NCBI GenBank assembly: GCA_965230945.1
Contig: OZ246397.1
Location: forward strand, 175,701 to 239,700
Origin: an uncultured Gammaproteobacteria bacterium
GTDB taxonomy: Bacteria > Patescibacteriota > Microgenomatia > PFEM01 > JAPLYW01
Reading direction: 5' to 3'
Length of the DNA stretch: 64,000 nt
In this document: positions 1 to 64,000 of the stretch, in pieces
Layout: each line of letters begins with the position of its first letter
Numbering within the stretch: position 1 is the first letter of the stretch
Position numbers and translations under genes: made by a program
The notes under the pieces: generated by a model
Database searches by the model: none
Told to the model about the DNA's origin: nothing
What the model saw: the letters and a program-made list of their open reading frames with translations, nothing else

Positions 1-415
1 TGTCAATAAATTTTTTTGTAAAATTTGAATTGCAAACAACCGCCTTAATTTTTCTTAATTTAATTCTATTCAGTAAATTTCGACCGTTAACGCCATGGAA
101 AGGAACCTGGAAATGTAAAATATTTGTCTTACTAGGCAGAAAAGGGATACTTCCATCGGAAAGAAAGAAAATCAAATCATATTCTTTCAATCCTTTTTTA
201 CCTATTTTAGAATCTTTATTGAAGATATTGGGAATAAAATTTACTCGTTCAATTTTTATACCCAATCTCTCTTTTATTTTTGGCTTTATCCCTTTATCAT
301 CCCAAAAAACATCAACCTGATAACCATTTTTACTCAAACAATCAGCCACAGTCAAGGCATACCTCTCACCTCCCCCTAAGGTATCTAAATATGGATCGTA
401 AATCGCCGCTTTCAT
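1..415 (-). CDS. glycosyltransferase, group-1 (GT4-like) N-terminal part; gene continues beyond window start
   Basis: Reverse translation from ATG (413-415) gives MKAAIYDPYLDTLGGGERYALTVADCLSKNGYQVDVFWDD..., a typical GT4 N-terminus. No stop codon before position 1. The ORF track missed it because it is open-ended. Confidence 0.5.
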   Translation of the reverse strand, partial: MKAAIYDPYLDTLGGGERYALTVADCLSKNGYQVDVFWDDKGIKPKIKERLGIKIERVNFIPNIFNKDSKIGKKGLKEYDLIFFLSDGSIPFLPSKTNILHFQVPFHGVNGRNLLNRIKLRKIKAVVCNSNFTKKFID

Positions 416-422
416 CTTTTTT

Positions 423-1127
423 CTATTTTTCATTTTTTTCGATAAAAAGATAAATCCGATTGGTAAAATTTTCTTGGCTCTCTGAACCTGAAAAAGGAAA
501 ATAAAATAGGTTTAAAATTAAATTCAATAACTTCTTGGTCAAGTAAAAAATTTTATCTAATTTTGGATTGGGCAATGATTTGATGTCCATCATAGTTAAA
601 AAACGATTGAGACGATAGTCACCTGAATAAAAAAATTTACAAGAGTGTGCTTGAATGTAGTTTTTCAATTCGCTAAAAGCCGGTAACCCCTTTTTAAGAT
701 GTTCCTCAAGAAAATCAGACTTAATACCTTTTTGCTGTAAAAGGGAAAAAAGTTTTTTTTCGGCTTCAATATGCTGTTTGGTTCCTAAGGGGGCTGAAAC
801 AATTACTCTTTTTCTGGCGACTCTCAAAAGCTCCTGAATAAATTTTTTTCTGTCTTTTTTGGACATATGCTCGATAACATCAATACTCGTCACTACGTCA
901 AAAGAATTATCTTTTAAGGGTAATTCTCTGCCGTCAGCCAAGATATCGCCGCTTTTAAGGTTAGTGACAGTGATTTTATTTTTGATAAATTTTCCTAAAG
1001 CATCAACTCCGCCACCAACATCCAAAACTGCTTCACCTGGCTTAATTTTTTTGGCAACCCTTTGATGTCTCTCAAAAACATCAAAGGGTAATAATATTGA
1101 ATTCATCTTTGGTTTTGCAATTCCCAT
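423..1127 (-). CDS. class I SAM-dependent methyltransferase
   Basis: VLDVGGGVDALGKF glycine-rich SAM-binding motif followed by D-x-acidic motifs. The start may be the internal Met at about 1106, which would give a 4-nt overlap with the upstream gene. Confidence 0.6.
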   Translation of the reverse strand: MGIAKPKMNSILLPFDVFERHQRVAKKIKPGEAVLDVGGGVDALGKFIKNKITVTNLKSGDILADGRELPLKDNSFDVVTSIDVIEHMSKKDRKKFIQELLRVARKRVIVSAPLGTKQHIEAEKKLFSLLQQKGIKSDFLEEHLKKGLPAFSELKNYIQAHSCKFFYSGDYRLNRFLTMMDIKSLPNPKLDKIFYLTKKLLNLILNLFYFPFSGSESQENFTNRIYLFIEKNEK

Positions 1128-1867
1128 AATCTGGCATAAATCAAAAACTTATTAAATACCTGAAAAAGACCCTCTATCCAACCTACTACTCCATCGCGCC
1201 AAGCCTGATGTTTAACAAATCTCTGCCAAAATTCGACTGTCATAACTTTTAATATTCGCCACCAAGTTACTGGTGGATGTTTAGCCTTATATAACAATTC
1301 TGCCTCTATCTTAGACCAATCAGAGGTTTTCTTTACCATCAAAGATAAATTCCGATGAGTAATATGAATCATCGGTTGTTTCAAATACCCCAATGCCCCC
1401 TCGAAGACCGGTTCTTCGTGAAGATCTCCTTTCCAACTCTCAAGCTTTCCTCTCCGATAAAGTCTCTTAACATAATCCGGCCACCAGCCACCCCAATGTA
1501 ATTCTTTCCCTAGAAGAAAATTTCTTCTGGGAATGGCATAAGCAAAAAATTCAGGTTTATTAATAACCTCCTCTATTTCTTTTTTCAAATCAGCGGTCAT
1601 TCTTTCATCAGCATCTAAATAAAAAATCCAATCCCCAATCGCCTCTTTAAGACCTTCATTTCTTAATTGAGAGAAGACTGTTTTTTTGGGTAAAGAATCG
1701 ATTCTGACCCCATATCTTTTAGCAATATCAAGAGTTTTATCAGTTGAAGCATCATCAATGACCAAAATCTCATCAGCCCAATTACCGATGGATTTCAAAC
1801 AATCCTCAATCATCTCCTCTTCGTTTCTAGTAATAATTATGACTGATAATTTTTTTTTGCTTTTCAT
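1103..1867 (-). CDS. family 2 glycosyltransferase
   Basis: N-terminal LSVIIITRNEE...DDASTDKT...YLDADE motifs (GT-A fold, DxD). Confidence 0.7.
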   Translation of the reverse strand: MKSKKKLSVIIITRNEEEMIEDCLKSIGNWADEILVIDDASTDKTLDIAKRYGVRIDSLPKKTVFSQLRNEGLKEAIGDWIFYLDADERMTADLKKEIEEVINKPEFFAYAIPRRNFLLGKELHWGGWWPDYVKRLYRRGKLESWKGDLHEEPVFEGALGYLKQPMIHITHRNLSLMVKKTSDWSKIEAELLYKAKHPPVTWWRILKVMTVEFWQRFVKHQAWRDGVVGWIEGLFQVFNKFLIYARLWELQNQR

Positions 1868-2550
1868 TGGTAAAGAAAATCAATCATCAAAGCTGAAATT
1901 AAAAGAAAAACTCCGCCTAATAAAAAACCACCAATAATATCAGTTAAAAAATGATAGCCAAGATAAATCCGGCTTAAGGCCACCAAAAAAATCAAGAAAC
2001 CAAAAATCATAGCTAAAAGCAAAACGTATCTTTTTCTTAATTTGACAAAACGAGTTGTCAGATTAAAAAGCACCCCATAGAAGTAAAAGGCGATAGTCGC
2101 ATGTCCAGAAGGAAAAGAAAAACAATCCCGTTCAGAAAAACAACCAAAAGGTCGTGGACGACTGAAGAAGTTTTTAAAAAACCAAATAAAGAAGCCGCTA
2201 CCGATTAGGGTTAAAAAAACCGTAAAGGCCGCTTTTCTTCTTCTTTTTCTAACCAAAAAGATGGTTAAAATTAAAAAGGCGGTAATAATAAAATAGTCTG
2301 AGGCAAAATTCGTCAAAAAAAGAAAAAAACCATCCAGCACAGGAATTCTTAATCGTTCTATCTGTTCAACAACCCACTTATCCCAAGTATTAATCGCCTG
2401 AAAAGAAGTCATTGTCCATAAGCGGAAAAGGGCTAAAAAGAGAAGGGTAACCCCTAAAATTAGCCATAAAATTTTCCTTTTGGGATAGGCATAAAAACCG
2501 CCCCTTAAACCGTTTTTTTCTAACTTTAGCCAATTTTTAAAGTCAAACAT
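1864..2550 (-). CDS. PAP2-family phosphatase (polyprenyl-diphosphate/phosphatidic acid phosphatase-like)
   Basis: The three PAP2 motifs are present: KNFFSRPRP, PSGHA, SRIYLGYHFLTD. Multi-TM protein. Confidence 0.7.
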   Translation of the reverse strand: MFDFKNWLKLEKNGLRGGFYAYPKRKILWLILGVTLLFLALFRLWTMTSFQAINTWDKWVVEQIERLRIPVLDGFFLFLTNFASDYFIITAFLILTIFLVRKRRRKAAFTVFLTLIGSGFFIWFFKNFFSRPRPFGCFSERDCFSFPSGHATIAFYFYGVLFNLTTRFVKLRKRYVLLLAMIFGFLIFLVALSRIYLGYHFLTDIIGGFLLGGVFLLISALMIDFLYQ

Positions 2551-2556
2551 TTTAAG

Positions 2557-2946
2557 TTAAAACAACTTTTGCCACAAAGGAGGGAAAAGCACCAAAAAAC
2601 CAATAATCGCTGCCCCAATGGAAACAATCAACATGACACCAGCAGATAAATCTTTAATAATTTTGGCGGCGGGATGGTATTTTTCAACCATTAAGTCAAC
2701 TATCTTTTCCACAGTAGTATTAATCATTTCCACAGTTAAACCTAGAAAAATAGCTAAAATCAAAAACAAAAATCTTTCATAAGAAACCCGCAACCATAAA
2801 GCTAAAAAAAGAACGAATAAAGACAAAAGGAAGTGGACGATAAAATTTTTCTGGGTAGTAAAGGCATACCGACAACCAACCAGAGCACTTTTAAAAGCCT
2901 GGAGCCAATTACCATTTTTAAAATCTGATTTATTGTTTTTCTCCAT
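2557..2946 (-). CDS. dgkA: DgkA-family diacylglycerol/undecaprenol kinase
   Basis: 129-aa three-TM protein with TVEMINTTVEKIVD...KDLSAGVMLIV pattern of the prokaryotic DAGK family. Adjacent to the PAP2 gene, which fits lipid-carrier recycling. Confidence 0.6.
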   Translation of the reverse strand: MEKNNKSDFKNGNWLQAFKSALVGCRYAFTTQKNFIVHFLLSLFVLFLALWLRVSYERFLFLILAIFLGLTVEMINTTVEKIVDLMVEKYHPAAKIIKDLSAGVMLIVSIGAAIIGFLVLFPPLWQKLF

Positions 2947-2967
2947 CTTTTCTTAATTTTATCATTT

Positions 2968-3882
2968 TTAAGGCTTAAAGCCAGCTTGCCCGAATTTCTT
3001 AAGATAAAAATTTCTAATCCCCAGTTTCTGCCAATGACTACCTTTAAAAAGTATTTTCAAACTTTCCCTGATTAGGGCAAATTTTGTCCTTAAAGAGGCA
3101 TATTTAAAACCGAAGAGTAAGCGGTTACGGGTTAAATAATAATCATGAAGTGGACCACCAACTTCACTGGAGCTGGCATTAAGATGCCAGAGTTTTGCCG
3201 TCGGGGTATAAAAAATTTTAAAACCGGCTTTTTTGGCTCGTTGACAAAAATCCACATCTTCTAAATAAAGAAAATATTTCTCGTCCAAAAAACCGACTTT
3301 TTCAAAAACCTCTTTTTTAATCAGCATGCCGCAGCCAGAGGCAAAATCAACCGGGATTATCTGATTATATTGGCCGTGGTCAACCTCATCAACACCGCGA
3401 TGTGAGGCAATGACATTCTGCCAATCAATTAAACCGCCGGCATACCAGATAACCTTGCCTTTGTCTTTTTCCTGGTATCTTCCTTGATGAAATTCATAGC
3501 CTGGGGCAAAATAAATTTTCGGGGCCAAAATGCCAATCTTCGGATCCTTCTGAGCCGTTTTTAACAATTCCCTTACTAGCTTTTCATCCAAAAAAGTATC
3601 ATTGTTAAGCAGGAAGACGGAAGCAACGCCATCTTTTAAAACCCTTTTAATGCCGAAATTGTTACCGGCGGCATAACCCAGATTTTCCGAAGTTTTAAGA
3701 AAAATAAATTCGGGGAATTTCTTTTTTAAAAAATCAATCTTCTCTAAAGGGTTGTTATTGACAACAATCACCTCAATCTTAAAATCTTTGGTTTCCAATT
3801 GTTTGACTGACTCCAAACAAGCCTCAGTCAATTCCGGCTTGCTGAAATGAAGAATCACTAAACCAACTTTAGTCATCGACAT
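2968..3882 (-). CDS. family 2 glycosyltransferase
   Basis: VIVVNNNP...LNNDTFL...YLEDVDFCQRAKKAGFKIFY, a rhamnosyltransferase-like GT2. Confidence 0.7.
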   Translation of the reverse strand: MSMTKVGLVILHFSKPELTEACLESVKQLETKDFKIEVIVVNNNPLEKIDFLKKKFPEFIFLKTSENLGYAAGNNFGIKRVLKDGVASVFLLNNDTFLDEKLVRELLKTAQKDPKIGILAPKIYFAPGYEFHQGRYQEKDKGKVIWYAGGLIDWQNVIASHRGVDEVDHGQYNQIIPVDFASGCGMLIKKEVFEKVGFLDEKYFLYLEDVDFCQRAKKAGFKIFYTPTAKLWHLNASSSEVGGPLHDYYLTRNRLLFGFKYASLRTKFALIRESLKILFKGSHWQKLGIRNFYLKKFGQAGFKP

Positions 3883-3884
3883 GC

Positions 3885-4769
3885 TTAAATTTTTTTCTTA
3901 ATCTTCAAACGAATTTTTCCGATTAAACCGGAGGCTTTTACCTGCCAATGAAGATAATCGTTAATGTTTTCTTCCAGAACTTCGTCATAGGCGCTGATGT
4001 CCTGTTCAACAAACTTCTCCTTCTCCCAGACTTTGACATACTTGACCATCTCGGAAAAAGCCTGAAGCAAAGCCAAAACCAGACCGTGAAGACCGTCCTT
4101 GTAAGCCTCACCGACAAAAAAACGACTGAGAAACTCGCCCATCGGTTTTTTCAGTATATCCTGCCAGCGAAACTTATAGCCGGTTTTAATTAATTCCTCA
4201 ACCTGGATACCGGTATAACGGTTCATTCTCTCCAGATATTGGGAAACAGATTGATAATGATGATGAACAATGGTATTGGCCTCTTTGGCTTCCAAATCCT
4301 TGCCTTCACCCCGTGTCAAGGGCACGCTGTGGATTCTCTCAGACCACTGAACGCAGCCTTTTTTGAAGAAACGGATATTGTAATCCGGCCACCAACGGGA
4401 ATGTTTCATCCATTTGCCGAAGATAATGTTTTTTCTCGGCAGACAGAAATAGGTTAAACCTTTGTGATCTTCACTTAAATTTTTAATTATTTTAGCCAAG
4501 CTTGGAGGAATTTCTTCATCTGCATCCAAAATTAAAATCCAATCACCGCTTGTTTTGCTGATGGCAAAATTCCTGGCCGGCTCGACATAAGACATATATT
4601 TATAGAAAAAAACTTTTGCTCCCAATTTTTTGGCAATCGCGGCCGTTCTATCTTTAGAATACATATCAATAACGATAATCTCGTCAGCTATTCTTCGAAC
4701 TGATTCTAAACATCTTTTGATGTTTTCTTCTTCATTCCAGGTATTAATGATAACCGAAATTTTAGACAT
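3885..4769 (-). CDS. family 2 glycosyltransferase
   Basis: ISVIINTWNEEENI...LDADEEI motifs. Confidence 0.7.
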   Translation of the reverse strand: MSKISVIINTWNEEENIKRCLESVRRIADEIIVIDMYSKDRTAAIAKKLGAKVFFYKYMSYVEPARNFAISKTSGDWILILDADEEIPPSLAKIIKNLSEDHKGLTYFCLPRKNIIFGKWMKHSRWWPDYNIRFFKKGCVQWSERIHSVPLTRGEGKDLEAKEANTIVHHHYQSVSQYLERMNRYTGIQVEELIKTGYKFRWQDILKKPMGEFLSRFFVGEAYKDGLHGLVLALLQAFSEMVKYVKVWEKEKFVEQDISAYDEVLEENINDYLHWQVKASGLIGKIRLKIKKKI

Positions 4770-4797
4770 AACTTAATTTTGATCCGCCACTTAGCGG

Positions 4798-4880
4798 AGA
4801 AAAACAAGGTTCTGAACTTTGTTCATGGTTCTCATTTGAAAAACAAGGTTCTGAACTTTATTCGTGGTTCTTATTTTATC
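4798..4880. repeat. tandem direct repeat, 2 x about 40 nt at about 85% identity, each unit carrying a GTTC-N-GAAC palindrome
   Basis: Units AAAAACAAGGTTCTGAACTTTGTTCATGGTTCTCATTTG and AAAAACAAGGTTCTGAACTTTATTCGTGGTTCTTATTTT in the only large intergenic gap (4770-4898) of the minus-strand operon. A small hairpin TCCGC-CACTTA-GCGGA lies at 4782-4797. Confidence 0.6.
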
Positions 4881-4898
4881 AAAAAGGGCCTAAAAGAG

Positions 4899-6452
4899 CT
4901 AATTTTCAAGCCGATAAATTTTTACCTGATAATCGGTATCCCATTTTTGGCTGATTTTTTTGGGACGGAAAGAAGTAATTTCCCAAACGGAATAATTAAT
5001 AGTTTCTGAATCACCTTTATCACTAATGACATAAAGAATTTTAGCCTCAGGGTAAACCTCAACACTCATTGGCTTTTGACCTAAAACATTTAAAAAATAG
5101 CGATAATAAATCGCTCGGGTATTACCATCAACAATATTGGCAATGTTAAATTTATTTTGAAAATTATTTTGAGAAACATCATTGGCAATAATCATGGCAA
5201 TTTGTTTGGCACCTTGAAGGTTAACATTATTAAAATCAATCGAAATTTTTCGATTGACTATTTGCCAATCTTTTTTAAAAGCCGATAAAGATAGCACTAT
5301 AAAAAATGAAAAGAAAATAACCAAAAAAACATATCTTAATAAATGATTAAAACTGGCTAATTTTTCGATTATTTTTTGAGTAAAAAAAACAAGAAAAATA
5401 ACTAAGATTGGTAAAAGCGGCAATAGATAACGATCCTCAATACGTTCTTTTTGAAACTGGCCGAAGATTGAGGCAAAAAACAAACCCAAAAACAAACCGA
5501 CGGTTAAAAATAAAATTATTTTTCTTTCCTTATGTCTTTTATCAATTAATAAAAAAATCAGGAGGGCGGCAAAAATAAAAACGCTAATCAAGCTGATTAT
5601 CGAATGGCTTTTCTCCATGAAAAGAATTGAATACTGCTCAAAACCGAAAAATCTTCCTATAAGAATTCTTAAATAACTAAAAATTCCGTTTAAGGAAAAC
5701 CAAAAGTTGCCACTACTAACCGTCAAGTTCCTAATGGTACTTTTTGTCAGGAAAAAATTATGTCTTATCTCAAAAATAATTATCGGTAAGATACCAAAAA
5801 TAAAACCTAAACCCCAAAGAAAAAGACGAGAAAGTATTTTTTTAGTATTAAAAATAAAAAGGCCGATCAGTAGTGAAAGAATTATTCCCAGAGAAACGTA
5901 GTGAAGCTGAAAGAGACAACCAGATAAAAAACCCAAGACAAAAAGCCAAAACCATTTTTTCCTTTGAAGATATAGGCTCAAGAAAAATAAAATCAAAACA
6001 GTAAAAAAGGGTAAAAAATTTGGGTTCCAAGGGAAACGACTATATTCAACTGTCAAAGGTGAAATCAAATAGAAGAAAAAACCAAAAAGGGCCAGCCAAT
6101 GGTTAGTAACGATTTTCCTTAAAAAAAGAAAAAATAAAATGGCGCCCAAAAAACTAAAAAAGGCCGTTAAAATCGCCGGACCCAAAGGATCAAGGCGACT
6201 CAATAATAAGGCTGGGGCCACTAAATAATAATAAAGGGGGCCGAAATAAGTTTCTAAAGGGCTATTAAGGCCAAAAGAGGTTTGTGGTCCTAATAAGGTT
6301 AATTTCCCCTCGACAATCATTTGTCTAACAACCTCCATATCTCGAGCCACGTCATAAAAAAAGTTTTGTGTAGCCCTCAGTCGATAGAAATTTAAAAAAA
6401 GCCCTAAAAGAATAACAAAAGTAAAAAGAAGCCAATAGATTTTCTTATTCAT
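4899..6452 (-). CDS. GT-C fold glycosyltransferase, ArnT/PMT-like (GT39/GT83 family)
   Basis: Polytopic membrane protein with an N-terminal YRL...D..RD loop motif, FYDVARDMEVVRQMIVEGKLTLLGPQTS.... Paralogous to 13706..15229 and 15226..16779. Confidence 0.6.
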   Translation of the reverse strand: MNKKIYWLLFTFVILLGLFLNFYRLRATQNFFYDVARDMEVVRQMIVEGKLTLLGPQTSFGLNSPLETYFGPLYYYLVAPALLLSRLDPLGPAILTAFFSFLGAILFFLFLRKIVTNHWLALFGFFFYLISPLTVEYSRFPWNPNFLPFFTVLILFFLSLYLQRKKWFWLFVLGFLSGCLFQLHYVSLGIILSLLIGLFIFNTKKILSRLFLWGLGFIFGILPIIIFEIRHNFFLTKSTIRNLTVSSGNFWFSLNGIFSYLRILIGRFFGFEQYSILFMEKSHSIISLISVFIFAALLIFLLIDKRHKERKIILFLTVGLFLGLFFASIFGQFQKERIEDRYLLPLLPILVIFLVFFTQKIIEKLASFNHLLRYVFLVIFFSFFIVLSLSAFKKDWQIVNRKISIDFNNVNLQGAKQIAMIIANDVSQNNFQNKFNIANIVDGNTRAIYYRYFLNVLGQKPMSVEVYPEAKILYVISDKGDSETINYSVWEITSFRPKKISQKWDTDYQVKIYRLEN

Positions 6453-8307
6453 TCGTTTTCATTTTAAAAATTTTAACTAAATCGTTTTCAAAGATTTTAT
6501 TAAAGCCAATTTGCGATTCAGCAACTTCTAATTTCTGTTCTTCAACTAAGTAAAGATATTTTATCTTATTCTTGTCAAGGAATTTTTTAGCCTCATTAAC
6601 ACTTTTTGTCTTGAAAAATTTTTCAATCTCTTCTCTCCTGACCCGCCAGGGAACCTGCATGATTTCCAAAGTCATTTCATCCTCCAAAAAAGTTTGTTTA
6701 TCCCCAAAAGCAGAGACATAAGCAGTAGTTTCATAAATATAAAGCGGTTGAGGTGTTTCTTTGGTTTTTTCTCTTGCCCGATAATTATGAGGATAAGTTA
6801 AAACAATACCCGCCGATTGTTCTCTTAGAAATTCCAAACCTTCAAGTTCCTGAAAGTCAATCTTGGCTGGCGACTGATAACCAAGATAGTTCTTTAAATC
6901 CCCGATCGTCGTTGGTAAAGTCAAAAGAAGCAGTAAAGCAATAAAAAGGCTTTTGAGCCAAATTCTCTTCCTAGATAGGAAGTTAGCCAACCATAAACCA
7001 GCCAGCAAACCAAAAAGAAACTGAAAATAATAAAAAAACTGAATGCTATTCCAAGGATTTCCTTTTTGGATAAAAAACAAGGGAATCAGACCACTTGGTA
7101 ATAAACAGGCCAAAAAAAGAACTTGAAAAGAACTAATTTCCCGCCAATTTTTAAACCAATGGCAAAGCTTACCCAAACCAATGATTCTTGTTCCCAAATT
7201 ACCGATAAAGAAAATGGCTAGACCTAAACCTTCAGCTAGCAACCACTTTAACCAAAGACCGGTGGCAAAATAGGCCTGTCGAGCCTGAGCCAGTCGTAGC
7301 CAACCAACACGGTCAGGGGCGTCAATCATCACCCGAGGCAACCATAAAGGAGAAAAAACAAAAAGCGAGGATGAGGCCCAATTATTAGGCAAAAAAACCA
7401 ATAAACTAACCACCAGACTTCCCAAAAAAACTTTGAAGGTCTTCAATTTTTTCTTAGTTATCAATTCCCAAAAAGTGGTTGCTCCTAAACCAGAAAGAAT
7501 AATAATCCCTCCATAGGCTTTAATGCCAATAATCAAGCCAAAAATAAAACTTAAAAACCAGAGCTTTTTCCCAGATGGTTTTTCAAGATAATTTAAATAA
7601 AGATAAAAACCATAAAGCATTAAAATTAAAGAAAGAAAAAACTGCAAGTTAAGCGGAAAAGAGATTGATTGATTAGCCCAAAACATTGATTCCCCACTTA
7701 AACCTTGACGACGTAATAAGGTTACTAACCAACCGAAATTACCGCCAAAATAGGCAAAAAAGACAGACAGACAAGCAGCCAAATTATTCTTAGTCAGTTT
7801 TTTGATTAAAAGAAAAACCAAAATTCCCAAAAAACCGGAAAGAATAATGGGAATAATTTGAAAATAAAGATTAAGAGTCGGCAGAAAAGTAATTTTATGG
7901 ATTAAAGCCACTGACAAATCAAATAAAAAGTGGTAGTTTTTTAAATTAAAATGAGCCAGGATAGGATTTTGGAGAAGAGAGAAAAAATCTCCAGAAAATC
8001 TAAGATGTCTGGCCAAACTATTAATTAAAGCCAGATGCCAAACACCGTCATGACCATTCGGCCCCCAAAAACCCATCCCATATGAATATAAAAGCCCGCT
8101 TTTGATCGTGGTTAAACTCTGGGTAATCATGCCAAAAAACATAATTAAAACCAGCCATTTGTGCAAACGTAAAGCAAAAAACAAAAACCCCAAAAAGATT
8201 AAGGCCATTAGAAGAAAAACTAATGGCGAAGTTTCAAAAGGTAAAGAATTGGCGATTCCTTGGAAATTAACGATTCTTGAAAGCATAAAAGAGTTTTTTA
8301 ACATCAA
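6445..8307 (-). CDS. polytopic membrane protein, probable GT-C type glycosyltransferase
   Basis: About 14 predicted TM helices, a GPNGHDGVWH motif and a soluble C-terminal domain. The start is uncertain; an internal Met at about 8286 is possible. Confidence 0.45.
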   Translation of the reverse strand: MMLKNSFMLSRIVNFQGIANSLPFETSPLVFLLMALIFLGFLFFALRLHKWLVLIMFFGMITQSLTTIKSGLLYSYGMGFWGPNGHDGVWHLALINSLARHLRFSGDFFSLLQNPILAHFNLKNYHFLFDLSVALIHKITFLPTLNLYFQIIPIILSGFLGILVFLLIKKLTKNNLAACLSVFFAYFGGNFGWLVTLLRRQGLSGESMFWANQSISFPLNLQFFLSLILMLYGFYLYLNYLEKPSGKKLWFLSFIFGLIIGIKAYGGIIILSGLGATTFWELITKKKLKTFKVFLGSLVVSLLVFLPNNWASSSLFVFSPLWLPRVMIDAPDRVGWLRLAQARQAYFATGLWLKWLLAEGLGLAIFFIGNLGTRIIGLGKLCHWFKNWREISSFQVLFLACLLPSGLIPLFFIQKGNPWNSIQFFYYFQFLFGLLAGLWLANFLSRKRIWLKSLFIALLLLLTLPTTIGDLKNYLGYQSPAKIDFQELEGLEFLREQSAGIVLTYPHNYRAREKTKETPQPLYIYETTAYVSAFGDKQTFLEDEMTLEIMQVPWRVRREEIEKFFKTKSVNEAKKFLDKNKIKYLYLVEEQKLEVAESQIGFNKIFENDLVKIFKMKTNE

Positions 8308-9742
8308 CCATCAAAGATTTCCCGACCATTAAAAAAACCAAACCGCCATAAAACAAACCACCGATAAAAATCAATAAAATTAAGCTGAAAATATTTAACG
8401 GCAAAAAATTTCTTAAAAAGAAAAGGCCAAAACCCATCGCCAGACAACCAATAGTGGGTTTTAGTAAAGGAGCAAAAAAATCAAAATCAATATATTTCTT
8501 GGTCAACCAAATGGCAATCGCCGAGCTAAAAGAAACCACAGCAGCTCCCAAAGCCACTCCGTTAAAGCCATATTTAATGGCTAAAACCGGGTAAATAATC
8601 CAGGTTAAAACTGTCCACATCACCATTAGTTTAAAAACGATTTTAATTTTGCCAACCGCGGTTAAAGCGTTCATTAAAGGCGTCGTTACGGCCGCCCAAA
8701 AACTGTTAACTAAAAAAAGATACAAAGCCACTAAAGCCACCTCCCACTTGCTGTATTTAGGAATCAAATGAACTAGAGGTTGGGCTAAAACACTAATTCC
8801 CACCAAAAGCGGAAAAATAATTAAGCCCAGAAAAAACAGCGTTTTCTCGATTGCCTTTTTTAATTCTTTTTTATCGGTTTGCATCCGGGCATAAGCCGGA
8901 AAGGTCACCTTCATCACTGCATCCATGACAAAACGGAGAGGCATTTGGGCCCATTTTTGCGCCCAACCCAAAATACCCACCCCAGAAGCGCCAACAATTT
9001 TCCAAAGAAAAACATTCATTAACCGGTCTTTAATTACCGCCAAAAAGGTGTTAGCTTGATAAGGAACCCCGAATCGCAAAAGATGACGCAGGGATTCTTT
9101 CTCAAAAGCAAAACCAATCCGCCAAGGAGAGATAATATAAATTAAAATTACCCCCACCATCCCCCTTAGTAAAACTGCCCAGGCATAACTAACCACCCCA
9201 AAACCTTTCCAAGCCAACAAGACAGCCGCCCCATAGAAAAGAATTGACTCTACTATTTCTACTATTACAAGCAGATCAAAACGTAACTTCCGCTCTAATA
9301 AAATCGAGGGGATGGTCTTTAAGGAAGCCAAGAAAAAGCCAAAAGTTAATGCCCATAAAAGAAAAACGCCAGGCTGGGTAATATGATAAAATTGACGAAG
9401 CCAAGGCGTAAGAACCAAAACCAAGGAGACCAGAGTTAAAACTAATGCTTGTTGGATAGTGAAAGTGCTCCGAATATCCTTAATTGTCGGTTTTTCTTTC
9501 TTTTGAATTAAAGCACCAGCTAAACCAATATCGGAAAAATAGCCTAAAATGGCCACTAACTCAGAGATGGCAAAAAAGAGTCCAACCTCTGCTTTCCCTA
9601 GAAAAATAGTTAAGAGAAAAAAACCGGCAAAGGAAATTATCTGAAGAAGAAAAGTTCTTCCAGTTAAAGCAGCAATCCCTCTAATCGCCCGTCCCTTAAC
9701 CGTCGCCAAATCAATCTCAGGTACCCTTGTTAGCTCTACCAT
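8267..9742 (-). CDS. Wzx-like polysaccharide/oligosaccharide flippase (MOP superfamily)
   Basis: N-terminus ...VKGRAIRGIAALTGRTFLLQIISFAGFFLLTIFLG is typical of polysaccharide biosynthesis flippases. Polytopic (about 12-14 TM by eye). Confidence 0.65.
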   Translation of the reverse strand: MVELTRVPEIDLATVKGRAIRGIAALTGRTFLLQIISFAGFFLLTIFLGKAEVGLFFAISELVAILGYFSDIGLAGALIQKKEKPTIKDIRSTFTIQQALVLTLVSLVLVLTPWLRQFYHITQPGVFLLWALTFGFFLASLKTIPSILLERKLRFDLLVIVEIVESILFYGAAVLLAWKGFGVVSYAWAVLLRGMVGVILIYIISPWRIGFAFEKESLRHLLRFGVPYQANTFLAVIKDRLMNVFLWKIVGASGVGILGWAQKWAQMPLRFVMDAVMKVTFPAYARMQTDKKELKKAIEKTLFFLGLIIFPLLVGISVLAQPLVHLIPKYSKWEVALVALYLFLVNSFWAAVTTPLMNALTAVGKIKIVFKLMVMWTVLTWIIYPVLAIKYGFNGVALGAAVVSFSSAIAIWLTKKYIDFDFFAPLLKPTIGCLAMGFGLFFLRNFLPLNIFSLILLIFIGGLFYGGLVFLMVGKSLMVDVKKLFYAFKNR

Positions 9743-11423
9743 GTTTGTATTTTATCACAAATCCCATCATTCCCAACCAGGCCATTAGAGAAAGATAATT
9801 ACCCACTTTCCTGACAGGCGTATCTCTTAACTTGGCTTCAATTTGATAATAACCCTCCCTCAATCTGAGGGTAATTAAGCCTAACTCATTTTCGTGATTA
9901 ATCGCCACCGTCTGACCATTAGCTAAAACCTGCCAACCTGGAAAATAAAATAAAGGTAGCTGAAGCAGGCTCTCTGAAAAAACTTCAACTTCAAAACTTT
10001 GCCAGTTGGTGCCTTTTTGAAAATTTTTAATCTGTCCGCCTTCACCTCTGACAAAATAAGGCTGGTCTGAGGCTGGCCTGGCTGGCGGCATGGAAGTGTA
10101 AATCGGCAGATAATCAAAAATCGCGTCGGTTTGTAATTTAGACCAGCCTTTGGCGGAAAAAAGTTTTTCTTCATCAGTAATTTTTAAGATTTTTTCCGGA
10201 CGAAAAAAGGAAAAATTGGTAAAAACAACGGCTAAAATCAACAAAACGGTTAAAATTAAAGCTTTCTTCTGATTTTTAACCAAAAGCAGAAGACTTCCCG
10301 AAAGTATGGCCACAAAAAATGAAGACAAACCCACAAAGCGCCAAGGAAACTGCATATTGGCCAAAATTGGCAGGGCTTTCCATAAAAAAGTAGAACGTTG
10401 ATGAGCCAAAAAAGCTGTTCCTAGGAAAAAAACAAAGAAAAGAGAAAACAGCCAAAATTCTTTCTTTTTTTTCTTAAACCATAACCAGGCAAAAACCAGC
10501 AGGGCAATTATTCCTACTCCCCAATGGAGCCGGCCAATGAGAAAAGACATCCCGTCTTCCGACCCCCAAACTGAAGCACCGTAACCCCAAAAACGGCTGA
10601 AAAAAAGCTGTTTGACCGTGGCAAAATGAGCCAAATAATTAAAATAGCCAATAAACATTGTTTCAACATGGACAAATTGTTTTTCAAAAATAACCGGGAG
10701 AGTGAAAAAGGCAGATAAACCAACTCCCCAAAGGCCACCTGCTAATAATCTCCAAACCAGCCTTTTTGGTTTTTTTAGATACCAGACAAGAAAAACTCCC
10801 CAAATCGCCAAAGCTGGAGTTATAAAGAAGGCCATTAAATTGTGAGATAAAAGTAATAAAGCAAAGAAAAATGCTAAAATCGCAACAAAAACTTTTTTTT
10901 CTTCTTTAACAATTTTTAAGATTGCCCAAAAAACCGCCGGGAAGAAAACCAACCCCCAAAATTCATTTAAAGCTCCCCGCACATAAACATCCACGGCATG
11001 ATAAGGAGCGTAAAGATAAAAAGCCGCCACAACCAAACCTCCATATTTTCCCCATAATTCTTTACCTAACAAATAAGCAAAAATACCGGAGAAGATTAGT
11101 CCCAAAACGAATAAAATTTTTATTGAGTTAATATAACTGTTACCCAAAAGGTGAAAAATTTCCCCTATATAATAAGGCAAGGGTGGATAGTAATTAAAAA
11201 GCGGATAACCATAGCCATAGCCCATATCCGGCACCCAACGACAAGGAATTTGCCCATCACGAAAGCATAAATCCATTTGGTAAAGGCGTCCAATCTGTAA
11301 ATCATCATGCATGGGAAAATAGCCTGGGCCTAACAAACACCAAAAAGTAGGAAGGGCAATTAAAATAATTAAAATCACCCACCAGAAAGATTGTCCCTTG
11401 ATGTTTTTAAAGAATTTCTTCAC
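9717..11423 (-). CDS. large polytopic membrane protein with extracytoplasmic C-terminal domain (GT-C-like)
   Basis: N-terminal FPMHDDLQIGRLYQMD and GYGYGYPLFNYYPPLPYY loop motifs, many TM segments. Family not securely identified. Confidence 0.4.
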   Translation of the reverse strand: MKKFFKNIKGQSFWWVILIILIALPTFWCLLGPGYFPMHDDLQIGRLYQMDLCFRDGQIPCRWVPDMGYGYGYPLFNYYPPLPYYIGEIFHLLGNSYINSIKILFVLGLIFSGIFAYLLGKELWGKYGGLVVAAFYLYAPYHAVDVYVRGALNEFWGLVFFPAVFWAILKIVKEEKKVFVAILAFFFALLLLSHNLMAFFITPALAIWGVFLVWYLKKPKRLVWRLLAGGLWGVGLSAFFTLPVIFEKQFVHVETMFIGYFNYLAHFATVKQLFFSRFWGYGASVWGSEDGMSFLIGRLHWGVGIIALLVFAWLWFKKKKKEFWLFSLFFVFFLGTAFLAHQRSTFLWKALPILANMQFPWRFVGLSSFFVAILSGSLLLLVKNQKKALILTVLLILAVVFTNFSFFRPEKILKITDEEKLFSAKGWSKLQTDAIFDYLPIYTSMPPARPASDQPYFVRGEGGQIKNFQKGTNWQSFEVEVFSESLLQLPLFYFPGWQVLANGQTVAINHENELGLITLRLREGYYQIEAKLRDTPVRKVGNYLSLMAWLGMMGFVIKYKHGRANKGT

Positions 11424-12970
11424 CTTGTTTTAGATTGCCAATAATCTTTATCTAATTCAAACAACAATAACTTATCCCGATGACCATCCGGCCAAAAAGC
11501 TTTAGGGTATTCTTTAATTAATTTCAAGCCATGGCTTTCCGGCAATAAGTTTAAACGGCTCTGATTGACCAAAAGATAAACCTCATTATCGACCAAAGAA
11601 TTAACTAAACTCGGGTGAACTTCCACGACCGGCCAACCCACACCAATGACTCTAATATTTGAGGTTCCCTCAAGATAAATTTGCAAACCATCAGGCAAAG
11701 TACCAAAAAATCCTTCGGTACCGACAAAAATTTGATTGACTTTGGTCCTCTCTTTCAAGAACGCAGCGCTTTCCTTAATTCCCTGACCGGCCGTCCACTC
11801 TTCCAAATGGCCATTGCGAAGATTTCTGGGCAAAGGTGCCTTTTCCGGGTTGGTCAAAAGATACCAATCATATGTAAAAGCAGGAACTAAAATGATTACC
11901 AACACTATGACCAACCAATATTTACGCTTGAGTTGAACCCAAAGCCATTCTAAGAAGAAAGCAGTAAAAAGTAAAAGCGGCCAAATGGTAAAAAGAATGT
12001 AGCGTGGGGTAAAAACTTTGGCAAAAACTGCTTGACTCAAAAGTGGCACTATCATCCAAATCAGTAAAAATATGCTGGCTTTCCATTTTTTTCTTAAAGC
12101 GACGATCATTCCCCCTAAACTTGCCAGAAAAATAGGCCAGGTCAAAAGATTGGGAAACCAACTAGCCAAATCACCAAGGTGAGGTTTTAAGGGATCAAGT
12201 GGATGAGATAAAATTTCTTTAACACTAAAAAGGTAATCTTTATTGCGAAGAGCAATCATCTGAAAACCGGGACCCAAACGCAGCAAAAAATTATAAATGC
12301 CAAAACCAAAAAGCCAAACGACCGCCCATAAAGATAAAATTTTGCCAAAATTATTTTTGGGTAAAAATAACAAAGCAACAGGGAAAAAAATAGCAAAAAA
12401 GACGGCCGGTGATTTAGTCAACATCGCTCCACCTAAAATCATTCCCGATATCATGGCCAAATCCCATCTTTGATATTTAATCAGCCATAAACTTAAACAA
12501 GCCAACCAAATGCCAAACATTGCCAGAAGCGAATCAACCAAAGCCAGTCGATCAAAGAAAACAAAAAAAGGCAAAATGGCGTACAAAAGAGCCGCTATCA
12601 AAGAAATTCTTTTTTCTTTAAACAGCAACCAGGCCAAAAAACCAAGACCAATCATAGAGCCCAAACCAGCTAGAACTGACAAGAATCGGCCGGCCAAAAG
12701 TGGATCGGAAAAAACTTTTAAAAAAGGAATGGTCAGCCACATAAAAAGAGGCTGTTTGCCATCAGAAAGGGGTAAAAACCTCAAAGTTGGTTCTGCTCTC
12801 ATTACTTGAGACCAGCGAAGATAAATGGCCTCGTCGGCAAAAACCGGGAGAATGGTCAGATGAAATAATCTCAAGAAAAAGAAGACGGCCAAAATACCGA
12901 GGCCTAAAAGAATAAGTAGCCAGATGTTAGTTTTAAATTTTAAATTTTTAATTTTTAATTTAATTATCAT
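11420..12970 (-). CDS. ArnT/PMT-like GT-C glycosyltransferase (GT39/83)
   Basis: LRLFHLTILPVFADEAIYLRWSQVM, the DE-containing first periplasmic loop of 4-amino-arabinose / protein-O-mannosyl transferases. Polytopic. Confidence 0.65.
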   Translation of the reverse strand: MIIKLKIKNLKFKTNIWLLILLGLGILAVFFFLRLFHLTILPVFADEAIYLRWSQVMRAEPTLRFLPLSDGKQPLFMWLTIPFLKVFSDPLLAGRFLSVLAGLGSMIGLGFLAWLLFKEKRISLIAALLYAILPFFVFFDRLALVDSLLAMFGIWLACLSLWLIKYQRWDLAMISGMILGGAMLTKSPAVFFAIFFPVALLFLPKNNFGKILSLWAVVWLFGFGIYNFLLRLGPGFQMIALRNKDYLFSVKEILSHPLDPLKPHLGDLASWFPNLLTWPIFLASLGGMIVALRKKWKASIFLLIWMIVPLLSQAVFAKVFTPRYILFTIWPLLLFTAFFLEWLWVQLKRKYWLVIVLVIILVPAFTYDWYLLTNPEKAPLPRNLRNGHLEEWTAGQGIKESAAFLKERTKVNQIFVGTEGFFGTLPDGLQIYLEGTSNIRVIGVGWPVVEVHPSLVNSLVDNEVYLLVNQSRLNLLPESHGLKLIKEYPKAFWPDGHRDKLLLFELDKDYWQSKTR

Positions 12971-13709
12971 ATTTCCTCTTTAAATCATTAATTTTAACTC
13001 TTAAAATTTCTATCAGCATCTCCTTTGACTCTTTGAAATATTTCTTTTCTTTCCTCACATCTTTATCTTCCCAGTCAACAATGACTTCGGCTATTCGATA
13101 ACCCTTTTTTTGCGCGATAAAAAGCAATTCCACGTCAAAAGCCCCTACTTTCCAACCTTGAGTTTTTTTGGCTTCTTTGAAAATCAACAAGCGGGAAAAA
13201 AGGTCTTTGGCAACCCTGTTTTTAAAAGCCTTAAAACCGCATTGAGTATCAATAATGTTTTTTAAAAGAAGTTTTTGTCTTACTAAACGAAAGACGTTAG
13301 AACCAACTAATCTTAGAAGAGAGAAACCTTCTCTCTTTTCGCCGCGAGAACCGATAACAACCTCAAATCCTTTTTCAAAAAAGGGTAAAAGTTTAGCTAA
13401 TTCACGAATAGGAGCTGATTGATCCATATCGGTAAATAAAATTATTTCACCTTGGGCTTTTTGTACACCCGCCCTGATGGCAAAAGGTTTACCGGCATGT
13501 TTGTTTTGAAGAAGTTTAAAACGGGGATGAAGTTCGAGGTAGTTTCTGATAAATTCCAAACTTCCATCAGTTGATTCATCATCGGAAATAATTACTTCAC
13601 TTTGATATTTTTGCTTTTGCAAATAATTCTCCACCTCATCCAGAACGCCTCTTTTGAGATTTTTTTCTTCGTTGTAACAGGGAATAATTACTGATAAAAA
13701 GGGTCTCAT
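12960..13709 (-). CDS. GT2 polyprenyl-phosphate glycosyltransferase (DPM1/ArnC-like)
   Basis: LSVIIPCYNEEKNL...ISDDESTDGS...DMDQS motifs. Overlaps the downstream GT-C gene by 11 nt. Confidence 0.7.
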   Translation of the reverse strand: MRPFLSVIIPCYNEEKNLKRGVLDEVENYLQKQKYQSEVIISDDESTDGSLEFIRNYLELHPRFKLLQNKHAGKPFAIRAGVQKAQGEIILFTDMDQSAPIRELAKLLPFFEKGFEVVIGSRGEKREGFSLLRLVGSNVFRLVRQKLLLKNIIDTQCGFKAFKNRVAKDLFSRLLIFKEAKKTQGWKVGAFDVELLFIAQKKGYRIAEVIVDWEDKDVRKEKKYFKESKEMLIEILRVKINDLKRKYDN

Positions 13710-15229
13710 TTGTTTTTCCTCAATCTTCTTTCCACCGTCACGCCACCGAATTTTTGACTTTTAACCGTTTCGGCAATTTCATCCTGCCTGGCCAGCCAAG
13801 CGTCTAAGAAAAAGGGGTGTTCTAAATCCACTTCATAAAGAGTATACAAGAGTGGCACATTTTCCACCACTGGTTGGTAATGGTAGACTCTTTCTCCCCG
13901 CCATTTAAATAAATATTCATAAGCATAAGGAATCACCGGCGGAACATAAACATCAACATTAAAGTTTTCTTCCTTGGCATCTTCATAAATCCAGTCAACT
14001 GACTGCAATTGATTGCCTAAAGTGATATGGGTTGGGCCGTCAACACCGGCAGATAAATAATTTTTCAAAAAGGGCAGATTAAAATAGGCAAACCAGAAAA
14101 TAATCAGGGCAAAAAGCGGCCAGTAAATTTTTTTCTTAAATAAAAAGGCCACAAAAAGGGCAAAAAGAAGGATAAAAGCTGGGAAAAAACCGGTGAGGTA
14201 ATAATCATAAAGCTGGCCATAATTACCGACAAAAAACAACAAAAAGAAAAGGGGGACAAAAAGAAAAATCAGCAAAATTAGAATCATTGAATTTTCTTCG
14301 CTTTTTCTTTTAATAGCCAGCGGCAGTTTAAAGATTAAAAAGATTAGCCATAGGGCAGATAAAAATTTAGAACCATATGACGGGTTAGTCTCTAATTTTG
14401 AAAAGAAGATATTAAAGTAGGCAAAAATTCTTTCTTTGATAAATTCTAAGGTTGGTAAAGCCCAAGTTTTGGCTATATCTGTATTAATCCCTCCCCTGCT
14501 GAAGCTGAAAAAATTTCTAGTCATTAAAAATTTATTCTTCACCTCAAATAAGGCTTGAGGTACCAAAAAGGCAAGGAAAATCCCTATCGCCCAGAAAAGA
14601 TTTTTTTTACTTTTTATTTTTGGCCGGAAAATCAGCCACATTAAAGCGATTGAGGGAATAAAGAAAATGGCACTCGCCATTTCCAATTGTAAAGAAACCG
14701 CCAAACATAAAGAAACCAAAATTAGATATTTATCTTTCTTTTGAAGAAAAAATCTCCCCAAACCATAAAGTAACAAAATGGTAAAAAAGGGTACCGGCGA
14801 AGGGTTAGAAAGCCAACGGGCCGAAAGAGTCAAATAATAAGAAAAGCCCCAGAAAAAAGCCGCTAGCAAACCAACCCTCCGGTTGTAAAATTCCTTTCCT
14901 AACCAATACATTAAAAAAACCGCCCCGACGTCAAAAAGGGCCACAAAACTCGCTGCCACCGTCGGATTACCTCGTCCGATAAAATAAAAAGGGGTCAAAA
15001 AATAAAACCAGAAAGGGCCTAAAAACAAACCGGCAATCCCTGTCGTTGGACCAATAGCCGGAAAATCCTTTAAAGCCAGAATTTCCTGGACTTTTAAAGC
15101 ATCGCGACCTTGATCATAATAAAAACCCAAAAGAGCATCAACCCGATAAAGACGAAAAAAGACAGAGGCCAGAATAATCACCAGCAGTAAAAAATAAACA
15201 ATTTTGTTTTCTTTAATTTCTTTTTTCAT
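13706..15229 (-). CDS. ArnT/PMT-like GT-C glycosyltransferase
   Basis: FRLYRVDALLGFYYDQGRDALKVQEILALKDFPAIGPTTG... Paralogue of 4899..6452 and 15226..16779. Confidence 0.6.
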   Translation of the reverse strand: MKKEIKENKIVYFLLLVIILASVFFRLYRVDALLGFYYDQGRDALKVQEILALKDFPAIGPTTGIAGLFLGPFWFYFLTPFYFIGRGNPTVAASFVALFDVGAVFLMYWLGKEFYNRRVGLLAAFFWGFSYYLTLSARWLSNPSPVPFFTILLLYGLGRFFLQKKDKYLILVSLCLAVSLQLEMASAIFFIPSIALMWLIFRPKIKSKKNLFWAIGIFLAFLVPQALFEVKNKFLMTRNFFSFSRGGINTDIAKTWALPTLEFIKERIFAYFNIFFSKLETNPSYGSKFLSALWLIFLIFKLPLAIKRKSEENSMILILLIFLFVPLFFLLFFVGNYGQLYDYYLTGFFPAFILLFALFVAFLFKKKIYWPLFALIIFWFAYFNLPFLKNYLSAGVDGPTHITLGNQLQSVDWIYEDAKEENFNVDVYVPPVIPYAYEYLFKWRGERVYHYQPVVENVPLLYTLYEVDLEHPFFLDAWLARQDEIAETVKSQKFGGVTVERRLRKNK

Positions 15230-16779
15230 TGGTTAGGATAATTATGAATCAATTTATAAACGTCTACTCCTTCAATTTGCCATTTTTCGGCAATCTTTGT
15301 CCAGCCGAACATGGCAATTTCGGCTTTAGGATGGTAAATCGGCTGGCAAGATGCTTGTTCACAGATGACAAAAAGCTGCTGGGTAATGGTTTCTTTGGCT
15401 TTTTCCGGTTCGATTCTTGTTGGCGGTTTACCCCACTTTTCCATAAAAAAAGCATAAGCCTCATCGTAATTCCTTTCCGCCACCAAAGCCAGATTAAAAG
15501 GTTTACTTCCAGTCTTATCCAGAATAAAACGGGCGATAACCTGGGTTCTTTGTAACTGTCGGGCCGGCGGATAACGCAAGGGTGATTCTTTGACCGCCAG
15601 AAAAACCAAAAAACCAATAATCAATAAAGTAAAAAGCTTCCTCCAAATTTTTCCCACCCAAATCATGCCCAAAAACCAGCCGACCAACAAAAAAGGAACT
15701 GGAAAAAAGAAACCGAAATAATGGTCATAAATAGGCTGTTTGTAGTTGCCCAAACCAAACAAACCAACCAAAAACCAAACCAGAATTAAGAATAAACCGG
15801 CGTTTCGGGTGATAAAACGATGCCAGTCAGTCAATAAATTCTCTCTGATGACTTTCAAGCCCACTATTAGACTCATTATCAAAGCTAGCCATCTTCCCCA
15901 GTAAACATCTTTCCCAGCCACCAGGCGGGTGAAAACTTCTTTGGTCAAAAGCCATAAATGAGGAATAGCTTTGTAAATTTTAAAGTTGACTGTTTCCTGA
16001 GAATCGGTAAAGAATTTTTTGAAAGCCTGGTAGTTAATAAAACCATGACGCAGATCAAACCAAACCAAAGGGGTCACGGTTAAAAAAAGAAAAATAATTA
16101 AAGCCCAAAAGCTGTGAAGCCCAAAACGTTTGGCTGGTTGTTTACTCCTTTTCAGTTCAAGGAAAGTCATCAGCCAAAAAAGACCAATGGTTGGCAGCAG
16201 CAACAAACCAAGCCAATGGGATTGTAAGGCAAAAGAAAGGGACACACCGAGAACCGGCAGCCACCAAAATTGTTTTTTTTGCCAAACTCGCCAAAGACCG
16301 TAGATCGAAAGAAGAGCAAAAAAGGGCATGACGTTAGGATTCCAAGAAGAACGAGAATAAATAATGACAACTGGTGAGATGGCATACAAAAAAGAGGCGA
16401 TGATTGCTCCTTTTTTGCCGACCCATTCCCGGCCGAAAAAATAAATCAGGGCAGTAGTTGTAATCCCCAAAAGCGCCACCAGCGCCGCCGGACCGACCGG
16501 CGAAAGACGGAAGACAGCCATAGCCGGCAACATTAAATAATAATAAAGGGGGCCTAAATACATATTGCCGACGGAAGTCACCGGTCCGATTAAGCGAAAC
16601 TTATAGTCAACAATCATCCGCTTGACCGCCAGGGCATCGCGCCCTTCATCGCCTAAAAAAGCCATGTACTCCGGTAAGCGCCAGAAACGCAAAAAAGCGG
16701 CCACAACAAGAATTAAAAGTAATATCAATAAATAATTGTTTTTCCTTAAAAATTTCATCCTTATCTTAATTTTCTCCAA
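15226..16779 (-). CDS. ArnT/PMT-like GT-C glycosyltransferase
   Basis: FLRFWRLPEYMAFLGDEGRDALAVKRMIVDYKFRLIGPVTS.... 4-nt overlap with the next gene. Confidence 0.6.
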   Translation of the reverse strand: MEKIKIRMKFLRKNNYLLILLLILVVAAFLRFWRLPEYMAFLGDEGRDALAVKRMIVDYKFRLIGPVTSVGNMYLGPLYYYLMLPAMAVFRLSPVGPAALVALLGITTTALIYFFGREWVGKKGAIIASFLYAISPVVIIYSRSSWNPNVMPFFALLSIYGLWRVWQKKQFWWLPVLGVSLSFALQSHWLGLLLLPTIGLFWLMTFLELKRSKQPAKRFGLHSFWALIIFLFLTVTPLVWFDLRHGFINYQAFKKFFTDSQETVNFKIYKAIPHLWLLTKEVFTRLVAGKDVYWGRWLALIMSLIVGLKVIRENLLTDWHRFITRNAGLFLILVWFLVGLFGLGNYKQPIYDHYFGFFFPVPFLLVGWFLGMIWVGKIWRKLFTLLIIGFLVFLAVKESPLRYPPARQLQRTQVIARFILDKTGSKPFNLALVAERNYDEAYAFFMEKWGKPPTRIEPEKAKETITQQLFVICEQASCQPIYHPKAEIAMFGWTKIAEKWQIEGVDVYKLIHNYPNQ

Positions 16780-17474
16780 AGCCGTAAAAGATCAATAAAA
16801 CTTTTAACAATGACTTTCAAATCAGCACCCGTTGAACTCCCAGCAATGTCGGGGTAATGATGAACCCCTACCTCAGCAATCTTAAAACCAGCCTTTTTGG
16901 CTTTGATTAAAAATTCACTGCTGATAAAAGCACCTCTTTCCGATTCCAGTTTAGGAATTTTATCAACAACTTCTTTTCTAAAAAGCCTAAAGCCGCAATC
17001 AATCCACTTCACCCTTAAGCCAAAAAACAAGGAAATGATAGTATGCCATAGAAAAGTATTAATTTTTCTGACAAAAGTGACGCCTCTTTTCAGGGTATAA
17101 CCCCAAACAATATCGGCGCCAGTTTCCTTCTGTTTCTTAAAAAACTTTCTCACCTCATTAAAGTCAAATTGGCCGTCGGCATCAATTAAAACCACCCAGG
17201 GAAAACGCGCCGCATACATGCCTGATTTCAAAGCCGCTCCATAACCACGATTAGGTTGATGGTGAATAACTTTGACTTTTTTATTCTGTGAAGCGAGTAA
17301 ATCGGCAATCTCTCCTGTTCTATCCTTGGACCCATCATTAACAATAATAATCTCGTAATTACCGGCGATTTTTCTTAAAATCTCATCAACATTTTTTGTG
17401 GTTTTGGCCAGCATTTTTTCTTCATTGTAAGCCGGCAAAAAAACAGAAAGTTCGTCAACGGCCTTCATGTACAA
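16761..17474 (-). CDS. GT2 polyprenyl-phosphate glycosyltransferase (DPM1/ArnC-like)
   Basis: LSVFLPAYNEEKML...VNDGSKDRTGEIA...DADGQFD. First gene of the minus-strand array. Confidence 0.7.
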   Translation of the reverse strand: MYMKAVDELSVFLPAYNEEKMLAKTTKNVDEILRKIAGNYEIIIVNDGSKDRTGEIADLLASQNKKVKVIHHQPNRGYGAALKSGMYAARFPWVVLIDADGQFDFNEVRKFFKKQKETGADIVWGYTLKRGVTFVRKINTFLWHTIISLFFGLRVKWIDCGFRLFRKEVVDKIPKLESERGAFISSEFLIKAKKAGFKIAEVGVHHYPDIAGSSTGADLKVIVKSFIDLLRLWRKLR

Positions 17475-17529
17475 AAGTATAGCATAAAAAATTATTTTTT
17501 AGAATTGATTTATGCTATTATAGATATTA

Positions 17530-18687
17530 ATGAAAAAATCCGGACGAGATTGCCTTTTAATCGCTTTTGTCTCTCTGCTTTCTACTTTTTTCATTTGGCT
17601 TCCTTTTTTCCTAAGGTTATCCAGTTTTTGGAAAATGCCGCTGCCGGGTGAAGGAATGGCAACGATTATGAAAAACTTTGACGGGCTTTATTATGTAGTC
17701 ATCGCCAAGTCTTTTTATCACCCAGAGATAATTAACAACCTTTTTTCTTTCCCCTTACCAGCCATTTATTATACAGCTCATTTCCCTCTTTATCCGTTAT
17801 TAATTAAACTTTTTTCTCCAATTTTTGGCTATCTTTGGTCAATGCTTTCCATTACTCTCATTTCTTCTACTCTAGCCGCTGTTGTTTTTTATCTGTTTGT
17901 TAAAGAATTTAAATATTCCAAATCAGTCCTCTGGCTGACTTTTGTCTTTCTTCTTTTTCCCGCTCGCTGGTTGGTAGTCCGCTCAGTTGGCTCACCTGAA
18001 CCTTTGTTTATTCTGCTTATTTTAACTTCTTTTTTCTTTTTTAAGAAAAAAAATTATTGGCTGGCGGGGATTTTCGGAGCTTTAACCCAACTAACCAAAC
18101 CGCCGGGAATTTTACTCTTCCTGGGCTATACAGCCTTCCTTTTGGTGGAAAACTGGCCGGAATTAAGAAAAAGGGCAATGACTACTCTAGTTAATCTTTT
18201 CAAGAAAGCTTATCCTCTGCTTTTAATTCCTTTAGCCTTGCTTTGTCTCTTCACCTACTATCGTTTTGCCTACGGTGATTTTTGGGCTTACTTTCATTCC
18301 GGTATTAATGTTCATCCTATTTTTTGGCCACCTTTCCAGGTTTTCAATATCAGTGCCCGTTGGGTAGGAACTTTTTGGTTGGAAGAGATTATCTATGTTT
18401 TCCTTTTGGGAATTTTGGGAGTTGTTTATCTTTTCAAACAAAAACGCCTTGATTTAGGAATTTTTACAGCGGTTTTCTTTCTCAGTACCTTGTTTGTCGC
18501 CCATCGTGACATTTCACGCTATAGTCTGCCATTAGTACCCTTTTTGTTAATTGCTTTTGAGCCGTTTTTAATTAAGAAAGAATTTAAAATTGCTTTTGCC
18601 GTTATTCTTTTGCCGATTTTCCTTTATGCTATTAACTTTCTCGCCGGCAATACCTTGCCCTTAGCCGACTGGGCACCATTTTTATAA
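17530..18687 (+). CDS. polytopic membrane protein (possible mannosyltransferase-like)
   Basis: 385 aa, about 11 TM helices. Divergently transcribed from the glycosylation array. No diagnostic motif recognised. Confidence 0.4.
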   Translation: MKKSGRDCLLIAFVSLLSTFFIWLPFFLRLSSFWKMPLPGEGMATIMKNFDGLYYVVIAKSFYHPEIINNLFSFPLPAIYYTAHFPLYPLLIKLFSPIFGYLWSMLSITLISSTLAAVVFYLFVKEFKYSKSVLWLTFVFLLFPARWLVVRSVGSPEPLFILLILTSFFFFKKKNYWLAGIFGALTQLTKPPGILLFLGYTAFLLVENWPELRKRAMTTLVNLFKKAYPLLLIPLALLCLFTYYRFAYGDFWAYFHSGINVHPIFWPPFQVFNISARWVGTFWLEEIIYVFLLGILGVVYLFKQKRLDLGIFTAVFFLSTLFVAHRDISRYSLPLVPFLLIAFEPFLIKKEFKIAFAVILLPIFLYAINFLAGNTLPLADWAPFL

Positions 18688-18694
18688 AAGAAAA

Positions 18695-19867
18695 TTAGCC
18701 AAGTTTTTCTTGAAGTTTCTTTAAGAAGGGAATTTTCCAGCTTTTCCAAATAAAGATATTATACATAGAATAGTTATAAGGGATAACGAAAAAGGCAATG
18801 GCAATTATCAAATAAAGCTGGCGGTATTGGTCACCAAAGAACTTTGCTAAAAGACCTACCACCACTCCTTGAATTAAAACCGCCCCTAGAGAAGTAAGAT
18901 TAAACTGGAAGAATTTCCAAATAATCTTTTTAAAACCAGTAATCTTTTCCTTACCAAAGGTCCAAACATTATTTAAAGTAAAATTAGAGATAATGGCCAA
19001 CTCCGCTCCTAAAGCAGCCGCTATACCAGGCATTAACCCTAATCTGTAAAAACCCTCTAACCCTAAAGCATTAATCAAATAACCAATAAAACCAACTGTA
19101 GCAAATTTTAAAAATTTAAGCGTTTTAGGATCAGTTAATCTAATGATAATAATGGCAATAAAAGTACCTATAACGGTACTAAAAGGCATTTTCGTCTCTC
19201 CCGCTTCTCTTAACCTAAACTGAAGAGGAATTTCTATTACTTTCACACCTTCTAGATTAACAATCTGATAAAGCATCTGTGTTTTGTAATAAAAACCTTC
19301 AGAAATCCTATTAAAGTCAACCTTATCCAAAACCCCTTTTATTCTGGTTAGCTTAAGACCAGTACTTACATCTTTAACTTTGTTAATATGAGGAAAAAAG
19401 AGCACAGCCCGAGAAAACAAACCGCCATATTTAGTCAAAAAATTACGATAGAAGCCCCAATCTTCAGGAATTGAACCACCTTTGACAAAACGAGAACCAA
19501 TAACATAATCATAACCTTCGTTAAACTTTTTAACCAAGTCAATAATATGTTTTGGATCATGTTGAAAATCGGCATCAAACTCAATCACGGCATCGGCTTT
19601 CATCTCTTTCATGGCATAATTCATGCCTCTTTGATAAGCGGCCCCTAAACCCTGCCTATTACCTAAAGAAAGAATGACATTAGAATATCTCTTCATCTTT
19701 TCTTTAACTATATCTGCCGTCCCATCAGGAGATTTATCATCAACAACTAAAACCTCCATTTGAGTATCCTTGATCTGAGGGAAAACTTCTTCTTCTAAAA
19801 CATCGATCATACGACCAATGTTTTCTTTTTCATTATAAGTGGGAATGATGACAACAACTTCTTTCAT
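18695..19867 (-). CDS. GT2 glycosyltransferase fused to C-terminal GtrA-like membrane domain (polyprenyl-phosphate hexose synthase)
   Basis: VVVIIPTYNEKENI...VVDDKSPDGTADIV...DADFQHDP, then four C-terminal TM helices as in GtrA/DPM synthase fusions. Confidence 0.7.
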   Translation of the reverse strand: MKEVVVIIPTYNEKENIGRMIDVLEEEVFPQIKDTQMEVLVVDDKSPDGTADIVKEKMKRYSNVILSLGNRQGLGAAYQRGMNYAMKEMKADAVIEFDADFQHDPKHIIDLVKKFNEGYDYVIGSRFVKGGSIPEDWGFYRNFLTKYGGLFSRAVLFFPHINKVKDVSTGLKLTRIKGVLDKVDFNRISEGFYYKTQMLYQIVNLEGVKVIEIPLQFRLREAGETKMPFSTVIGTFIAIIIIRLTDPKTLKFLKFATVGFIGYLINALGLEGFYRLGLMPGIAAALGAELAIISNFTLNNVWTFGKEKITGFKKIIWKFFQFNLTSLGAVLIQGVVVGLLAKFFGDQYRQLYLIIAIAFFVIPYNYSMYNIFIWKSWKIPFLKKLQEKLG

Positions 19868-19985
19868 TATCTTAATTATATGATAACATTTTCCAAAAAA
19901 TAATAGCCATTTATCTTAATACAAGTAGTCCAAGAATAAGACTAGCTTCAAACTAAAGCAATTAAATGATAGAATTACAGCTACT

Positions 19986-20660
19986 ATGAAAATAGATATT
20001 CTTACTCTCTTTCCAGAAATGTTTAAAGGACCTTTTTCTGAGTCTATTATTAAAAGGGCTCAAGAAAAAAATCTTGTTAAGATAAAAATTCATAATCTAA
20101 GGAATTGGTCCAAAGACAAGCATAAAACTGTTGACGATCACCCCTTTGGAGGTGGTATAGGGATGATTTTAATGATCGAACCTATCTATAAAGCAATAAA
20201 AGAACTTAGAAAAAAAGATAGTAAGGTAATCCTTCTAACACCTCAAGGAAAGGTCCTTAAACAAAAAACATCCAAAAGACTATCAAAAGAAAAACATCTT
20301 ATCTTCATCTGTGGCCATTATGAAGGGATTGATGAAAGGGTAAAGGAATATCTCGTTGATGAAGAAGTTTCTATTGGTGATTATGTTTTAACTGGTGGAG
20401 AACTGCCAGCGATGGTAGTTATTGATTCAATCGTTAGATTAGTTCCCAAAGTATTAAGTAAAAAAGAGGCTATCGAATCTGAATCTTTTTCTCTTAAAGA
20501 ACTTCTCGAATATCCCCAATACACTCGACCAGCTAATTTTAAAGGCTGGCAAGTACCTGAAATTCTCCTTTCGGGAAATCACAAAAAAATAAAAGACTGG
20601 AGAAAGAAAAAAGCCCTAGAAAAAACAAAAAACAATAGACCAGACTTAATTAAAAAGTAG
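19986..20660 (+). CDS. trmD: tRNA (guanine37-N1)-methyltransferase
   Basis: MKIDILTLFPEMF...DDHPFGGGIGMILMIEP...SIGDYVLTGGELPAMVVIDS, a full TrmD signature. Confidence 0.9.
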   Translation: MKIDILTLFPEMFKGPFSESIIKRAQEKNLVKIKIHNLRNWSKDKHKTVDDHPFGGGIGMILMIEPIYKAIKELRKKDSKVILLTPQGKVLKQKTSKRLSKEKHLIFICGHYEGIDERVKEYLVDEEVSIGDYVLTGGELPAMVVIDSIVRLVPKVLSKKEAIESESFSLKELLEYPQYTRPANFKGWQVPEILLSGNHKKIKDWRKKKALEKTKNNRPDLIKK

Positions 20661-20677
20661 TTTAATTAATTAAACTA
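20658..20677. repeat. perfect 20-bp AT-rich palindrome TAGTTTAATTAATTAAACTA spanning the stop codons of two convergent genes
   Basis: The sequence equals its own reverse complement. The TAG of trmD and the TAG (minus strand) of 20675..21181 form its two ends. Possible bidirectional terminator. Confidence 0.5.
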
Positions 20678-21181
20678 GGTATGTCTGTCGGCAACTACAA
20701 AGGCTCCGTAAGATTCTGGCTTTGTTTTAGCAGCAAATCCGTTCCCATTGACCATACCTACAACTTCTTTAATCATTTCCCTGGTTGGACCAACATCACC
20801 AACATCAATGTGAATTTCTAGCTTATATCTTTCGCCATTCAATCTCTTGGTAAATCCGGGAACTAATTTTTCAGCCATTCTTATAGAAAGCCATGTTTCC
20901 GTATAAATCTTGTCTCTTAAACTACCGATTTTGTCAATCTTGTTTTTTTGCCAGAAATAACAACCGCCTTTTCCTTTTCGATACAAAACCACCGCCGTTA
21001 TAAAATTAATTTTCTCTTTGGCATCGGGTTTACCTGACTTAGAATCTGTCCCAATAATTAAGCTATAGAAGTAGTCTTTTTCCTCTCTCATAAAAGTCAC
21101 TAAACTATCTACCATCTCATCGATGTTTAATTTACCTTTAGTTGGACTTATAAAAGAATCCTTTAACATAAACTCTGGCAA
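20675..21181 (-). CDS. YkuK/DUF458-like RNase-H-fold protein (tentative)
   Basis: 168 aa with an IIGTDSKSG motif resembling the YkuK family. No other diagnostic feature. Confidence 0.4.
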   Translation of the reverse strand: MPEFMLKDSFISPTKGKLNIDEMVDSLVTFMREEKDYFYSLIIGTDSKSGKPDAKEKINFITAVVLYRKGKGGCYFWQKNKIDKIGSLRDKIYTETWLSIRMAEKLVPGFTKRLNGERYKLEIHIDVGDVGPTREMIKEVVGMVNGNGFAAKTKPESYGAFVVADRHT

Positions 21182-21226
21182 GTTACTGTCCTATTATACC
21201 ATTAAAGAGAGCCAAAAGAGAAGTTG

Positions 21227-21475
21227 TTAACTTCTTAATAAAAGAAAGATGACAATTACACAGGCAATAGCAGCCACAATTACGTATTCCCAAATAATAC
21301 GCCAATGGAAATCCTTCTTTATAAGATGATAGGTAAGTCCCCAAATCACATAGGCAATCCCCAATCCGATGGTAATAAAAACCTGAATTTGACGATTAAA
21401 ATTAAAAATCCAAAAAAGGCCAAAACCAATTGAGAGAAAAGCTAATAATGATAAATAATGTTTCAAATCTTTCAT
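21227..21475 (-). CDS. small membrane protein (2-3 TM)
   Basis: 82-aa hydrophobic ORF immediately upstream of and co-oriented with the CAP-domain gene. Confidence 0.3.
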   Translation of the reverse strand: MKDLKHYLSLLAFLSIGFGLFWIFNFNRQIQVFITIGLGIAYVIWGLTYHLIKKDFHWRIIWEYVIVAAIACVIVIFLLLRS

Positions 21476-21476
21476 A

Positions 21477-22445
21477 TTAAAGTATGGCTCCCGGTGTTGT
21501 TAAAATAGCTGATAATAACAAAGCACCAATAAAAATTAAATGAGCTAAATTTTTACCAGATAAACGAACTATTCTCCTTCGATAAACTAAAACCACATCA
21601 AGCAATAAAGCGCCTAGGATAAGCCCCAATAAAAAGATGGCAATAGTTTTGGTTAACATAAAAGGTGAAAACAAAGGAGGACTACTGACTTCTCCTCTGC
21701 TTTGGGCTAAAGCCACCCTTGATAAAGAAGTTGTTTGCCCCACAGTTTGTTGCTCAGGTTCTCTTTGGGTTTCTTGCGTCTCAGCTATCATCTTTGCCGA
21801 TGGTGTAGGCGTAGCTGCAGGTATTAAACTAGCTGTTTGTTGAGAGGGAACGGTTTGTTTTTGAGCTGTAGCTGCAGGAGTGGGCGTACCAAATAATTCA
21901 ACTACCAAAGTAGTCTCTACTCCATTTAAAGTCCCATTAACTACCGATAAGCCGATTTCTTTGTAATTTCCATTTAGAAGGTTATCTCTGTGTGTAGGCG
22001 AATTCATCCAAGCCTCAACGACTGAATCTGAATTCATAAAATCTTTGGCTAAATTTTCGCCAGCATAAAGGTAGTGATAACCAACTTCTTTAAAAAAAGA
22101 CCAGGGACTTCTGCCTGAAGGAGAAATATGAGCCCAATAGTCAAAAGCAAACATATCACCAGCTTTCCTCTGGGCCGCCTCATTAAGCTGGTTATTAATC
22201 ACTAAAGGAGACAAGCCATCTTCAGCCCGTTTTTGATTGGTAAGCTCAATTACTCTTTCTGGGGTAATGTTAGAGGCAAAGCCTAAAACGGAGGGAGAAA
22301 CTAAAAGATAAAAATTTAAGGCAAACTGTCCAAACAAAAAAAGAACTACTATTAAAGATAATACTGAAGGGTGAAGAATTCTAGCCCGACAGTTATTAGT
22401 ATGGTGAGGAATAAAAAGATGCCTCAACCAACCGGTCAAGTTCAT
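21477..22445 (-). CDS. CAP/SCP/PR-1 domain secreted protein with Thr/Gln-rich linker and C-terminal TM anchor
   Basis: ...EAAQRKAGDMFAFDYWAHISPSGRSPWSFFKEVGYHYLYAGENLAKDF...VVEAWMNSPTHRDNLLNGNYKEIG, the CAP-domain signature. Confidence 0.65.
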   Translation of the reverse strand: MNLTGWLRHLFIPHHTNNCRARILHPSVLSLIVVLFLFGQFALNFYLLVSPSVLGFASNITPERVIELTNQKRAEDGLSPLVINNQLNEAAQRKAGDMFAFDYWAHISPSGRSPWSFFKEVGYHYLYAGENLAKDFMNSDSVVEAWMNSPTHRDNLLNGNYKEIGLSVVNGTLNGVETTLVVELFGTPTPAATAQKQTVPSQQTASLIPAATPTPSAKMIAETQETQREPEQQTVGQTTSLSRVALAQSRGEVSSPPLFSPFMLTKTIAIFLLGLILGALLLDVVLVYRRRIVRLSGKNLAHLIFIGALLLSAILTTPGAIL

Positions 22446-22643
22446 ATTATTTTATTGTAGGCTTAATTGAAAGATGAAGTCAAGAGAATTAGCTTAGATT
22501 AAGGCTCTATTTCTTTTTCTTCTCCTTAATTCTCTCGACAACTACCAATTTTAAAGTTTTAAGGCGGTGCAGAAACCTGGCAAGCCGGATTTACTTACAA
22601 CTAAAAAGTCTCTGCATCACCAAAAAACCATCAAAATTTTGAC

Positions 22644-22668
22644 ACAAAAAAACCGGACTTATTCCGGC
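22644..22668 (-). terminator. rho-independent terminator of galE (minus strand)
   Basis: On the minus strand: CCGGA-ATAAG-TCCGG hairpin followed by a U run (plus strand AAAAAAAACCGGACTTATTCCGG). Confidence 0.55.
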
Positions 22669-22716
22669 TTATTAATTAAATTAAAAGGGAATCAGAAGGA
22701 TGTGTCAAGTCCTAAA

Positions 22717-23712
22717 TTAAGAAGTGTAGCCATTAGGATGAGACTTATGCCACTTCCAAGCAGACTCAATAATAGTTCTTAAATCAGAATATTTAGACTG
22801 CCAACCCAATTCTTTTTTAATCTTTTCTGCCCTGGCAATCAGCTGGCTAGGATCACCAGCTCTACGAGAACCAAAAGGTGAATTAAAATCAATACCACTT
22901 ATCTTCTTAACCATCTTAACCACTTCTAAAACAGAAAAACCTTTACCAGCACCAACATTATAAGCATTAAAGCCATTCTTTCCTTTATCAAAAGATTTCA
23001 AAGCGGCAATATGAGCTTCAGCTAAATCAAGAACATGAATATAATCCCTAATACATGTTCCATCAGGGGTTTGGTAGTCATTACCGAAAATCTTAAATTC
23101 TTTTCTTTTCCCCAAAGCCGCTTGAATAGCTAAAGGAATCAAATGACTTTCTGGTTGATGATCTTCACCCAATGATCCATCTAAAGCAGCCCCACAGGCA
23201 TTAAAATAACGCAAGGCTGCTGAAGATAAACCGCGACATTGGCCATACCACTTTAAAGCTTTTTCTACCATCAATTTCGACTCACCATAAGGATTAGTTG
23301 GCTCTTTGGGATCCCTCTCATCAATGGGAATTTTCTTAGGCTCTCCATAAACAGCCGCTGTTGAAGAAAGAACGAATTTCATTACTTTGTTCTTCATCAT
23401 CATCTTTAAAATATTTAAACTACCCAAGGTATTGTTTAAAAAATACTTTTGGGGATTTTCCATAGATTCGCCCACCAAACTCCAAGCCGCAAAATGAATT
23501 ACCGCTTGAGGTTTTTCCTCTTTAAAAATCTTATCTAATAAAAGGGTGTCTGTTTTGGAGTCGCCAATATAGAGCTTCGTTACTGGGATAGATTGTTTAT
23601 GTCCAGTGCCTAAATTATCAAAAACAATCGGTTCATAACCCGCCTCTTTTAAGGCTCTAACAGTAATACTGCCAATATAACCGGCACCGCCACTAACAAG
23701 AACTTTTATCAT
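22717..23712 (-). CDS. galE: UDP-glucose 4-epimerase
   Basis: MIKVLVSGGAGYIGS Rossmann motif, YxxxK, end-to-end GalE similarity. Start placed at MIKVLV, not at the upstream Met of the ORF track. Confidence 0.85.
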   Translation of the reverse strand: MIKVLVSGGAGYIGSITVRALKEAGYEPIVFDNLGTGHKQSIPVTKLYIGDSKTDTLLLDKIFKEEKPQAVIHFAAWSLVGESMENPQKYFLNNTLGSLNILKMMMKNKVMKFVLSSTAAVYGEPKKIPIDERDPKEPTNPYGESKLMVEKALKWYGQCRGLSSAALRYFNACGAALDGSLGEDHQPESHLIPLAIQAALGKRKEFKIFGNDYQTPDGTCIRDYIHVLDLAEAHIAALKSFDKGKNGFNAYNVGAGKGFSVLEVVKMVKKISGIDFNSPFGSRRAGDPSQLIARAEKIKKELGWQSKYSDLRTIIESAWKWHKSHPNGYTS

Positions 23713-23998
23713 ACTTAGGTGATAATAATTGTCGCTTACCATTAACAGGGATGTCAAGAGCCCAGCCTAAAATATTGGCTACGGAAACCCCCACCCTTAA
23801 ACCAGTAAAAGACCCCGGTCCCAAATTAACTTCGATTTCTTTAATATCCTTAATCGTTTTCTTTTTCTTTTTTAAAACCTTATCAATTAAAACCAATAGC
23901 TTTTGAGATTTATGATCCTTTGTCTCAAACTCATAAATCTGGTCATTTAAACCAACCTTGGTTTTAAAACTATCAGCAGTGTTTATATAAAGTTTCAT
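23693..23998 (-). CDS. tsaB: TsaB (YeaZ)-like N-terminal domain protein, t6A pathway
   Basis: GPGSFTGLRVGVSVANILGWALDIPV motif. Truncated relative to classical TsaB. Confidence 0.55.
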   Translation of the reverse strand: MKLYINTADSFKTKVGLNDQIYEFETKDHKSQKLLVLIDKVLKKKKKTIKDIKEIEVNLGPGSFTGLRVGVSVANILGWALDIPVNGKRQLLSPKYDKSSC

Positions 23999-24429
23999 TT
24001 TTCTTTAATAACAATTTTTCTTTTATTAGGCCCTAAATAACTAAAGAAAATATCAATTCTTTTTTTAGGCAACATCTTTTTAATCTTTCCCGCCCACTCG
24101 ACAACGACAATGGCTTTTTTATCAGCAAACATTTCCTGAAGGCCAAGATGCAAAGCTTCCTTTAATTTTTCAATCCGATACAAATCAATGTGATAAAAAT
24201 TGGCCGCTAAATTCTCTTTTTTGAAAATTGGGTATTCTTTAACAAAGACAAAAGTAGGCGAAATAACTCTTCTTTTTACCCCTAAACCCTTAGCCAAACC
24301 TTGTAAAAAAGTGGTCTTGCCACTGCCTAAATCTCCATAAAGAGCTATTATCTTTTTGGGCTTTAACCTATGCCCCATTTCTTCGCCCAAACTTTGAGTT
24401 TCTCTGGCGTTTTTGGTAATAATCTCCAT
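23995..24429 (-). CDS. tsaE: tRNA threonylcarbamoyladenosine biosynthesis ATPase TsaE
   Basis: [22 protein letters not shown]...[11 protein letters not shown]...HIDLYRIE. Confidence 0.8.
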
Positions 24430-24776
24430 ATAATTAAAAATCCTAAAAAGACTCCCAAGATATCAACGAGTAAGTCTTTTAACTGAAAAACCCGGGTAGG
24501 CACAAATAACTGATGGCTTTCATCAGAAAAACCATATAATGAACCTAGCCAAAAAGGAAGCCAAAAATTCTTTTTTGTTTTCCCAGAATTCAAAGCTCTA
24601 AAAAAAAGACCATATAAAATGGCATAAAACAAGCCATGAATAGAACTTCTAATAATCTCGTCCCAAAATGGATCTTCAGATGCCCTTAAATTTTGGATCG
24701 AAGAAAGATAAAAAATCAAACCACACCATAAAAGCACCGGTAACCAAAGACTAACTATCGACTTTACTTTCTTCAT
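24363..24776 (-). CDS. VanZ-like membrane protein
   Basis: Four TM helices, FSDESHQLFVPTRVFQLKDLLVDILG, the VanZ family pattern. The 3' end overlaps tsaE by 67 nt. Confidence 0.5.
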   Translation of the reverse strand: MKKVKSIVSLWLPVLLWCGLIFYLSSIQNLRASEDPFWDEIIRSSIHGLFYAILYGLFFRALNSGKTKKNFWLPFWLGSLYGFSDESHQLFVPTRVFQLKDLLVDILGVFLGFLIIWRLLPKTPEKLKVWAKKWGIG

Positions 24777-24782
24777 TAAAAC

Positions 24783-25613
24783 TCAATCTTCTTGGTAATG
24801 TTTTAAATTATACCACACCCAAAAGCCGGCAACTAAAAGTAAAACCAACCCTACCACTAAAAAAACCTTAGGTAAAAAATCTAAAGAACTATCCTCCAAT
24901 TCTTCTTCTAAATCAGCACTTTGTGTTGTTTCCAACGGATAAAAACCACCCGATTCTGAAGATTGGTTGCCTAAAATTTCTCCTGAAAGAGTAGCTGAAA
25001 TACTAACTGCCTTAAGTGTTAGTGTTGGAGTAGTTGTCTTTGGGGTAACTGTCGACGTCGGCGTGGGTGTTTTGGTAGATGTTGGTGTCAGTGGCTTTGA
25101 AGTTGGAGAAGGCGATGGGATAGGAGTTGAAGTCGGGGTTGGGGTAGGAGTTGGGCAAAGATCTTCTTGTGCGCCGTTATTAGAAACCCCTTGTGTGTTA
25201 TCGAGAAAACGCACTATAGACGAGCCACCATCTGGAAACCGACCTATAGACCCACTTCCGGTAGGTGTGCATAACCCACCAGCGCTTCCGTATGGCATTT
25301 CTTCTAACAATTCCTCCTTCTCTCCGACTACTCTTATCAGCTTTACTACATCTCCATCATTGTTTAACCAATTTGAAAAAGTAACCACTTGGAATTCCCT
25401 TGCGCCAAGTTCACCCGATAAGTCTTTTTTATTAGAGCTGGTCGAATCCCCTATCCGAAAGCCTGAAAGCTGAGCCGATACCGTTCCTGTATTATAAATT
25501 TCAACCCAATCAGTGGTTGTTCCAGAAGAAAATTCATTAATTACCATTTCTGCCGAAACTTGCTTAGGAAAAATAAAAAAGAAAATTAAAAATAATAATA
25601 ATTTTTTAGTCAT
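24783..25613 (-). CDS. secreted lamin-tail-domain (LTD) protein with Pro/Thr-rich stalk and C-terminal TM anchor
   Basis: Signal peptide, VINEFSSGTTTDWVEIYNTG...GFRIGDS (LTD), about 45 aa of PTPTPTSTP... and a hydrophobic C-terminus. The start is the ATG one codon inside the listed ORF. Confidence 0.55.
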   Translation of the reverse strand: MTKKLLLFLIFFFIFPKQVSAEMVINEFSSGTTTDWVEIYNTGTVSAQLSGFRIGDSTSSNKKDLSGELGAREFQVVTFSNWLNNDGDVVKLIRVVGEKEELLEEMPYGSAGGLCTPTGSGSIGRFPDGGSSIVRFLDNTQGVSNNGAQEDLCPTPTPTPTSTPIPSPSPTSKPLTPTSTKTPTPTSTVTPKTTTPTLTLKAVSISATLSGEILGNQSSESGGFYPLETTQSADLEEELEDSSLDFLPKVFLVVGLVLLLVAGFWVWYNLKHYQED

Positions 25614-25638
25614 CAAAAAAACCGGATTTAATCCGGCT
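25614..25638 (-). terminator. rho-independent terminator after the ftsEX-M23 operon
   Basis: Minus strand CCGGA-TTAAA-TCCGG hairpin plus a U7 run. Nearly identical to the galE terminator. Confidence 0.55.
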
Positions 25639-25674
25639 TGTCTAACAAGAATAATTTATATTATTTATAACATA

Positions 25675-26874
25675 TTATTGTAAATGTAGATAAAGAGTCA
25701 TTTTCCCGTTGGGATGGAAAACACGAACGTTATTACCCATCGACTCCTGTCCCCTATAAAAGTAAGCCTCTCCTTCCTCGATAGCACGAACTAAAACATT
25801 GGCGCTATCAACCATATCCACTCCATGATGAAAATTATATCCTTTATACATCCAAGAATAAGGTGTATGCCCAAAGCATTGCGTAATCCGAGGATTATTC
25901 AATGGCCAATCTTTAGAACCAGAACCAACAGACCTCATTTGACTCGAAGAAATATCGTCACAAGAATACGAATCAAACAAAACTGTTCGGTTAGATAAAT
26001 AGCTAAAAGGATCTAAAACTCTCGAGTAGTAATCAAAACTGTTCGCTTCTGACTCCTTAATTTCATAAACACCAAAATGCAAATGAGGCCCAGTAGAAAA
26101 ACCAGTGTTACCCATCAGGCCAATAACCTCACCTTTATTCACATGTCTCTTTTCGCTAAACTTGGAATTTAAAAGAGCTTGGAGCTCCTTCTGTGCTTCA
26201 TTTAAAAGAGTTTGATATCTTTTTTCGCTATTTTGTGTTACTTCAAGTAGGGAAGCTCTCTCTTGTCGATGCCGATTCAATAAAGCTCTTTGCAATTCCA
26301 ACTTCTTCTTGGCTATCTCTAATTCCTCCTGCTTTTCTTCCTTGAGAGTTTTTTGTTCATCAAAATTTATTCTGACTGTTTCTAGCTGAACCATTAAATT
26401 CCTGTCGTGTAATTGAACAACCTTCAGATATTTATAACGACTAACAAAATTAGAAAATGAATCCGAAGAAAAAAATAAATTAACAATATTAACCCTGCCT
26501 TTTTTATAAGTAGCCACAATCCTCTCTAATAAAATCTCTGACAGTTTATCTAATGAGATATCCAAACGACCAATCTTATCTGATAAATCAGCTATTTCCT
26601 CTTCTAGTTTTTCAATCTGCTTAGTTGTTTGGAAAACCTGGGCGGAAGTAATAGCGATACTGGCATCTATTTGGGTTAATTCCCGTTTTAAAGACTTCGC
26701 TCTCTGACTTGTTTCACTTTTCAAACCACTCCATAAATCGATACACTCGTTTATATGATCCTTCCAACTAGAATCACATTCGGACTCGGTAATCGCCAAA
26801 GAAACACCAAAGAAACAAGTAATAAAAAGAAAAAAAATAAGAAAGGCAGTAAAAAATTTAAGAAGAAACTTCAT
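25675..26874 (-). CDS. coiled-coil M23 (LytM-type) metallopeptidase, EnvC/PcsB-like FtsEX partner; catalytic domain appears circularly permuted
   Basis: Signal/TM, then about 200 aa of heptad-rich sequence. GEVIGLMGNTGFSTGPHLHFGV (the canonical C-terminal M23 motif) then precedes YNFHHGVDM...GNNVRVFHPNGKMTLYLHL (the canonical N-terminal HxxxD half) by about 90 residues. The protein ends right after it. Confidence 0.7.
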   Translation of the reverse strand: MKFLLKFFTAFLIFFLFITCFFGVSLAITESECDSSWKDHINECIDLWSGLKSETSQRAKSLKRELTQIDASIAITSAQVFQTTKQIEKLEEEIADLSDKIGRLDISLDKLSEILLERIVATYKKGRVNIVNLFFSSDSFSNFVSRYKYLKVVQLHDRNLMVQLETVRINFDEQKTLKEEKQEELEIAKKKLELQRALLNRHRQERASLLEVTQNSEKRYQTLLNEAQKELQALLNSKFSEKRHVNKGEVIGLMGNTGFSTGPHLHFGVYEIKESEANSFDYYSRVLDPFSYLSNRTVLFDSYSCDDISSSQMRSVGSGSKDWPLNNPRITQCFGHTPYSWMYKGYNFHHGVDMVDSANVLVRAIEEGEAYFYRGQESMGNNVRVFHPNGKMTLYLHLQ

Positions 26875-26875
26875 T

Positions 26876-27745
26876 CTATTTAAGATAACGTCTAACGGCA
26901 ATTAAACTGCCTAAGGAGCCAATGATAATACCAGCTAAAATTTCAAGGCCCAAAATAATTAACATAAAGATCACCGGTACCGGCAAAATGGGAATTCCTG
27001 TTAAGAACTGAACTACAAAGGGAGTGGCATACAAAAGCAAAATGTAAGATGAGCCCCAAGCTATAACTGCCCCGGTAATTCCATATAAAATCCCTTCTAA
27101 AACAAAAGGGGCTCTAATATAAGAATTTGAGGCTCCGATTAATTGCAGAATTTCAATTTCCGATTTCCTAATGGTAATCTTCATGCCAATAATAACCAAA
27201 ATAACCAAAAGGGAGACCAAGCTTAAAACGCTAATCAAGCCGATGCCCACCTTTCTTATGATTCCGGTCCAGCGATACAACGCTTCAACGACGTCTTCTT
27301 GAAAAACCACCTCTTCAACCATACTTTCACTTCTTAATAGAGCCGCCACCTGCTCTATATCAGTAATGTTGGTAATAGATACCTCTAGTGAAGCTGGCAA
27401 AATATTAGCTGTTACCATTTCCAACAGCAAAGGTTCATCCTTATTCTGTTCTTTATAAATCTGTAAAGCTTCTTCTTTAGAAATATATTTAGTCTCCTTA
27501 ACTCTGTTTGTTTGCGCCAATTTAGCCTTAAGATTATCTATTTGCTGGAGGGTAGCTTCATCTTTGAAAAAAGCAGTTACTTGAGGTCGGCTTTCAAAAT
27601 AACGCAAAACAGTCTGCGAACCCCCAGCAGCCAGCACAAAAACCGTGGCCATAAAAAAAGTCAAAAACATAATCAGCACCGCCGCCAAAGACTGATAAGG
27701 CGAGCGTCTGATATGAGTCCAAGCTATTTTAAAATGTTCTTTCAT
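26876..27745 (-). CDS. ftsX: cell-division ABC transporter permease FtsX
   Basis: N-terminal cytoplasmic segment, one TM, a large periplasmic loop, three C-terminal TMs. Position between ftsE and the M23 gene. Confidence 0.8.
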   Translation of the reverse strand: MKEHFKIAWTHIRRSPYQSLAAVLIMFLTFFMATVFVLAAGGSQTVLRYFESRPQVTAFFKDEATLQQIDNLKAKLAQTNRVKETKYISKEEALQIYKEQNKDEPLLLEMVTANILPASLEVSITNITDIEQVAALLRSESMVEEVVFQEDVVEALYRWTGIIRKVGIGLISVLSLVSLLVILVIIGMKITIRKSEIEILQLIGASNSYIRAPFVLEGILYGITGAVIAWGSSYILLLYATPFVVQFLTGIPILPVPVIFMLIILGLEILAGIIIGSLGSLIAVRRYLK

Positions 27746-28422
27746 GAAATGTGATATTTTCCTTTCTTTTTATCAGAAACTACTTTACCTTTATCCAATT
27801 CAATAACGCGCTTGTTCATTGAATTAACGATTTCGAAATTATGAGTGGCCATAATAACTATTTTACCTGCTTCGTTAACTTTTTCAAAAATACCAACGAT
27901 TTGTCTGGCAATGCCAATATCAAGATTACCAGTCGGTTCATCGGCAATAAGAATATCAGGATCACCGACTACGGCCCTGGCTAAACAAGCCCGCTGCAAT
28001 TCTCCTCCAGATAACTGAGCCGGAAAAAAATCTCTTTTATCTTTAAGACCTGCCAATTCCAGAATACTACTAACACGTTCTTCAATATCCTCTTCCTTCT
28101 CTTTTAATAGTCTCAAAACTAAACCCACATTTTCAAAAACGGTGCGATCAGGCAACAACTTAAAATCTTGAAAAACAACACCAATAGCCTTTCTGTAGTC
28201 AGGAATTTGTTTTTTGCGAAGATCTTGAAGATTTAAACCATTAACGATAATAGTACCTTCCGTAGGTAAATATTCTCTCAAAATCAGCTTCACTAAAGTG
28301 CTTTTACCGGCCCCGGAAGGCCCAATCACAAAGACAAACTCACCCTTACTTATTTCAAAGCTAACTCGGTCAAGGGCAGTTGTCTCACCAAATTTTTTTG
28401 TGACATTATCTAATTTAAGCAT
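27742..28422 (-). CDS. ftsE: cell-division ABC transporter ATPase FtsE
   Basis: GPSGAGKST Walker A, LSGGELQR signature, ILIADEPTGNLD Walker B. Confidence 0.9.
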   Translation of the reverse strand: MLKLDNVTKKFGETTALDRVSFEISKGEFVFVIGPSGAGKSTLVKLILREYLPTEGTIIVNGLNLQDLRKKQIPDYRKAIGVVFQDFKLLPDRTVFENVGLVLRLLKEKEEDIEERVSSILELAGLKDKRDFFPAQLSGGELQRACLARAVVGDPDILIADEPTGNLDIGIARQIVGIFEKVNEAGKIVIMATHNFEIVNSMNKRVIELDKGKVVSDKKKGKYHIS

Positions 28423-28425
28423 TAA

Positions 28426-28926
28426 TTAAATTCCCTCAGGACAAGAATCTAAAACTTTTACCCGACCAATATCCATTAACCAACCCACCTTCTCACTGGA
28501 AAAAGTCTCTCCCCAAACCTGTACACATTTACCTGCAAATTGATTCAGATCTAAAACAGAACTCGTCAGATAAGCAGTCTGGCTAGGACCACCAGGACGA
28601 ATTAATTTATGACTTCCCTCCATAACTTCTCCATTATCATTAACCTCAATTTTTCCTTCAGCCGTATCTTTAAAAACTTTTTCATCTTTAATACCCACTT
28701 CCTTAGGACCCTGAATCATCTCAGCACCACCAATTAACTTTTTAGATTCTGTAACTGCAGTACCTCTCTTAGAAAACAAGTAGCCGGTCAAACTACCGAC
28801 ACCAATAATCAAAAGAATAGCCACAACGGGAATAATAACTTCTTTAAGAATTGGCTTCTTTCTCTTATCTGGAAAATCTTGAACTAGGTTGGGTTCCACT
28901 GTTTGTTTTTGCTCTTCCATACTCAC
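28426..28926 (-). CDS. membrane-anchored hypothetical protein
   Basis: 166 aa with a single N-terminal TM. No recognisable domain. Confidence 0.35.
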   Translation of the reverse strand: MSMEEQKQTVEPNLVQDFPDKRKKPILKEVIIPVVAILLIIGVGSLTGYLFSKRGTAVTESKKLIGGAEMIQGPKEVGIKDEKVFKDTAEGKIEVNDNGEVMEGSHKLIRPGGPSQTAYLTSSVLDLNQFAGKCVQVWGETFSSEKVGWLMDIGRVKVLDSCPEGI

Positions 28927-28942
28927 CTCCTTTAGTTATTTT

Positions 28943-29953
28943 TCAGTTTAGCATACTTTTTAACTCGGCTTCAACAAAGCCATCAAGATCACCATCCAAA
29001 ATAGCTTCTGGATTAGAACTTTCAAAACCAGTACGTAAATCCTTTACCATTTTATAAGGATGGAGCACATAAGAACGAATTTGAGTTCCCCAGGCGGCCA
29101 TTTTTTTACCACCTTTTAATTTTTGTTCTTCTGCCTTGCTTTCTTTTCCCTTTAAAGCCCAGAGCTTGGCCCTAAGGAGATCCAAGGCAATCTTTCTATT
29201 TTGCTCTTGGTGTCTTTGCGTCTGACAGGTAACGACAATACCTGTTGGTTTATGAATCAAGCGTACGGCAGTAGAAACTTTCTGTACATTTTGGCCTCCT
29301 TGAGAAGAAGCCCTAAAAAATTGCCATTCGAGATCATCATCTTTAATTTCTATTCCAGGTGGTTCTTTAATCTGGGGTAAAACTTCTACCAAGGCAAAGG
29401 ATGTTTGCCTAAGATTATCAGCATTGAAAGGGGACTGGCGTACCAACCTATGAGTGCCTGCCTCAAGTTTTAGATAACCATATACATAAGGAGCATTAAC
29501 AGCTAAAGTAGTACTTTTGATACCTGCCTCATCACCCATTGTTTCGTCAATAATTTGATATTGCCAACCTTTTTTTTCAAAATATTTAATATACATTCTC
29601 TTCAGCATATCAGCCCAATCCATAGCTTCAATCCCTCCCTGCCCAGCATGAATTGAAAAGATAGCCGCTAAATCATCATACTTGCCGGATAAAAAAGTCT
29701 TTAACTCCAACTCCCCTAACATTTTCTCTAATTCCGACTTCTTGTTTTCTCTTAACAACTCATCCAACTCTTCAATCTCTTCTAAATCTTTTTGTAATTC
29801 CCCTAACTTCTTCATCCTTTCTGTAGCTTTTAGATGATCTTGCCAAAAATCAGGCTGACTTGATTCTTTTTCAATCTCCTTTATCTGCTTAACCAAGCTA
29901 TCAGGATTAATTTTCTTTTTAATAGATTCTATTCTTTTTTTTATCTCTTCCAT
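28943..29953 (-). CDS. prfB: peptide chain release factor 2 (encoded in a single frame, no programmed frameshift)
   Basis: SPF tripeptide (RF2-specific) and GGQ ([10 protein letters not shown]). Confidence 0.85.
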
Positions 29954-30366
29954 TATTCCTCCTCCTTTACCTCTACTTCCAAAACATTCTCACAAAACTC
30001 CCTAAAAATCTGCTTTTTAATACTTTCCGCCTGCTCTTGAGGCAACTCTTTAATAATCTTAATTATCTCTTGTGTCTGGATTTCTATTTTTTCCACCTCT
30101 GTTTCTCCTTCAGTCTCTTTGATAGTTTCTACTTTTATAAACCTCTCTTTTAACCCCTCACTGCCAGGAATAATATCCACTGTCCTACCTAGAACATCCT
30201 GGCTAAACTCACCTACTTTTTCCCCTATCTGTTTAGTTGGTGAAGAAAAGGACTCTCCCTCAGCCTCTCTCTTGGCTTGCCAATCAGCGAAAACCTTAGC
30301 TCCAAAGGCAAGAAAAACCAAAATAGCTAAAATGACTAATATTCTTTTTAATCTTGTTTCTCCCAT
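29953..30366 (-). CDS. membrane-anchored Glu-rich hypothetical protein
   Basis: N-terminal TM followed by an acidic low-complexity region. No homology recognised. Confidence 0.3.
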
Positions 30367-30644
30367 ATTTACTTTCTCTAACCACTATTATATAATTTTC
30401 CCATCATGGTGGAAAGAAGGACAGGCAATCACCAAAAAGCTTTTTTCTTCTAAGAAAAATAATACTCTTTATAAGTCAGAAGAATTTAATCGTTCTTGAA
30501 CTTTCTCACTCGTCAATTCTCTTAAAGCGTCGTTAGCAATCCACCTTGCCGTTTTATCATCTTTATAAATTTTTAAAATCTCTTTAGATTCTCTGTCAGT
30601 CATTCTATTTAATAACCGTTGTTTAAATAATTAAATCATTTATT

Positions 30645-33314
30645 CTATCCATATTTCGGATAACAACATTTTTTGTATTTCTTCCCACTTCCACATGGGC
30701 AAGGGTCATTCCGGCCAGGCTTCTCTTTACCTTTTCTTACCTGTGTAGTAGCCTGACTTACCGGTTGTTGTCTTAATCCCATCTGATCTCTGATATCAAT
30801 ATTGGTTCGTATTTGTTGGGGCATTACTGGCGGCCTTTGTGCCACCTGAACCCTAAAGATTCTCCTAACGACTTCATGTTCAATCATCCCCATTAACTTT
30901 TCAAAAGAGCTATAAGCTTCCTTTTTGTATTCCACTAAAGGATCTTGTTGGCCATAACCTCTTAAGCCCACCGCCTGTCTTAAATTCTCCATGGTATCTA
31001 AATGACTTACCCATAATCTGTCAATGGCCTGAAGCCAAACAAACTTTTCCATTTCTCTGGATATTTGAGAACCAACCTGTTTTTCTCTTGTTTCATAAGC
31101 ATTAAGCAAAACTTTATCTAAAAAATCAGTTAATTTATGAACATCTTTAAATTCTTTAATTTTCTTTTTAAATTCTATTTGAGAGTGGCTATCCAAAGGC
31201 AGAATTTCAAAGAAGCTATTGGCTGCATTCTCTGTATTAATTTTATCTGTATTTTCTTCATCAAAAGCATGCATACTGACTAAACTACTGACCGCCTCTT
31301 TGATCTTTTCCTGGGTTTCTGTTTTTAAATTATCCTTACCACTGTCTGTAAATTTCAAAATATTTCCTCTCTTCTTGTAAATAATTTCTCTTTGTTTATT
31401 CATGACATTATCGTATTCCACTACCCTTTTTCGCATATCAAAGTTAAAGCCTTCAACTTTAACCTGCGATTGTCTGATGGCCTTGGTAACTAAGGCATGC
31501 TCAATCGGCTGATCTTCGGGAATGCGCAACATTTCCATCAACTTAGAAACCTGCTCCCCACCAAAAAGCCTCATAATATCATCCTCTAAGGAAACAAAAA
31601 ACCTTGAAGAACCAGGATCACCCTGCCTTCCTGATCGGCCTCGTAGTTGATTATCAATTCTTCTTGATTCATGATGTTCGGTACCAATAACATGCAGTCC
31701 GCCCAGCTTAATAACCTCGTCATGCTCTTTTTGCCACTCTTTTAATTTTCTTCCCTCTTTAGAACCACCCAAGATAATATCAACTCCACGACCAGCCATG
31801 TTGGTAGCCGCAGTAATTGCTTTTCTTCTTCCTGCTTCGGCAATAATTTTAGCTTCTCCTTCGTGATACTTAGCGTTTAAGATATTGTGAGGAACGCCCT
31901 TTCTCTTTAGAAACTTGGCAATAATCTCGTTTTTTTCAATGGAGGTAGTACCAATTAAAACCGGCTGTCCTTTTTGATAATGCTCTTCTATCTCTCTGAC
32001 AATGGCCGCATATTTTGCCCGAGGTGTTTTATAAACCACATCGGCATGATTAACTCTTATCATCGGTAAGTTGGTCGGAACCACTACCGTATCTAAACCA
32101 TAAATTTTACGAAATTCTTCTGCTTCGGTAGCGGCCGTCCCCGTCATACCGGCTAGTTTTTTATACATTCTAAAGTAATTCTGAAAAGAAATGGTCGCCA
32201 GGGTAATTGACTCTTGTTGGATGGTGACTGCTTCTTTAGCCTCAATCGCCTGATGAAGACCATCAGACCACCTTCGTCCCGGCATTAATCTACCGGTAAA
32301 CTCATCAACAATGACCACCTGATTTTCTTTAACCACATAATCTTTATCTTTTAAATACAAAGTTCTTGCCTTAAGGGCATTTTCAATATGATGAAGGGTA
32401 TCAAAGTCTTTCTCGTAGAGATTATCAACCCCCAACCATTTTTCTACCTTTTTTATCCCGTGTTCGGTCAGGTTAGCTGTTTTTAATTTTTCATCAATGG
32501 TGTAATCAGTATCTGCTGAGAGATCTTTAATTAAATTGGCAAAGTCATAATATTTTTCTGTTGGTTCTGTATCTGGAGCAGAAATAATCAAAGGAGTCCT
32601 GGCTTCATCAACCAAAATTGAATCAACCTCATCAACAATGGCAAAGCTATGAGCTTTTTGTACCTGATCCTCTAACCTTCGGGCCATGTTATCTCGTAGA
32701 TAGTCAAAACCAAATTCATTATTCGTTCCGAAGGTCACATCAGCCTCATAGGCCTCTTTCCTCTCCACTGGCCGTAAATGACGTAGTCTTTCATCATCCT
32801 GTCCCTTTTCTTCATATTCCCTATCAAGCAAAAATGACTTTTCATGAATAATACAACCCAAGGATAAACCAGCAAAATCTAAAGCCTCCCCATACCAACC
32901 TGTATCTCGGCGAGCCAAATAATCATTAACAGTAACAATATGAACTCCTTTACCTGAAAGACCATTCAGATAGGCGGCAATAGCCGCGGCCAGTGTTTTA
33001 CCTTCTCCTGTCTTTTGCTCAGCTACCTTTCCCTGATGAAGAACAACAGCCGCCACCAGCTGAACATCATAAGCCCTCTCACCAACAACCCTAAAGATAG
33101 CCTCTCTTGCTAAGGCAAAAGCCTCGGGAAGTAAATCATCTAAAGCTTCTCCTTTAGACAGTCTTTGTTTAAAAGATTCTGTTTTCTTAGGAAAATCTTT
33201 ATCTTTCAATTTCTTCATCTTTGGCTCTAAAGAATTTATCTTTTCTACCAAAGGACGGAGTTTATTTAATTCCTTCTCATTAAAATCCAGTAAACGATTA
33301 AACAATTTAAGCAT
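30645..33314 (-). CDS. secA: preprotein translocase ATPase SecA
   Basis: DEAD-like motor motifs, end-to-end SecA similarity, C-terminal zinc finger CPCGSGKKYKKCC. Confidence 0.95.
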   Translation of the reverse strand: MLKLFNRLLDFNEKELNKLRPLVEKINSLEPKMKKLKDKDFPKKTESFKQRLSKGEALDDLLPEAFALAREAIFRVVGERAYDVQLVAAVVLHQGKVAEQKTGEGKTLAAAIAAYLNGLSGKGVHIVTVNDYLARRDTGWYGEALDFAGLSLGCIIHEKSFLLDREYEEKGQDDERLRHLRPVERKEAYEADVTFGTNNEFGFDYLRDNMARRLEDQVQKAHSFAIVDEVDSILVDEARTPLIISAPDTEPTEKYYDFANLIKDLSADTDYTIDEKLKTANLTEHGIKKVEKWLGVDNLYEKDFDTLHHIENALKARTLYLKDKDYVVKENQVVIVDEFTGRLMPGRRWSDGLHQAIEAKEAVTIQQESITLATISFQNYFRMYKKLAGMTGTAATEAEEFRKIYGLDTVVVPTNLPMIRVNHADVVYKTPRAKYAAIVREIEEHYQKGQPVLIGTTSIEKNEIIAKFLKRKGVPHNILNAKYHEGEAKIIAEAGRRKAITAATNMAGRGVDIILGGSKEGRKLKEWQKEHDEVIKLGGLHVIGTEHHESRRIDNQLRGRSGRQGDPGSSRFFVSLEDDIMRLFGGEQVSKLMEMLRIPEDQPIEHALVTKAIRQSQVKVEGFNFDMRKRVVEYDNVMNKQREIIYKKRGNILKFTDSGKDNLKTETQEKIKEAVSSLVSMHAFDEENTDKINTENAANSFFEILPLDSHSQIEFKKKIKEFKDVHKLTDFLDKVLLNAYETREKQVGSQISREMEKFVWLQAIDRLWVSHLDTMENLRQAVGLRGYGQQDPLVEYKKEAYSSFEKLMGMIEHEVVRRIFRVQVAQRPPVMPQQIRTNIDIRDQMGLRQQPVSQATTQVRKGKEKPGRNDPCPCGSGKKYKKCCYPKYG

Positions 33315-33354
33315 AAGTTAATTTTAACATACTCTTTTTGTTTTTTAGGGAAAT

Positions 33355-34590
33355 TTACTTTTTAGGAGTAATCTTTTTAAAACCGGTGTACTTTTGCAGA
33401 ACCTTAGGCACCAAAACAGAACCATCTTTTTGTTGATAATTTTCTAAAATAGCTAAAATAGGCCTTTCTGAAAAAGCCGTTCCATTTAAAGTATGAACAA
33501 AATCTAGTTCCCCTGATTTTTTCCTATACTTAATGTTCAACCTTCTTGATTGATAGCCAGTACAAGCGCTGGTAGAATGAGTTTCTCTATATTTTTCCTC
33601 TGATGGGAACCAAGCTTCAATATCATATTTTCTTGCTGCCGGATCACCTAGATCACCGCTACACATTTTAACAACCCTATAAGGAATTTCTAATTTCTGC
33701 ATTAATTTCTCTTCTAAAGACAGAAAATATTCATGCTCTTTATCAGAATCTTTTGGATTTACAAAAGAAAACATCTCCACTTTATTAAATTGATGAACAC
33801 GTAAAATTCCTTTGGTATCTTTACCGTAGCTTCCTGCTTCTCTTCTAAAACATGGAGAAAAACCGACATATCTTTTAGGCAAATCTTTTTCATTAAAAAC
33901 TTCACCTTTATGCATCGGACCAATAGATTGTTCTGCAGTTCCTACTAAAACCAATTTATCCTTTTCCAAAACATACATCTCGCCAATACCTTCATTTTCC
34001 AGATAACCCATGGCTCTCATCGAATCTAAAGAAATCATGGCGGGAGGCAATATGGGAATAAAACCCTCTTTTAGCAAAAGTTCAAAGGCATAGTTTATTA
34101 AGGCTAGCTCCAATAAAACTGCTTCGTTTTTAATGTAGCCAAATCTGGCCCCAGAAACTTTAGCGGCTCTTTTTGTATCAATAATATCTAAATCCTCTCC
34201 TAGCTTGAAATAAGATTTTATCTTAAAAGAAAATTTAGGTATCTTTCCCCATTTTTTAATCTCTTTATTTTCTGATTCATCTTTACCCACATGTACATCA
34301 TCGGCAGGAAGATTAGGAATTTGATATAAAAGATCTTTAAATTGTTGCTTGATTGCTTTTAAGTCAGGCTCAAGTCGACGAAGCATCTCTTTGATCTTTT
34401 TACCCTTTTTAATATCTTTTTTGGCAAGCTTGTTTCTTTCCGCTCGCCATTTTTCAATCTCTGCAATTAATTGTCTTCTCGTCTCATCAACTTTTAAAAG
34501 GCGATCAACAATCTCAGGCTTATAGCCCTTATCTTTAACTCCTTTTTTAACTTTATCTTTGTTCTGATAAATAAAATTAATATCTAGCAT
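33355..34590 (-). CDS. serS: seryl-tRNA synthetase
   Basis: N-terminal coiled-coil arm (MLDINFIYQNKDKVKKG...) and class II core motifs. Confidence 0.9.
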   Translation of the reverse strand: MLDINFIYQNKDKVKKGVKDKGYKPEIVDRLLKVDETRRQLIAEIEKWRAERNKLAKKDIKKGKKIKEMLRRLEPDLKAIKQQFKDLLYQIPNLPADDVHVGKDESENKEIKKWGKIPKFSFKIKSYFKLGEDLDIIDTKRAAKVSGARFGYIKNEAVLLELALINYAFELLLKEGFIPILPPAMISLDSMRAMGYLENEGIGEMYVLEKDKLVLVGTAEQSIGPMHKGEVFNEKDLPKRYVGFSPCFRREAGSYGKDTKGILRVHQFNKVEMFSFVNPKDSDKEHEYFLSLEEKLMQKLEIPYRVVKMCSGDLGDPAARKYDIEAWFPSEEKYRETHSTSACTGYQSRRLNIKYRKKSGELDFVHTLNGTAFSERPILAILENYQQKDGSVLVPKVLQKYTGFKKITPKK

Positions 34591-34597
34591 ACTATTA

Positions 34598-35176
34598 TTA
34601 CAACTCTAGTTTATCACTAATTTTTTGCATAGCCTTTAAAGCAATCTCAACAAAATCTTTTAAAAGAATATCTAATTTTTCCCCACATAAGGCAATATCC
34701 TCTCTTCTTGTTCCTTTAGCAAAAGATTTATCTTTAAATTTCTTTAAGACTGATTCTATATTTAAAGAAGACAATTTTCTATCTGGATGAACTAAAGTGC
34801 AAGCGACAATCAAACCGGTCAAGCTATCACCACAAAAAATAGCCCAATCTATTTTAGATCCAGGCTTTACTCCTGTTCGAAGATTATGAGAAGCCATCGC
34901 CTGAGCTACATCTTTAGGAACATCAATTCCCTCTTCTTTTAACCATCTAGTTACTTCAATCCCTTGGTTTTCCTCAGGAACTTGTTCGCAATAATCCCCA
35001 TCATGCAAAAGACCAGCCATAGCCCACTCTTCTTTAATACCTAAATCAGTATCACCTCTATCTTTTAAAAATTCATAAAGGTCAGACATTAAGGCTTCTG
35101 TGGCCAACATATGCTTGATAATGTTTTTGTTTTTTACTTTTTTATTTAAAAAGTCTAATGCTTCTCCTCTATTCAT
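34598..35176 (-). CDS. HD-domain phosphohydrolase
   Basis: H...HD motif (LLHDGDY) and a further His/Asp. 192 aa. Confidence 0.55.
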   Translation of the reverse strand: MNRGEALDFLNKKVKNKNIIKHMLATEALMSDLYEFLKDRGDTDLGIKEEWAMAGLLHDGDYCEQVPEENQGIEVTRWLKEEGIDVPKDVAQAMASHNLRTGVKPGSKIDWAIFCGDSLTGLIVACTLVHPDRKLSSLNIESVLKKFKDKSFAKGTRREDIALCGEKLDILLKDFVEIALKAMQKISDKLEL

Positions 35177-35180
35177 TTTT

Positions 35181-36746
35181 TTATTTTAACACTTCTTTTA
35201 ATCTTTTAATAACAAAATCTTTATCTTGAGCTAACAGCAACCAGGCTGCTTTTGGCCCAAAAGTTTTATCAATAAAAACACTATAAATCGACTCAAAAGC
35301 TTCTGAAGAAGAAATTTTTTGCTTTTTTGCCTCTTCATAAAGTTCAAATTGTAAATCTTTCGGTTGCCAATTTTTCGTTTTAACTAATTGGAGCACTCTT
35401 TCTAAATATTTTTTTTGCTCTAAGTTTAGTTTTTTGGCTGCCTTTGGAACTTTCTTACTTATTTGATAGATTACTTCTTTAGGAGCATAACTTTCAAGCC
35501 AAGCTTTGGCATATTTTATCCTCTCTTTAAGAATTTTTTCCTCTTTAAGATTTAATTTACTCCCTTTTTCTTGTTCAAATTGAACTTTGACATTAATATT
35601 CGGCATTTGAATAAAGGTTGCTACTGAACGGAAGCGAGGTAAAAAGATTTGTTTTTTAAAATCTTTATTAACCTGCGATAATTCGAAAATACGACCCAAG
35701 TCATTTTCCCCACCATGCTGCCAAAATTCTTTGGCACAACGATCATGCTCATCAAAAAGATCAGCGATGGTATAACCTCTTGGATCAAAATTAATGGCTT
35801 TTTTGTAATGAGTTCTGGCCATTAAGAATCGCAAAAGTTCTGGGGGAATAACCTTAGCTACCCCAGAAGCAGAAGAACCCAAACCCTTAGAGGAACTCAT
35901 TTTCTTACCGCCAATCAAAAAGAATTCATAACCAAAGCCTAGCGGAGGTTTAATTTTAAAGATTTGTTGAGAGAAAGCAACGGCCATATCCCTGGATCCC
36001 CCAGCAGAGAAATGATCTTTTCCAGCTGTTTCAACTGTCACACCGATGGCCTTCCAATGAGCCGGCCAATCAACTTTCCATAAAAGTTTTCCGTTACCAC
36101 CAAATGGAGAAATCCTTCCTTTATACCCACAACCCTTTGCCCAAGAGACAAGATTGGGCAAACATTCAAAAGCAACTGTCTTTTTATCCCAGTCAAAGGC
36201 TTCAGTCGTCCCTACTTTACCACACTTAGGACAAACAACCTGAAAAGGAAGCCAACCTTTTCTCTTTTTGGGATAGCCAGCTATTTCTTGATAAATCTTT
36301 AAGACTTTAGGAGATTGATCAAGGGCTTCTTTTATAACAGAGTCCATCTTGCCACTTTTATACAATTCAGAAGACCAGATAATTAGGGGCTCTGCCCCTA
36401 AAGAATTAAAGACTTCGATAAATTCTTGAGCAAAATAGCGAGCAAAATTAGAAGAACCCTTAACTGGAGAAGGAATCATAAAAAGAGGTTTGCCAATATG
36501 AGGAAAGAACTTTTTTTCGGGTAAATAAACAGGCAAAGCATCCATGGGGTCGAAGTCATTAATGACATAAGAATAGGTTGTCTTTACCCCAATATCTTTA
36601 AGAGCCTGATAAATTAAATCATGAATAATGACCCCCCGTAAGGCGCCAACATGAATATGCCCCGAGGGTGTCTTCATATCATCCACCCATTCAAGAGGAA
36701 GTTTTCTCTCTTTTATTTTTTTAGCAACACTATCTGCCCAATACAT
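35181..36746 (-). CDS. lysK: lysyl-tRNA synthetase, class I (archaeal/spirochaete type)
   Basis: PSGHIHVGALRGV (HIGH-type) and KMSSSKG (KMSKS) motifs with a class I LysRS architecture. Not the class II enzyme. Confidence 0.7.
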   Translation of the reverse strand: MYWADSVAKKIKERKLPLEWVDDMKTPSGHIHVGALRGVIIHDLIYQALKDIGVKTTYSYVINDFDPMDALPVYLPEKKFFPHIGKPLFMIPSPVKGSSNFARYFAQEFIEVFNSLGAEPLIIWSSELYKSGKMDSVIKEALDQSPKVLKIYQEIAGYPKKRKGWLPFQVVCPKCGKVGTTEAFDWDKKTVAFECLPNLVSWAKGCGYKGRISPFGGNGKLLWKVDWPAHWKAIGVTVETAGKDHFSAGGSRDMAVAFSQQIFKIKPPLGFGYEFFLIGGKKMSSSKGLGSSASGVAKVIPPELLRFLMARTHYKKAINFDPRGYTIADLFDEHDRCAKEFWQHGGENDLGRIFELSQVNKDFKKQIFLPRFRSVATFIQMPNINVKVQFEQEKGSKLNLKEEKILKERIKYAKAWLESYAPKEVIYQISKKVPKAAKKLNLEQKKYLERVLQLVKTKNWQPKDLQFELYEEAKKQKISSSEAFESIYSVFIDKTFGPKAAWLLLAQDKDFVIKRLKEVLK

Positions 36747-36797
36747 ACAAATCCCTAGTAAAGTATAACATAAATACAGCTAAATCCTTGAGAAGAA

Positions 36798-37268
36798 CTA
36801 ATCAATTTTAGCGATAGTATAGATAATTTTTCCTGCAGGAGCTTCTACCTCTACCCTATCACCAAGGGCCTTACCTAAAAGAGACTGACCTAAAGGAGAT
36901 TGGTGAGAAATCTTAGCATTGGCTGGATCAGCCTCCCATTCACCCACTAAATGAAAGATTCGTCTTTTACCATCAACCCCAACAGTTACCTTGCAACCCA
37001 ATTTAATTTCTTTACAATTAACATGACCTTCATTAATAATAAAAGCCCTACTAACAACATCCTGTAACTCAGCAATTCGACCATCAATATAAGAAAGCTC
37101 TTGTTTGGCTTGAGTATATTCATTCTCTTCTACCAAATCACCAACCTTACGAGAAGCAACTAATCTTTCTACTGCCTTAGGCCGTTTTACTTCTATTAAT
37201 TCTTTCAGTTCTTTCTTTAGTTCCGCCAATCCTGTTTTAGTCAGAGGAACTTTATTTTCTTCTGCCAT
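36798..37268 (-). CDS. greA: transcription elongation factor GreA
   Basis: N-terminal coiled coil (LTKTGLAELKKELKELIEV...) with acidic tip residues and a C-terminal FKBP-like domain. Confidence 0.85.
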   Translation of the reverse strand: MAEENKVPLTKTGLAELKKELKELIEVKRPKAVERLVASRKVGDLVEENEYTQAKQELSYIDGRIAELQDVVSRAFIINEGHVNCKEIKLGCKVTVGVDGKRRIFHLVGEWEADPANAKISHQSPLGQSLLGKALGDRVEVEAPAGKIIYTIAKID

Positions 37269-37361
37269 AAATCAGTCCTAGAAAGAAAATGTTACCCCTT
37301 TAAAAAACAGCTGTCAAGTCATAGAAAAAGGAAGACAAAAAAGGTATAATTAGAATATTAA

Positions 37362-37434
37362 GGCCCCATCGTCTAGAGGCTTAGGACACTAGGTTCTCAT
37401 CCTAGAAACTCCGGTTCAAATCCGGATGGGGTCA
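37362..37434 (+). tRNA. tRNA-Glu (anticodon CUC)
   Basis: Hand-folded cloverleaf. Acceptor GGCCCCA/TGGGGTC, D stem GTCT/GGAC, anticodon stem CTAGG/CCTAG with loop TTCTCAT, T arm TCCGG-TTCAAAT-CCGGA, discriminator A. CCA is not encoded. A TATAAT lies 12 nt upstream. Confidence 0.8.
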
Positions 37435-37448
37435 CAGATCCAAAAAAA

Positions 37449-38075
37449 TCAAACCTCTTTTTCGAGAAGTATCTCAAATTCTTTATAAAACTTAAAAGTT
37501 GTCTCTTTAATTTTTGAATTACTATTCAACTTATTTATCAAAAAACGTAATTCTTCTAAAGAATCCTTAAATCCTTTCAGCTTAGAGAGAAACTCAATTG
37601 TATTCTCCACTTTAGGCTCTTTATTGAAATAGATCCTTAATAAACCGTGCCATTTTTCAATTCCAGCACGACTAACTCTAAAAGAAAACTCTTCTTTAGA
37701 GAAATCACTAAAGTAATCTCTAATCTCATCCCAGTTTTTTACTTTTGAATACAACAGTTTATCCTCAATTAATTTAACTGCCTCAACTATATATCTAGAG
37801 GCTGGAAGAAAAGAATAAATGTTTTGCTTATAAATAAATCTTTCCCTAATCTTATCGACTAAAGAGTGTAATTTAAAGCCTGCAAAAAATGAATTTTCTT
37901 TCTTAACTTCAGAAAGAGTAACACCTCCAAAATGAGTCTCACTTCTTCTAATTTCTCCTAAATATCTTATATCGGGAAAGAGTGTTCCTCTGTAAAAATC
38001 TGCCTTATCTTTATCTGAAAAATATTTATTAAAAACTTTATCAGCTAGGACTATGTGAGTAATTGGTCTGGCCAT
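37449..38075 (-). CDS. hypothetical protein (possible metal-dependent hydrolase)
   Basis: 208 aa. N-terminal ITHIVLADKVF...FPDIRYLGE resembles zinc-dependent phospholipase-C-like proteins. Weak. Confidence 0.3.
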   Translation of the reverse strand: MARPITHIVLADKVFNKYFSDKDKADFYRGTLFPDIRYLGEIRRSETHFGGVTLSEVKKENSFFAGFKLHSLVDKIRERFIYKQNIYSFLPASRYIVEAVKLIEDKLLYSKVKNWDEIRDYFSDFSKEEFSFRVSRAGIEKWHGLLRIYFNKEPKVENTIEFLSKLKGFKDSLEELRFLINKLNSNSKIKETTFKFYKEFEILLEKEV

Positions 38076-38110
38076 ATTTATATTTTATCAAGAAAATTAT
38101 AAATAAAATT

Positions 38111-38443
38111 TTAGAAGATAGCCAAGGAAATTACCAGAAGAAGAACGAAAAGTACAAGCCAACCAGTAGTATAACCAACAATCCTCAAGGCGTTTATTGT
38201 TTCTTTTTTCTGCCAGAATAAATAAATTGGATAACCTAAGGCAATTAAAGCACAGACTAAAGCCGAAGTGGTAAGTAAGACTAATAACAGAGTTGGTCCC
38301 CAAAAGGAAGTCATTTTCCCAAACCAATGTTCACCTTGCCAAAATAATAAAGCTACAATTCCACAATAAACAGCTAAACCTACAGCCTGAAGAAAAGAGA
38401 TAAGACACAAAGATTTTTTCTTTTTAGAGCGAAATAACATCAT
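38111..38443 (-). CDS. small membrane protein (3 TM)
   Basis: 110-aa hydrophobic ORF. The alternative overlapping frame 38097..38327 is judged less likely. Confidence 0.3.
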   Translation of the reverse strand: MMLFRSKKKKSLCLISFLQAVGLAVYCGIVALLFWQGEHWFGKMTSFWGPTLLLVLLTTSALVCALIALGYPIYLFWQKKETINALRIVGYTTGWLVLFVLLLVISLAIF

Positions 38444-38475
38444 AAGAAGATTATAACAGAAGGTAAAATTTTTTT

Positions 38476-38976
38476 CTAACGAAGCCTAGGTTTTATCATT
38501 GATTCTATTAATCTATCCCCTTTTTCAAAAATAAAATCACCCCTGATTTTTTGACCCATTAAGACAATCGGCAACCAATGCCTATCATCAGGCCACATAG
38601 AATCAAAAGGTATTTGATCCTTCTTAAACCATTTAGGTTTCATTTCTTTCGTTTCAATTGGTTCACCATTCCATTTTTCTGCAAGAAAAACATGAACCTG
38701 CTGGTTAGAATCTGGATTATAAGGATAGAGGAAATTTAAAATGGCTACCTTATAATAAGAAGTAGGAATAACTTTAATTTCTTCTTGAGTTTCCCGAACA
38801 AGAGCTTTTTCAATCTTTTCTCTCTGTTTTGGCTTACCGCCAACGCCATTCCATTTTCTTTTACCAAAACCACGCTTTTTCTTAGCCAACAAGATTTCAT
38901 TTTCCTTTATTAGAAAACATAAGGTAGCTTTTTTAAGAGGTTTACTTAAAGATTCTTTATACTCTTCAACTCTCAT
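38476..38976 (-). CDS. NUDIX hydrolase
   Basis: Nudix box GVGGKPKQREKIEKALVRETQEEIKV (GX5EX7REUXEEXGU). Confidence 0.7.
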   Translation of the reverse strand: MRVEEYKESLSKPLKKATLCFLIKENEILLAKKKRGFGKRKWNGVGGKPKQREKIEKALVRETQEEIKVIPTSYYKVAILNFLYPYNPDSNQQVHVFLAEKWNGEPIETKEMKPKWFKKDQIPFDSMWPDDRHWLPIVLMGQKIRGDFIFEKGDRLIESMIKPRLR

Positions 38977-38993
38977 TATAAAGAGAAAGCAGA

Positions 38994-41369
38994 TTATTTT
39001 TTTAAAGCAAGTTTAATAACCTCATCCATATGAGAAACAAAGACAAACTTAATGTCTTTTTTAATCTTAGAGGGAATTTCTTCTAGATCTTTCTTATTTT
39101 CTTTAGATAAAATGATTGTTTTTAACCCTGCTCTATGAGCGGCAATAATTTTTTCCTTAATACCACCAATCTCTAGTACTCTGCCCCGTAAAGTAATTTC
39201 TCCAGTCATACCTACCTCTCTTCTGGTTGGTTTTTTACTAAAGGCAGAAATTAAAGCCATGGCAATGGCAATACCAGCTGATGGTCCGTCTTTGGGAATG
39301 GCTCCTTCCGGAACATGAATATGGACATCCAAATCTTTGTAAAAGTCTTTTTTAAGTCCTAGTTTTTGCCAACGAGTTCTAACGTAAGAGAAAGCGGCTT
39401 TTGCTGATTCCTGCATCACCTTACCTAGTTTTCCGGTTAGAAGTAAATTACCCTTCCCTGGCATTAAAGCGGCTTCGATAAACATAATTTCACCACCAGC
39501 TTGGGTATAAGCTAAGCCGGTAGCCATCCCTATCTCATCTTTTTTCTCAGCCAAGGTTTCTGAATATTTCCTTGGACCTAAGTATTTATCAACATCAGCT
39601 TTAATAACTGTTCTTTTAATTCTTCTGCCTTCAGCTTTTTTTCTGGCCAACTTTCGACAAATGGTAGCCAAAGATCTTTCTAATTCTCTTACTCCTGCTT
39701 CTTTAGTATAACGATGAATAATTTCTAAAACGGCACCATTTGCAATTTCAATTGATTTACTTCTAAGTCCATGAGCCACTAATTGTTTATTCCATAAAAA
39801 CTTTTTGGCAATTTGGAATTTTTCATCTTCGGTATAGCCCGGGAAATGAATAGTCTCCATTCGATCCCGCAAAGCAGGCGGGATAGTATCAAGTAAATTT
39901 CCGGTGGTGATAAACATTACCTTAGATAAATCAAAAGGGACTTCTAAATAATGATCAGAAAACTCAGAGTTTTGCTCAGGATCTAAAGCCTCAAGCAAGG
40001 CAGCTGAAGGATCGCCTCTAAAGTCAGTTCCAATCTTATCAATTTCATCAAGCATAAAAATAGGATTGTTACTGCCAGCATTTTTAACACCCTGAATAAT
40101 TCTTCCCGGCATAGAGCCAACATAGGTTCGACGATGACCGCGAACTTCTGCCTCATCACGAATACCACCCAAACTTATTCTGACAAACTTTCTCTCTAAA
40201 GATCGAGCAATTGACTTGCCAATGGAAGTTTTACCTACTCCTGGAGGACCAATGAAACATAAAATGGTTGGCCCGCCTACTTCTTTAACTTCTTTACCAT
40301 TTCTCTTTAAAAAACTCTTTTGGGATTTTTCTTTTAACTTCATAACCGCTAAATACTCAATTATTCTTTCTTTAACTTTTTTGAGACCATGATGGTCTTC
40401 ATTTAAAATTTTAGCTGCTTTAGCAATTGAGGTTTTGTTAGGAGTACTTATGGACCAGGGCATTTCCAGTAAAACATCTAAATAGGTACGAATATAGCTA
40501 AATTCCGGGTGGGCCGGATTTAAAGCAGTCAACCTTTTAAGCTCCTTTTTAGCTTTCTGAGCTACCATCTTAGGCATTTTAGCTTTTTTAATTTTTTCTT
40601 CTAGTTGTTTAAATTCGTTGTCTTCTCCGCCTAATTCGCCCAATTCTTCTTCAATGGCTCTTTTTCTCTCTCGTAAGACAGTCTCTTTCATTGATTTATC
40701 AAAACGACTCTGAGTTTTAGTATCAATCTCTCGCTCTAACTTTAAAACCTTAATCTCTTCTGTTAAAAAGCGCAGAACTTGTTTTAAACGATCCTTAACA
40801 GAGAATGTTTCTAAAATCTTTTGTTTATCTCTAGTTGGTAAATTTAAAACATAAGCAACCTGATCAGCTAATTGATTTGGGGAAATACCCTCCATTAATT
40901 TACTAATAGTAAGAAAATCGAGGCTTTTACCCAAGCCGACCATCTTTTGGAAGTTTTCCATAACTCCTTTGGCTAAAAGTTTAATTTCAGGAGAGTCTTC
41001 AATAATTTCCGGCATTTCTGTTACCCTAGCAACTAAAAACGGCTTTTGGGATTCAATTGAATCAATTCTTATTCTTTGCAGGCCTTTGACCCAAGCATTC
41101 ATTCCCATTTTACCTGAATAAATTAGTCGTTCCACCCTAGCTAAAATACCTATTTGATAAAGATCGTTCTTTTGAGGACTGATGGTTCTAGCCTTTTTTT
41201 GAGTAACAAAAGCCACAACTTGATCAGTTTTGTAAGCAGCTTCAGTAGCAGCAATTGACCCAGGACGGCCAATACTTAAAACAGTCTCCACATGAGGAAA
41301 GACAACCCCTTCTCGAATGGGAACTAAAGGAACGATTTTTTCTTTGTTAGCTCCAAGAATTACAGGCAT
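38994..41369 (-). CDS. lon: ATP-dependent Lon protease
   Basis: LON N domain, AAA+ module GPPGVGKTS, catalytic [17 protein letters not shown] Ser-Lys dyad region. Confidence 0.95.
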
Positions 41370-41423
41370 TTAAAATAAAAAAGAAACTAAGTTTTAGCAG
41401 TCTATCATATTATTTGCTAATTG

Positions 41424-42095
41424 TCAATCGTGGATAACAACTTTCGTTCCTGGATTTTCCTTTGAAGAATAGGCCACCCACCTACTTTGGCCTAACAAAG
41501 GTGAAGTCCAATAAAATAATTTCTCTGCATCAGGAATCGACATATTAACACAACCATGGCTCATAGGATAGCCAAAGTTATTATGCCAATAAGCCCCATG
41601 AATACCGTAACCTCTGTAAAAATATTGAACGTAAGGGACATTGGGTAAGTAATAATAAGTATTGTTTTCTTTCCTGCCCCCTTCCATCTTGGTGTATTTA
41701 AGTTTTATCCAAATTCTAAACTCACCCGTAGGAGTCGGCGCCCATTTTCCTCCAGAAATAAAAAACTCATAATCAATATTATTGCCATTATGGGCATATA
41801 ATTTCTGATCTGATAAATCAATTTCAATCCAACGCTCATCACTAATCGCTCCTAAAACAGCCTCATCAGAAGCAGCCAAGATATCTAAAGAAGGTACCAA
41901 CTCCGCTAATTTATAATCAACAATCTTATTATCAAAAATCGCTATTTCTTCATCAGTACTATATTTCCCATCAGCCTCAGGAGGTGGCGGTCCACAACCA
42001 CAAGAAAAGTCATCAAAAATATCACGGGCGGAAAAAAATAAGACAAAGATAGATAAAAACAATGCCAATGGTATTAAAACTTTCAATGATTTCAT
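41424..42095 (-). CDS. L,D-transpeptidase (YkuD fold)
   Basis: Signal peptide. YGIHGAYWHNNFGYPMSHGCVNM contains the conserved His and the catalytic SHGC Cys. Confidence 0.75.
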   Translation of the reverse strand: MKSLKVLIPLALFLSIFVLFFSARDIFDDFSCGCGPPPPEADGKYSTDEEIAIFDNKIVDYKLAELVPSLDILAASDEAVLGAISDERWIEIDLSDQKLYAHNGNNIDYEFFISGGKWAPTPTGEFRIWIKLKYTKMEGGRKENNTYYYLPNVPYVQYFYRGYGIHGAYWHNNFGYPMSHGCVNMSIPDAEKLFYWTSPLLGQSRWVAYSSKENPGTKVVIHD

Positions 42096-42162
42096 TAATT
42101 GAAGTTTACTACAAAAACTTTCTTGTTTCCAGGTTCAAAAAATGATAGAATCAAACCATCAC

Positions 42163-42233
42163 TGCGGGATCGTCTAATGGTAGGACGCTTGACTCTGGAT
42201 CAAGTAATCTTGGTTCGAATCCCAGTCCCGCAG
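42163..42233 (+). tRNA. tRNA-Gln (anticodon CUG)
   Basis: Hand-folded. Acceptor TGCGGGA/TCCCGCA with U1:A72 and G73 (a bacterial Gln identity set), D stem GTCT/GGAC, anticodon stem CTTGA/TCAAG, loop CTCTGGA, T loop TTCGAAT (one T-stem mismatch), 4-nt variable loop. Confidence 0.7.
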
Positions 42234-42354
42234 CAAACTTGAGAACTCAATTGGCTAAGTTACAAATTTAGTTTGTTAAGCCTTGTTTGAAGACCAATTG
42301 AACTAAAATTAACTATTCAGCTCAAATTTCCGTTAGAAATAGACTACTCAAGAT

Positions 42355-43092
42355 ATGAATTTATATAAAAGGAACCAAAAATTAATGGCTTGTTTCACAA
42401 CTAAAGAATTGATTAATTTAATGCTATGGCCGAAAGAGCAGGTCTTACTGAATACCATGCTGGACGCAAGACTACAAGGAACAAACATTGATGATATGAA
42501 GCTAAAGCAATCGGTATTAAAATTAGCCAAAAATTCAGTAAAGTCGACAGACTATGAATATTGGGTATCAATTTTTACTTTATCTGAAGAATTTGGTAAA
42601 GACTGTGAGGTTTGTTTTTACCTGAAGGACACCTTTGATCATCATAAACAGTCGATAACCACATATACTGATTTAGAAAAGTTTAAAGAGCAAAATACTC
42701 CAGCTGATGTGATACTTAAACAAGGCTCTAATCGATTCTTTGAATTCCAGCTAAAGAGATATCAAGGTGACTTAAATCAAGATAGTCTATTTACTTTCAT
42801 CAAAAAGAAAATAATGCACTACAGTTCTCCTATCAACTATTGTATCATTCTACAACATAGTCCTGGCACAAAATTGCCCACATTTTTATTTGAAGATTTG
42901 TGTGCAAAAATTAAAACAATGCCTTTACAAAAAAGAGACTTGGGTAGAATTTGCTTTTTGTTTAATGCAAACAATAAATATATGATATTAGCACATGTTT
43001 ATCCGGAACTAGCAATGTACAAGCGTCCTTTTATAAAAGGGAGCGAACAAGCCAAAGAGATAATTAGTCCAAAAATGAGTTATAAGGATTAA
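42355..43092 (+). CDS. hypothetical protein, first ORF of the island
   Basis: 245-aa ORF with no recognisable motif. Followed immediately by repeat copy R1. Confidence 0.35.
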   Translation: MNLYKRNQKLMACFTTKELINLMLWPKEQVLLNTMLDARLQGTNIDDMKLKQSVLKLAKNSVKSTDYEYWVSIFTLSEEFGKDCEVCFYLKDTFDHHKQSITTYTDLEKFKEQNTPADVILKQGSNRFFEFQLKRYQGDLNQDSLFTFIKKKIMHYSSPINYCIILQHSPGTKLPTFLFEDLCAKIKTMPLQKRDLGRICFLFNANNKYMILAHVYPELAMYKRPFIKGSEQAKEIISPKMSYKD

Positions 43093-43220
43093 AGGGTCCT
43101 AGACCAGCCTATTCAATTATTTTGGAATAAGAACCCTAGGCACTCTATCTAATTATAAAGACTAAGTGAATCCAAACCCACAAAGCTCAAGCCAAACTAG
43201 ATTGGCTAGTTATAAAGAAG
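43093..43220 (+). repeat. island repeat family, copy R1 (long form with CCTAGG and CTAGATTGG sub-motifs)
   Basis: AGGGTCCTAGACCAGCCTATTCAATTATTTTGGAATAAGAACCCTAGGCAC...AAACTAGATTGGCTAG. Homologous over about 100 nt to R2 at 48508..48600. Confidence 0.7.
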
Positions 43221-43390
43221 GATATTTGACCAGTATATCGGTATACTTCTGAGGTTCGAGCCAATCCGAATATTTTTCTTCCCATTTTTCACTTTCAGAA
43301 AGCGTCTGATATGTTTTTTCCAGTGTTATAAGCACTTTTTTGTCATAAAATTCCGTAGTAATTCTCCCGAAGTAAAAAAAGTCCCATAGT

Positions 43391-43419
43391 TTGACAAAAT
43401 CAAGGTTTAATGCTATACT
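43391..43419 (+). promoter_or_regulatory. near-consensus sigma70-type promoter TTGACA-N17-TATACT for first tasA-like gene
   Basis: Exact hexamers read from the sequence with a 17-nt spacer, about 125 nt upstream of the ATG at 43544. Confidence 0.55.
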
Positions 43420-43543
43420 GCATTTTCACTTAGGAGTTAATTTGAGAACCAAAAGTAGAAGCACTCAAAAGTTCTCTTTTTAATCCTTAAAGGTATTCAG
43501 TTTTTGGCACTTTAACAACAAAATAAGAGAAAGGGAAAGAAAA

Positions 43544-44104
43544 ATGAAGAAGAAATTATTAATTATTCTTCCTGTTGTAGCTGCAATGATTTTAGTGATG
43601 GCTTTTGGAGCAGTTGGTGCTAATGCTTGGTTTACAGACCAAGACAAGAGTACCGACAACTTTATCCAAGCAGGGACGGTCAATCCAGAAGTTAGAGGAG
43701 CAAGCTTTACTGTAAGTAATGCCGCTCCTGATATTTGGTACGGTCCATCCGATCCGATTACTTTCTTTAATCATACCCATAATTCAACTTTGCCGGTTAA
43801 ATACAAAATTTCCTCCGAGTTTGTTTCCCAATCGGTCGGTGGTTTTTATGACAAAGTCAGCATCAGGGTTGAAAGAAGAGAAGGAAGCAGTTGGGTTGAA
43901 TACTATAATGGGGCGCTTAATTCCGTAATCATTGGACCCAGTAAATGTGGAGCAATGGCAAATGTCCCCAGTGGTAACAGCCATGAGTGGAGAATTTGGC
44001 TTCAGGTTAATAAATCAGCTGGCAATGGTTTCCAGGGAGCAACAACCACTTTTAATCTGGTATTTGACAGTACTCAAGAAAACAACCCAGGATGGAGTGA
44101 ATAA
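43544..44104 (+). CDS. TasA/camelysin-family secreted protein with SipW-cognate class signal peptide
   Basis: MKKKLLIILPVVAAMILVMAFGAVGANAWFTDQDKSTDNFIQAGTV matches the SipW-cognate signal peptide / TasA N-terminal pattern. Confidence 0.65.
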   Translation: MKKKLLIILPVVAAMILVMAFGAVGANAWFTDQDKSTDNFIQAGTVNPEVRGASFTVSNAAPDIWYGPSDPITFFNHTHNSTLPVKYKISSEFVSQSVGGFYDKVSIRVERREGSSWVEYYNGALNSVIIGPSKCGAMANVPSGNSHEWRIWLQVNKSAGNGFQGATTTFNLVFDSTQENNPGWSE

Positions 44105-44130
44105 AAACTTAAAGGAAGGAGATGGGCTAA

Positions 44131-45123
44131 ATGAAGAAAAAAACAGCTTCCTTCTTCAAGAAATTTGGCATTAGCCTTTTAGTTTTATTTATTATATTTA
44201 TCCTCTTTCTTGCGTATGGTCATATAAACAACCGTTGGTATAAACTTATTTATATTAAAAGTGACAGTATGTTTCCTATTTTTAAGGCAGGAGACCTAAT
44301 TTGTATCACCAAACCGCCTTATGAAATAAAATCTGGAATGATTATTTGTTTTCAAATTAAAGGAGATATTGTCACCCATCGAGTTGTAGCCATAAATGAA
44401 AATGGTAGTTTTAAAACCAAGGGTGATGCCAATAAGGTTGTTGATGATTGGGATGATTATAAAATTAAAAAGGTAGCTGGAATTTATCGCTTCAAAATTC
44501 CCTACTTGGGCTATCCAATTGGATATTGTAGTTACTGGGCCAAAAGAGCAACTCTAGGAGTTAACGATTTTCTAAGAAATACTATTGATAAAATAGGCAA
44601 CATTTTTATTGGAAGCAGTGCCTATTTTGTCAACCAGGATAAAATTCTGATGGGTATCACGGCTGAAGATCCACCCATTCTGATGGGTACCACGGCTGAA
44701 GATCCACCCAAGGAAGAAAATCCAAATTCTGAAGAAGATCAAAATACTACGGAGAATCAGTCACCGGAAGATAAAGCACCAACAATAGATGTTTTTAACA
44801 TTAACAATGACGAGTCAACTACAGAAAGCCGTGAGGTAGTTCTCAATATTTCTGCTTCCGATGATATCACTCCTCCAGAAAAACTCCAAATGAGAATTGC
44901 TAATGATGAGAAAACTTGGCCAGACGAAAACGCAGACTGGGAAGCCTACTCAACAAATAAAAACTGGCAACTTTCAGAGGAAGAAGGAGAAAAAAAGGTT
45001 TGCCTTCAAGTCAAAGATGAGGCAGGCAATATTACCAGCGCCTCGGATACTATCAGCTATAAACCAGTTGATAACGAAGATAACGAAAACACCGAAGAAA
45101 CAACCGAGGACGAAGAAAGCTAA
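44131..45123 (+). CDS. sipW: SipW-type (ER/archaeal-type, S26B) signal peptidase I with about 140-aa C-terminal extension
   Basis: TM anchor, then SDSMFPIFKAGDLI (the SGSMEP box), THRV and TKGDAN motifs. The extension contains a 33-nt tandem duplication (ILMGITAEDPP / ILMGTTAEDPP), an acidic linker and an Ig/FN3-like segment. Confidence 0.7.
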   Translation: MKKKTASFFKKFGISLLVLFIIFILFLAYGHINNRWYKLIYIKSDSMFPIFKAGDLICITKPPYEIKSGMIICFQIKGDIVTHRVVAINENGSFKTKGDANKVVDDWDDYKIKKVAGIYRFKIPYLGYPIGYCSYWAKRATLGVNDFLRNTIDKIGNIFIGSSAYFVNQDKILMGITAEDPPILMGTTAEDPPKEENPNSEEDQNTTENQSPEDKAPTIDVFNINNDESTTESREVVLNISASDDITPPEKLQMRIANDEKTWPDENADWEAYSTNKNWQLSEEEGEKKVCLQVKDEAGNITSASDTISYKPVDNEDNENTEETTEDEES

Positions 45124-45247
45124 AATTAAGCCAAAAACTGAATATTAACAAACGAGACCACTTCGTGGAAAACTATAATCTTTTTTGATTATAAACCCCC
45201 ACGCAGTGGTCTTTTCTTATAGAAAATAAAAATTAAAGTCCTATAAG

Positions 45248-45276
45248 TTGACACGATTAAGATTTAGTGTTATATT
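45248..45276 (+). promoter_or_regulatory. near-consensus sigma70-type promoter TTGACA-N17-TATATT for second tasA-like gene
   Basis: Exact hexamers with a 17-nt spacer. The downstream leader, about 95 nt, is 85-90% identical to the leader of the first tasA-like gene. Confidence 0.55.
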
Positions 45277-45412
45277 AAAACTCCTTCATGGGATAAAAGA
45301 AAGAATTAAAAGTGAAAGCACTTTAAAAAAGCTCTTTTTTTAATCCTCAAAGGTATTCAGTTTTTGGCACTTTAACAACAAAATAAGAAAAAAAAGAAAG
45401 GAAGGAAAGCAG

Positions 45413-45964
45413 ATGAAAAAGAAAAAACTCTTTATCATTCTTTCCGTAGCGGTTGTCTTTGTTCTCGTCCTTGCTTTTGGTGCTATTGGCACCAATGCTT
45501 GGTTTAACGACCAAGAGACAAGTGAAGGGAATCTCTTTGAAGCAGGAACCCTTGAGTTAGATGTGCAAGGTAGGAATGAAGCAAACGAGTCTTACACTTT
45601 TTCAAATATTAAACCTGGTGATAGCGCAGGGTGGGAAGGGGTTACTTCTCCTTGGATACCTGGCTTGAATTGGACAGTAAAAAATACTGGTTCAATCGAT
45701 GGCGTTCTAACTGTTAGCTTAAAGGACATTGTCAATGTAGGCAGTGCTCCATTAGCTACCCAGCTTAGACCACAGGTTCGAGTAAACGGTGTTTGGAAAA
45801 CAGAATCCTCTGGTTTTCATAATCTTAATCCGTTTACCGTTGATTTACCTGCTGGACAAAGTGTTACTATTGCCATTGCATGGAGTTTCTACGAAAATGC
45901 TGGTAACGAGTATCAAGGTGCAAGTACAACCTTTGATGTTCATTTTGACTTAGCGCAAAAATAA
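45413..45964 (+). CDS. TasA/camelysin-family secreted protein, paralogue of 43544..44104
   Basis: MKKKKLFIILSVAVVFVLVLAFGAIGTNAWFNDQETSEGNLFEAGTLELDV. Confidence 0.65.
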   Translation: MKKKKLFIILSVAVVFVLVLAFGAIGTNAWFNDQETSEGNLFEAGTLELDVQGRNEANESYTFSNIKPGDSAGWEGVTSPWIPGLNWTVKNTGSIDGVLTVSLKDIVNVGSAPLATQLRPQVRVNGVWKTESSGFHNLNPFTVDLPAGQSVTIAIAWSFYENAGNEYQGASTTFDVHFDLAQK

Positions 45965-46124
45965 TATATAACAAGACCAACATCCTTAACTTCTCAAGAA
46001 GTTAAAAACCAATCTTTCTAGAGCCAAAAACTGAAAAATATACCACTTGAGGTGAAATTTGATAATCTTTGGTTATCACTTTCCGCTTCAGGTGGTTCTT
46101 TTATGACTATTTTCCACTAAAAAA

Positions 46125-46151
46125 CCCTCCGCAAAGGAGGGTTTTCTTTTT
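46125..46151 (+). terminator. rho-independent terminator of the tasA-sipW-tasA module
   Basis: CCCTCC-GCAAA-GGAGGG hairpin followed by TTTTCTTTTT. Confidence 0.7.
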
Positions 46152-46204
46152 GACAACTAAGATGTGGTAAGAAAAAGGGGTTTAAATTGATAAAATCTGT
46201 TTTT

Positions 46205-46290
46205 CTTTTTTATACTGTCTCATTTGTCTCATTTACTCTTGAGTTATAATGATAGAAAGGTCTTAGACCAACCCGCTCAACTTAGAAAAG
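46205..46290 (+). repeat. island repeat family, copy R6 (short form)
   Basis: TTTTATACTGTCTCATTTGTCTCATTTACTCTTGAGTTATAATGATAGAAAGGTCTTAGACCAACCCGCTCAAC. Confidence 0.7.
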
Positions 46291-46334
46291 CCCTAAATAT
46301 TGGGCTTTTTTTAATTATATGTTAAAATAAAAAT

Positions 46335-47576
46335 ATGATTGACTTGATTTTTGTAGTTTCTCAATCAAATAGAAACAGCATTGCCGCTCTCTTAGGTACC
46401 CTCGATACCGAAAAACAGATTATTGAACGTTTTAATATAAAGCTAATTAATGAAAAAGGTGTTGAAAAAGAAATAAAATCCAAAAAAAAGAAAATTATTT
46501 GTTTTTCTTTTCAAACTCCCGATGTTTTTAAACTCCAACCATTAATAAGGAAAATTAAAAAAGATAAAGAAACTCTTCTGATAGCAGGAGGCGCTCACCC
46601 ATCAGGTAGTCCTCAACATACCTTAAAAATGGGCTTTGACTTTGCTTTTATAGGAGAAAGCGAGGAAACATTTAAGAGCTTTTTAGAAAAATATCATTCA
46701 AGCCAAAACAACTATGAAAAAATAAACGGCATTGCCTTTAAACAAAATAGCAAATTTATTGTCACTGAAAAAGCGAAACCAGTTGATATCACAAAATATT
46801 TACCTGTTTCTGAAAGATTCCAATTTTTCACTCCTATCGAGATAACTAGAGGTTGTCCATATGGTTGTCGTTTTTGCCAAACTACTTATCTTTTTGGGAA
46901 AATAAGACACCGAACGATAAAACAAATTATTGACTCAGCTAAAATTCTGACTGAGCAGGGTTGGACAAAAATAAGATTTATAAGCCCTAACATCCTATCT
47001 TATGGCTCTGTAGATGGTAAGAAAACCAATCTACCAGAATTAAAAAGAATACTAGAATCAGTTAGAAAAATTAACGGTGTTGAAAAGATTTATGCTGGTA
47101 GTTTTCCTTCCGAAATCAGACCAGAAAATGTTACAAAAGAAGCTTTATCAATTTTAAAAAAATATGCTAATAATGACAATATTATTATCGGGCTCCAATC
47201 AGGAAGTAATAATGTTTTAAAAAGAATGCATAGACAGCACACTGTTAGAGAGGGTTTAGAAGCAATTGAAAAAGCACTTGAGATTGGATTTAAGGTAAAT
47301 GTTGACTTTATCTTTGGAACCCCAGGAGAAACAAAGGAAAATGAAAAAGAGACGATTGAAATAATTAAAAAATTAACTAAATTACAGGGCGTTAGAATTC
47401 ACGGGCATACTTTTCTACCTTTACCTGGAACGCCTTGGGAAAATGAAAAAGCAGGGAAAATCTCAGATGGATTAAAAAAATTTCTTAAAGGGCTAATTGA
47501 TTCTTCGAAGGTTTATGGTGATTGGGAAAAACAAGAACAGTTATCTAAAATGATCAGTCATCTTCTAAAGAAATAA
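46335..47576 (+). CDS. B12-binding-domain radical SAM protein
   Basis: N-terminal cobalamin-binding-like domain and ITRGCPYGCRFCQT (CxxxCxxC radical SAM cluster). Confidence 0.7.
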   Translation: MIDLIFVVSQSNRNSIAALLGTLDTEKQIIERFNIKLINEKGVEKEIKSKKKKIICFSFQTPDVFKLQPLIRKIKKDKETLLIAGGAHPSGSPQHTLKMGFDFAFIGESEETFKSFLEKYHSSQNNYEKINGIAFKQNSKFIVTEKAKPVDITKYLPVSERFQFFTPIEITRGCPYGCRFCQTTYLFGKIRHRTIKQIIDSAKILTEQGWTKIRFISPNILSYGSVDGKKTNLPELKRILESVRKINGVEKIYAGSFPSEIRPENVTKEALSILKKYANNDNIIIGLQSGSNNVLKRMHRQHTVREGLEAIEKALEIGFKVNVDFIFGTPGETKENEKETIEIIKKLTKLQGVRIHGHTFLPLPGTPWENEKAGKISDGLKKFLKGLIDSSKVYGDWEKQEQLSKMISHLLKK

Positions 47577-47579
47577 TTC

Positions 47580-47725
47580 TGTCTTTGATAAACCACCTCA
47601 GGATAAGCTATAATCTTTTCTAAGTTACTAGTTCAAAAATCGTCTGCTAAGGCAACTCGTTGGGAATAATACTGTAGATATGGGATCGAAAGGGCCTAGA
47701 CCGACTTGCTCAGCATAAGTTTGTG
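47580..47725 (+). repeat. island repeat family, copy R3 (promoter-like module plus GGGAATA-N-ATGGGATCGAARGGGCCTAGACC module)
   Basis: TTGATAAACCACCTCAGGATAAGCTATAAT...CGTTGGGAATAATACTGTAGATATGGGATCGAAAGGGCCTAGACCGACTTGCTCAGC. Confidence 0.7.
47585..47614 (+). promoter_or_regulatory. promoter-like TTGATA-N18-TATAAT module inside repeat R3
   Basis: Read directly from the sequence. The same module recurs at 50995..51024 (TATAAC) and 51709..51738. Confidence 0.4.
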
Positions 47726-47750
47726 GGTATAAAATAGAAGTATCAGACTA

Positions 47751-48500
47751 ATGAATAGAGAACAAAATACATTTTTCTCAGATTTATTACAGAATCTTGG
47801 TTTTATTGCTGCAGCAGTTGTAGCGTTGTCTCAATATGCTTTAAACGAAAGCTTTAAATTCTTGTTTGAAAATAATACGGAATTAATGAAGATGTCTAGT
47901 TTGGTCGCACTTATTTTGTCCGGTGCTATTTTTTTTGGCTTTTTTGCAATTAGATTTAATCTACTTACCAAAGTGTATCCAAATAAGAAGAAAAAGGGCG
48001 AATATTTTGCGAGTCTTAGAGAAGAGTCTAAGGTAGAACAACCCAAAAGCCCTCTTGGAGATAAGGAAAAGAAAATCAAAACTGGAAAAAAAATTTCTGA
48101 ACCTTTTAATTTTACATTAATCCAACTTGCATTCCTTTTTATTCTGCTTTCGTTGATTAGTTTTATGGCGAGTATTTTCTCTGTTAACCCATACTTGGTT
48201 TCGTTGTTTTATATTTTGTTCATCTGTTTTATTGTGGCCTCTATATCAATCTTTTCTATCCAACTTTATAGGGACAAGGAGACAAAAAGGAAAAGAGAAG
48301 AAACTAACGAATTAATAATGAACAAAATTCGTCAATACTTTATTGGTGATATTCAAATTCTTTATGATAGTACAAACCTCTTTACTTTAACTGGACCAAA
48401 TAGACACATAATTTTTGAGTATAAGGGAACAAAATATGATGTTTTTACGAAGTCATATGATCCCGAAAGTTATTTCTTATTGAGTGTACACAAGAATTGA
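47751..48500 (+). CDS. hypothetical membrane protein
   Basis: 249 aa with several TM helices and a Lys/Glu-rich loop. No family recognised. Confidence 0.4.
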   Translation: MNREQNTFFSDLLQNLGFIAAAVVALSQYALNESFKFLFENNTELMKMSSLVALILSGAIFFGFFAIRFNLLTKVYPNKKKKGEYFASLREESKVEQPKSPLGDKEKKIKTGKKISEPFNFTLIQLAFLFILLSLISFMASIFSVNPYLVSLFYILFICFIVASISIFSIQLYRDKETKRKREETNELIMNKIRQYFIGDIQILYDSTNLFTLTGPNRHIIFEYKGTKYDVFTKSYDPESYFLLSVHKN

Positions 48501-48507
48501 ATTGAAC

Positions 48508-48600
48508 AGGTTCTAGACCGACCTGCTCAATTATCTGGGATTAAGAACCCTAGGCATACGGTTCAGTTACAAGGACTAGATTGGTCTAGACCGGGGAGTT
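48508..48600 (+). repeat. island repeat family, copy R2 (long form)
   Basis: CAGGTTCTAGACCGACCTGCTCAATTATCTGGGATTAAGAACCCTAGGCATAC...GGACTAGATTGGTCTAGACCGG. Confidence 0.7.
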
Positions 48601-48652
48601 CAACAAATAATGACAAATCGCTCTTTGAGTGGTTTTTTGATAAAGTAAACAT

Positions 48653-49582
48653 ATGACGAAATTAAAAAGAGAAGTAATCATAGGGTTTGTTGTTATTATC
48701 GTAAGCATTACGGTTTTATTTATTTGCCGCCATATAGGTCTTATTGGGATCCCTTGGCTTGATTTTCGCACGGTCTATACCGCTTATACAAAAGATGGTT
48801 TTTATTTTACTGAAAAGCAAAAAGTTTGGAGAATGTTTGACCCTACCACAGGTTTGGTTTGGGAAGACGGAACAATCGCTATATACGGTGTGGATTTTAT
48901 GAGAACAAAAAAGAGGGAAATTATAGATAACAAGACAGGACAGAGTATAATCGGTCTTGCTTTGATTGTCAGTAAAGACGGAAAGAGATTTGAAAGAAAG
49001 CCGATTGCAATGGTCAATCTTGATCGTAGCATGCATGGTGCCGACCCAACGATTGTTCGCAGACCGGAAGGCGGCTACCGTATTTATTTTGTGGAATGTG
49101 TTTCAAAAGAAATATTCAGCGCAGTTTCAGATAACGGATATGATTTTGTCTTTGAAGGATCTTTGAACGATATTTATGAAGCTGACCCCGAGATTATCTT
49201 AAGCAAAAACAAAGACAAATATTATATGTTTACCCGCACAGAAGAGCAGGACGGATTTTTATATGTCAGAGAATCTTATGACGGCAGAAGTTTTGGGGAG
49301 CCTTTAAAAATCCGCTCGCCATTCAATGTTAAGTTTGATGTTGTTGATACTGGAGATAAATATATTGCCTATGGAAGGCCATTTTACGGAATAAGAGGAG
49401 GGGGGCTTTCCGATGAGGTGGATTTTGACTTGCGTTATCCAATATTGGCTGAATCAGAAGATGGACTACACTGGGTTTGGGTTGGCAGAACACTTTCCGG
49501 ACCATGGAAAAGCAATAAACCGCTTATAGGTTCAGCTGTTGTTATTAAAGAAAAGAGTGGCGGTTACAGGCTTTTTTGGTAA
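48653..49582 (+). CDS. hypothetical N-terminally anchored protein, possibly a beta-propeller glycoside-hydrolase-like fold
   Basis: 309 aa. TM, then a repeated pattern of D/G-rich beta-strand-like segments (DGTIAIYGVD..., SKDGKRF..., DNGYDFVFEG..., DGRSFGEP...). Assignment weak. Confidence 0.35.
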   Translation: MTKLKREVIIGFVVIIVSITVLFICRHIGLIGIPWLDFRTVYTAYTKDGFYFTEKQKVWRMFDPTTGLVWEDGTIAIYGVDFMRTKKREIIDNKTGQSIIGLALIVSKDGKRFERKPIAMVNLDRSMHGADPTIVRRPEGGYRIYFVECVSKEIFSAVSDNGYDFVFEGSLNDIYEADPEIILSKNKDKYYMFTRTEEQDGFLYVRESYDGRSFGEPLKIRSPFNVKFDVVDTGDKYIAYGRPFYGIRGGGLSDEVDFDLRYPILAESEDGLHWVWVGRTLSGPWKSNKPLIGSAVVIKEKSGGYRLFW

Positions 49583-49682
49583 TAGAAGTAGTATCAGAAA
49601 TACGCCTGCGATCATAGTTTAACAGAAAAATACCTTGTAGAAAACAGATTAAATTAGTATTCTGCTCGGACAAAAGGTACTC

Positions 49683-49790
49683 TTTTTTTATAGTGTCTCA
49701 TTTGTCTCATTTAGCCTCGAGGTGATACGCTTAGATTGTTGAGTTATAATGACTAAAAGGTTCTAGACCGGCCTGTTCAGCAAAATATCC
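49683..49790 (+). repeat. island repeat family, copy R7 (105-nt form)
   Basis: TTTTTATAGTGTCTCATTTGTCTCATTTAGCCTCGAGGTGATACGCTTAGATTGTTGAGTTATAATGACTAAAAGGTTCTAGACCGGCCTGTTCAGCAAAAT. Confidence 0.75.
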
Positions 49791-49844
49791 TATAATTTGA
49801 CTTTGTGCCTTTCTTATATTAACATTTAAAATAATAAAGACATT

Positions 49845-51014
49845 ATGGAAAAAATTAATTCAGAAATATCTCCACCTATCCAAGAAAAAAATGAACCTGC
49901 TAAAAGTCATATTGAAAAATTAGGCAGGTTGTTTCTTTGTAGAAAAATTGTTACTGTTCCATCAAAAACTAAAGATGGTATTGAACGGCCTCTTTCTGTA
50001 AGGGCGTCAAGAGCTGAACTTTATAAAAAATATCGATCCACAGAAAAAGAAAACACTATCAAGCGAAAACAAATAATTGAACAAGCTCATATAAGAGACG
50101 AAATCTTAAAACAGTATTTAAACCAAGGTGAAGTTATTGTAAGCATACCTCACTTAGGCGAACAAAAAGCAAGATATACAACAATAAATCCTTCTGAAAC
50201 TCTCAAAAATAAAGAAAAAGAAGATCAGAACCATGTTTTCCTAATCCCCGGCCTCTCTAATGACATTGACTGTGTCGGAGCTCTAGCCCAAGAAGCTGCT
50301 TTTTTAGGAAAAAGAATTACTGTTATAGCTTTTCCTGAATCGTTCAAAGGAAAAGCTACCCAAGAATTCGCTAATGCAGTAGAAAAAGATAAAGGTTATG
50401 GACCACATGTAGAGTTTTTTAAAAACGCCATCAAACAATTAAGCAAAGAAAAGGACTCTCTTGAGCTTTGGGGACTTTCAACTGGAGCCCCAATTGTTTG
50501 TTCTATACTAAACGACCCGCAATTCGTCCAAAAAACAGAAAATGCCGTTCTCTTTGCTCCCGCAAGTTCTGTTAGCCAACTAGCCATTAGTTTAAATACT
50601 GGAATAATTAACGATTTTTTAGGTTTAAAAAAATTCCGCACTTTTCCTTATTGGAACTACACTTATGAGAGTAAAAAGCCCAGAGAAAAAGAACAAATAA
50701 AATTAAGAAAAGAAATTTATAAATCTCTTCTAAAAAGAACTCGTACCAGACTTGATTATTGGAAAACAGCTAAAGTTAAAGAAAAAGGAAGTATTGTAGT
50801 AGTATCAGGAAGAAAAGATAAAATTACAAAAAGCTCTAATATTAATAATGAAGTATTAAGAAATCCCCAAGTAAAGCTTCTTGATCTGCAAAACATGTAT
50901 CATATAACACCTAATTTAGAACCAAATGAGATTTTGTCTTTGGTTTTTAAATTCCAGAAGGAAGAAAAAGAAAATCTTTGGTCTTTTGATAAACCACCTC
51001 AGGATAAGCTATAA
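49845..51014 (+). CDS. alpha/beta-hydrolase fold protein; last 9 codons encoded by repeat R4
   Basis: GxSxG nucleophile elbow LWGLSTGAP. C-terminal FDKPPQDKL-stop is read from the TTGATAAACCACCTCAGGATAAGCTATAA repeat module. Confidence 0.5.
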   Translation: MEKINSEISPPIQEKNEPAKSHIEKLGRLFLCRKIVTVPSKTKDGIERPLSVRASRAELYKKYRSTEKENTIKRKQIIEQAHIRDEILKQYLNQGEVIVSIPHLGEQKARYTTINPSETLKNKEKEDQNHVFLIPGLSNDIDCVGALAQEAAFLGKRITVIAFPESFKGKATQEFANAVEKDKGYGPHVEFFKNAIKQLSKEKDSLELWGLSTGAPIVCSILNDPQFVQKTENAVLFAPASSVSQLAISLNTGIINDFLGLKKFRTFPYWNYTYESKKPREKEQIKLRKEIYKSLLKRTRTRLDYWKTAKVKEKGSIVVVSGRKDKITKSSNINNEVLRNPQVKLLDLQNMYHITPNLEPNEILSLVFKFQKEEKENLWSFDKPPQDKL

Positions 51015-51150
51015 CCTCTATGGGTTTGAAACCTTCGGCTATAATGATAGAAAGGACCTAGACCATCCTGCTCAGCTCGTTGGGAATAGTACCGTAAGTA
51101 TGGGATCGAAGGGGCCTAGCCCAACCTGCTTCAGCTACGATTTGTTTATT
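50990..51150 (+). repeat. island repeat family, copy R4 (composite: promoter-like module, TATAATGATAGAAAGG module, two CTAGNCC-CCTGCT-CAGC motifs)
   Basis: ...GGACCTAGACCATCCTGCTCAGCTCGTTGGGAATAGTACCGTAAGTATGGGATCGAAGGGGCCTAGCCCAACCTGCTTCAGC. Confidence 0.75.
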
Positions 51151-51638
51151 TTACGAAGTAGGTAGGCGGCAAAATTGTTTCCATATTTTACCTGTAAAGA
51201 TTTCTTTTGCCAGTCTTTACCTGTAACAATTTTTCGGCAATTTTTTACTCGGCAATTACATATCAGCTTATTGTTATTATTTTCAAAAGTCCCATAGTCT
51301 ACAGTAAGTTCCTCCCCTTTTGAAATGTTCCCTAAGGTAAAAAATACATTCTTACCTCGTATGCCGATATTTGGTTCGCATGAATGATTTATATAAAGCA
51401 TGCTTTTCTTTAATTCCTCATTAGTAGTCGGGGCAATATAATGATTGTCATCGATTTGGAGTTCTGAGCCTTTAATAATTTCTTTATTATTATCAATAAA
51501 TTGCTGGTCAACAATACGGCCATTTTTTATAGCCACCTTTTCTCCTTCACGTATATCTTCTTTTGTAAACAAACCCTTACCATGTATCTTACTTTTTTTG
51601 ACTTCAGCTCTAAAAAATGTTTGAGATTCTAACTGCAT
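51135..51638 (-). CDS. SET-domain protein (putative lysine methyltransferase) with post-SET Cys cluster
   Basis: GKGLFTKEDIREGEKV, NHSCEPN and ELTVDYG signature motifs, then CNCRVKNC. Confidence 0.7.
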   Translation of the reverse strand: MQLESQTFFRAEVKKSKIHGKGLFTKEDIREGEKVAIKNGRIVDQQFIDNNKEIIKGSELQIDDNHYIAPTTNEELKKSMLYINHSCEPNIGIRGKNVFFTLGNISKGEELTVDYGTFENNNNKLICNCRVKNCRKIVTGKDWQKKSLQVKYGNNFAAYLLRKINKS

Positions 51639-51704
51639 TAACGAAATTATATCATATAAAAATTCTAATTATAATTATTCATCTTTATGCTAAAAATTCC
51701 AAAG

Positions 51705-51915
51705 TCTTTTGATAAACTTCTCGAGGATAAGCTATAATATTCTTCAGTCGGTGGTTTGGAAATCATCAACTAAGACCAGCAGATTAGGAATAGCACCGTA
51801 AGTATGGGATCGAAGGGGCCCTAGACTAATCTGCTCAATTTTTTCGGAATTAAAACCGTAGGAACACCGTCCAGCTTTAAGGACTAGAAAGATCCAAACT
51901 GTGGAACTCAGCCAA
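51705..51915 (+). repeat. island repeat family, copy R5 (composite, longest copy)
   Basis: TTGATAAACTTCTCGAGGATAAGCTATAAT...AGGAATAGCACCGTAAGTATGGGATCGAAGGGGCCCTAGACTAATCTGCTCAATTTTTTCGGAATTAAAACCGTAGGAAC...GGACTAGAAAGATCC. Lies between two minus-strand genes but keeps plus orientation. Confidence 0.7.
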
Positions 51916-52172
51916 ACAGGACACCCAGGTATTAATTAGTTTATTTGACTTGTTAACTACAACTGATATACCATGTGGAACAACTGTAGAAGGCGGCAAT
52001 CAAGGTCTGGCTCCGGGTACTTCTTCGGGAAGTGAAGGAACGGCAGTTGTTGGAGAATAAATATTAGTTTAAAGAAAAAGAGGAAAAAACATACCCAACG
52101 TCGTCATAAAAGATTTCAATCTTGAAAGAAGATTCAATCAAGAACGCAAAATTACTTACGAAAATATATATA

Positions 52173-52667
52173 TTAAAATTGATTTAAAGCTTCCCTTGCA
52201 ACAATGCCAACTAAATCTTTAAAGCCTTCGGGATTTACTTGATAAGTAATTGCTAGCGCACCGATAAAAATAATGACTGCCAACCACCTGGTATATTTGC
52301 CGCGGGTGCGGACAAACAAAATAATCGAAAGAATAGCCATTATTGCTGGGAATATTGCTTTCAAATCCCCAAAAGTTACATAATAACCGGCTACATACTC
52401 GCCTTCGGTTCCTAAAAATTCAGCTAGATTAAAATTAATCTTAAAAATTACCAGGATAAATTCTAAGATAATGACAGTCAGCATGGTCAAGGAAGCCCAT
52501 TTAGTGGACTTCCCTTCTGTCCTGTAAACCTGGTAAATTACTGCTGGCAGTAAAAAGCCCAGAATATAAAGGACGTTTTTCTGCCAAAATCCCAAAACAA
52601 TGCCAATGACAAGAAGGACTAAAAGGACAGTACATGTTGCTGTTGCGTATTTTGTTGGTTTCGCCAT
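52173..52667 (-). CDS. hypothetical membrane protein (5 TM)
   Basis: 164-aa hydrophobic ORF. Confidence 0.4.
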   Translation of the reverse strand: MAKPTKYATATCTVLLVLLVIGIVLGFWQKNVLYILGFLLPAVIYQVYRTEGKSTKWASLTMLTVIILEFILVIFKINFNLAEFLGTEGEYVAGYYVTFGDLKAIFPAIMAILSIILFVRTRGKYTRWLAVIIFIGALAITYQVNPEGFKDLVGIVAREALNQF

Positions 52668-52735
52668 AGGTTTTGTTTAATTTATTATATTATTTATTTA
52701 TTTGTTTGTTAAGTCAATCTCTAAATATTTAAAAA

Positions 52736-52760
52736 CTTTCTAAACCGGCCTGCTTAACAT
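52736..52760 (+). repeat. island repeat family, degenerate copy R12
   Basis: CTTTCTAAACCGGCCTGCTTAACAT keeps the ACCGGCCTGCT core but has lost the CTAGACC half. Confidence 0.35.
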
Positions 52761-52812
52761 ATGTTTTTTAAAACGATACAACAGTCTTTTTTTGTTATGG
52801 TAAAATTGTTTA

Positions 52813-53811
52813 ATGATAAAAAATAAAACAATACTGGTTGCTGGAGGAGTTGTTTTAGCTATCGTTATGGTTTGGTTGATTGCTTCTTTTATATTATTTA
52901 ATGCCCCTCAGACTCAATCTCAAAAGGAAGAAGTTTTTACAGTTGCATTGAAAACTACTGAAACAGAAATAATAGATAAACTAAAAAACCAGGGGTTTAT
53001 TCGTAATACTTGGGCATTCAATCTAGCCTTAACTATTAAGGATAAACATAATAAAATTGAGAAGGGAGGATACTATCTTTCAAAAAATTTAAACGCTTGG
53101 CGGGTTGCAGATAAACTTACAAGCCCACCCGATATGAAATGGGTAGTTATTCCGGAAGGGCTAAGAAAAGAAGAAATTGGTGAAATCCTAGCCAAGACTT
53201 TTAACTGGAGCAGTGATGATTTAGATAAATGGAATAACACTTATACAGCTATGAAATTTGATTATCTTGAGGGCGTTTATTTCCCTGATACTTATCTTAT
53301 TCCTAAGAAAGAAAATGGATTAGATATCGCTAACCGCATGATTAACCGTTTTAATGAAAAATTTACTCCTTACCTTAATCAGTTTGAAAAACAAAATATC
53401 ATTTGGACAACTGGATTAAGACTTGCCTCTGTAGTTCAGAGAGAGGCAGCAGGTAAACAAGATATGCCGCTTATTGCTGGAATTCTTTGGAATAGACTAT
53501 TAAAAGAGATGAAATTAGAGGTGGATGCTACGGTCCAATATGCACGAGGTAAAACCGATAAAGGCTGGTGGACACCTATTAAACCTGAGGATATAACAGA
53601 GATTGATTCCCCATATAACACTTATAAATATAAAGGGTTACCCCCACATCCAATTGGTAATCCTGGAATTGACGCTATTGAAGCAGTTTTAAACCCAACA
53701 GAAACAGATTGTTTATATTACCTACATGATAGCAATAGACAAATTCATTGTTCCAAAACTTACGAAGAGCATAAAGCTAATATTGAGAAGTATTTAAAAA
53801 ACAAAAAATAG
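52813..53811 (+). CDS. mltG: endolytic murein transglycosylase MltG (YceG family)
   Basis: N-terminal TM. GLPPHPIGNPGIDAIEAVLNPTETDCLYYL...HCSKTYEEH corresponds to the conserved YceG C-terminal block. Confidence 0.75.
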   Translation: MIKNKTILVAGGVVLAIVMVWLIASFILFNAPQTQSQKEEVFTVALKTTETEIIDKLKNQGFIRNTWAFNLALTIKDKHNKIEKGGYYLSKNLNAWRVADKLTSPPDMKWVVIPEGLRKEEIGEILAKTFNWSSDDLDKWNNTYTAMKFDYLEGVYFPDTYLIPKKENGLDIANRMINRFNEKFTPYLNQFEKQNIIWTTGLRLASVVQREAAGKQDMPLIAGILWNRLLKEMKLEVDATVQYARGKTDKGWWTPIKPEDITEIDSPYNTYKYKGLPPHPIGNPGIDAIEAVLNPTETDCLYYLHDSNRQIHCSKTYEEHKANIEKYLKNKK

Positions 53812-53825
53812 GAATTATTTTCTAT

Positions 53826-53930
53826 TTCTTTTTATAGTACCTCATTTGTCTCATTTGGCCTCGGAGTGATACACTTAGAGTATTGAGTTATAGGAACTAA
53901 TAGGTCCCAGACCGACCCGCTTAGCATAGA
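53826..53930 (+). repeat. island repeat family, copy R8 (105-nt form)
   Basis: TTTTTATAGTACCTCATTTGTCTCATTTGGCCTCGGAGTGATACACTTAGAGTATTGAGTTATAGGAACTAATAGGTCCCAGACCGACCCGCTTAGCATAG. Confidence 0.75.
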
Positions 53931-53938
53931 AATTCTTT

Positions 53939-54271
53939 ATGATAGACAAATGTTCTCAGTGTGGTCTTTGCTGTTGTTTATTTTTAGTGAATTTAGCCGA
54001 AGAAGAATACCGGTCAGGCAAATACAGAACTTAGTTTGAGGAGTTTGGCTTGATTGATAACTTCCACAAGGCAGCCGCGTGTGGGGCAAACATTCTCAAA
54101 CAAAAAGAAGATGGCAATTGCATCTATCTTAAGGGAAACAAATGTTCTATTCATAAAATCAGGCCTCAAGTTTGCAGAGAGTTTTTCTGCACCTCGAAGT
54201 TGAAAAAGTTCAGAAAAATGATTGAACAGATTGAAAAGAAGCGAGCTAGTCTGGAAAAGAGAAAGAAGTAA
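53939..54271 (+). pseudogene. YkgJ-family (CxxCxxCC) Fe/Zn-cluster protein gene interrupted by an in-frame TAG at 54032-54034
   Basis: MIDKCSQCGLCC...YRT-TAG-FEEFGLIDNFHKAAACGAN...CIYLKGNKCSIHKIRPQVCREFFC. Both halves are in the same frame (verified codon by codon). The second half is listed as ORF 54050..54271 starting at TTG. Confidence 0.55.
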
Positions 54272-54300
54272 AAGTTCCTAGACCAGCCTACTCAGTTCTA
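54272..54300 (+). repeat. island repeat family, short copy R11
   Basis: GTTCCTAGACCAGCCTACTCAGTTC directly after the ykgJ-like stop codon. Confidence 0.6.
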
Positions 54301-54318
54301 AAAAATAAAATGGTCATG

Positions 54319-55317
54319 CTAATTTTTCTTAAACAAAAATTCAACAATATCGCTTGCTACTTTTCTGGATTGGCCAAAGACGGGGCAATGGTGAATATCA
54401 ATACCAGGACAGTCATTTAACTCTAATACATATGGTTTATTTGCTGATTCATCGTAAATAATATCTACCCCAGTTATTACCATACCAATAGCTTTAGCTG
54501 CCTTAATAGCGATTTTCTTTAGCTCGCAGCTTATTTCATCAGTGACATCTCTGCCGATTCCCCCAGTGCTGATGTTGGCATTTTGTCTTAAAAAAACTTT
54601 TTCTCTTTTTTGCGGAATATAAGTTAACTTTTTATCCTGTTTCTTTAAATTTCTTTTTATTTCCCCGTTAAGCCTTATTTTACATAAAGGTTTTTCATAT
54701 CTTTCTCCTACAAGCGGATTCTGATTAAATTTCTTAATAAGCTGGCGAATGTTGCTGAATCCATCACCAATAACATGAGCAGGAACTCTTTCTATTGCTG
54801 CTGGAACTTTATTGCCAATAACCAACAAACGATAATCTTTCCCCTTAATAAATTCCTCAATCAAAACATTTTTCTTTCCTGGTGTATTAAAAACTAAGGG
54901 CAAAACCTCATCAAATTCTTTTAATGATTCGATGTTGGCAAAGACCTTTTTTCCATGAGCTCCTTTAGCGGGTTTTAAAACGCAGGGAAATAAATTCTTT
55001 TTTGAAATTATTCTTTTTGCTTCTCTTGGAGTTCTGACAAGCCAGCTTTTGGGGATGGGAATTTTATGGCTCCGTAAAATACTTTTAGTTAAAAACTTAT
55101 TATTAGCAATGAAACAGGCTGGTTGGGAGTTAACAGGAAGGGAAGTGCCTTTAATAAACAAAGATTTTCCATTAAAAGTTAGCTTTAAAAGGTGAAAGCG
55201 CTTAGAAATAACCTCAACTTTTATTCCCTTCTCTAGAGCAGCATCTAAAATAACTTGAGTGCTTTGACTTCTAAGCCTTATTTCTCTAGAAACAAATTTG
55301 TTTATTTTATTTGTCAT
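54319..55317 (-). CDS. ATP-grasp domain ligase (RimK/cyanophycin-synthetase-N-like)
   Basis: C-terminal ...RQNANISTGGIGRDVTDEI...VDIIYDESANKPYVLELNDCPG is the ATP-grasp nucleotide/Mg-binding region. N-terminal pre-ATP-grasp domain. Confidence 0.55.
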   Translation of the reverse strand: MTNKINKFVSREIRLRSQSTQVILDAALEKGIKVEVISKRFHLLKLTFNGKSLFIKGTSLPVNSQPACFIANNKFLTKSILRSHKIPIPKSWLVRTPREAKRIISKKNLFPCVLKPAKGAHGKKVFANIESLKEFDEVLPLVFNTPGKKNVLIEEFIKGKDYRLLVIGNKVPAAIERVPAHVIGDGFSNIRQLIKKFNQNPLVGERYEKPLCKIRLNGEIKRNLKKQDKKLTYIPQKREKVFLRQNANISTGGIGRDVTDEISCELKKIAIKAAKAIGMVITGVDIIYDESANKPYVLELNDCPGIDIHHCPVFGQSRKVASDIVEFLFKKN

Positions 55318-55482
55318 TTTTTACCTCGTTTAAACATAGTCATGTCATGATACTAGCCAATCGCATAGGGCAAATAAATAAAAAGATCCCGAGGGAGGGC
55401 AATTAAAGAAAGACTTTTTTTCCTTTTAATTAAGCTTTTCTAATTAAAATTATACCATTTTTTATTAAAAACTTCTAGATTT

Positions 55483-55734
55483 TTGTGGTTGGGCTTCATG
55501 GTTCACAACAGATTGGGAATGTCAACCTTAGATTATGCGTGCTATAATGAACTTATTAATAGTAAAAAAGATACAATAGACAATTTAATAGCTACCTTTC
55601 TCGAAAAAGGCGGTCGGATCAATAAATTTTACCTCCGAAATCGAAAGAAGGGGCCTTCTCTTGTCTATTTGAATGGCTGGTATCGCGGTCGCAATATTCG
55701 TGAAGCAGTGTTGAGGGCGCTTGCAGACCAATAA
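55483..55734 (+). CDS. small hypothetical protein
   Basis: 83-aa ORF with no motif. Confidence 0.3.
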   Translation: MWLGFMVHNRLGMSTLDYACYNELINSKKDTIDNLIATFLEKGGRINKFYLRNRKKGPSLVYLNGWYRGRNIREAVLRALADQ

Positions 55735-55833
55735 TCAATTTTACTCCACGCAAAATATATCTACTTTTCTGACACTTCTCAGGTAAAATTTGGCCTTTTA
55801 TGGTTTTCTTTCTATAAGAAATTAAACCAGGAG

Positions 55834-56160
55834 CTAACGATAACCTCCCCTTCTTGGCCCTCGGTTGTCTCTTCTGGGACCTCCCCCTCTGTTGTCGAAC
55901 CTTGGTTTCTCTTCTCTTGGTTTTGCAACATTAACAGCAATCTTTCTTCCTTCCAACTCAGTCTCATTTAACTTTTCAATAGCTTCATCTGCTTCTTTGT
56001 CGTTTTCCATTTCAACAAAACCAAATCCCTTGCTTTGACCACTATATCTGTCAGTGATTACATCACAAGAAACAACCTTGCCAAATTTGGAGAATATTTC
56101 TTCTAGTTGGGAGCTAGCTATGGTATAAGGAAGCCCTCCAACGAATAATCTTTTGGACAT
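55834..56160 (-). CDS. RRM-type RNA-binding protein with Arg/Gly-rich tail
   Basis: RNP-2 LFVGGL and RNP-1 KGFGFVEM octamer, C-terminal RGGGPRRDNRGPRRGGYR. Confidence 0.75.
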   Translation of the reverse strand: MSKRLFVGGLPYTIASSQLEEIFSKFGKVVSCDVITDRYSGQSKGFGFVEMENDKEADEAIEKLNETELEGRKIAVNVAKPREEKPRFDNRGGGPRRDNRGPRRGGYR

Positions 56161-56340
56161 TTATTTTTCACCACCTTTCTGTTTTAAAATACTGTCTCTG
56201 TCTGACGGATAGAAAAAATCTTTGGAGGATATCTTCTTATCTAACTAGAAGAAACAGGTGTTAACATATCCCTCCTTAAGGAATATGTTCATATTATAAC
56301 ACATTATTTCTTCAACTGCACTGTTTTCTCAAATATAGGG

Positions 56341-56400
56341 TGATTAGACTCTAGACCGACCTGCTCAGCAAATTGGGAATAGTTGGCCGTACTTTTTATA
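56341..56400 (+). repeat. island repeat family, copy R10
   Basis: GACTCTAGACCGACCTGCTCAGCAAATTGGGAATAGTTGGCCGTAC. Here the CTAGACC motif precedes the GGGAATAG module. Confidence 0.65.
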
Positions 56401-56433
56401 GAAAAATATCAAAGGTGTGGTAAGATTGAGTCA

Positions 56434-57117
56434 ATGAAAAAGATTTTGATTATCTTTGCCATTACCATTCTTGTTGTGGTGGTTGTTTTTGGCGCTTTAC
56501 GGCTTTTAGTGGGCGGCGGTGAAGATACTTGGATTTGCGTCGATGGTCAGTGGGTGAAGCACGGCGCGCCTGTCATGCCTAAACCTGAAGAGGGTTGCGG
56601 TGAAGAGAAACTAATTGGCGGCGATAAGGATGAGCATGGCTGCATTGGCTCAGCAGGATATACTTGGTGCGAGTCAAAACAAAAGTGTTTGAGGGAATGG
56701 GAAGAGCCTTGCGAACAAGAAGAAGTTTTTAACTTGCTCAAGGAATTAGAGAAAGAAACACAAATTGATTTTTCGGGGATTGTTAAAACTGAATTCGTTT
56801 GGAAAATAGAAGGCGAGAAGGTAGGTAAAGAGCAAAAAACTGAAGAACTGGTAACAGCTGGTAAAGGTTTTGATGTTGAGAAGATCTCCGATGAGCAGCA
56901 TAGAAGTATCGAGGAATTTTTTAGGGACAATGGTTTTGAAATAGATGTTTACAATGTGGCTGACGGGACTATTGTTAGGGCAACTGGTTACAAGAAGAGT
57001 CAAATTGCTTGTCTAGTTATTGGTGGTGCTAGCGGATACAAAGAAGCAACCGGTCAATGGACTCCGCCCGAGCCAGACATAAAAGATGTTGAAGTAAAAT
57101 GTGGGATGTTGGAGTGA
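56434..57117 (+). CDS. secreted Cys-rich hypothetical protein
   Basis: Signal peptide/TM MKKILIIFAITILVVVVVFG, then 12 Cys in CxxxxC-like spacing. Start taken at the internal Met preceded by AAGATTGAG. Confidence 0.45.
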   Translation: MKKILIIFAITILVVVVVFGALRLLVGGGEDTWICVDGQWVKHGAPVMPKPEEGCGEEKLIGGDKDEHGCIGSAGYTWCESKQKCLREWEEPCEQEEVFNLLKELEKETQIDFSGIVKTEFVWKIEGEKVGKEQKTEELVTAGKGFDVEKISDEQHRSIEEFFRDNGFEIDVYNVADGTIVRATGYKKSQIACLVIGGASGYKEATGQWTPPEPDIKDVEVKCGMLE

Positions 57118-57164
57118 TTTTTAAAAAGCTCACCAGATGATTGTTTTAAATAGATCATCATTTC

Positions 57165-57272
57165 CTTTTTTATACTGTTTCATTTGTCTCATTTAGCCTC
57201 GAAGTGATACACTTAGAATGTTGAGTTATAAGAAAAGAAAGGGCTTAGACCGAGCTACTCAGCAAATTGGAA
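57165..57272 (+). repeat. island repeat family, copy R9 (105-nt form)
   Basis: TTTTTTATACTGTTTCATTTGTCTCATTTAGCCTCGAAGTGATACACTTAGAATGTTGAGTTATAAGAAAAGAAAGGGCTTAGACCGAGCTACTCAGCAAATTGG. Confidence 0.75.
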
Positions 57273-57279
57273 AATAAAA

Positions 57280-57744
57280 ATGATAAAAATAGTATTTGGG
57301 TCTTTAGTAGGAATTTTTCTTTTGATCTTGAGTCAATTTTTCATTCCTGTTGTCAGGAATTTATTCAAGGGCTCATTTCTTTTTTTGCTCCCCCTTGCCA
57401 TCTTCTTTTCATTGGGAGGAATCTTGATATTTTTAACGGCCAAGAAAAAAATAGAAAGCAGGCTGAAAAAGTTTTTGATGTTAACAGGAACTTCTGCAGT
57501 GGGTTTTTTTGTCAGTATTTTATTACACAATTTCCTTTATGGTTTAGCTGAAATAACCAAGTATAGCTTTAGATTACATAGTTTAATGGAAACACTTCAT
57601 GTGACATTTTTTCTTATTGCAATCTTTATTTGTCCAATAGGATTTTTAGTAGGAATATTAGGAAGTGTAGTATTTTTTTGTAAAAAAATTTCCACTGAAA
57701 ATATAAAAACCGACCGCGAAAAAAATAAGCGGGGAAAAATCTAA
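57280..57744 (+). CDS. hypothetical membrane protein (4 TM)
   Basis: 154-aa hydrophobic ORF, last gene before housekeeping genes resume. Confidence 0.4.
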   Translation: MIKIVFGSLVGIFLLILSQFFIPVVRNLFKGSFLFLLPLAIFFSLGGILIFLTAKKKIESRLKKFLMLTGTSAVGFFVSILLHNFLYGLAEITKYSFRLHSLMETLHVTFFLIAIFICPIGFLVGILGSVVFFCKKISTENIKTDREKNKRGKI

Positions 57745-57752
57745 GGCTAGAA

Positions 57753-58148
57753 TTAAAATCTTCTTTTCATTGGAGGACGGCAATACCGGTCGCGTACTTT
57801 TACCAAAATACTGGAACCATTTTCATCCGGTTTTGTCAACCATTCATAAACCTCAGGAGTTTCTTTTTTTAATTTATTTAACTTTCGAACAATAGCAGAC
57901 ATACGTTTTCCCCCCTTAGTATGCCCGGCTAGGAATTGAGCCCATTCTTTTTCAATAGAAAATAAAGCCCTTCTATTTGGATCTAGATTATTGTTTTGAA
58001 GCAGATCTTTAAGTTCCTTAACTCTTTCTTCCGCATCTTCTTTTTCGATAATATACTGATTAAGATACTCAACACTTGCGCGTTCTTTAGCTTTCTCGCG
58101 ACGACGATGGATTCTCTCACCATGACTTAATCTCTCTTTACTAACCAT
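57753..58148 (-). CDS. basic hypothetical protein
   Basis: 131-aa Lys/Arg/Glu-rich ORF. No family recognised. Confidence 0.35.
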   Translation of the reverse strand: MVSKERLSHGERIHRRREKAKERASVEYLNQYIIEKEDAEERVKELKDLLQNNNLDPNRRALFSIEKEWAQFLAGHTKGGKRMSAIVRKLNKLKKETPEVYEWLTKPDENGSSILVKVRDRYCRPPMKRRF

Positions 58149-58216
58149 AAAGCAAACCTTATTATAACACTTTGATCAACTATTAAGGCGAGGGCAGTCT
58201 CGTAAAGAATTTAAAA

Positions 58217-59518
58217 TTATTTTTGAAGAGTCTTTTTTAACCTTTTGATAACTTTTTCTTTCCCTAAAACCTCCATTGTTTCAAAAAGAGGCGGGGTAGC
58301 AAACTTCCCGGTAATGGCAATTCTTGTGGCCATAAAGAACTTTCCTAAATGATATTTCTTATCTTCAACTATTTTTCTAAACAAATCTTCTAAAATCTTT
58401 GCCTTCCAGCTTTTAACTTTTTCTAATTCTTTTAAAACAATGCTAAATTGTTCTTTTATTAATTTAATATCCCTACCACCTTTTTTAAGTAAAAGCTTTT
58501 TATCCACTTCTGGCTCTTTGATGAAGAAATCAACTAACTGAGAATAATCTGAGAATTTTACTAATCTTTCTTTAACTAAAGGGACAGTTTGTTTAATTAA
58601 ACTGTCTTTCATCCCCTTGGGAACAAAAGACTTTAATAATTTAAACAGCTCTTTGTTTGTTTTTCCCCTGATATAAAAACCGTTTAGCCAGTCTAATTTT
58701 TTAAAGTCAAAAATAGGTGCCGAAGTGGAAACTCTTTTAAAAGAAAAGTTTTTGATAAACTCATCTAAAGAAAAAACTTCCTTTCCTTTAGGATGTGACC
58801 AACCTAATAAACATAGAAAATTAATTAAAGCCTCTGATAAGTAACCCTGTTCCTTATACCAAGAAACAGCCACCGGGTTTCTTCTCTTAGAAATTTTTGA
58901 ATGATCTGGATTTCTTAATAAAGGTAAATGGGCAAAGTCAGGAACATCTGCCTTTAAGGCTTTGTAAAGCATTATTTGTCTGGGAGTATTGGAAATATGT
59001 TCTTCGGCCCTAATAACCGGATCAATCTTCATCAAATAATCATCAACAACCACGGCAAAATTATAAGAAGGAAAACCATTCGATCTTAAAATAACAAAAT
59101 CTTTAATCTCAGTATTGTCAAACTCTATCTTTCCTCTTACCAAATCATTCCAGCCAGTCTTATTTTTTTTAGGAACCCTAAACCACAAAGCTCCTTCACT
59201 CCCATAGGCTAAATTTTCATCAACCAATTTTTTAGCATACTTTTTATAAAGATCAGTTCTTTCTGACTGATGGTAGGGTCCATAATTACCACCGATATCT
59301 GGACCTTCATCATACTTTAAGCCTAACCAATTTAAAGCATTGGTAATTATTTCTTCTGCTCCTCTTACAAAACGTTTAATATCGGTGTTTTCAATTCTTA
59401 GAACAAACTTTCCTTTGTTTTTCCTAGCGTAGGCAAAATTAAATAAAGCTGTATAAGCAGTACCAATATGAGCTAAACCTGTAGGAGATGGAGCGATGCG
59501 CACACGAACTTGCTTCAT
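58217..59518 (-). CDS. gltX: glutamyl-tRNA synthetase
   Basis: RIAPSPTGLAHIGTAYTALFN (HIGH region) and KISKR (KMSKS), catalytic domain similarity. Confidence 0.9.
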   Translation of the reverse strand: MKQVRVRIAPSPTGLAHIGTAYTALFNFAYARKNKGKFVLRIENTDIKRFVRGAEEIITNALNWLGLKYDEGPDIGGNYGPYHQSERTDLYKKYAKKLVDENLAYGSEGALWFRVPKKNKTGWNDLVRGKIEFDNTEIKDFVILRSNGFPSYNFAVVVDDYLMKIDPVIRAEEHISNTPRQIMLYKALKADVPDFAHLPLLRNPDHSKISKRRNPVAVSWYKEQGYLSEALINFLCLLGWSHPKGKEVFSLDEFIKNFSFKRVSTSAPIFDFKKLDWLNGFYIRGKTNKELFKLLKSFVPKGMKDSLIKQTVPLVKERLVKFSDYSQLVDFFIKEPEVDKKLLLKKGGRDIKLIKEQFSIVLKELEKVKSWKAKILEDLFRKIVEDKKYHLGKFFMATRIAITGKFATPPLFETMEVLGKEKVIKRLKKTLQK

Positions 59519-59564
59519 ACCTTGATTTTAACATACCTAACTTTTATACTCAAAGTAGCTGCCC

Positions 59565-60617
59565 ATGACAAATTTAACACAAACAACCTACTGGACAAGG
59601 CGTCTTTTAAAGATCGGCGGTATTCTCTTAGTTGCTATTATTGTTTTAAAAATCGCCTTTAATATCTTTTCTACTGTTTGGCGAAAAATCAATCCGCCAC
59701 CGCCACCACCACCCACAGTTGCTTTTGGTAAATTGCCGAAACTAGAATTTCCCGAGCAAAAAAATCTACCCAAACTTACCTTCAGACTGGAAACTATCCA
59801 AGGCGGCTTGCCTAAATTTCCTCCCGCCGCTAAAGTCTATTTTACTCCCAAATCAGGACCTAATCTTTTGGCTTTAGATCGAGCCACACAAAAAGCTCAA
59901 CAGCTTGGCTTTAAAGGCCAGCCACAACAGATAAGCGAAAAAGTTTATCGTTGGCAAACCGAAACTCACCCTTCAACCAGCTTAGAGATTGATACTAATA
60001 CCGGAAACTTCCATCTTTATTATGATTATCTAAGTGACCAAGAACTAATAAATAGTAAAAACTTGCCTACTAATCAACAAGCCGCTCAAGAAGCCAAAAA
60101 CTTCTTAGCTAATAATGGTCTTTTAGCTGATGAACTAGCCACAGGTAGTGCTGAGTTTCAGTATCTTAAATTCACTCCGCCTGGCCTTATCAGCGCTATT
60201 TCTTTATCAGAAGCTGACTTTGTAAGAGTTAATCTCTTTAAAGCTGATCTGGATGGCTTAAAAATTCTCCCACCTAATCCCAAAGATTCTTTAATCTCTT
60301 TTCTATTCTCAGGCAGTAAAAGTTTAGGCAAAAGAATTATAGAAATTAAGTACACTTACTATCAAATTAGGGCTGATAATTCTGCCACTTATCCTCTAAA
60401 ATTAGCTCAAAAAGCTTGGCAGGAAATGCAGGGAGAAAACGGTCATGTTGCCAACTTGGGAGAAAACCAAAGTGGCAATATTATTATCCGGCAGGTTTAT
60501 TTAACCTATTACGAATCAGGCCAGCCACAGCATTATCTCCAGCCTATCTATGTTTTTGAAGGTGATAACAACTTCATTGGCTATGTACCGGCAGTTGCCT
60601 CTGAGTGGATGGAATGA
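59565..60617 (+). CDS. membrane-anchored hypothetical protein with poly-Pro hinge
   Basis: N-terminal TM followed by PPPPPPP and a 300-aa extracytoplasmic domain. No motif. Confidence 0.4.
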   Translation: MTNLTQTTYWTRRLLKIGGILLVAIIVLKIAFNIFSTVWRKINPPPPPPPTVAFGKLPKLEFPEQKNLPKLTFRLETIQGGLPKFPPAAKVYFTPKSGPNLLALDRATQKAQQLGFKGQPQQISEKVYRWQTETHPSTSLEIDTNTGNFHLYYDYLSDQELINSKNLPTNQQAAQEAKNFLANNGLLADELATGSAEFQYLKFTPPGLISAISLSEADFVRVNLFKADLDGLKILPPNPKDSLISFLFSGSKSLGKRIIEIKYTYYQIRADNSATYPLKLAQKAWQEMQGENGHVANLGENQSGNIIIRQVYLTYYESGQPQHYLQPIYVFEGDNNFIGYVPAVASEWME

Positions 60618-61572
60618 AATTCTCCCATCGATGATTTGAAAAAGCCCAGTCAACCAATTTTTTAGTCTCACCAAAACGATCTTCACTCTTTAAAACCACG
60701 GTGATAACCCCCCGATTATCTCTCTGTGTATAGCCTACCAAACACTCACCGGCTTCTTCTGTCCAACCAGTCTTTAACCCTTTCATTCCCGGAATCTTCC
60801 CTAAAAGCTCATTAAGATTATAAAGATGATGAGTAATCTCTCCACTAACATCAGTAACTTTAATATAGGAAAGAGAAACCATTTCAAGAATCTTTTCATT
60901 TCTTAAAGCTACCGCCGCCAGTCTAGCCAAATCTAGAGCGGTCGTGTAAGAATAAACAGGCAACAAATCCCCCTCCTCATTACTATCCAAACCAGTTGGG
61001 TTGGCAAAAAAAGTGTCCTTCAAATGAAGCTCTTGAGCTTTTTGGTTCATTCTTTTGACAAAAGCTCCTTCTCCTCCAGGATAATTCTGGGCCAAGACTA
61101 AAGCCGCATCATTGGCCGAAGAAACCAAAACCCCCCAAAGTAAATTTTCAACGGTTATCCTTTCATCTTCCAAAAGCTCCATATCCTGCCCCTCATCATC
61201 AGGATTCTTAACCTCCAAAACATCATCAAAACTATAATGTTCTAAAGCTACCATGGCCGTTATAATTTTCACCGTTGAAGCCGGAAGAAGTTCTTCTTTC
61301 TCATTCTTGCCAAAAAGTGAAACAGCCGAATCTCTATCGACAACGACCGCTGATTCGGCCGTCAGAAAAGGGGCAGGAACATTATTAATATTTAAAGGAT
61401 AAAAAGAAGCTAAAGGAATGGGGAAATCAATTTCTTCCACCAAAGAAGAAACAGAAAAAGCCTGGATGGTGGCATACATGTTTTGACTGGGGATAAAGAA
61501 GAAACTCAAACAAAGACAGAATAAAAGAGCTCTTCTAACCTTCAGAGGCGTTATCTTGCTCTTCCTCATCAT
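60574..61572 (-). CDS. D-alanyl-D-alanine carboxypeptidase (S11 family, low-MW PBP)
   Basis: SxxK (ASTVKI), SxN (SSAND) and KTG (KTGWT) motifs in the correct order. Start placed at an internal Met to avoid overlap with aspS. Confidence 0.75.
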   Translation of the reverse strand: MMRKSKITPLKVRRALLFCLCLSFFFIPSQNMYATIQAFSVSSLVEEIDFPIPLASFYPLNINNVPAPFLTAESAVVVDRDSAVSLFGKNEKEELLPASTVKIITAMVALEHYSFDDVLEVKNPDDEGQDMELLEDERITVENLLWGVLVSSANDAALVLAQNYPGGEGAFVKRMNQKAQELHLKDTFFANPTGLDSNEEGDLLPVYSYTTALDLARLAAVALRNEKILEMVSLSYIKVTDVSGEITHHLYNLNELLGKIPGMKGLKTGWTEEAGECLVGYTQRDNRGVITVVLKSEDRFGETKKLVDWAFSNHRWENFIPSTQRQLPVHSQ

Positions 61573-62989
61573 CAACAATTTTGACAATTTTTTCAAATAA
61601 GCTATCATCTTTTTTACCTCTCCCTTTTTTAACTTTAGATAAAGAGACATCCACCCTTTCTAAGTCCCGCGGGAATAACGAAGCCTCCCGAACATTACTA
61701 AGCCCCAAAATATTTTGCGTAATTCTTTCTAAGCCCATACAAAACCCTCCTTCAGGCGGCATGCCATATTTAAAGGCCTGAAGATAGAAAGAAAATTTTT
61801 CTGGATTATAACCGCGGTCTTTAATACTCTTTAGAAGCTGTTGATAATCATTGATTCTCTGCCCGCCAGTAACCCATTCAACTCCTTTTCCTAAAATATC
61901 AAAGCTTAAGGTATGCTTTGGATCCTTGGGGTCAGGATAGGTATACATCGGTCTTTTGTCAGTCGGGTAATGAGTAATGATGATTAAATCAGAACCTTTT
62001 TCCTCTTTAGCCCAAAGACAAATTTCTCTTTCATCTTCCGGACTCAGATCCGGCTCCTGGCGATCATCTCTCTTGGTCCTTTTGTAAATAATTTCCTGGG
62101 CTTCTTTTAACTTTAAGATTGGTGTTTCTTTAACTGTTTTAGGAACTTCAAATTTCTTCCCTCTTAATTTTTCTATCTCTGGTTTTATCTTTTCTACTTC
62201 CTTAAAAATAAACTTTAAAAGCTCATCAACCAATTGATAAATGTCCTGCCAGCTTTCAATAAAACCCATTTCTGCATCTAAACCAATGTATTCTGTCAGA
62301 TGTCTGGTGGTAATACTTGGTTCGGCCCGATAAGCGTGAGCGATAGTAAAAACCCTTTCAAAAGCACCAATACCAATTTGTTTGTAAAATTGAGGGCTCT
62401 GGGCTAAATAAGCATCATAATCAAAATATTTAACCTTAAAAAGCTCTGCTCCACCTTCAGTAGCCGTGACGGTAATCGTCGGGCAAAAGATCTCGGTAAA
62501 ATCCTTCTCTTTTAAAAAGTTTCTAAAGGATTGAATAATCTTTTCTTGTACTTTAAAGATGGCTTTTTGAGAAGAATGACGTAAGGTCAAAGGGCGATAA
62601 TCAAGTAAGGTCGGCAATTGGACACTTAGCTCCTCACTACCAATATCAAAGGGTAATTCAGCGGCTTTAGAAAGAACAGTCAATTTTTCTATTTGAAGCT
62701 CAATCTTCCCCGTTGGCAAATCTCTATTAACCATTGAAGGGGGTCTTTTCCTAATCTTCCCCACCACCGAAATAACATCCTCATTCCTCAACTCACCTAA
62801 TTTCTTATCACCGACAACCTGAATTATTCCCGAACGATCACGTAGATCAATGAAAACCAGTTTGCCGTGATCACGATAAGCATCAACCCAACCTGAAAGA
62901 CAAACCTCTTTGCCTATTTTTTTAATTGCTTCTTTTATTAAAATTCTCTCCATCTTTTTAATTCTAGCTTTTATACCTATTTTTTGCAA
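61535..62989 (-). CDS. aspS: aspartyl-tRNA synthetase, archaeal/non-discriminating type (class IIb); Asn-tRNA synthetase not fully excluded
   Basis: OB-fold N-domain, class II motifs (FRAE-like AYRAEPSITTRHLTEY, GGFCMGLERI) and an acidic C-terminal tail. Confidence 0.7.
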   Translation of the reverse strand: MQKIGIKARIKKMERILIKEAIKKIGKEVCLSGWVDAYRDHGKLVFIDLRDRSGIIQVVGDKKLGELRNEDVISVVGKIRKRPPSMVNRDLPTGKIELQIEKLTVLSKAAELPFDIGSEELSVQLPTLLDYRPLTLRHSSQKAIFKVQEKIIQSFRNFLKEKDFTEIFCPTITVTATEGGAELFKVKYFDYDAYLAQSPQFYKQIGIGAFERVFTIAHAYRAEPSITTRHLTEYIGLDAEMGFIESWQDIYQLVDELLKFIFKEVEKIKPEIEKLRGKKFEVPKTVKETPILKLKEAQEIIYKRTKRDDRQEPDLSPEDEREICLWAKEEKGSDLIIITHYPTDKRPMYTYPDPKDPKHTLSFDILGKGVEWVTGGQRINDYQQLLKSIKDRGYNPEKFSFYLQAFKYGMPPEGGFCMGLERITQNILGLSNVREASLFPRDLERVDVSLSKVKKGRGKKDDSLFEKIVKIVDDEEEQDNASEG

Positions 62990-64000
62990 TCAATCCAACT
63001 TAATATCTTTTAGCCTGAGTTGTAATTTTCTCTGTCCATTCCATTCATTGACAAAAAGATTATAGGCAAGGTCAACGGGTTTATCTGGGCTAAGTTTTGA
63101 ATAGAATTCTCCCATATTAAAACCAACCGCCTCCAAGAGTAAATCGCTTCCATCGGTAACTTTTAATTTAAGATGCTGATTTTCACTACCCATCAATTGA
63201 GCATCAATGACTTTAACTTTAGAACTCGTAAAAACAGGCTCTGGGTTGTTTCTACCAAAAGGATATAATTTTTCTAACATTCTAAAAAGATCAAAATTTA
63301 AGATATCCAAATCCAGTTGAGCATCAATCTTTACTGTTGGCGAGAGATCAGTCTTGGCTAAAGATTCCTCGGCGATTTTTGAAAGTTTGTTCTTCAAAGT
63401 TTCTATTTTCTCTGTTCTAAAGGTAAAGCCAGCCGCTTTAGGATGCCCCCCTGAAGAAGTCAAAAGATAGGCACAAGTTTGAATTGCCTGAATAATATCA
63501 AATTCATCAACTGATCGTGCTGAAGCCCGCGAAAACCTTTCTCCTTTAGAAACAACAATGGCTGGTCTGTAAAATTCTTCCATTAATTTCCCAGCCACCA
63601 AACCAATAATTCCTTGCTGATAGCTTTCATGAGCGATAAAGATCAAATTACCCTTCTTCTCTTCCGCTAGATAAAGCTCCCTGGCGTGTAAGACAGTCTT
63701 TTTTGTTAAAGTCTGTCTTTCTTTATTTCTCTGATCAATTCTTTGAGCCAAACTGATGGCTCTATTCTCACTTAAAGTGCAAAGCAGCCTTAGTGATCCC
63801 ATTGGGTCTTCTACTCTTCCTGAAGCATTAAGTCGAGGACCAATGATAAAACCAATTTCATAAACGCCAATTGTTTTTCTATTTAAATTGGCAAACTCAA
63901 ACAATGATAAAAGACCTAATCTTTTCGTTTCTCTTAAGGCTTCAATTCCATACTTAACCAAGGAACGATTAACTTTTAGTAAAGGAACCATATCTGTAAC
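62990..64000 (-). CDS. recJ: single-stranded-DNA exonuclease RecJ, C-terminal part (gene continues beyond window end)
   Basis: DHHA1 motif GGHPKAAG and RecJ OB/C-terminal region. The reading frame stays open through position 64000. Confidence 0.7.
   Translation of the reverse strand, partial: VTDMVPLLKVNRSLVKYGIEALRETKRLGLLSLFEFANLNRKTIGVYEIGFIIGPRLNASGRVEDPMGSLRLLCTLSENRAISLAQRIDQRNKERQTLTKKTVLHARELYLAEEKKGNLIFIAHESYQQGIIGLVAGKLMEEFYRPAIVVSKGERFSRASARSVDEFDIIQAIQTCAYLLTSSGGHPKAAGFTFRTEKIETLKNKLSKIAEESLAKTDLSPTVKIDAQLDLDILNFDLFRMLEKLYPFGRNNPEPVFTSSKVKVIDAQLMGSENQHLKLKVTDGSDLLLEAVGFNMGEFYSKLSPDKPVDLAYNLFVNEWNGQRKLQLRLKDIKLD

Follow-up and report, generated by a model that had tools for sequence, protein, structure and literature searches.

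We found that three genes at positions 43391-46151 of the window (the whole 64-kb stretch of DNA analysed), tasA-like 1, sipW-like and tasA-like 2, all on the + strand, form a genuine module of two TasA-family secreted subunits and a dedicated SipW-type signal peptidase. The host genome probably belongs to the Patescibacteria, and homology suggests that the module most likely serves to build a surface fibre whose subunits are processed by SipW and assemble by donor-strand exchange. Each transcription unit carries a box in its 5'UTR (TCAGTTTTTGGY) that is complementary to a box in its 3'UTR directly before a long terminator. This UTR complementarity is conserved and co-varies among relatives, and such a paired bracket around each transcription unit is without a described counterpart. 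The proteins themselves are ordinary members of a known family; new here are the PKD-like domain of SipW, the co-varying UTR boxes, the riboswitches in the leaders of relatives and the shuffling of the second TasA gene between lineages.

Two TasA-family proteins with SipW-cognate signal peptides

The protein-coding features of the module are as follows.

43544-44104, + strand: tasA-like 1, 186 aa, contains GANAWFTDQDKSTDNFIQAGT; TIGR04088 28.4 bits
44131-45123, + strand: sipW-like signal peptidase I, 330 aa; TIGR02228 72.2 bits (cutoff 51.85)
44644-44709, + strand: 33-nt tandem duplication in the sipW linker, ILMG(I/T)TAEDPP encoded twice (repeat identity 97%)
45413-45964, + strand: tasA-like 2, 183 aa, contains GTNAWFNDQETSEGNLFEAGT; PF12389 37.6 bits, TIGR04088 32.4 bits

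All features named in an initial annotation of this DNA were found at the coordinates given there. That annotation had read the module as following the tapA-sipW-tasA logic. The order of a TasA-family, a SipW-type and a TasA-family protein in one secretion module was borne out, but the first gene encodes a paralogue of TasA and not TapA. The secreted pair is paralogous as claimed (34% identity, E 2e-18), and both proteins exceed the TIGR04088 cutoff of 19 bits for the proposed SipW-cognate signal peptides. Cleavage is predicted between A28 and W29 in tasA-like 1 and between A29 and W30 in tasA-like 2. Among the module proteins we detected no TapA homologue: the best TIGR04087 score was 14.1 bits (cutoff 80), this weak match covered only the signal peptide of tasA-like 2, and tasA-like 1 had no match.

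The HMM searches divided the pair with respect to PF12389 (Peptidase_M73). The tasA-like 2 protein reached 37.6 bits (cutoff 22.5), with an alignment limited to its N-terminal third (aa 12-72), while tasA-like 1 scored 16.2 bits, below the cutoff. Among the 26 family members, 20 matched PF12389 at E<=0.001. When a profile of the 26 sequences was compared with TasA (8aur_A and 5of1_A), an E value of 8e-8 was obtained, with positions 29-181 aligned to TasA residues 2-207, and the alignment covered the whole mature protein (FxD...AGTLDL...KPGD...GNxYQG...Q). The AlphaFold model of tasA-like 2 (pLDDT 85.6) was an all-beta sandwich with the TasA-like jellyroll fold, in which the N-terminal segment that follows the cleavage site (aa ~24-48) was unstructured in the monomer (pLDDT about 57). 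A Foldseek search of the PDB returned generic jellyroll matches only. The best structural match was TasA in its fibre form. By membership and fold similarity, the two secreted proteins are TasA-family proteins. They and the peptidase are not orthologues of B. subtilis TasA and SipW, because the equivalog models were not reached (NF046066, 22 bits against a cutoff of 450; NF046067, 47.8 bits against 190). The NPGWSE tail at the C terminus of tasA-like 1 is conserved among its orthologues, and some homologues end in L(P/A/G)FTG, a TM segment and KKK, a sortase-type signal whose sequence is compatible with surface anchoring.

Alternatively, the TasA-like proteins could be secreted monomers, such as camelysin-like proteases or jellyroll adhesins, which share SipW-dependent export without being fibre subunits. 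PF12389 is named after a metallo-endopeptidase, the fold matches are generic jellyrolls that include lectin-like, C1q and phage-fibre domains, and a uniform function would be unlikely in a superfamily of 17,400 representative clusters. We nevertheless consider this reading unlikely. Conservation extends over the N-terminal motif that aligns with the TasA donor strand, the AGTL motif and the C-terminal GNxYQG...Q strand; the closest match in structure is to the fibre form of TasA; and the structurally characterised members, TasA and AbpA, all polymerise by donor strand (PMC9674648, PMC9245690).

A SipW-type peptidase with a PKD-like domain

The gene between the pair encodes, as had been claimed, a signal peptidase I of the ER/archaeal type, and the motifs SDSMFP..AGD, THRV and TKGD are present in the 330-aa protein. 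Ser46 (SDSM), His83 (THRV) and Asp99 (KGD) were invariant in 17 aligned homologues and Asp106 was nearly so; by its residues the enzyme is of the Ser/His and not the Ser-Lys catalytic type. Of the two outcomes that the annotation had named as refuting it, a lack of significant TasA/SipW HMM hits and a peptidase homologue without the catalytic Ser/His, neither was observed. Both genes adjoining sipW encode TIGR04088 signal peptides, and this adjacency is kept in relatives.

The protein comprises an N-terminal TM helix, a catalytic core (aa 35-130), a linker, a PKD/Ig-like domain (aa ~215-312) and an acidic tail. The C-terminal domain was modelled with a pLDDT of 80-88 and matched the PKD1 domain 6aem_A (TM-score 0.75 on the target); the catalytic domain was poorly modelled (pLDDT about 50), and the full-length model is usable for the C-terminal domain only. 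When the alignment was read, no hydrophobic C-terminal segment was noticed, its place being taken by the linker and the PKD-like domain. A SipW that appears to lack a C-terminal membrane anchor and to carry a PKD-like domain instead is a new finding. The duplication ILMG(I/T)TAEDPP in the linker is absent from the 17 aligned SipW homologues.

Genomic setting and relatives of the module

The description of the surroundings as a mobile-looking island found no support. Among the genes neighbouring the module, no integrase, transposase or other mobility domain was found, the GC content of the module (0.35-0.37) equals that of its surroundings, and searches gave no plasmid match and one weak phage match. 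Direct repeats of 41 nt at 43076-43116 and 46240-46280 were considered as att sites and rejected, because they are copies of a promoter-like intergenic element that occurs seven times on the + strand of the window (TGTCTCATT twice ... TTGAGTTATAAT ... AAGGNCYTAGACC).

Among GTDB representative genomes we found no close relative and only a distant Acidimicrobiia locus. In related loci, the gene trio is kept in L004-L009 and L007, while other orders occur in L003, L010 and L013. The tasA-like 2 gene of the window is chimeric: aa 1-47 are of the clade type, while the core (aa 48-183) shares 72% identity with TasA from the distant lineage L022. The second TasA gene has been shuffled between lineages.

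Promoter-like sites, leaders and terminators of two transcription units

The regulatory features, all on the + strand, are as follows.

43391-43419, + strand: promoter-like site P1, TTGACA-17-TATACT, TG-extended, preceded by CCCATAG; 11/12 matches, joint best in the region
43444-43481, + strand: leader stem-loop GAGAAC...GTTCTC, then a T-run
43494-43508, + strand: 5'UTR box 1, TATTCAGTTTTTGGC, 36 nt 5' of the ATG, within a 66-nt repeated leader segment
45130-45144, + strand: 3'UTR box 1, GCCAAAAACTGAATA, 6 nt past the sipW stop; perfect 15-nt complement of 5'UTR box 1
45154-45213, + strand: terminator T1, long two-part hairpin, then a U-tract; dG -28.2, z -8.4
45248-45276, + strand: promoter-like site P2, TTGACA-17-TATATT, TG-extended, preceded by CCTATAA
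45354-45368, + strand: 5'UTR box 2, TATTCAGTTTTTGGC, in the tasA-like 2 leader
46023-46037, + strand: 3'UTR box 2, GCCAAAAACTGAAAA; 13 bp complementary to 5'UTR box 2, dG -19.8
46042-46096, + strand: terminator T2, long two-part hairpin, then a U-tract; dG -27.1, z -7.4
46101-46175, + strand: conserved module tail, TTATGACTATTTTCC, terminator T3 (stem 46121-46145 and T-run), TTGACAACTAAGATGTGGTA

The module as first annotated starts at 43391, where the best promoter-like site of the region also has its first base, and the claimed end in a terminator at 46125-46151 coincides with the stem at 46121-46145 and the T-run that follows it. The arrangement CCYATAR-N-TTGACA recurs 5' of tasA-like 2 and in relatives. 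The leader segment 43467-43532 (66 nt) is 94% identical to 45327-45392. The leader stem-loop has one pair changed on both sides in L004 (C-G to G-C); its fold alone is weak (leader z = -0.1). At the position of this stem-loop, relatives have a c-di-GMP riboswitch with a terminator. Aptamers of this kind were found in the leaders of L003, L012, L022 and L025, while Rfam searches of the window's own leaders, at the gathering or a permissive E-value threshold, gave no riboswitch. The leader also contains GTTCTCT (43471-43477), which matches the B. subtilis SinR half-site; the match was attributed to chance because it is conserved neither in the second leader, which has GCTCTTT, nor in relatives.

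The outer stem of T1-type terminators co-varies among 11 units. When the 3' elements were aligned with MAFFT, RNAalifold found no more than the base of this outer stem; single-sequence folds gave the full hairpins. The module tail is common to L003, with about 75 nt conserved and changes on both sides of the T3 stem.

Co-varying 5'UTR and 3'UTR boxes bracket each unit

The box 1 pair forms a duplex of 17 bp (dG -24.3), and in a shuffle test of the boxes none of 100 shuffles reached the observed count. The 5' boxes end 36 and 45 nt 5' of the ATG in the two units of the window, and the Shine-Dalgarno sequence lies outside the helix. In a census of the 64-kb window for perfect inverted repeats of at least 12 nt, non-low-complexity and with both arms intergenic, we recovered only the boxes and one other pair. 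The other pair is a 12-bp bracket around a neighbouring radical-SAM gene.

About six lineages keep the box layout, their boxes differing by compensatory and G·U changes, and the four-site layout is present in lineages whose SipW proteins are 50-70% identical. In the pairing count, 89% of the cells were paired, and shifts of register lowered the pairing to 30-50%. Thirteen cells were changed on both sides, a number reached in 0/500 shuffles; these shuffle statistics overstate the significance because the units are related to each other. Independent lineages number only about 6-8, and independent compensatory events roughly 3-4. Unit-specific changes run from U-A through U·G to C-G, and a change from CAG/CTG to CG/CG is confined to the second TasA unit in L010 and L013. 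On the 15-pair helix, seven departures from Watson-Crick pairing were counted (six in the core, one at the periphery); each is G·U in the sense RNA, and A·C does not occur. The core has just two non-pairs, both from a single 1-nt deletion. L022 and L032 keep the bracket layout with boxes of another sequence, which co-vary (GGAGAGCAAGGGGC/GCCCCTTGCTTTCT versus GAGAGCAAGGAAAA/TTTTCCTTGCTCTC), and the bracket is absent at several TasA loci (L025, L028, L029-L031). RNAduplex on 75-nt flanks against mononucleotide shuffles gave modest z-scores (-2 to -4.6), because the sequence is AU-rich and runs of A and U pair promiscuously; conservation, pair counting and the window-wide inverted-repeat census were used in place of these scores.

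Besides the pairing, the sequence of the box is conserved, which fits a protein-binding site too. A box could accordingly be the operator or RNA-binding site of a dedicated regulator, its two orientations reflecting repeated binding or a DNA loop. The core TCAGTTTTTGG keeps its sequence in lineages with proteins of only about 50% identity, the 5' copies have an additional conserved extension (CTTTAACAA-AAATA) outside the helix, and within a locus all four boxes switch between GGC and GGT in concert, as would be expected under co-evolution with a protein. However, no conserved regulator gene was found beside the module, within a genome the box variants differ by unit (that with CG in L010 and L013 surrounds only the second TasA unit), L022 and L032 retain the layout with unrelated sequence, and the boxes always face inward at fixed positions relative to start and stop codons. 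On balance, we regard a dedicated regulator as improbable.

Surface structures are commonly subject to phase variation, and the boxes might be DNA recombination sites at which a site-specific recombinase inverts the segment between them and switches the fibre genes off or on. Around the coding units there are perfect 15-nt inverted repeats, and the pair 45130-45144 and 45354-45368 flanks a 209-bp segment with T1 and P2, like a classical invertible promoter; partner sites are identical within a unit, as crossover sites require, and the second cassette has been evolutionarily shuffled. Inversion is improbable, however, as no recombinase gene was found near the module in the window or in any related locus, the orientation was identical in 10/10 assemblies from at least 7 samples, the G·U departures in the helix core would be meaningless for DNA sites, and the boxes of L010 and L013 bracket single cistrons within an apparent single operon. 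An integron attC-like reading, in which the 3' box of one unit would pair with the 5' box of the next, was disfavoured by the unit-specific covariation and would leave the first and last boxes unpaired.

Comparison with known systems

The nearest characterised layout is that of B. cereus, with sipW-tasA and calY and without tapA (PMC4292775; PMC13082335), where fibres are made from two TasA paralogues and SipW without TapA (PMC4292775). In both systems one TasA gene shares a transcript with sipW and the other is transcribed alone from a promoter of its own, as read here from the sequence, and both subunits carry SipW-cognate signal peptides. Unlike in B. cereus, the gene order is tasA-sipW-tasA, the identity between the paralogues is 34% rather than about 61%, the subunits (about 155 aa when mature) are without the insertions of Bacillus TasA, genes for SinR/SinI or CapP are absent nearby, SipW has a PKD-like domain, and the host is a probable member of the Patescibacteria.

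With the B. subtilis tapA-sipW-tasA operon (PDB 8AUR; PMC9674648, PMC10151520) the module has the TIGR02228 and TIGR04088 classes in common, and the N-terminal F-x-D...AGTLDL corresponds to the donor strand region of TasA (residues 28-47), for which donor-strand assembly has been described (PMC9674648). In contrast to B. subtilis, a TapA homologue is absent and SipW is without a C-terminal TM segment, as judged from the alignment. The archaeal AbpA (PDB 7UEG; PMC9245690) is likewise a short TasA-like jellyroll pilin and polymerises by donor strand, but it is cut by the general signal peptidase and has a TapA-like partner, AbpB, where our module has a dedicated SipW and no TapA-like gene. Patescibacteria had already been listed among the phyla with PF12389 homologues (PMC9245690).

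For the UTR boxes, the icaR mRNA of S. aureus, also from a biofilm-related locus, offers a parallel in that a 3'UTR motif pairs with the 5'UTR of the same mRNA (PMC3868564), producing a duplex that is a substrate of RNase III (PMC3868564). However, the icaR 3'UTR covers the Shine-Dalgarno sequence and blocks translation, whereas the ribosome-binding site is free in our module, with the 5' box lying 35-45 nt 5' of the ATG, or about 90 nt away where the box is of the second sequence class. The bracket also differs from icaR in being placed around every unit or cistron, conserved across lineages and directly before a long terminator, and in layout it has more in common with the processing stalks by which 16S and 23S rRNA are looped out.

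Riboswitches of the c-di-GMP-I and -II classes (RF01786, RF03167, RF03169) are known from adhesin and pilus genes. The aptamers in the leaders of related loci link the module family with the control of surface structures by cyclic dinucleotides, although the window's own leaders, unlike those systems, are without an aptamer match.

Proposed mechanism and significance

Two sigma-70-type promoters would give two units, one with tasA-like 1 and sipW and the other with tasA-like 2 alone. Both TasA-like pre-proteins would be exported by Sec and cut after ..(A/T)NA by the membrane-anchored Ser/His peptidase, giving the new N terminus WF(T/N)DQ.... Donor-strand exchange of the kind described for B. 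subtilis TasA and archaeal AbpA is predicted to follow, the freed N-terminal strand of one subunit entering the jellyroll of the next, so that the two paralogues could form homo- or hetero-polymers with no need of TapA. The PKD-like domain of SipW, on the outer side of the membrane, may have a tethering or organising role in assembly at the surface of the cell, and the product would be an extracellular TasA-type fibre or a matrix or adhesive filament. On the RNA side, the 12-17 bp helix of the 5'UTR and 3'UTR boxes would close each unit into a loop, most likely serving mRNA stability or acting as a double-strand processing site of RNase III type; the pairing probably controls mRNA processing or stability. 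We have reasonable confidence in this mechanism as a whole, protein and RNA sides together. Family membership, the catalytic residues, the similarity of fold, the conservation of the gene trio and the conserved, co-varying UTR complementarity are observed, whereas the cleavage site, the assembly, the role of the PKD-like domain and the function of the helix are those that we infer.

A broader proposal is more tentative, and we would put it at somewhat under an even chance. The TasA/SipW cassettes of this clade of Patescibacteria may have an undescribed cis-regulatory layout in which a UTR helix loops out cistrons or units for mRNA processing and stability, together with c-di-GMP riboswitches or in their place, and in which the conserved flanks frame a slot where the core of the fibre subunit is swapped between lineages. 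A similar 12-bp bracket surrounds the radical-SAM neighbour, so that genes outside the module may follow the principle too.

Patescibacteria are ultrasmall and mostly episymbiotic bacteria, and to our knowledge little is known of how they attach to their hosts beyond type IV pili. A self-contained fibre of the TasA type, processed by SipW and with a major-subunit core exchanged between lineages, would be a concrete candidate for an attachment or matrix structure, a role that fits with the c-di-GMP riboswitch control of related loci. As the module has three genes only, it is testable in a heterologous host. The end-to-end pairing repeated around each unit, if true, would be a rare natural example of a selected end-to-end structure in mRNA.

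Protein content of the module

The initial annotation had proposed a TasA/SipW secretion module in a mobile-looking island, and the core of that interpretation was right. The module consists of three ORFs:

43544-44104, + strand, tasA-like 1 (186 aa)
44131-45123, + strand, sipW-like signal peptidase (330 aa)
45413-45964, + strand, tasA-like 2 (183 aa)

Every quoted motif was found: NAWFTDQ...AGT and NAWFNDQ...AGT, one each in the two small proteins, and SDSMFP..AGD, THRV, and TKGD, all in the middle protein. The proposed span also held: it takes in the best promoter-like site from its first base and closes where the clean terminator ends. Among NCBIfam models, TIGR04088 (SipW-cognate signal peptide) scored 28.4 and 32.4 bits in the two small proteins (curated cutoff, 19), and TIGR02228 (archaeal/ER-type signal peptidase I) scored 72.2 bits for the middle protein (cutoff, 51.85). 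Pfam model PF12389 (Peptidase_M73, the TasA/camelysin family) scored 37.6 on tasA-like 2, above the cutoff of 22.5, and 16.2 on tasA-like 1, under it. The two small proteins are paralogues (34% identity; E, 2e-18). Significant TasA/SipW HMM matches and a peptidase with Ser and His were both present; their absence had been set beforehand as refuting the proposal. The products are probably SipW-processed TasA-family secreted proteins, and their assembly into donor-strand fibres is fairly likely. The protein module is a fresh case of an already known TasA/SipW kind. New here are a PKD-bearing SipW without a second anchor, a shuffled second cassette, and above all a conserved, co-varying UTR pairing.

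The TasA-like proteins have few close homologues (20 and 10 matches). A family profile built from 26 close homologues matched B. subtilis TasA (8aur_A and 5of1_A) with an E value of 8e-8 over the whole mature protein, the alignment covering the N-terminal F-x-D, AGTLDL, KPGD, and the C-terminal GNxYQG...Q strand. Searched against 1.84 billion proteins, the same profile recovered 17,400 representative clusters, most of them 170 to 220 aa long and matched across nearly the full profile. Since mature B. subtilis TasA starts with AFND in the profile alignment, cleavage is predicted between A28 and W29 in tasA-like 1 and between A29 and W30 in tasA-like 2. The TasA donor strand (residues 28-38) inserts into the next subunit (PMC9674648), and the equivalent segment is conserved in both paralogues. 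No TapA was found in the module (TIGR04087, 14 bits; cutoff, 80). The closest characterised layout is therefore that of B. cereus, in which sipW-tasA is co-transcribed, calY is monocistronic, and fibres are made without tapA (PMC4292775). Patescibacteria had already appeared in Pfam-based surveys as one of the phyla that have TasA homologues (PMC9245690). Three homologues of tasA-like 2 (P0132, P0133, and P0134) have a C-terminal extension whose end consists of L(P/A/G)FTG, a hydrophobic segment, and KKK/RKRK: a cell-wall sorting signal of the sortase type attached to a TasA-like domain.

In an alignment of the sipW-like protein with 16 homologues, Ser46, His83, and Asp99 were invariant, as were Arg84, Thr96, and Gly98. 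Ser/His/Asp is the SipW/Sec11 type, while bacterial LepB-type enzymes use a Ser/Lys dyad; the predicted catalytic residues are of the former set. The N terminus is a long hydrophobic helix. Unlike Bacillus and clostridial SipW, the protein has no evident C-terminal hydrophobic segment on reading of the homologue alignment. Its C-terminal part comprises a linker, a beta domain of ~100 residues, and an acidic tail; the beta domain was modelled confidently (pLDDT, 80 to 88), and Foldseek grouped it with PKD domains (6aem_A; TM-score, 0.75 on target). The full-length architecture was common to just about a dozen of 5.8 billion proteins, one of them named "Patescibacteria group bacterium" by NCBI. 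The Bacillus SipW equivalog model scored far under its cutoff (47.8 versus 190), so the protein is a subfamily member and not an orthologue of Bacillus SipW. The NCBI gene call (P0001; 284 aa) starts at Met47 and would cut off the membrane anchor and catalytic Ser46 (44131-44268); since the N-terminal columns are conserved among the homologues, the 330-aa ORF is correct. The linker also holds a 33-nt tandem duplication (44644-44709; 97% identical) encoding ILMG(I/T)TAEDPP twice, absent from every aligned homologue.

Genomic neighbourhood

The island framing, by contrast, found no support. On one side of the module lie a Lon protease, a YkuD transpeptidase, and tRNA-Gln, and on the other a TIGR04013 B12/radical-SAM enzyme, membrane proteins, a SET-domain protein, and YceG. 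These genes are ordinary or of no known function, with no integrase or transposase among them. The GC content equals that of the surroundings, and tblastn gave no match in plasmids and a single weak match in phages. The neighbours differ in every related contig, which is weak evidence for an island because related genomes share little synteny anyway. The 41-nt direct repeats on both sides of the module are copies of a promoter-like element found 7 times (0.9 expected), all on the + strand between 43 and 58 kb:

46200-46316, 49700-49800, 57180-57270, + strand, fuller copies
43076-43116, 47650-47720, 51030-51160, 54265-54300, + strand, partial copies

The element consists of TGTCTCATT twice, ~25 nt, TTGAGTTATAAT (a -10-like hexamer), and then AAGGNCYTAGACC(N)CCTGCTCAGC. 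It looks like a shared promoter and conserved 5' transcript start for a gene set of no known function.

The ~300 nt between the upstream ORF and the promoter-like site before tasA-like 1 (43093-43390) start with a copy of the element and contain no ORF of at least 50 aa on either strand; they may represent a non-coding transcript or the decayed remains of a gene. At ~41000-43000, gene orientation turns from - to + and GC skew changes sign; the cumulative skew reaches its minimum near 42 kb, next to tRNA-Gln (42163-42234). A replication origin or terminus may lie here, or the pattern may simply reflect transcription-strand bias; within the 64-kb window no dnaA was seen. Finally, this probable Patescibacteria genome carries three genes of archaeal or eukaryotic flavour:

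46335-47576, TIGR04013 (MJ_1487-type) B12/radical-SAM protein (429 bits)
51135-51638, - strand, SET-domain protein
35181-36746, - strand, class I lysyl-tRNA synthetase (PF01921)

Complementary boxes in the 5' and 3' UTRs

Each tasA-like gene is preceded by a promoter (CCYATAR-N-TTGACA-17-TAnAnT), followed in both leaders by a small stem-loop and a T-run. A 66-nt leader segment is 94% identical between the two genes, while their proteins share only 34%. Within this segment lies the 5' box TATTCAGTTTTTGGC. Its exact reverse complement occurs 6 nt after the sipW stop, and a version with 1 mismatch 58 nt after the tasA-like 2 stop. A very stable hairpin in two parts, with a U-tract, stands directly 3' of each 3' box (dG, -27 to -28; z, -7 to -8). 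In the 64-kb window, the boxes are the only perfect, non-low-complexity inverted repeats of at least 12 nt with both arms intergenic, bar one pair. That perfect 12-nt pair brackets the B12/radical-SAM gene, with AACTTAGAAAAG at 46279-46290 (56 nt before the ATG) and CTTTTCTAAGTT at 47615-47626 (39 nt after the stop). Since this gene has the only other such pair, bracketing may reach beyond the TasA module.

The same four-site layout was found in related lineages L004-L009 and L007, whose SipW is ~50 to 70% identical to that of the window. In L010, L011, and L013 the gene order is sipW-tasA-tasA, with a separate box pair for sipW and for each tasA. The 5' arm in L003 overlaps a riboswitch terminator (duplex energy, -23.2). 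Separately, a stretch of ~75 nt downstream of the second terminator is conserved in the window (46101-46175) and L003 (7800-7875) and includes TTATGACTATTTTCC, the terminator T3, whose stem has changed on both sides, and TTGACAACTAAGAWGTRGTA. In L003 the last resembles a promoter for the cassette that follows; in the window it may be a promoter remnant.

Across 12 units, each a transcription unit or cistron with its own boxes, 89% of cells were paired in a 15-pair helix, and sliding the register by 1 to 3 columns lowered pairing to 30 to 50%. Both sides had changed in 13 cells, a count reached in 0 of 500 shuffles, although these statistics are generous because the units are related to one another, and independent covariation events are few (~3 to 4). 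Box changes were unit specific across loci. One helix pair is U-A in most units, U·G in the first tasA unit of L010, and C-G in that of L013. CG/CG stands in the second tasA unit of both L010 and L013, while every other unit, including their first tasA units, retains CAG/CTG. In the sipW 3' box of L010, two C-to-T changes result in G·U pairs. Seven departures from Watson-Crick pairing were counted on the helix, every one of them G·U in the sense RNA (six in core columns, one peripheral) and none A·C; the only two core non-pairs came from a single 1-nt deletion. In wobble-bearing units, the sense RNA was 2.6 to 5.2 kcal/mol more stable than the antisense RNA. The layout recurs, with a box sequence that is unrelated yet co-varies, in two further lineages, whose TasA proteins are those most closely related to the core of the window's tasA-like 2:

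L022, GGAGAGCAAGGGGC / GCCCCTTGCTTTCT
L032, GAGAGCAAGGAAAA / TTTTCCTTGCTCTC

Together, the pairing, the unit-specific covariation, the G·U-only departures, and the L022/L032 layout favour a predicted bracket around each unit, formed by a helix in the sense mRNA. The box may also be a protein-binding site, as its sequence is itself conserved; the bracket is absent from several other TasA loci. Boxes serving as DNA sites for frequent inversion are argued against by the lack of a nearby recombinase and by a single orientation in 10 of 10 assemblies. For the sense-mRNA helix, we put the chance that it forms and matters in RNA at about even. As a precedent, the S. aureus icaR mRNA comes nearest, with a 5'UTR-3'UTR duplex that serves as an RNase III substrate (PMC3868564). 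The icaR duplex hides the ribosome-binding site, whereas the duplex in the window would leave it free, and the helix is inferred to act in mRNA stability or processing.

Riboswitches and exchange of the second cassette

Rfam riboswitches above the gathering threshold were found in four related loci, and none was found in the window:

L003 5838-5921, c-di-GMP-II aptamer, upstream of sipW
L012 1003-1089, c-di-GMP-II aptamer, upstream of sipW
L022 1846-1930, c-di-GMP-II-GAG variant, upstream of tasA
L025 2551-2633, c-di-GMP-I-GGC variant, upstream of tasA

In the literature searched, no paper tied c-di-GMP riboswitches to TasA-family genes. Adhesins, pili, and matrix genes are typically under cyclic-dinucleotide control, so these riboswitches fit a surface-structure role.

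SipW and tasA-like 1 identities were mutually consistent (71% and 87% for the window versus L004; 84% and 90% for L010 versus L013). The second tasA position was discordant, with 31% for the window versus L004, 33% for L010 versus L013, and 71% for L004 versus L010. Compared across the window (45413-45964), L004, L007, L010, L013, L022, and L032, this position has been shuffled against the backbone formed by SipW and tasA-like 1.

The tasA-like 2 of the window is a chimera. Residues 1-47, the signal peptide and predicted donor strand, are 85% identical to a protein from the window's own clade and 48% identical to L022. From residue 48 to 183, identity is 72% to L022, a distant lineage, and ~30% to the clade's second-position proteins. 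Since these residues are L022-like while the leader and 3'UTR are still clade type, the jellyroll core of the probable major subunit has been swapped between lineages behind a conserved leader peptide matching the local SipW. Such core swapping is the pattern expected of an exposed structure under diversifying selection.

Follow-up and report, generated by a model that had tools for sequence, protein, structure and literature searches.

A probable 5'UTR-3'UTR clamp on the mRNAs of TasA/SipW units in Patescibacteria-like bacteria

Genes, promoters and the duplicated leader

The stretch of DNA analysed here (64 kb, called the window below) carries a gene for a SipW-type signal peptidase between two tasA-like genes, all three on the + strand. 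The features of the locus were collected in Table 1. As in TasA/camelysin-SipW pairs, the substrates had SipW-dependent signal peptides and were adjoined by a signal peptidase I of the archaeal type. The ATGs of the two tasA-like genes, at 43544 and 45413, both lay downstream of a leader. A sequence-only reading of the window had placed TTGACA-N17-TATACT and TTGACA-N17-TATATT promoters before the two genes, and the promoter scan of 42-47 kb returned these two at the same places as its top two matches, each with 11 of 12 positions matched plus the TG extension. Promoters, transcription starts and terminators are predictions throughout. The motif CCYATARnTTGAC was kept at orthologous loci and occurred in only 3 copies in the window.

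Table 1. Coordinates of the features of the tasA-sipW locus in the window
Feature	Position	Strand	Remarks
Promoter P1	43383..43419	+	CCCATAG abutting -35, then TTGACA-N17-TG-n-TATACT (TTGACA to TATACT 43391-43419)
5' leader, tasA1-sipW unit	43426..43543	+	transcription start predicted from the -10 box
Leader 1 hairpin GAGAAC-N21-GTTCTC with U-run	43444..43481	+	weak, -5.5 kcal/mol
B1 box UAUUCAGUUUUUGGC	43494..43508 (core 43496-43508)	+	pairs with A1, 15/15 complementary; duplex -23.5 kcal/mol
Post-box segment ACUUUAACAACAAAAUAAGAG and Shine-Dalgarno AAAGGGAAAG	43509..43539	+	conserved (leader alignment); not complementary to the 3'UTR
tasA1-like gene	43544..44104	+	186 aa; SipW-dependent signal peptide; TIGR04088 28.4 bits (cutoff 19); weak PF12389 match
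SipW-type signal peptidase I	44131..45123	+	C-terminal extension of ~190 aa; TIGR02228 72.2 bits (cutoff 51.85); family alignment
A1 box GCCAAAAACUGAAUA	45130..45144	+	complement of B1; 6 nt past the sipW stop; unpaired in the local fold
Terminator T1	45154..45219	+	long two-tier hairpin with U-run; -30 kcal/mol, z = -5.2
Promoter P2	45240..45276	+	CCTATAA motif, then TTGACA-N17-TG-n-TATATT (TTGACA to TATATT 45248-45276)
5' leader of tasA2	45283..45412	+	includes hairpin 45296-45337, then U-run to 45341
B2 box	45354..45371 (core 45356-45368)	+	pairs with A2; duplex -19.8 kcal/mol
tasA2-like gene	45413..45964	+	183 aa; PF12389 37.6 bits, TIGR04088 32.4 bits (cutoff 19)
A2 box	46020..46035 (core GCCAAAAACUGAA, 46023-46035)	+	58 nt past the tasA2 stop
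Terminator T2	46042..46103	+	two-tier hairpin with U-run; -34.9 kcal/mol, z = -5.0
Second, simple terminator after T2	46121-46145	+	

The near-identity of the two leaders that had been noted earlier was borne out: the stretch of about 80 nt spelled out in that reading was ~89% identical (count on the alignment), and a core of 66 nt (43467-43532 vs 45327-45392) reached 94%. End to end the leaders were 74% identical, and the promoter regions 68%. Compared to the core, the coding sequences of tasA1 and tasA2 were far less alike, with 67% identity in the first 120 nt, 55% over the whole length and 34% at the amino acid level, which agreed with the claim that the leaders are conserved far above the coding level between the paralogs. 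Since identity was lower in the coding 5' ends, the leaders were not explained by a recent segmental duplication covering leader and coding 5' end to the same degree, the case that had been named as speaking against an elevated conservation. An ordinary recent duplication was seen for contrast at the L013 locus, where the coding 5' ends were also 86% identical. Between orthologs, the conservation of whole leaders was close to the coding level (85% vs 80%, window vs L024).

The paralogous leaders of one genome carried common lineage-specific changes. ACTTTAATAAYTAAATA was present in both L019_U1 and L020_U2, and GGT + TCTTT was common to both units of L015 and to both units of L028. Therefore gene conversion (concerted evolution) contributes to the 94% leader identity or, alternatively, a common trans factor shapes the leaders.

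Short sequences of the leader were also located in the window. The 22-mer GCACTTTAACAACAAAATAAGA was found at the two leader sites only, with 0 expected by chance, and the 15-mer TATTCAGTTTTTGGC, with 0-1 mismatch, was found at only four sites in 64 kb, all of them in UTR positions. The direct repeat GCACTYWAA was recovered twice per leader, as the sequence-only reading had described (43461 and 43507 in leader 1, 45318 and 45367 in leader 2), and its second copy was merely the 3' flank of a longer element, the B box.

The box pair, its conservation and its covariation

The B box UUCAGUUUUUGGC lay within the conserved core, about 35-45 nt before the ATG in the window, and the repeat search revealed that each transcription unit has the exact reverse complement, the A box, in its 3'UTR. 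B1 and A1 were complementary at 15 of 15 positions, and B2 and A2 at 13 of 13 (16 with one mismatch). The A boxes were locally unpaired and stood 2-24 nt upstream of long, strong terminator hairpins (-24 to -32 kcal/mol). Where sipW was the last gene of a unit, the A box began 0-6 nt past its stop codon. The distance from the B box to the ATG ranged from 34 to 57 nt across units, and in leader 1 the Shine-Dalgarno (43530-43539) followed the end of B1 (43508) at a distance of at least ~20 nt. Complementarity between 5'UTR and 3'UTR, with B past the predicted promoter and A before the predicted terminator, was found in 16 of 16 units.

The layout of four boxes recurred at syntenic loci in nine related metagenomic lineages, whose SipW proteins were 51-78% identical to that of the window. 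The box-bearing relatives were L025, L019-23, L024, L015-18, L028, L031/32, L034 and L041, and one cluster of relatives was named 'Patescibacteria group bacterium' in NCBI; L019-L023 came from Mono Lake samples, and the contig that holds the window is 615 kb long. In all nine lineages the leaders carried the box in sense, its antisense copy came right past the last stop codon of the unit, and a homologous two-tier terminator followed the antisense copy wherever the contig extended far enough. Three gene orders were observed: tasA1-sipW / tasA2 in the window, L015, L019/20, L024, L025 and L028; sipW-tasA1 / tasA2 in L031 and L034; and sipW alone followed by the next unit in L041. The bracket of boxes survived all three, and the same box pair was reused on 2-3 units per locus. 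The canonical box was absent from the distant SipW relatives L027, L033 and L035-L040 (L027 and L033 being 47-48% identical); L027 carried a different complementarity between leader and 3'UTR, of -21.5 kcal/mol, which was reached by 0.3% of shuffles. The closest TasA2 homologues (58% identical), which lie at unrelated loci (L001-L013), had no box and were of no use for covariation. The search of genome contigs with the SipW protein gave no match, and with the SipW alignment it gave one distant locus without a box (L026).

For the covariation analysis, the B and A boxes of 16 units were aligned and 207 pair cells were counted. Standard pairs were found in 98.1% of the cells, and the unpaired cells were at the terminal pair only. 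The observed pairing values were reached by 0 of 500 shuffles, and registers slid against each other paired at only 28-55%. Because the boxes had been located by similarity to one consensus (up to 2 mismatches, either strand), the high percentage of paired cells is partly built in, and the kinds of change, wobble pairs and matched indels, are the independent evidence. Changes on both sides were seen in 7 of the 13 pairs. At the 12 internal pairs every one-sided change resulted in G·U (8/8), with no A·C and no transversion mismatch. By our own estimate a random one-sided substitution would lead to a wobble pair at most one quarter to one half of the time, and it is unlikely that about seven independent events were all wobble by chance (roughly 0.01 or less). 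In L031_U1 the two motifs differed as DNA at 3 of 13 positions, and the RNAs paired at 13 of 13 (10 Watson-Crick and 3 G·U pairs). A series from U-A through U·G to C-G was observed across L031_U2 and L034_U2.

Matched indels were found in two settings. In the third units of L031 and L034, UUCGUUUUUGGC was accompanied by GCCAAAGACGAA or GCCAAAAACGAA, so that one A-U pair was gone on both sides; in L041_U1, UUCAGUUUUGGC was accompanied by GCUAAAACUGAA, one U and one A being lost, and the neighbouring unit kept its five U. These two deletions of one base pair were independent, and neighbouring units retained the full box. In the matrices of B-by-A energies for L031 and L034 the cognate pairs were strongest for U2 and U3. 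That the matched indels make cognate pairs better than cross pairs argues for selection on pairing within the unit. Since all one-sided changes were wobble and the indels were matched within units, the boxes are best described as an RNA helix within a unit and not as an operator or as recombination repeats. The sequence-only reading had left the choice between a cis-regulatory RNA and an operator; the cis-acting RNA was upheld, and the operator was disfavoured. It had also proposed a search for covariation in the leaders of relatives, which here showed that the core box covaries, across lineages, with the 3'UTR box of the same transcript. The compensatory changes that mark an interaction of the hbs type were thereby found as natural covariation.

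Pairing did not explain all of the conservation. The box sequence was almost invariant across lineages, though pure pairing does not require invariance, and ~20 nt after the B box were conserved without a 3' partner. Another factor (protein, RNase, ribosome or sRNA) probably reads the B-box region as well.

Predicted folds of the transcripts and of the leaders

The cognate B:A duplexes had energies from -12 to -23.6 kcal/mol. Single-unit whole transcripts (W_U1, W_U2, L015_U2, L028_U2, L031_U3, L034_U3 and L041_U1; 820-1790 nt) were folded at their predicted full length, and in 7 of 7 the B:A helix was part of the minimum free energy structure, with a mean pair probability of 0.92-0.999, so the helix was competitive within the whole mRNA. 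For the window the probability was 0.999 for B1:A1 (1790-nt transcript) and 0.974 for B2:A2 (820-nt transcript). When A2 was scrambled in silico, the minimum free energy became 9-11 kcal/mol worse and B2 was largely unpaired. These results, together with the alignments, establish the anatomy, conservation, covariation and thermodynamic dominance of the helix by computation. RNAduplex runs of whole leaders against whole 3'UTRs were over-extended and uninformative, and duplexes of short segments and full-length partition-function folds were used instead. With the 3' modules, whose MAFFT alignment was poor, RNAalifold found no more of the terminator stem than its base.

The bicistronic operon of L031 had a different predicted fold. 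No terminator followed the A1 box, A1 and B2 were 12 nt apart, and the prediction combined B1:A2 (0.955), which encloses the entire transcript, with a local A1:B2 hairpin (0.90). This nesting suggests that the clamp would act on the transcript and not necessarily on each cistron.

In an alignment of 12 leaders, a conserved promoter with TCCYATAR abutting the -35 and an extended -10 TGnTAnAnT was followed by a variable early leader and by a hairpin running directly into a U-run; the 3' part held the B box, then WCUUUAAYAA, and ended with a spacer rich in A and the Shine-Dalgarno GAAAGG. In leader 1 the hairpin that had been called attenuator-like, GAGAAC (43444-43449)-N21-GTTCTC (43471-43476) followed by TTTTT (43477-81), was present as described. 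When the two L041 leaders were added to the 12 aligned ones, a hairpin with an immediate U-run was found in 13 of 14, and it was usually more stable than in shuffles. These hairpins were weak (-2 to -10 kcal/mol vs -24 to -32 for the terminators) and differed in sequence between lineages, and the conserved part of the leader was downstream of them. In close relatives the GAGAAC/GTTCTC stem was kept with a few compensatory changes, L015 having GAGAAG/CTTCT. Canonical terminator-like hairpins were seen in the leaders of L028_U2 and L027, and the stems of L027 and L033 differed by compensatory changes (CCGGCUG...GGCUGG vs CCGACUG...AGUCGG). The leaders of the window folded no better than shuffles (z = +0.57 and -0.84), the terminator scan called none in them, and no alternative antiterminator was identified for the leaders. 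Rfam gave no match to a leader or 3'UTR in 42000-47000 at E up to 10, and only two tRNAs in the whole window at the gathering thresholds. The putative small RNA or repeat at 46222-46316, downstream of tasA2, had no significant complementarity to the leaders or 3'UTRs.

Two further candidates were rejected. A small leader peptide was dismissed on inspection, the conserved core having stop codons and no ATG. The GTTCTCT of leader 1 agrees with the SinR half-site consensus, GTTCTYT. The reading as a SinR site was rejected because the motif is too short and inconsistent between the copies: a 7-mer is expected many times in 64 kb, leader 2 has GCTCTTT, and the motif is absent from several relatives. 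GTTCTCT also makes up the hairpin's 3' arm. No SinR-like gene came to light, and the match was treated as a coincidence.

Possible roles of the helix and comparison with known systems

Most probably, the feature is an intramolecular clamp between 5'UTR and 3'UTR that is conserved in Patescibacteria-like bacteria, a variant of a mechanism that is known but rare. In the proposed module, each unit would begin with a strong extended -10 promoter, a weak hairpin with U-run, the B box UUCAGUUUUUGGC and a CUUUAAC-type spacer, and continue with a strong Shine-Dalgarno, the gene or genes, the A box GCCAAAAACUGAA and a long two-tier intrinsic terminator. Once the 3'UTR is transcribed, the A and B boxes of one and the same mRNA would anneal, and the helix of 12-17 bp would tie the 5'UTR to the base of the terminator, giving a closed-loop or 'clamped' mRNA. 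By analogy with hbs of B. subtilis, the clamp may shield a single-stranded, U-rich part of the leader against endonucleases. As a result, the full-length mRNAs of the fibre subunits, which are secreted in abundance, and of the signal peptidase dedicated to them would be stabilised or tuned in their translation. We are fairly confident that the B:A helix is real and selected, and it would presumably form in vivo. That every TasA/SipW unit bears an hbs-like clamp, stabilising or tuning the translation of complete mRNAs, is probable with rather less assurance, and a stabilising direction of the effect, taken over from the analogy, is at best about evenly balanced.

Ribosomes in the course of translation might keep a helix over a distance of 0.7-1.7 kb from forming. 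Since the A box of a sipW-terminal unit lies directly past the stop codon, a ribosome terminating there should transiently open the clamp, by which the clamp would be coupled to translation. A bolder view, possible and rather doubtful, takes the modular end-clamp on every TasA/SipW unit as a completeness check and a translation-coupled stability switch, a bacterial counterpart of the eukaryotic closed loop. The clamp would then form only on complete, terminated transcripts and yield to terminating ribosomes, and the unit-specific indels would provide each mRNA with its own cognate clamp.

An inhibitory role of the same helix is an unlikely alternative. As for icaR, the helix would form and serve as an RNase III substrate or impede 30S loading, and fibre and peptidase would be weakly expressed until the duplex is opened by a signal or by ribosome traffic. 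The duplex energies, the covariation and the whole-transcript folds are equally consistent with this role, for icaR a duplex of 5'- and 3'-UTR is described that blocks translation and undergoes RNase III cleavage (PMC7821165), and the B box, 34-57 nt before the ATG, is near the upstream edge of the ribosome landing region. However, the A box does not pair with the Shine-Dalgarno, upstream of which the B box ends, 12-17 bp is short for RNase III, and the promoters (11/12 plus TG), the strong Shine-Dalgarno and the strong terminators look tuned for high expression. Action in trans, with fragments of A box and terminator working as 3'UTR-derived sRNAs on paralogous B boxes and coordinating tasA1-sipW with tasA2, was judged distinctly less probable than the clamp and slightly less so than inhibition. 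sRNAs derived from 3'UTRs typically have a conserved seed directly 5' of a strong terminator hairpin (PMC7821165), and the four boxes of the window are interchangeable, with cross-pair energies similar to the cognate ones; but in the relatives the matched indels (U3 of L031 and L034, and L041_U1) make cognate pairs better than cross pairs, and the A1 box of L031 has no terminator behind it. The same low standing is given to the leader as mainly a transcription attenuator, in which the 5' hairpin and U-run would end transcription early unless a factor intervenes and the boxes would be secondary. The recurrence of the hairpin with its U-run and stability above shuffles, the terminator-like hairpins of L028_U2 and L027 and the compensatory stems, in L027 vs L033 and in the close relatives, point in that direction. 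Against them stand the weakness and variability of the hairpins, the position of the conserved part downstream, and the window leaders, with no significant folding z-score, antiterminator or Rfam family found; moreover, the 3' boxes are left unexplained.

Explanations that do without an RNA helix fared worse. An element acting as DNA is very improbable, be it a 13-bp operator that a regulator binds in either orientation with DNA looping, or a pair of inverted repeats around a gene cassette that inverts or moves. The motif is nearly invariant across lineages, inverted repeats flank the genes and the gene order varies. But the one-sided differences are all compatible with G·U, L031_U1 differs as DNA and yet pairs fully as RNA, the indels are matched within single units, and the 3' copy is always inside the transcript, just before the terminator. 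Compared with an inverton, the locus has the inverted repeats, but a single orientation (no inverted arrangement among ~25 contigs of nine lineages), no recombinase or regulator domain in the neighbouring ORFs, and repeat differences of the wobble type. Least credible of all is the absence of any function, with the leader identity due only to gene conversion between paralogous copies. The lineage-specific substitutions common to paralogous leaders are in line with conversion, but nine lineages (SipW 51-78%) have retained the box, the distance from it to the ATG and the complement on the 3' side despite rearrangements, which already contradicts this explanation, and complementarity of 5' with 3' sites is nothing that conversion between copies could produce.

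Within known biology, the locus resembles tapA-sipW-tasA of B. subtilis in the family of its genes, TasA-like and SipW. The B. subtilis genes are controlled by SinR/AbrB. The proposed clamp suggests that ultrasmall bacteria, most of them uncultivated, control the production of surface fibres post-transcriptionally. Complementary sequences that bracket and loop out a functional RNA are found in the processing stalks of rRNA operons and at the RNase III sites of phage T7; these are longer than the B:A helix and are established RNase III substrates. Similarly, A1-N12-B2 of L031 is predicted to form an intercistronic hairpin.

Just three bacterial 5'UTR-3'UTR interactions, RNAIII/hld, icaR and hbs, are listed in a review (PMC7821165). 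RNAIII (hld) of S. aureus likewise has its two ends joined by a long-range helix, but it is a helix of 7 bp in a regulatory RNA and, unlike here, is not a repeated module on neighbouring mRNAs (PMC7821165). In icaR the Shine-Dalgarno is paired with a 3'UTR motif, UCCCC, and the resulting duplex is cut by RNase III (PMC7821165). The present box, in contrast, is upstream of the Shine-Dalgarno and has no anti-Shine-Dalgarno motif, the A box is not complementary to GAAAGG, and no 3'UTR motif pairing with the Shine-Dalgarno or ribosome-binding site was found.

The closest precedent is the hbs mRNA of B. subtilis, in which a 14-nt segment just past a 5'-UTR hairpin pairs with a segment just before the terminator (PMC5737220). 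That pairing is fully complementary (-19 kcal/mol), and compensatory mutants showed that it restricts cleavage by RNase Y (Braun, Durand & Condon 2017, PMC5737220). The arrangement is the same here, with a segment of 13-15 nt past the 5'-UTR hairpin(s), a partner before an intrinsic terminator and energies of -12 to -24 kcal/mol compared with -19, and in both cases the mRNAs are short and, here by prediction, strongly expressed, coding for abundant proteins. The evidence is of a different kind: the hbs pairing was proven by experiment, and the present clamp is predicted from sequence and folding. Even close species are reported generally not to share functional 3'UTRs, that of hbs among them (PMC7821165), and the tasA-sipW locus adds a phylogenetically conserved, covarying case repeated on paralogous units. 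By comparison across lineages it provides strong evidence that bacteria can have end-to-end pairing of mRNAs as a portable design under selection, and it offers a compact module, a 13-nt box pair plus terminator, for probing 5'-3' communication in mRNA decay and translation. Compared to hbs, a single gene of B. subtilis, the box pair of these Patescibacteria-like organisms is found on 2-3 units per locus and is conserved with covariation in nine lineages; it persists through gene rearrangement, and where sipW is the last gene its A box lies up against the stop codon.

Promoter-proximal motif and 3'UTR structures

The motif (T)CCYATAR was found directly 5' of the -35 hexamer TTGACA in the tasA/sipW promoters and was kept across lineages; it occupied the equivalent promoter position in the related metagenomic loci L015, L019, L020, L024, L025, L031, L034 and L041. 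The third copy in the window was located ahead of the ORF at 49845-51014. The motif may mark a site for an activator, or it may form part of an extended promoter.

The terminators of the tasA/sipW units and of the orthologous 3'UTRs were unusually elaborate. An inner hairpin was enclosed by an outer stem, ACCAYC...GRTGGT, and carried the semi-conserved motif AATC-UUUU-GATT, for which covariation was detected (AGTC/GACT, ATCC/GGAT). The structures may have a role beyond termination. In several lineages, the stretch that separates the A box, the 3'UTR box complementary to the leader, from the stop codon of the tasA2-type gene also contained a small conserved hairpin of the TTAACTTCTCAAGAAGTTAA type. 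In the Mono Lake contig L020, tasA1 and tasA2 (357-653 and 1915-2539) appeared frameshifted or truncated, which could reflect assembly error or pseudogenisation.

Features in and around the tasA locus (window positions unless a locus is named)
Feature	Position	Strand	Remark
tRNA-Glu(CTC)	37362-37435		farther upstream than tRNA-Gln(CTG)
tRNA-Gln(CTG)	42163-42234		~1.2 kb upstream of tasA locus
(T)CCYATAR	43383-43395, 45240-45252, 49789-49801
TTAACTTCTCAAGAAGTTAA-type hairpin	45986-46005; L020 ~2551-2572; L031 ~6118-6140
Unit terminators	45154-45219, 46042-46103
Repeat copies	46201-46316, 49679-49784, 53823-53928, 57161-57266	+	intergenic
Partial repeat copies	43074-43164, 47653-47710, 48503-48607, 51033-51130, 51777-51915, 54268-54308, 56341-56381	+	approximate positions
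sipW tandem duplication	44644-44709
Leader terminator hairpin	L027 3905-3941; L033 ~1075-1110

Intergenic repeats and upstream neighbourhood

A family of intergenic plus-strand repeats, up to ~104 nt long, was observed in the window, and the whole tasA locus was flanked by its copies. The consensus order was TATACTGTCTCATTTGTCTCATTTA...TTGAGTTATAAT...GGTCYTAGACC...GCTCAGC, and the core GGTCYTAGACC occurred at 9 plus-strand sites in the window vs 0.9 expected. The family had no match in Rfam, and its complementarity to the tasA leaders was not significant. A promoter-like site and a terminator were present in the copy at 46187-46316, which therefore may be a small RNA. Between tRNA-Gln and the tasA locus, the ORF at 42355-43092 gave no family match.

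SipW and its distant lineages

The window SipW was 284 aa in the NCBI gene call, whereas the ORF encoded 330 aa. Within sipW (44131-45123), an internal 33-nt tandem duplication was observed in perfect register with copies 97% identical; it added an extra ILMG(I/T)TAEDPP segment that was missing from the closest homologues in the SipW family alignment A3. The same alignment revealed a C-terminal extension of roughly 190 aa conserved in this subfamily, including the motifs INNDE..T.S.EV.L.I and LQMR.AND...W.DE..GWE.YS..K.WQLSEGEGEK, and no Pfam match was obtained for it. In the more distant SipW lineages L027 and L033, the leader contained a canonical terminator hairpin, compensatory changes distinguished the two hairpins, and the U-tract region in L027 was complementary to an A-like region of the 3'UTR.

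Follow-up and report, generated by a model that had tools for sequence, protein, structure and literature searches.

A repeated junction element separates genes in a variable array next to tRNA-Gln in a CPR genome and resembles an integron-like arrangement

The window is a 64,000-nucleotide stretch of contig OZ246397.1 (assembly GCA_965230945.1). It contains a variable gene array that begins just after tRNA-Gln(CTG) and lies between a Lon/YkuD flank and a GluRS/S11-peptidase flank. The genes of the array include a radical SAM gene, a probable alpha/beta-hydrolase, a SET-domain gene, YceG and a YkgJ-like pseudogene. They are separated by twelve junctions, which are mosaics of a few repeated parts: a core, a proximal box, and P, Q, R and S parts. 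All features are on the + strand:

42163..42234 (+), tRNA-Gln(CTG), the left anchor of the array, identified by ARAGORN and Rfam
43077..43192 (+), junction 1: proximal box plus core (43077-43117), overlapping the last codons (MSYKD, stop) of ORF 42355..43092, then an S unit (43118-43192) ending in a degenerate core
46206..46281 (+), junction 2: short Q variant (TATACTGTCTCATTTGTCTCATTT...GAGTTATAATG) plus core, upstream of the radical SAM ORF; 93% identical to positions 67-142 of L030
47581..47714 (+), junction 3: P module copy 1 (47581-47614, TTGATA-18-TATAAT), degenerate core (47615-47653), R unit plus core (47654-47714); starts 4 nt after the radical SAM stop
48504..48604 (+), junction 4: a core directly after the stop of ORF 47751..48500, then a 73-nt S unit ending in a second core; the S unit is 83-84% identical to L010, L021 and L027
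49683..49781 (+), junction 5: medium Q variant plus core, upstream of the hydrolase ORF (GTGATA-17-TATAAT)
49845..51014 (+), probable alpha/beta-hydrolase ORF (GLSTG motif) whose last 10 codons lie in P module copy 2
50981..51135 (+), junction 6: P module copy 2 (50981-51015; last 10 codons and stop of ORF 49845..51014; TATAAC), a full proximal box plus core (51016-51076), and an R unit plus core (51077-51135) ending at the stop of the convergent SET-domain gene
51704..51912 (+), junction 7: P module copy 3 (51704-51738), truncated core (51739-51782), R unit plus core with a perfect 9-bp closing stem (51783-51839), S unit plus core-like end (51840-51912)
52731..52758 (+), junction 8: core only; similarity to L045 (94.8% over 753 nt) stops at its 3' end
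53828..53925 (+), junction 9: medium Q variant plus core, upstream of the YkgJ-like pseudogene; similarity to L026 starts here
54270..54295 (+), junction 10: core only, directly after the YkgJ-like stop; the 97% similarity to L015 stops at its 3' end
56342..56369 (+), junction 11: core only, 14 nt before ORF 56383..57117
57165..57263 (+), junction 12: medium Q variant plus core, the last copy, before ORF 57280..57744 and the conserved GluRS/S11-peptidase flank

Designations beginning with L refer to loci from other genomes that were compared with the window.

A sequence-only reading had described the P module as a repeat that occurs three times, supplies the end and stop of the hydrolase gene and carries a near-consensus promoter. 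This observation is confirmed. A repeat search of the window gives a three-copy family at 47584-47616, 50985-51017 (97%) and 51708-51740 (82%). The exact 33-mer TCTTTTGATAAACCACCTCAGGATAAGCTATAA lies at 50982-51014; with up to three mismatches it is found twice, against none in 100 shuffles. The full limits of the module are 47581-47614, 50981-51015 and 51704-51738, and the interval originally given for the hydrolase copy, 50990-51024, is therefore shifted about 8 nt to the right. The radical SAM ORF stops at 47574-47576, so that the module starts 4 nt after the stop, rather than 3 nt as first described. ORF 49845..51014 ends in ENLWSFDKPPQDKL and a stop; the codons TCT TTT GAT AAA CCA CCT CAG GAT AAG CTA TAA lie entirely in the module.

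Whether hydrolase orthologues share this C-terminus had been set beforehand as a test. The hydrolase has 26 homologues. In an alignment of 24 sequences, the conserved body ends about 17 residues before the C-terminus of the window protein; the tails vary in length and sequence, and none of the 23 homologues has the FDKPPQDKL tail. The closest homologue (62% identity) ends NFWS-SLAK where the window protein reads NLWS-FDKPPQDKL; its stop overlaps the start of the next gene, and no module follows it. SLAK (TCT TTG GCA AAA) resembles the first four codons of the module, SFDK (TCT TTT GAT AAA), at 9 of 12 bases; the true join could therefore lie up to 12 nt inside the module, or this could be chance. 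Four more distant homologues (L038-L041) sit among housekeeping genes, three of them next to a family-2 glycosyltransferase, with no junction element within 8 kb.

The sequence-only interpretation, in which recombination or insertion took place exactly at gene 3' ends and each unit may bring its own outward promoter, is partly supported. The C-terminus of the hydrolase is repeat-encoded, and the repeats do mark places where genes have been joined. However, the 33-nt module is not the unit. Each copy is followed by further shared sequence, and the module is the left portion of a composite of roughly 135 nt (P module, degenerate core, R unit, core), which belongs to a much larger family. The junction point maps to the 3' end of the core, 60-150 nt to the right of the module, and not to the edge of the module.

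The defining piece is a nearly invariant core of about 26 bp, AAAGGnyCTAGACCGrCCTGCTCAGC, which also occurs without the module. A profile HMM built from the cores finds 14 hits in the window, all on the + strand and all within 43089-57268; nothing reaches significance (E < 0.01) in the other 50 kb on either strand. The first core lies one gene after tRNA-Gln(CTG) and the last lies two genes before the GluRS/S11-peptidase block. Optional parts lie to the left of the core. These are a proximal box, GAGTTATAAKG-AyNRAA; Q extensions in short, medium and long forms, which begin TATAsTGTCTCATTTGTCTCA; the P module; R units of 57-61 nt (GGGAATAGTACCGTAAGTATGGGATCGAAGGGG); and S units of 73-75 nt, which follow a core head to tail. 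The parts recur in different combinations, and R or S units can repeat in tandem. By alignment with long Q variants from other genomes, the P module looks like the 3' part of Q; for example, L033 reads TATTTTGATAAAATTAAGCC...GATATAATG.

Exact patterns for the R unit and the P module gave no hits in the genome and metagenome contig collections; these two variants therefore seem specific to this lineage, or the source genome is not in those collections. The 18-base core pattern AGGNNCTAGACCNNCCTGCTCA found 34 loci among GTDB representative genomes, where an estimate from base counts gives about 17 expected by chance, with 1-4 exact hits per MAG. Nearly all hits, about 30 genomes, are CPR/Patescibacteria MAGs: Woesebacteria, Shapirobacteria, Beckwithbacteria, Microgenomates, and records labelled Saccharibacteria. 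Some records with 34-39% GC are labelled Gammaproteobacteria, which is probably a mislabel, and several records are short MAG contigs. Since these loci were found with an exact pattern, the apparent conservation of the core is exaggerated. The upstream context of the loci shows the same proximal box and Q parts. Fifteen loci carry 2 to 14 copies, and no copy is on the opposite strand.

The position of the array is also conserved. tRNA-Gln(CTG) lies upstream of, and co-oriented with, the cores in the window and in eight other loci (L011, L013, L022/L026, L027, L031, L035 and L036). The only other tRNA seen was the tRNA-Glu that also flanks Lon in the window. An att repeat derived from the tRNA was rejected because the core has no similarity to tRNA-Gln.

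In three comparisons with related genomes, sequence similarity starts or stops at the junction element. The YkgJ-like gene at 53939-54271 is 97% identical to L015 and 94% identical to L026, while housekeeping flanks of the same MAG or contig are only 69-72% identical to the window (69% for the YkuD/tRNA region of L026). Against L015, identity runs through the gene and the core up to CTCAG, and is followed by unrelated sequence. Against L026, the sequence before the upstream core is unrelated (a GIY-YIG gene end in L026, a Q part in the window) and similarity starts at the core. Window positions 52002-52754, a 164-aa gene on the - strand plus a core, are 94.8% identical to L045 over 753 nt; similarity stops at the 3' end of the core, where YceG follows in the window and Obg follows in L045. 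The YkgJ-like module and the 164-aa-gene module are thus found in different contexts bounded by the core, although this rests on three junctions only, and one shared segment has a fuzzy left edge.

Gene ends also coincide with the element. ORF stops lie within about 30 nt of the core, or inside it, in roughly 22 of 74 copies. In L026 a GNAT gene uses the TAG of CTAGACC as its stop, and in the window ORF 42355..43092 ends MSYKD inside the proximal box; the hydrolase is one instance of this general habit. Several short MAG contigs end within 200 nt of a core (L009, L014, L015, L030, L037), which is expected if assemblies break in a variable region.

Between cores, 40 ORFs are co-oriented with the cores and 9 are not, leaving aside one 12-gene block in L016. 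Pfam families among 137 ORFs near cores in 30 loci are of accessory types: methyltransferases, alpha/beta hydrolases, GIY-YIG, NUDIX, GNAT, APH, Fic/DOC, UDG and ABC transporters. No integrase, resolvase or transposase is among these top families, and Pfam searches of the array ORFs and flanks, including the window from 38 to 64 kb, gave no integrase. All-against-all BLASTP found no recurrent family other than small GIY-YIG genes, which sit directly upstream of a core in L022 (twice), L024 and L049.

The element does not correspond to a described system in the collections searched. In Rfam 15, only two tRNAs in the window reach the gathering score, and at E up to 10 there is no hit on any junction element, from preQ1-like, tRNA-like or other known RNA families; ARAGORN finds only the two true tRNAs. 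The core is absent from viral contigs, and the full element is absent from the plasmid and phage collections. Literature searches by sequence string and by topic found no paper describing it. A Xer/dif-like site was rejected because the resemblance is limited to CCTAGA and TGTAAAC, in the wrong order and spacing, and a DNA uptake sequence was rejected because the copies are local and not genome-wide.

In box order and consensus the element does not fit attC. A pattern scan for the boxes RYYYAAC...GTTRRRY found four such pairs in the window, none spanning a core; three of them lie inside coding sequence. Where the element has inverted boxes they read GTTGAG...CTCAAC, with GTT on the outside, which is the opposite arrangement. 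The 52 nt around the core show no base-pair covariation; the core is probably read as sequence. An AGGnn-CTAGACC-nnCCT dyad lies a few nt before the CTCA boundary, and units sit head to tail after CTCA; in comparison with IS200/IS605-derived elements (PATEs), which have subterminal hairpins with a nearby cleavage site and TnpA/TnpB in the genome, the stem positions of this dyad do not covary and no TnpA or TnpB was seen among the ORFs near cores.

It is possible, though unlikely, that the elements are selfish, non-autonomous insertion sequences (MITE/REP/Correia-like, possibly a 'mobile promoter') that insert at gene ends in a tolerant, HGT-rich region, and that the gene mosaic around them has other causes. 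The modular build with tandem head-to-tail units of 57-75 nt, the overlap with gene ends and supply of stop codons, the promoter-like boxes, a gene remnant next to a core and the existence of related genomes with the same locus but no cores are consistent with this. In contrast, there are no terminal inverted repeats, target duplications or transposase, and copies are local (14 in 14 kb of the window). Co-orientation is strict, the anchor at one tRNA gene is conserved across genomes, and similarity breakpoints fall exactly at core ends. REP/BIME, Correia elements and pneumococcal BOX/RUP share with the element the mosaic of sub-modules, intergenic location, overlap with gene ends, promoter-like boxes and a hairpin in some units; they differ from it in that the present element is local, strictly co-oriented, without terminal inverted repeats, and conserved across distant lineages at one locus.

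The promoter claim is plausible, though unproven, for two copies, and promoter activity is not the conserved property of the family. Copies 1 and 3 read TTGATA-18-TATAAT (47585-47614 and 51709-51738), score 11 of 12 and are among the five best sigma-70 matches in 16 kb; copy 2 has TATAAC and does not fit the consensus. However, promoter-like hits in this AT-rich region are no more frequent than in shuffles (48 against 47.8). Across 74 family members, the hexamer at the TATAAT position is TATGGG in 14 copies, TATAAT in 13, TATAAG in 10, TATAGG in 7, TATGAG in 5 and absent in 17; a -10 box is thus not the conserved state. The TTGATA box aligns with a TGnTAAAAT box in long Q variants. Downstream of copy 1 is a co-oriented gene with its own TATAAA box 17 nt before the ATG, copy 2 faces the end of a convergent gene, and copy 3 faces a gene remnant; only one of the three copies therefore has a co-oriented gene of normal size downstream. 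Many genes of the arrays have a -10-like box 6-7 nt before the ATG, which suggests leaderless transcripts.

A related reading is that the elements are cis-regulatory units of one regulon, with Q and P as promoters, the TGTCTCATT direct repeats as an activator site, and the core as an operator or conserved 5' leader bound by a protein; repeats at gene ends would then merely reflect tight gene packing. The GTGATA-17-TATAAT and TTGATA-18-TATAAT boxes upstream of cores, the direct repeats at about -45 to -62 of the Q box, the co-oriented ORF start within 100 nt of about half of the cores, and the conservation of the core as sequence rather than structure, with an AGG..CCT dyad, are in its favour. 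It is considered improbable since TATAAT is present in only 13 of 74 copies, many cores are followed by the stop of a convergent gene, and several downstream genes have their own -10-like box between the core and the ATG. Moreover, it does not explain the breakpoints at the core or the restriction to one locus.

In all three window copies, the left flank of the R unit pairs with the right half of the following core. There are 11 positions, 79% of cells are paired and two positions are compensatory; copy 3 has a perfect 9-bp stem followed by a run of six T. In copies 2 and 3 the core itself has drifted from consensus in the direction that improves pairing. With three paralogues this pairing is only suggestive. 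The P-R composite could on this basis be a small RNA gene with the P module, whose promoter hexamers are its best-conserved part, as its promoter. This is very unlikely: there are only three paralogous sequences and 59 of 500 shuffles do as well, folding energies are no better than for shuffled sequence (z-scores from +1.8 to -1.0), R units in L010 and L025 lack the stem, there is no Rfam match, and one copy has TATAAC.

The best explanation, held with modest confidence, is that the repeat is part of a junction element that delimits exchangeable gene modules (cassettes) in an array anchored downstream of tRNA-Gln(CTG). In this view, modules are joined at the 3' end of the core, and a module would consist of its own short upstream region, its gene or genes, an optional Q/P/R part, and a core. 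The hydrolase gene would have been joined to such an element, so that its reading frame now runs 10 codons into the P part before meeting a stop, the same situation as integron ORFs that end inside attC. The analysis itself establishes the element family, its co-orientation and clustering, its conservation across CPR genomes, the tRNA-Gln anchor, the ORF ends abutting the core, the three similarity breakpoints and the accessory gene content. That recombination at the core causes the mosaic is inferred, whether by site-specific recombination with an enzyme encoded elsewhere or by homologous exchange between cores after DNA uptake; it is likewise inferred that the P and Q parts fire rightward transcription into the next module.

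A pure cassette picture is weakened in several respects. No recombinase or transposase was found in or beside any array, so the mechanism has no enzyme. The locus is syntenic across Microgenomates: Lon, tRNA-Gln, YkgJ and GluRS/S11-peptidase recur in L042 and L043, and YceG-GIY-YIG-YkgJ and RimK-YkgJ neighbourhoods recur in genomes with few or no cores. L043 and L044 have YkgJ close downstream of tRNA-Gln with no cores at all. Cores are therefore present in only a subset of genomes, and part of the array is a conserved backbone rather than free cassettes.

Integron gene-cassette arrays, including CALINs (clusters of attC sites without an integrase), likewise have a co-oriented array of short sites at one chromosomal platform, mostly single and mostly co-oriented accessory genes between the sites, ORFs that end at or inside the site, sites that bound units shared between genomes, and very short non-coding 'cassettes'. 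The present element differs in having no IntI nearby, no attC boxes or long imperfect palindrome, conservation as sequence rather than as a fold, modules that seem to carry their own promoters, a platform on the 3' side of tRNA-Gln, and a gene content that is partly conserved backbone. Tandem genomic islands with direct att repeats at a tRNA gene or at rlmH (for example SCC composite islands) share a fixed anchor next to a conserved gene, direct repeats at each module boundary, and modules that differ between genomes. In the present case, however, the repeat is unrelated to the tRNA 3' end, modules are one to a few genes rather than kilobase-scale islands, and no integrase or Ccr-type recombinase was found on any module.

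A more speculative and on balance unlikely possibility, though of high interest if true, is that CPR/Microgenomates bacteria have their own gene-capture platform, anchored at tRNA-Gln and built like an integron, but using a sequence-conserved 26-bp site unrelated to attC and an enzyme that is not an integron integrase. One candidate enzyme is the GIY-YIG nuclease plus YkgJ cysteine-cluster pair, which resides in these arrays, has a core between its two genes, and occurs as a single fused protein in both domain orders in other genomes.

CPR bacteria have tiny genomes and are known to exchange genes, but no dedicated gene-capture system is known to have been described for them. A conserved junction site at a fixed locus would give a concrete, testable mechanism for how they gain and shuffle accessory genes, and the 26-nt core would be a simple marker for finding their variable gene pool in metagenomes; it might also reveal a new recombination or nuclease activity. 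For annotation, C-terminal tails, stop codons and small ORFs next to these elements are repeat-derived or remnants and should not be read as conserved protein features.

The array in the window looks old and degenerate. Only 3 of its 14 cores match the exact family pattern, and it contains no GIY-YIG gene. The YkgJ-like gene has a premature stop, with TAG where L026 has CAG, and the small ORF 51950-52060, next to one core, is the 3' remnant of a DUF5667-like gene.

The YkgJ-family gene at 53939-54271 of the window (CxxCxxCC, PF03692) contains an in-frame premature TAG at codon 32, where L026, a locus from a related genome, has CAG; it is probably a pseudogene. The family is unusually conserved across Microgenomates, with 66-94% amino-acid identity and 148 hits. 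GIY-YIG nuclease and YkgJ cysteine-cluster domains occur as adjacent genes with a core of the junction element between them, while in other genomes they occur as true fusions in both domain orders; these arrangements are seen in proteins P0046, P0082, P0088, P0098, P0136 and P0147, at positions 4003-4579 of L026 and at 2730-3470 of L049, a further locus from another genome. This suggests a two-part nuclease and a candidate enzyme for the junction element.

Directly after tRNA-Gln, several genomes have a sequence which resembles only the left (proximal-box) half of the element; it is found at 42235-42354 in the window and in three loci from other genomes, L011 (835-880), L035 (2135-2180) and L013. 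In L011, for example, the sequence is GGAGAATAAGCTATAACGACTTTAAGG, which shares the 12-mer ATAAGCTATAAC with P module copy 2. No CTAGACC core follows. This sequence may be the entry site of the array. The small 36-aa ORF at 51950-52060, which is called in the JGI record, is the 3' remnant of a larger DUF5667-like gene (84% nucleotide identity to L049 8641-8735) and has been truncated next to a junction element.

Genes in the arrays often lack a Shine-Dalgarno sequence and have a TAAAAT- or TATAAT-like box 6-7 nt before the ATG, which suggests leaderless mRNAs; this is seen at 46300-46334, 48630-48652 and 52790-52812 in the window and in many other loci. In contrast, the TasA/SipW genes do have GGAGG-type sites. 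The two TasA/camelysin-like genes (43544..44104 and 45413..45964) flank a SipW-like signal peptidase and share a duplicated region of about 165 nt (84% identity), located at 43380-43546 and 45238-45415. This region holds a near-consensus promoter (TTGACA-17-TATACT or TATATT) and a leader of about 120 nt with a 60-nt almost invariant stretch. The SipW-like ORF itself contains a perfect-register 33-bp tandem duplication (97%) at 44644-44709, which duplicates the peptide ILMGITAEDPP.

Family members with typical flanks also occur in L023, a 38% GC contig (MTLP01000012.1, labelled Thermococcus sp.) binned as an archaeon, and in L004, a 52% GC bacterial MAG; this could be explained by mis-binning or by transfer beyond CPR. 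L016, another locus of the family, differs from the others in its spacing. Here, two cores 6.8 kb apart (1229-7999) bracket a block of 12 ORFs, all of which lie on the strand opposite to the cores; elsewhere, single-gene spacing is seen.

Finally, the region 1103-19867 of the window contains a cluster of paralogous family-2 glycosyltransferases (five copies, one with a GtrA domain) and PMT_2-type membrane mannosyltransferases (three copies), all on the - strand.
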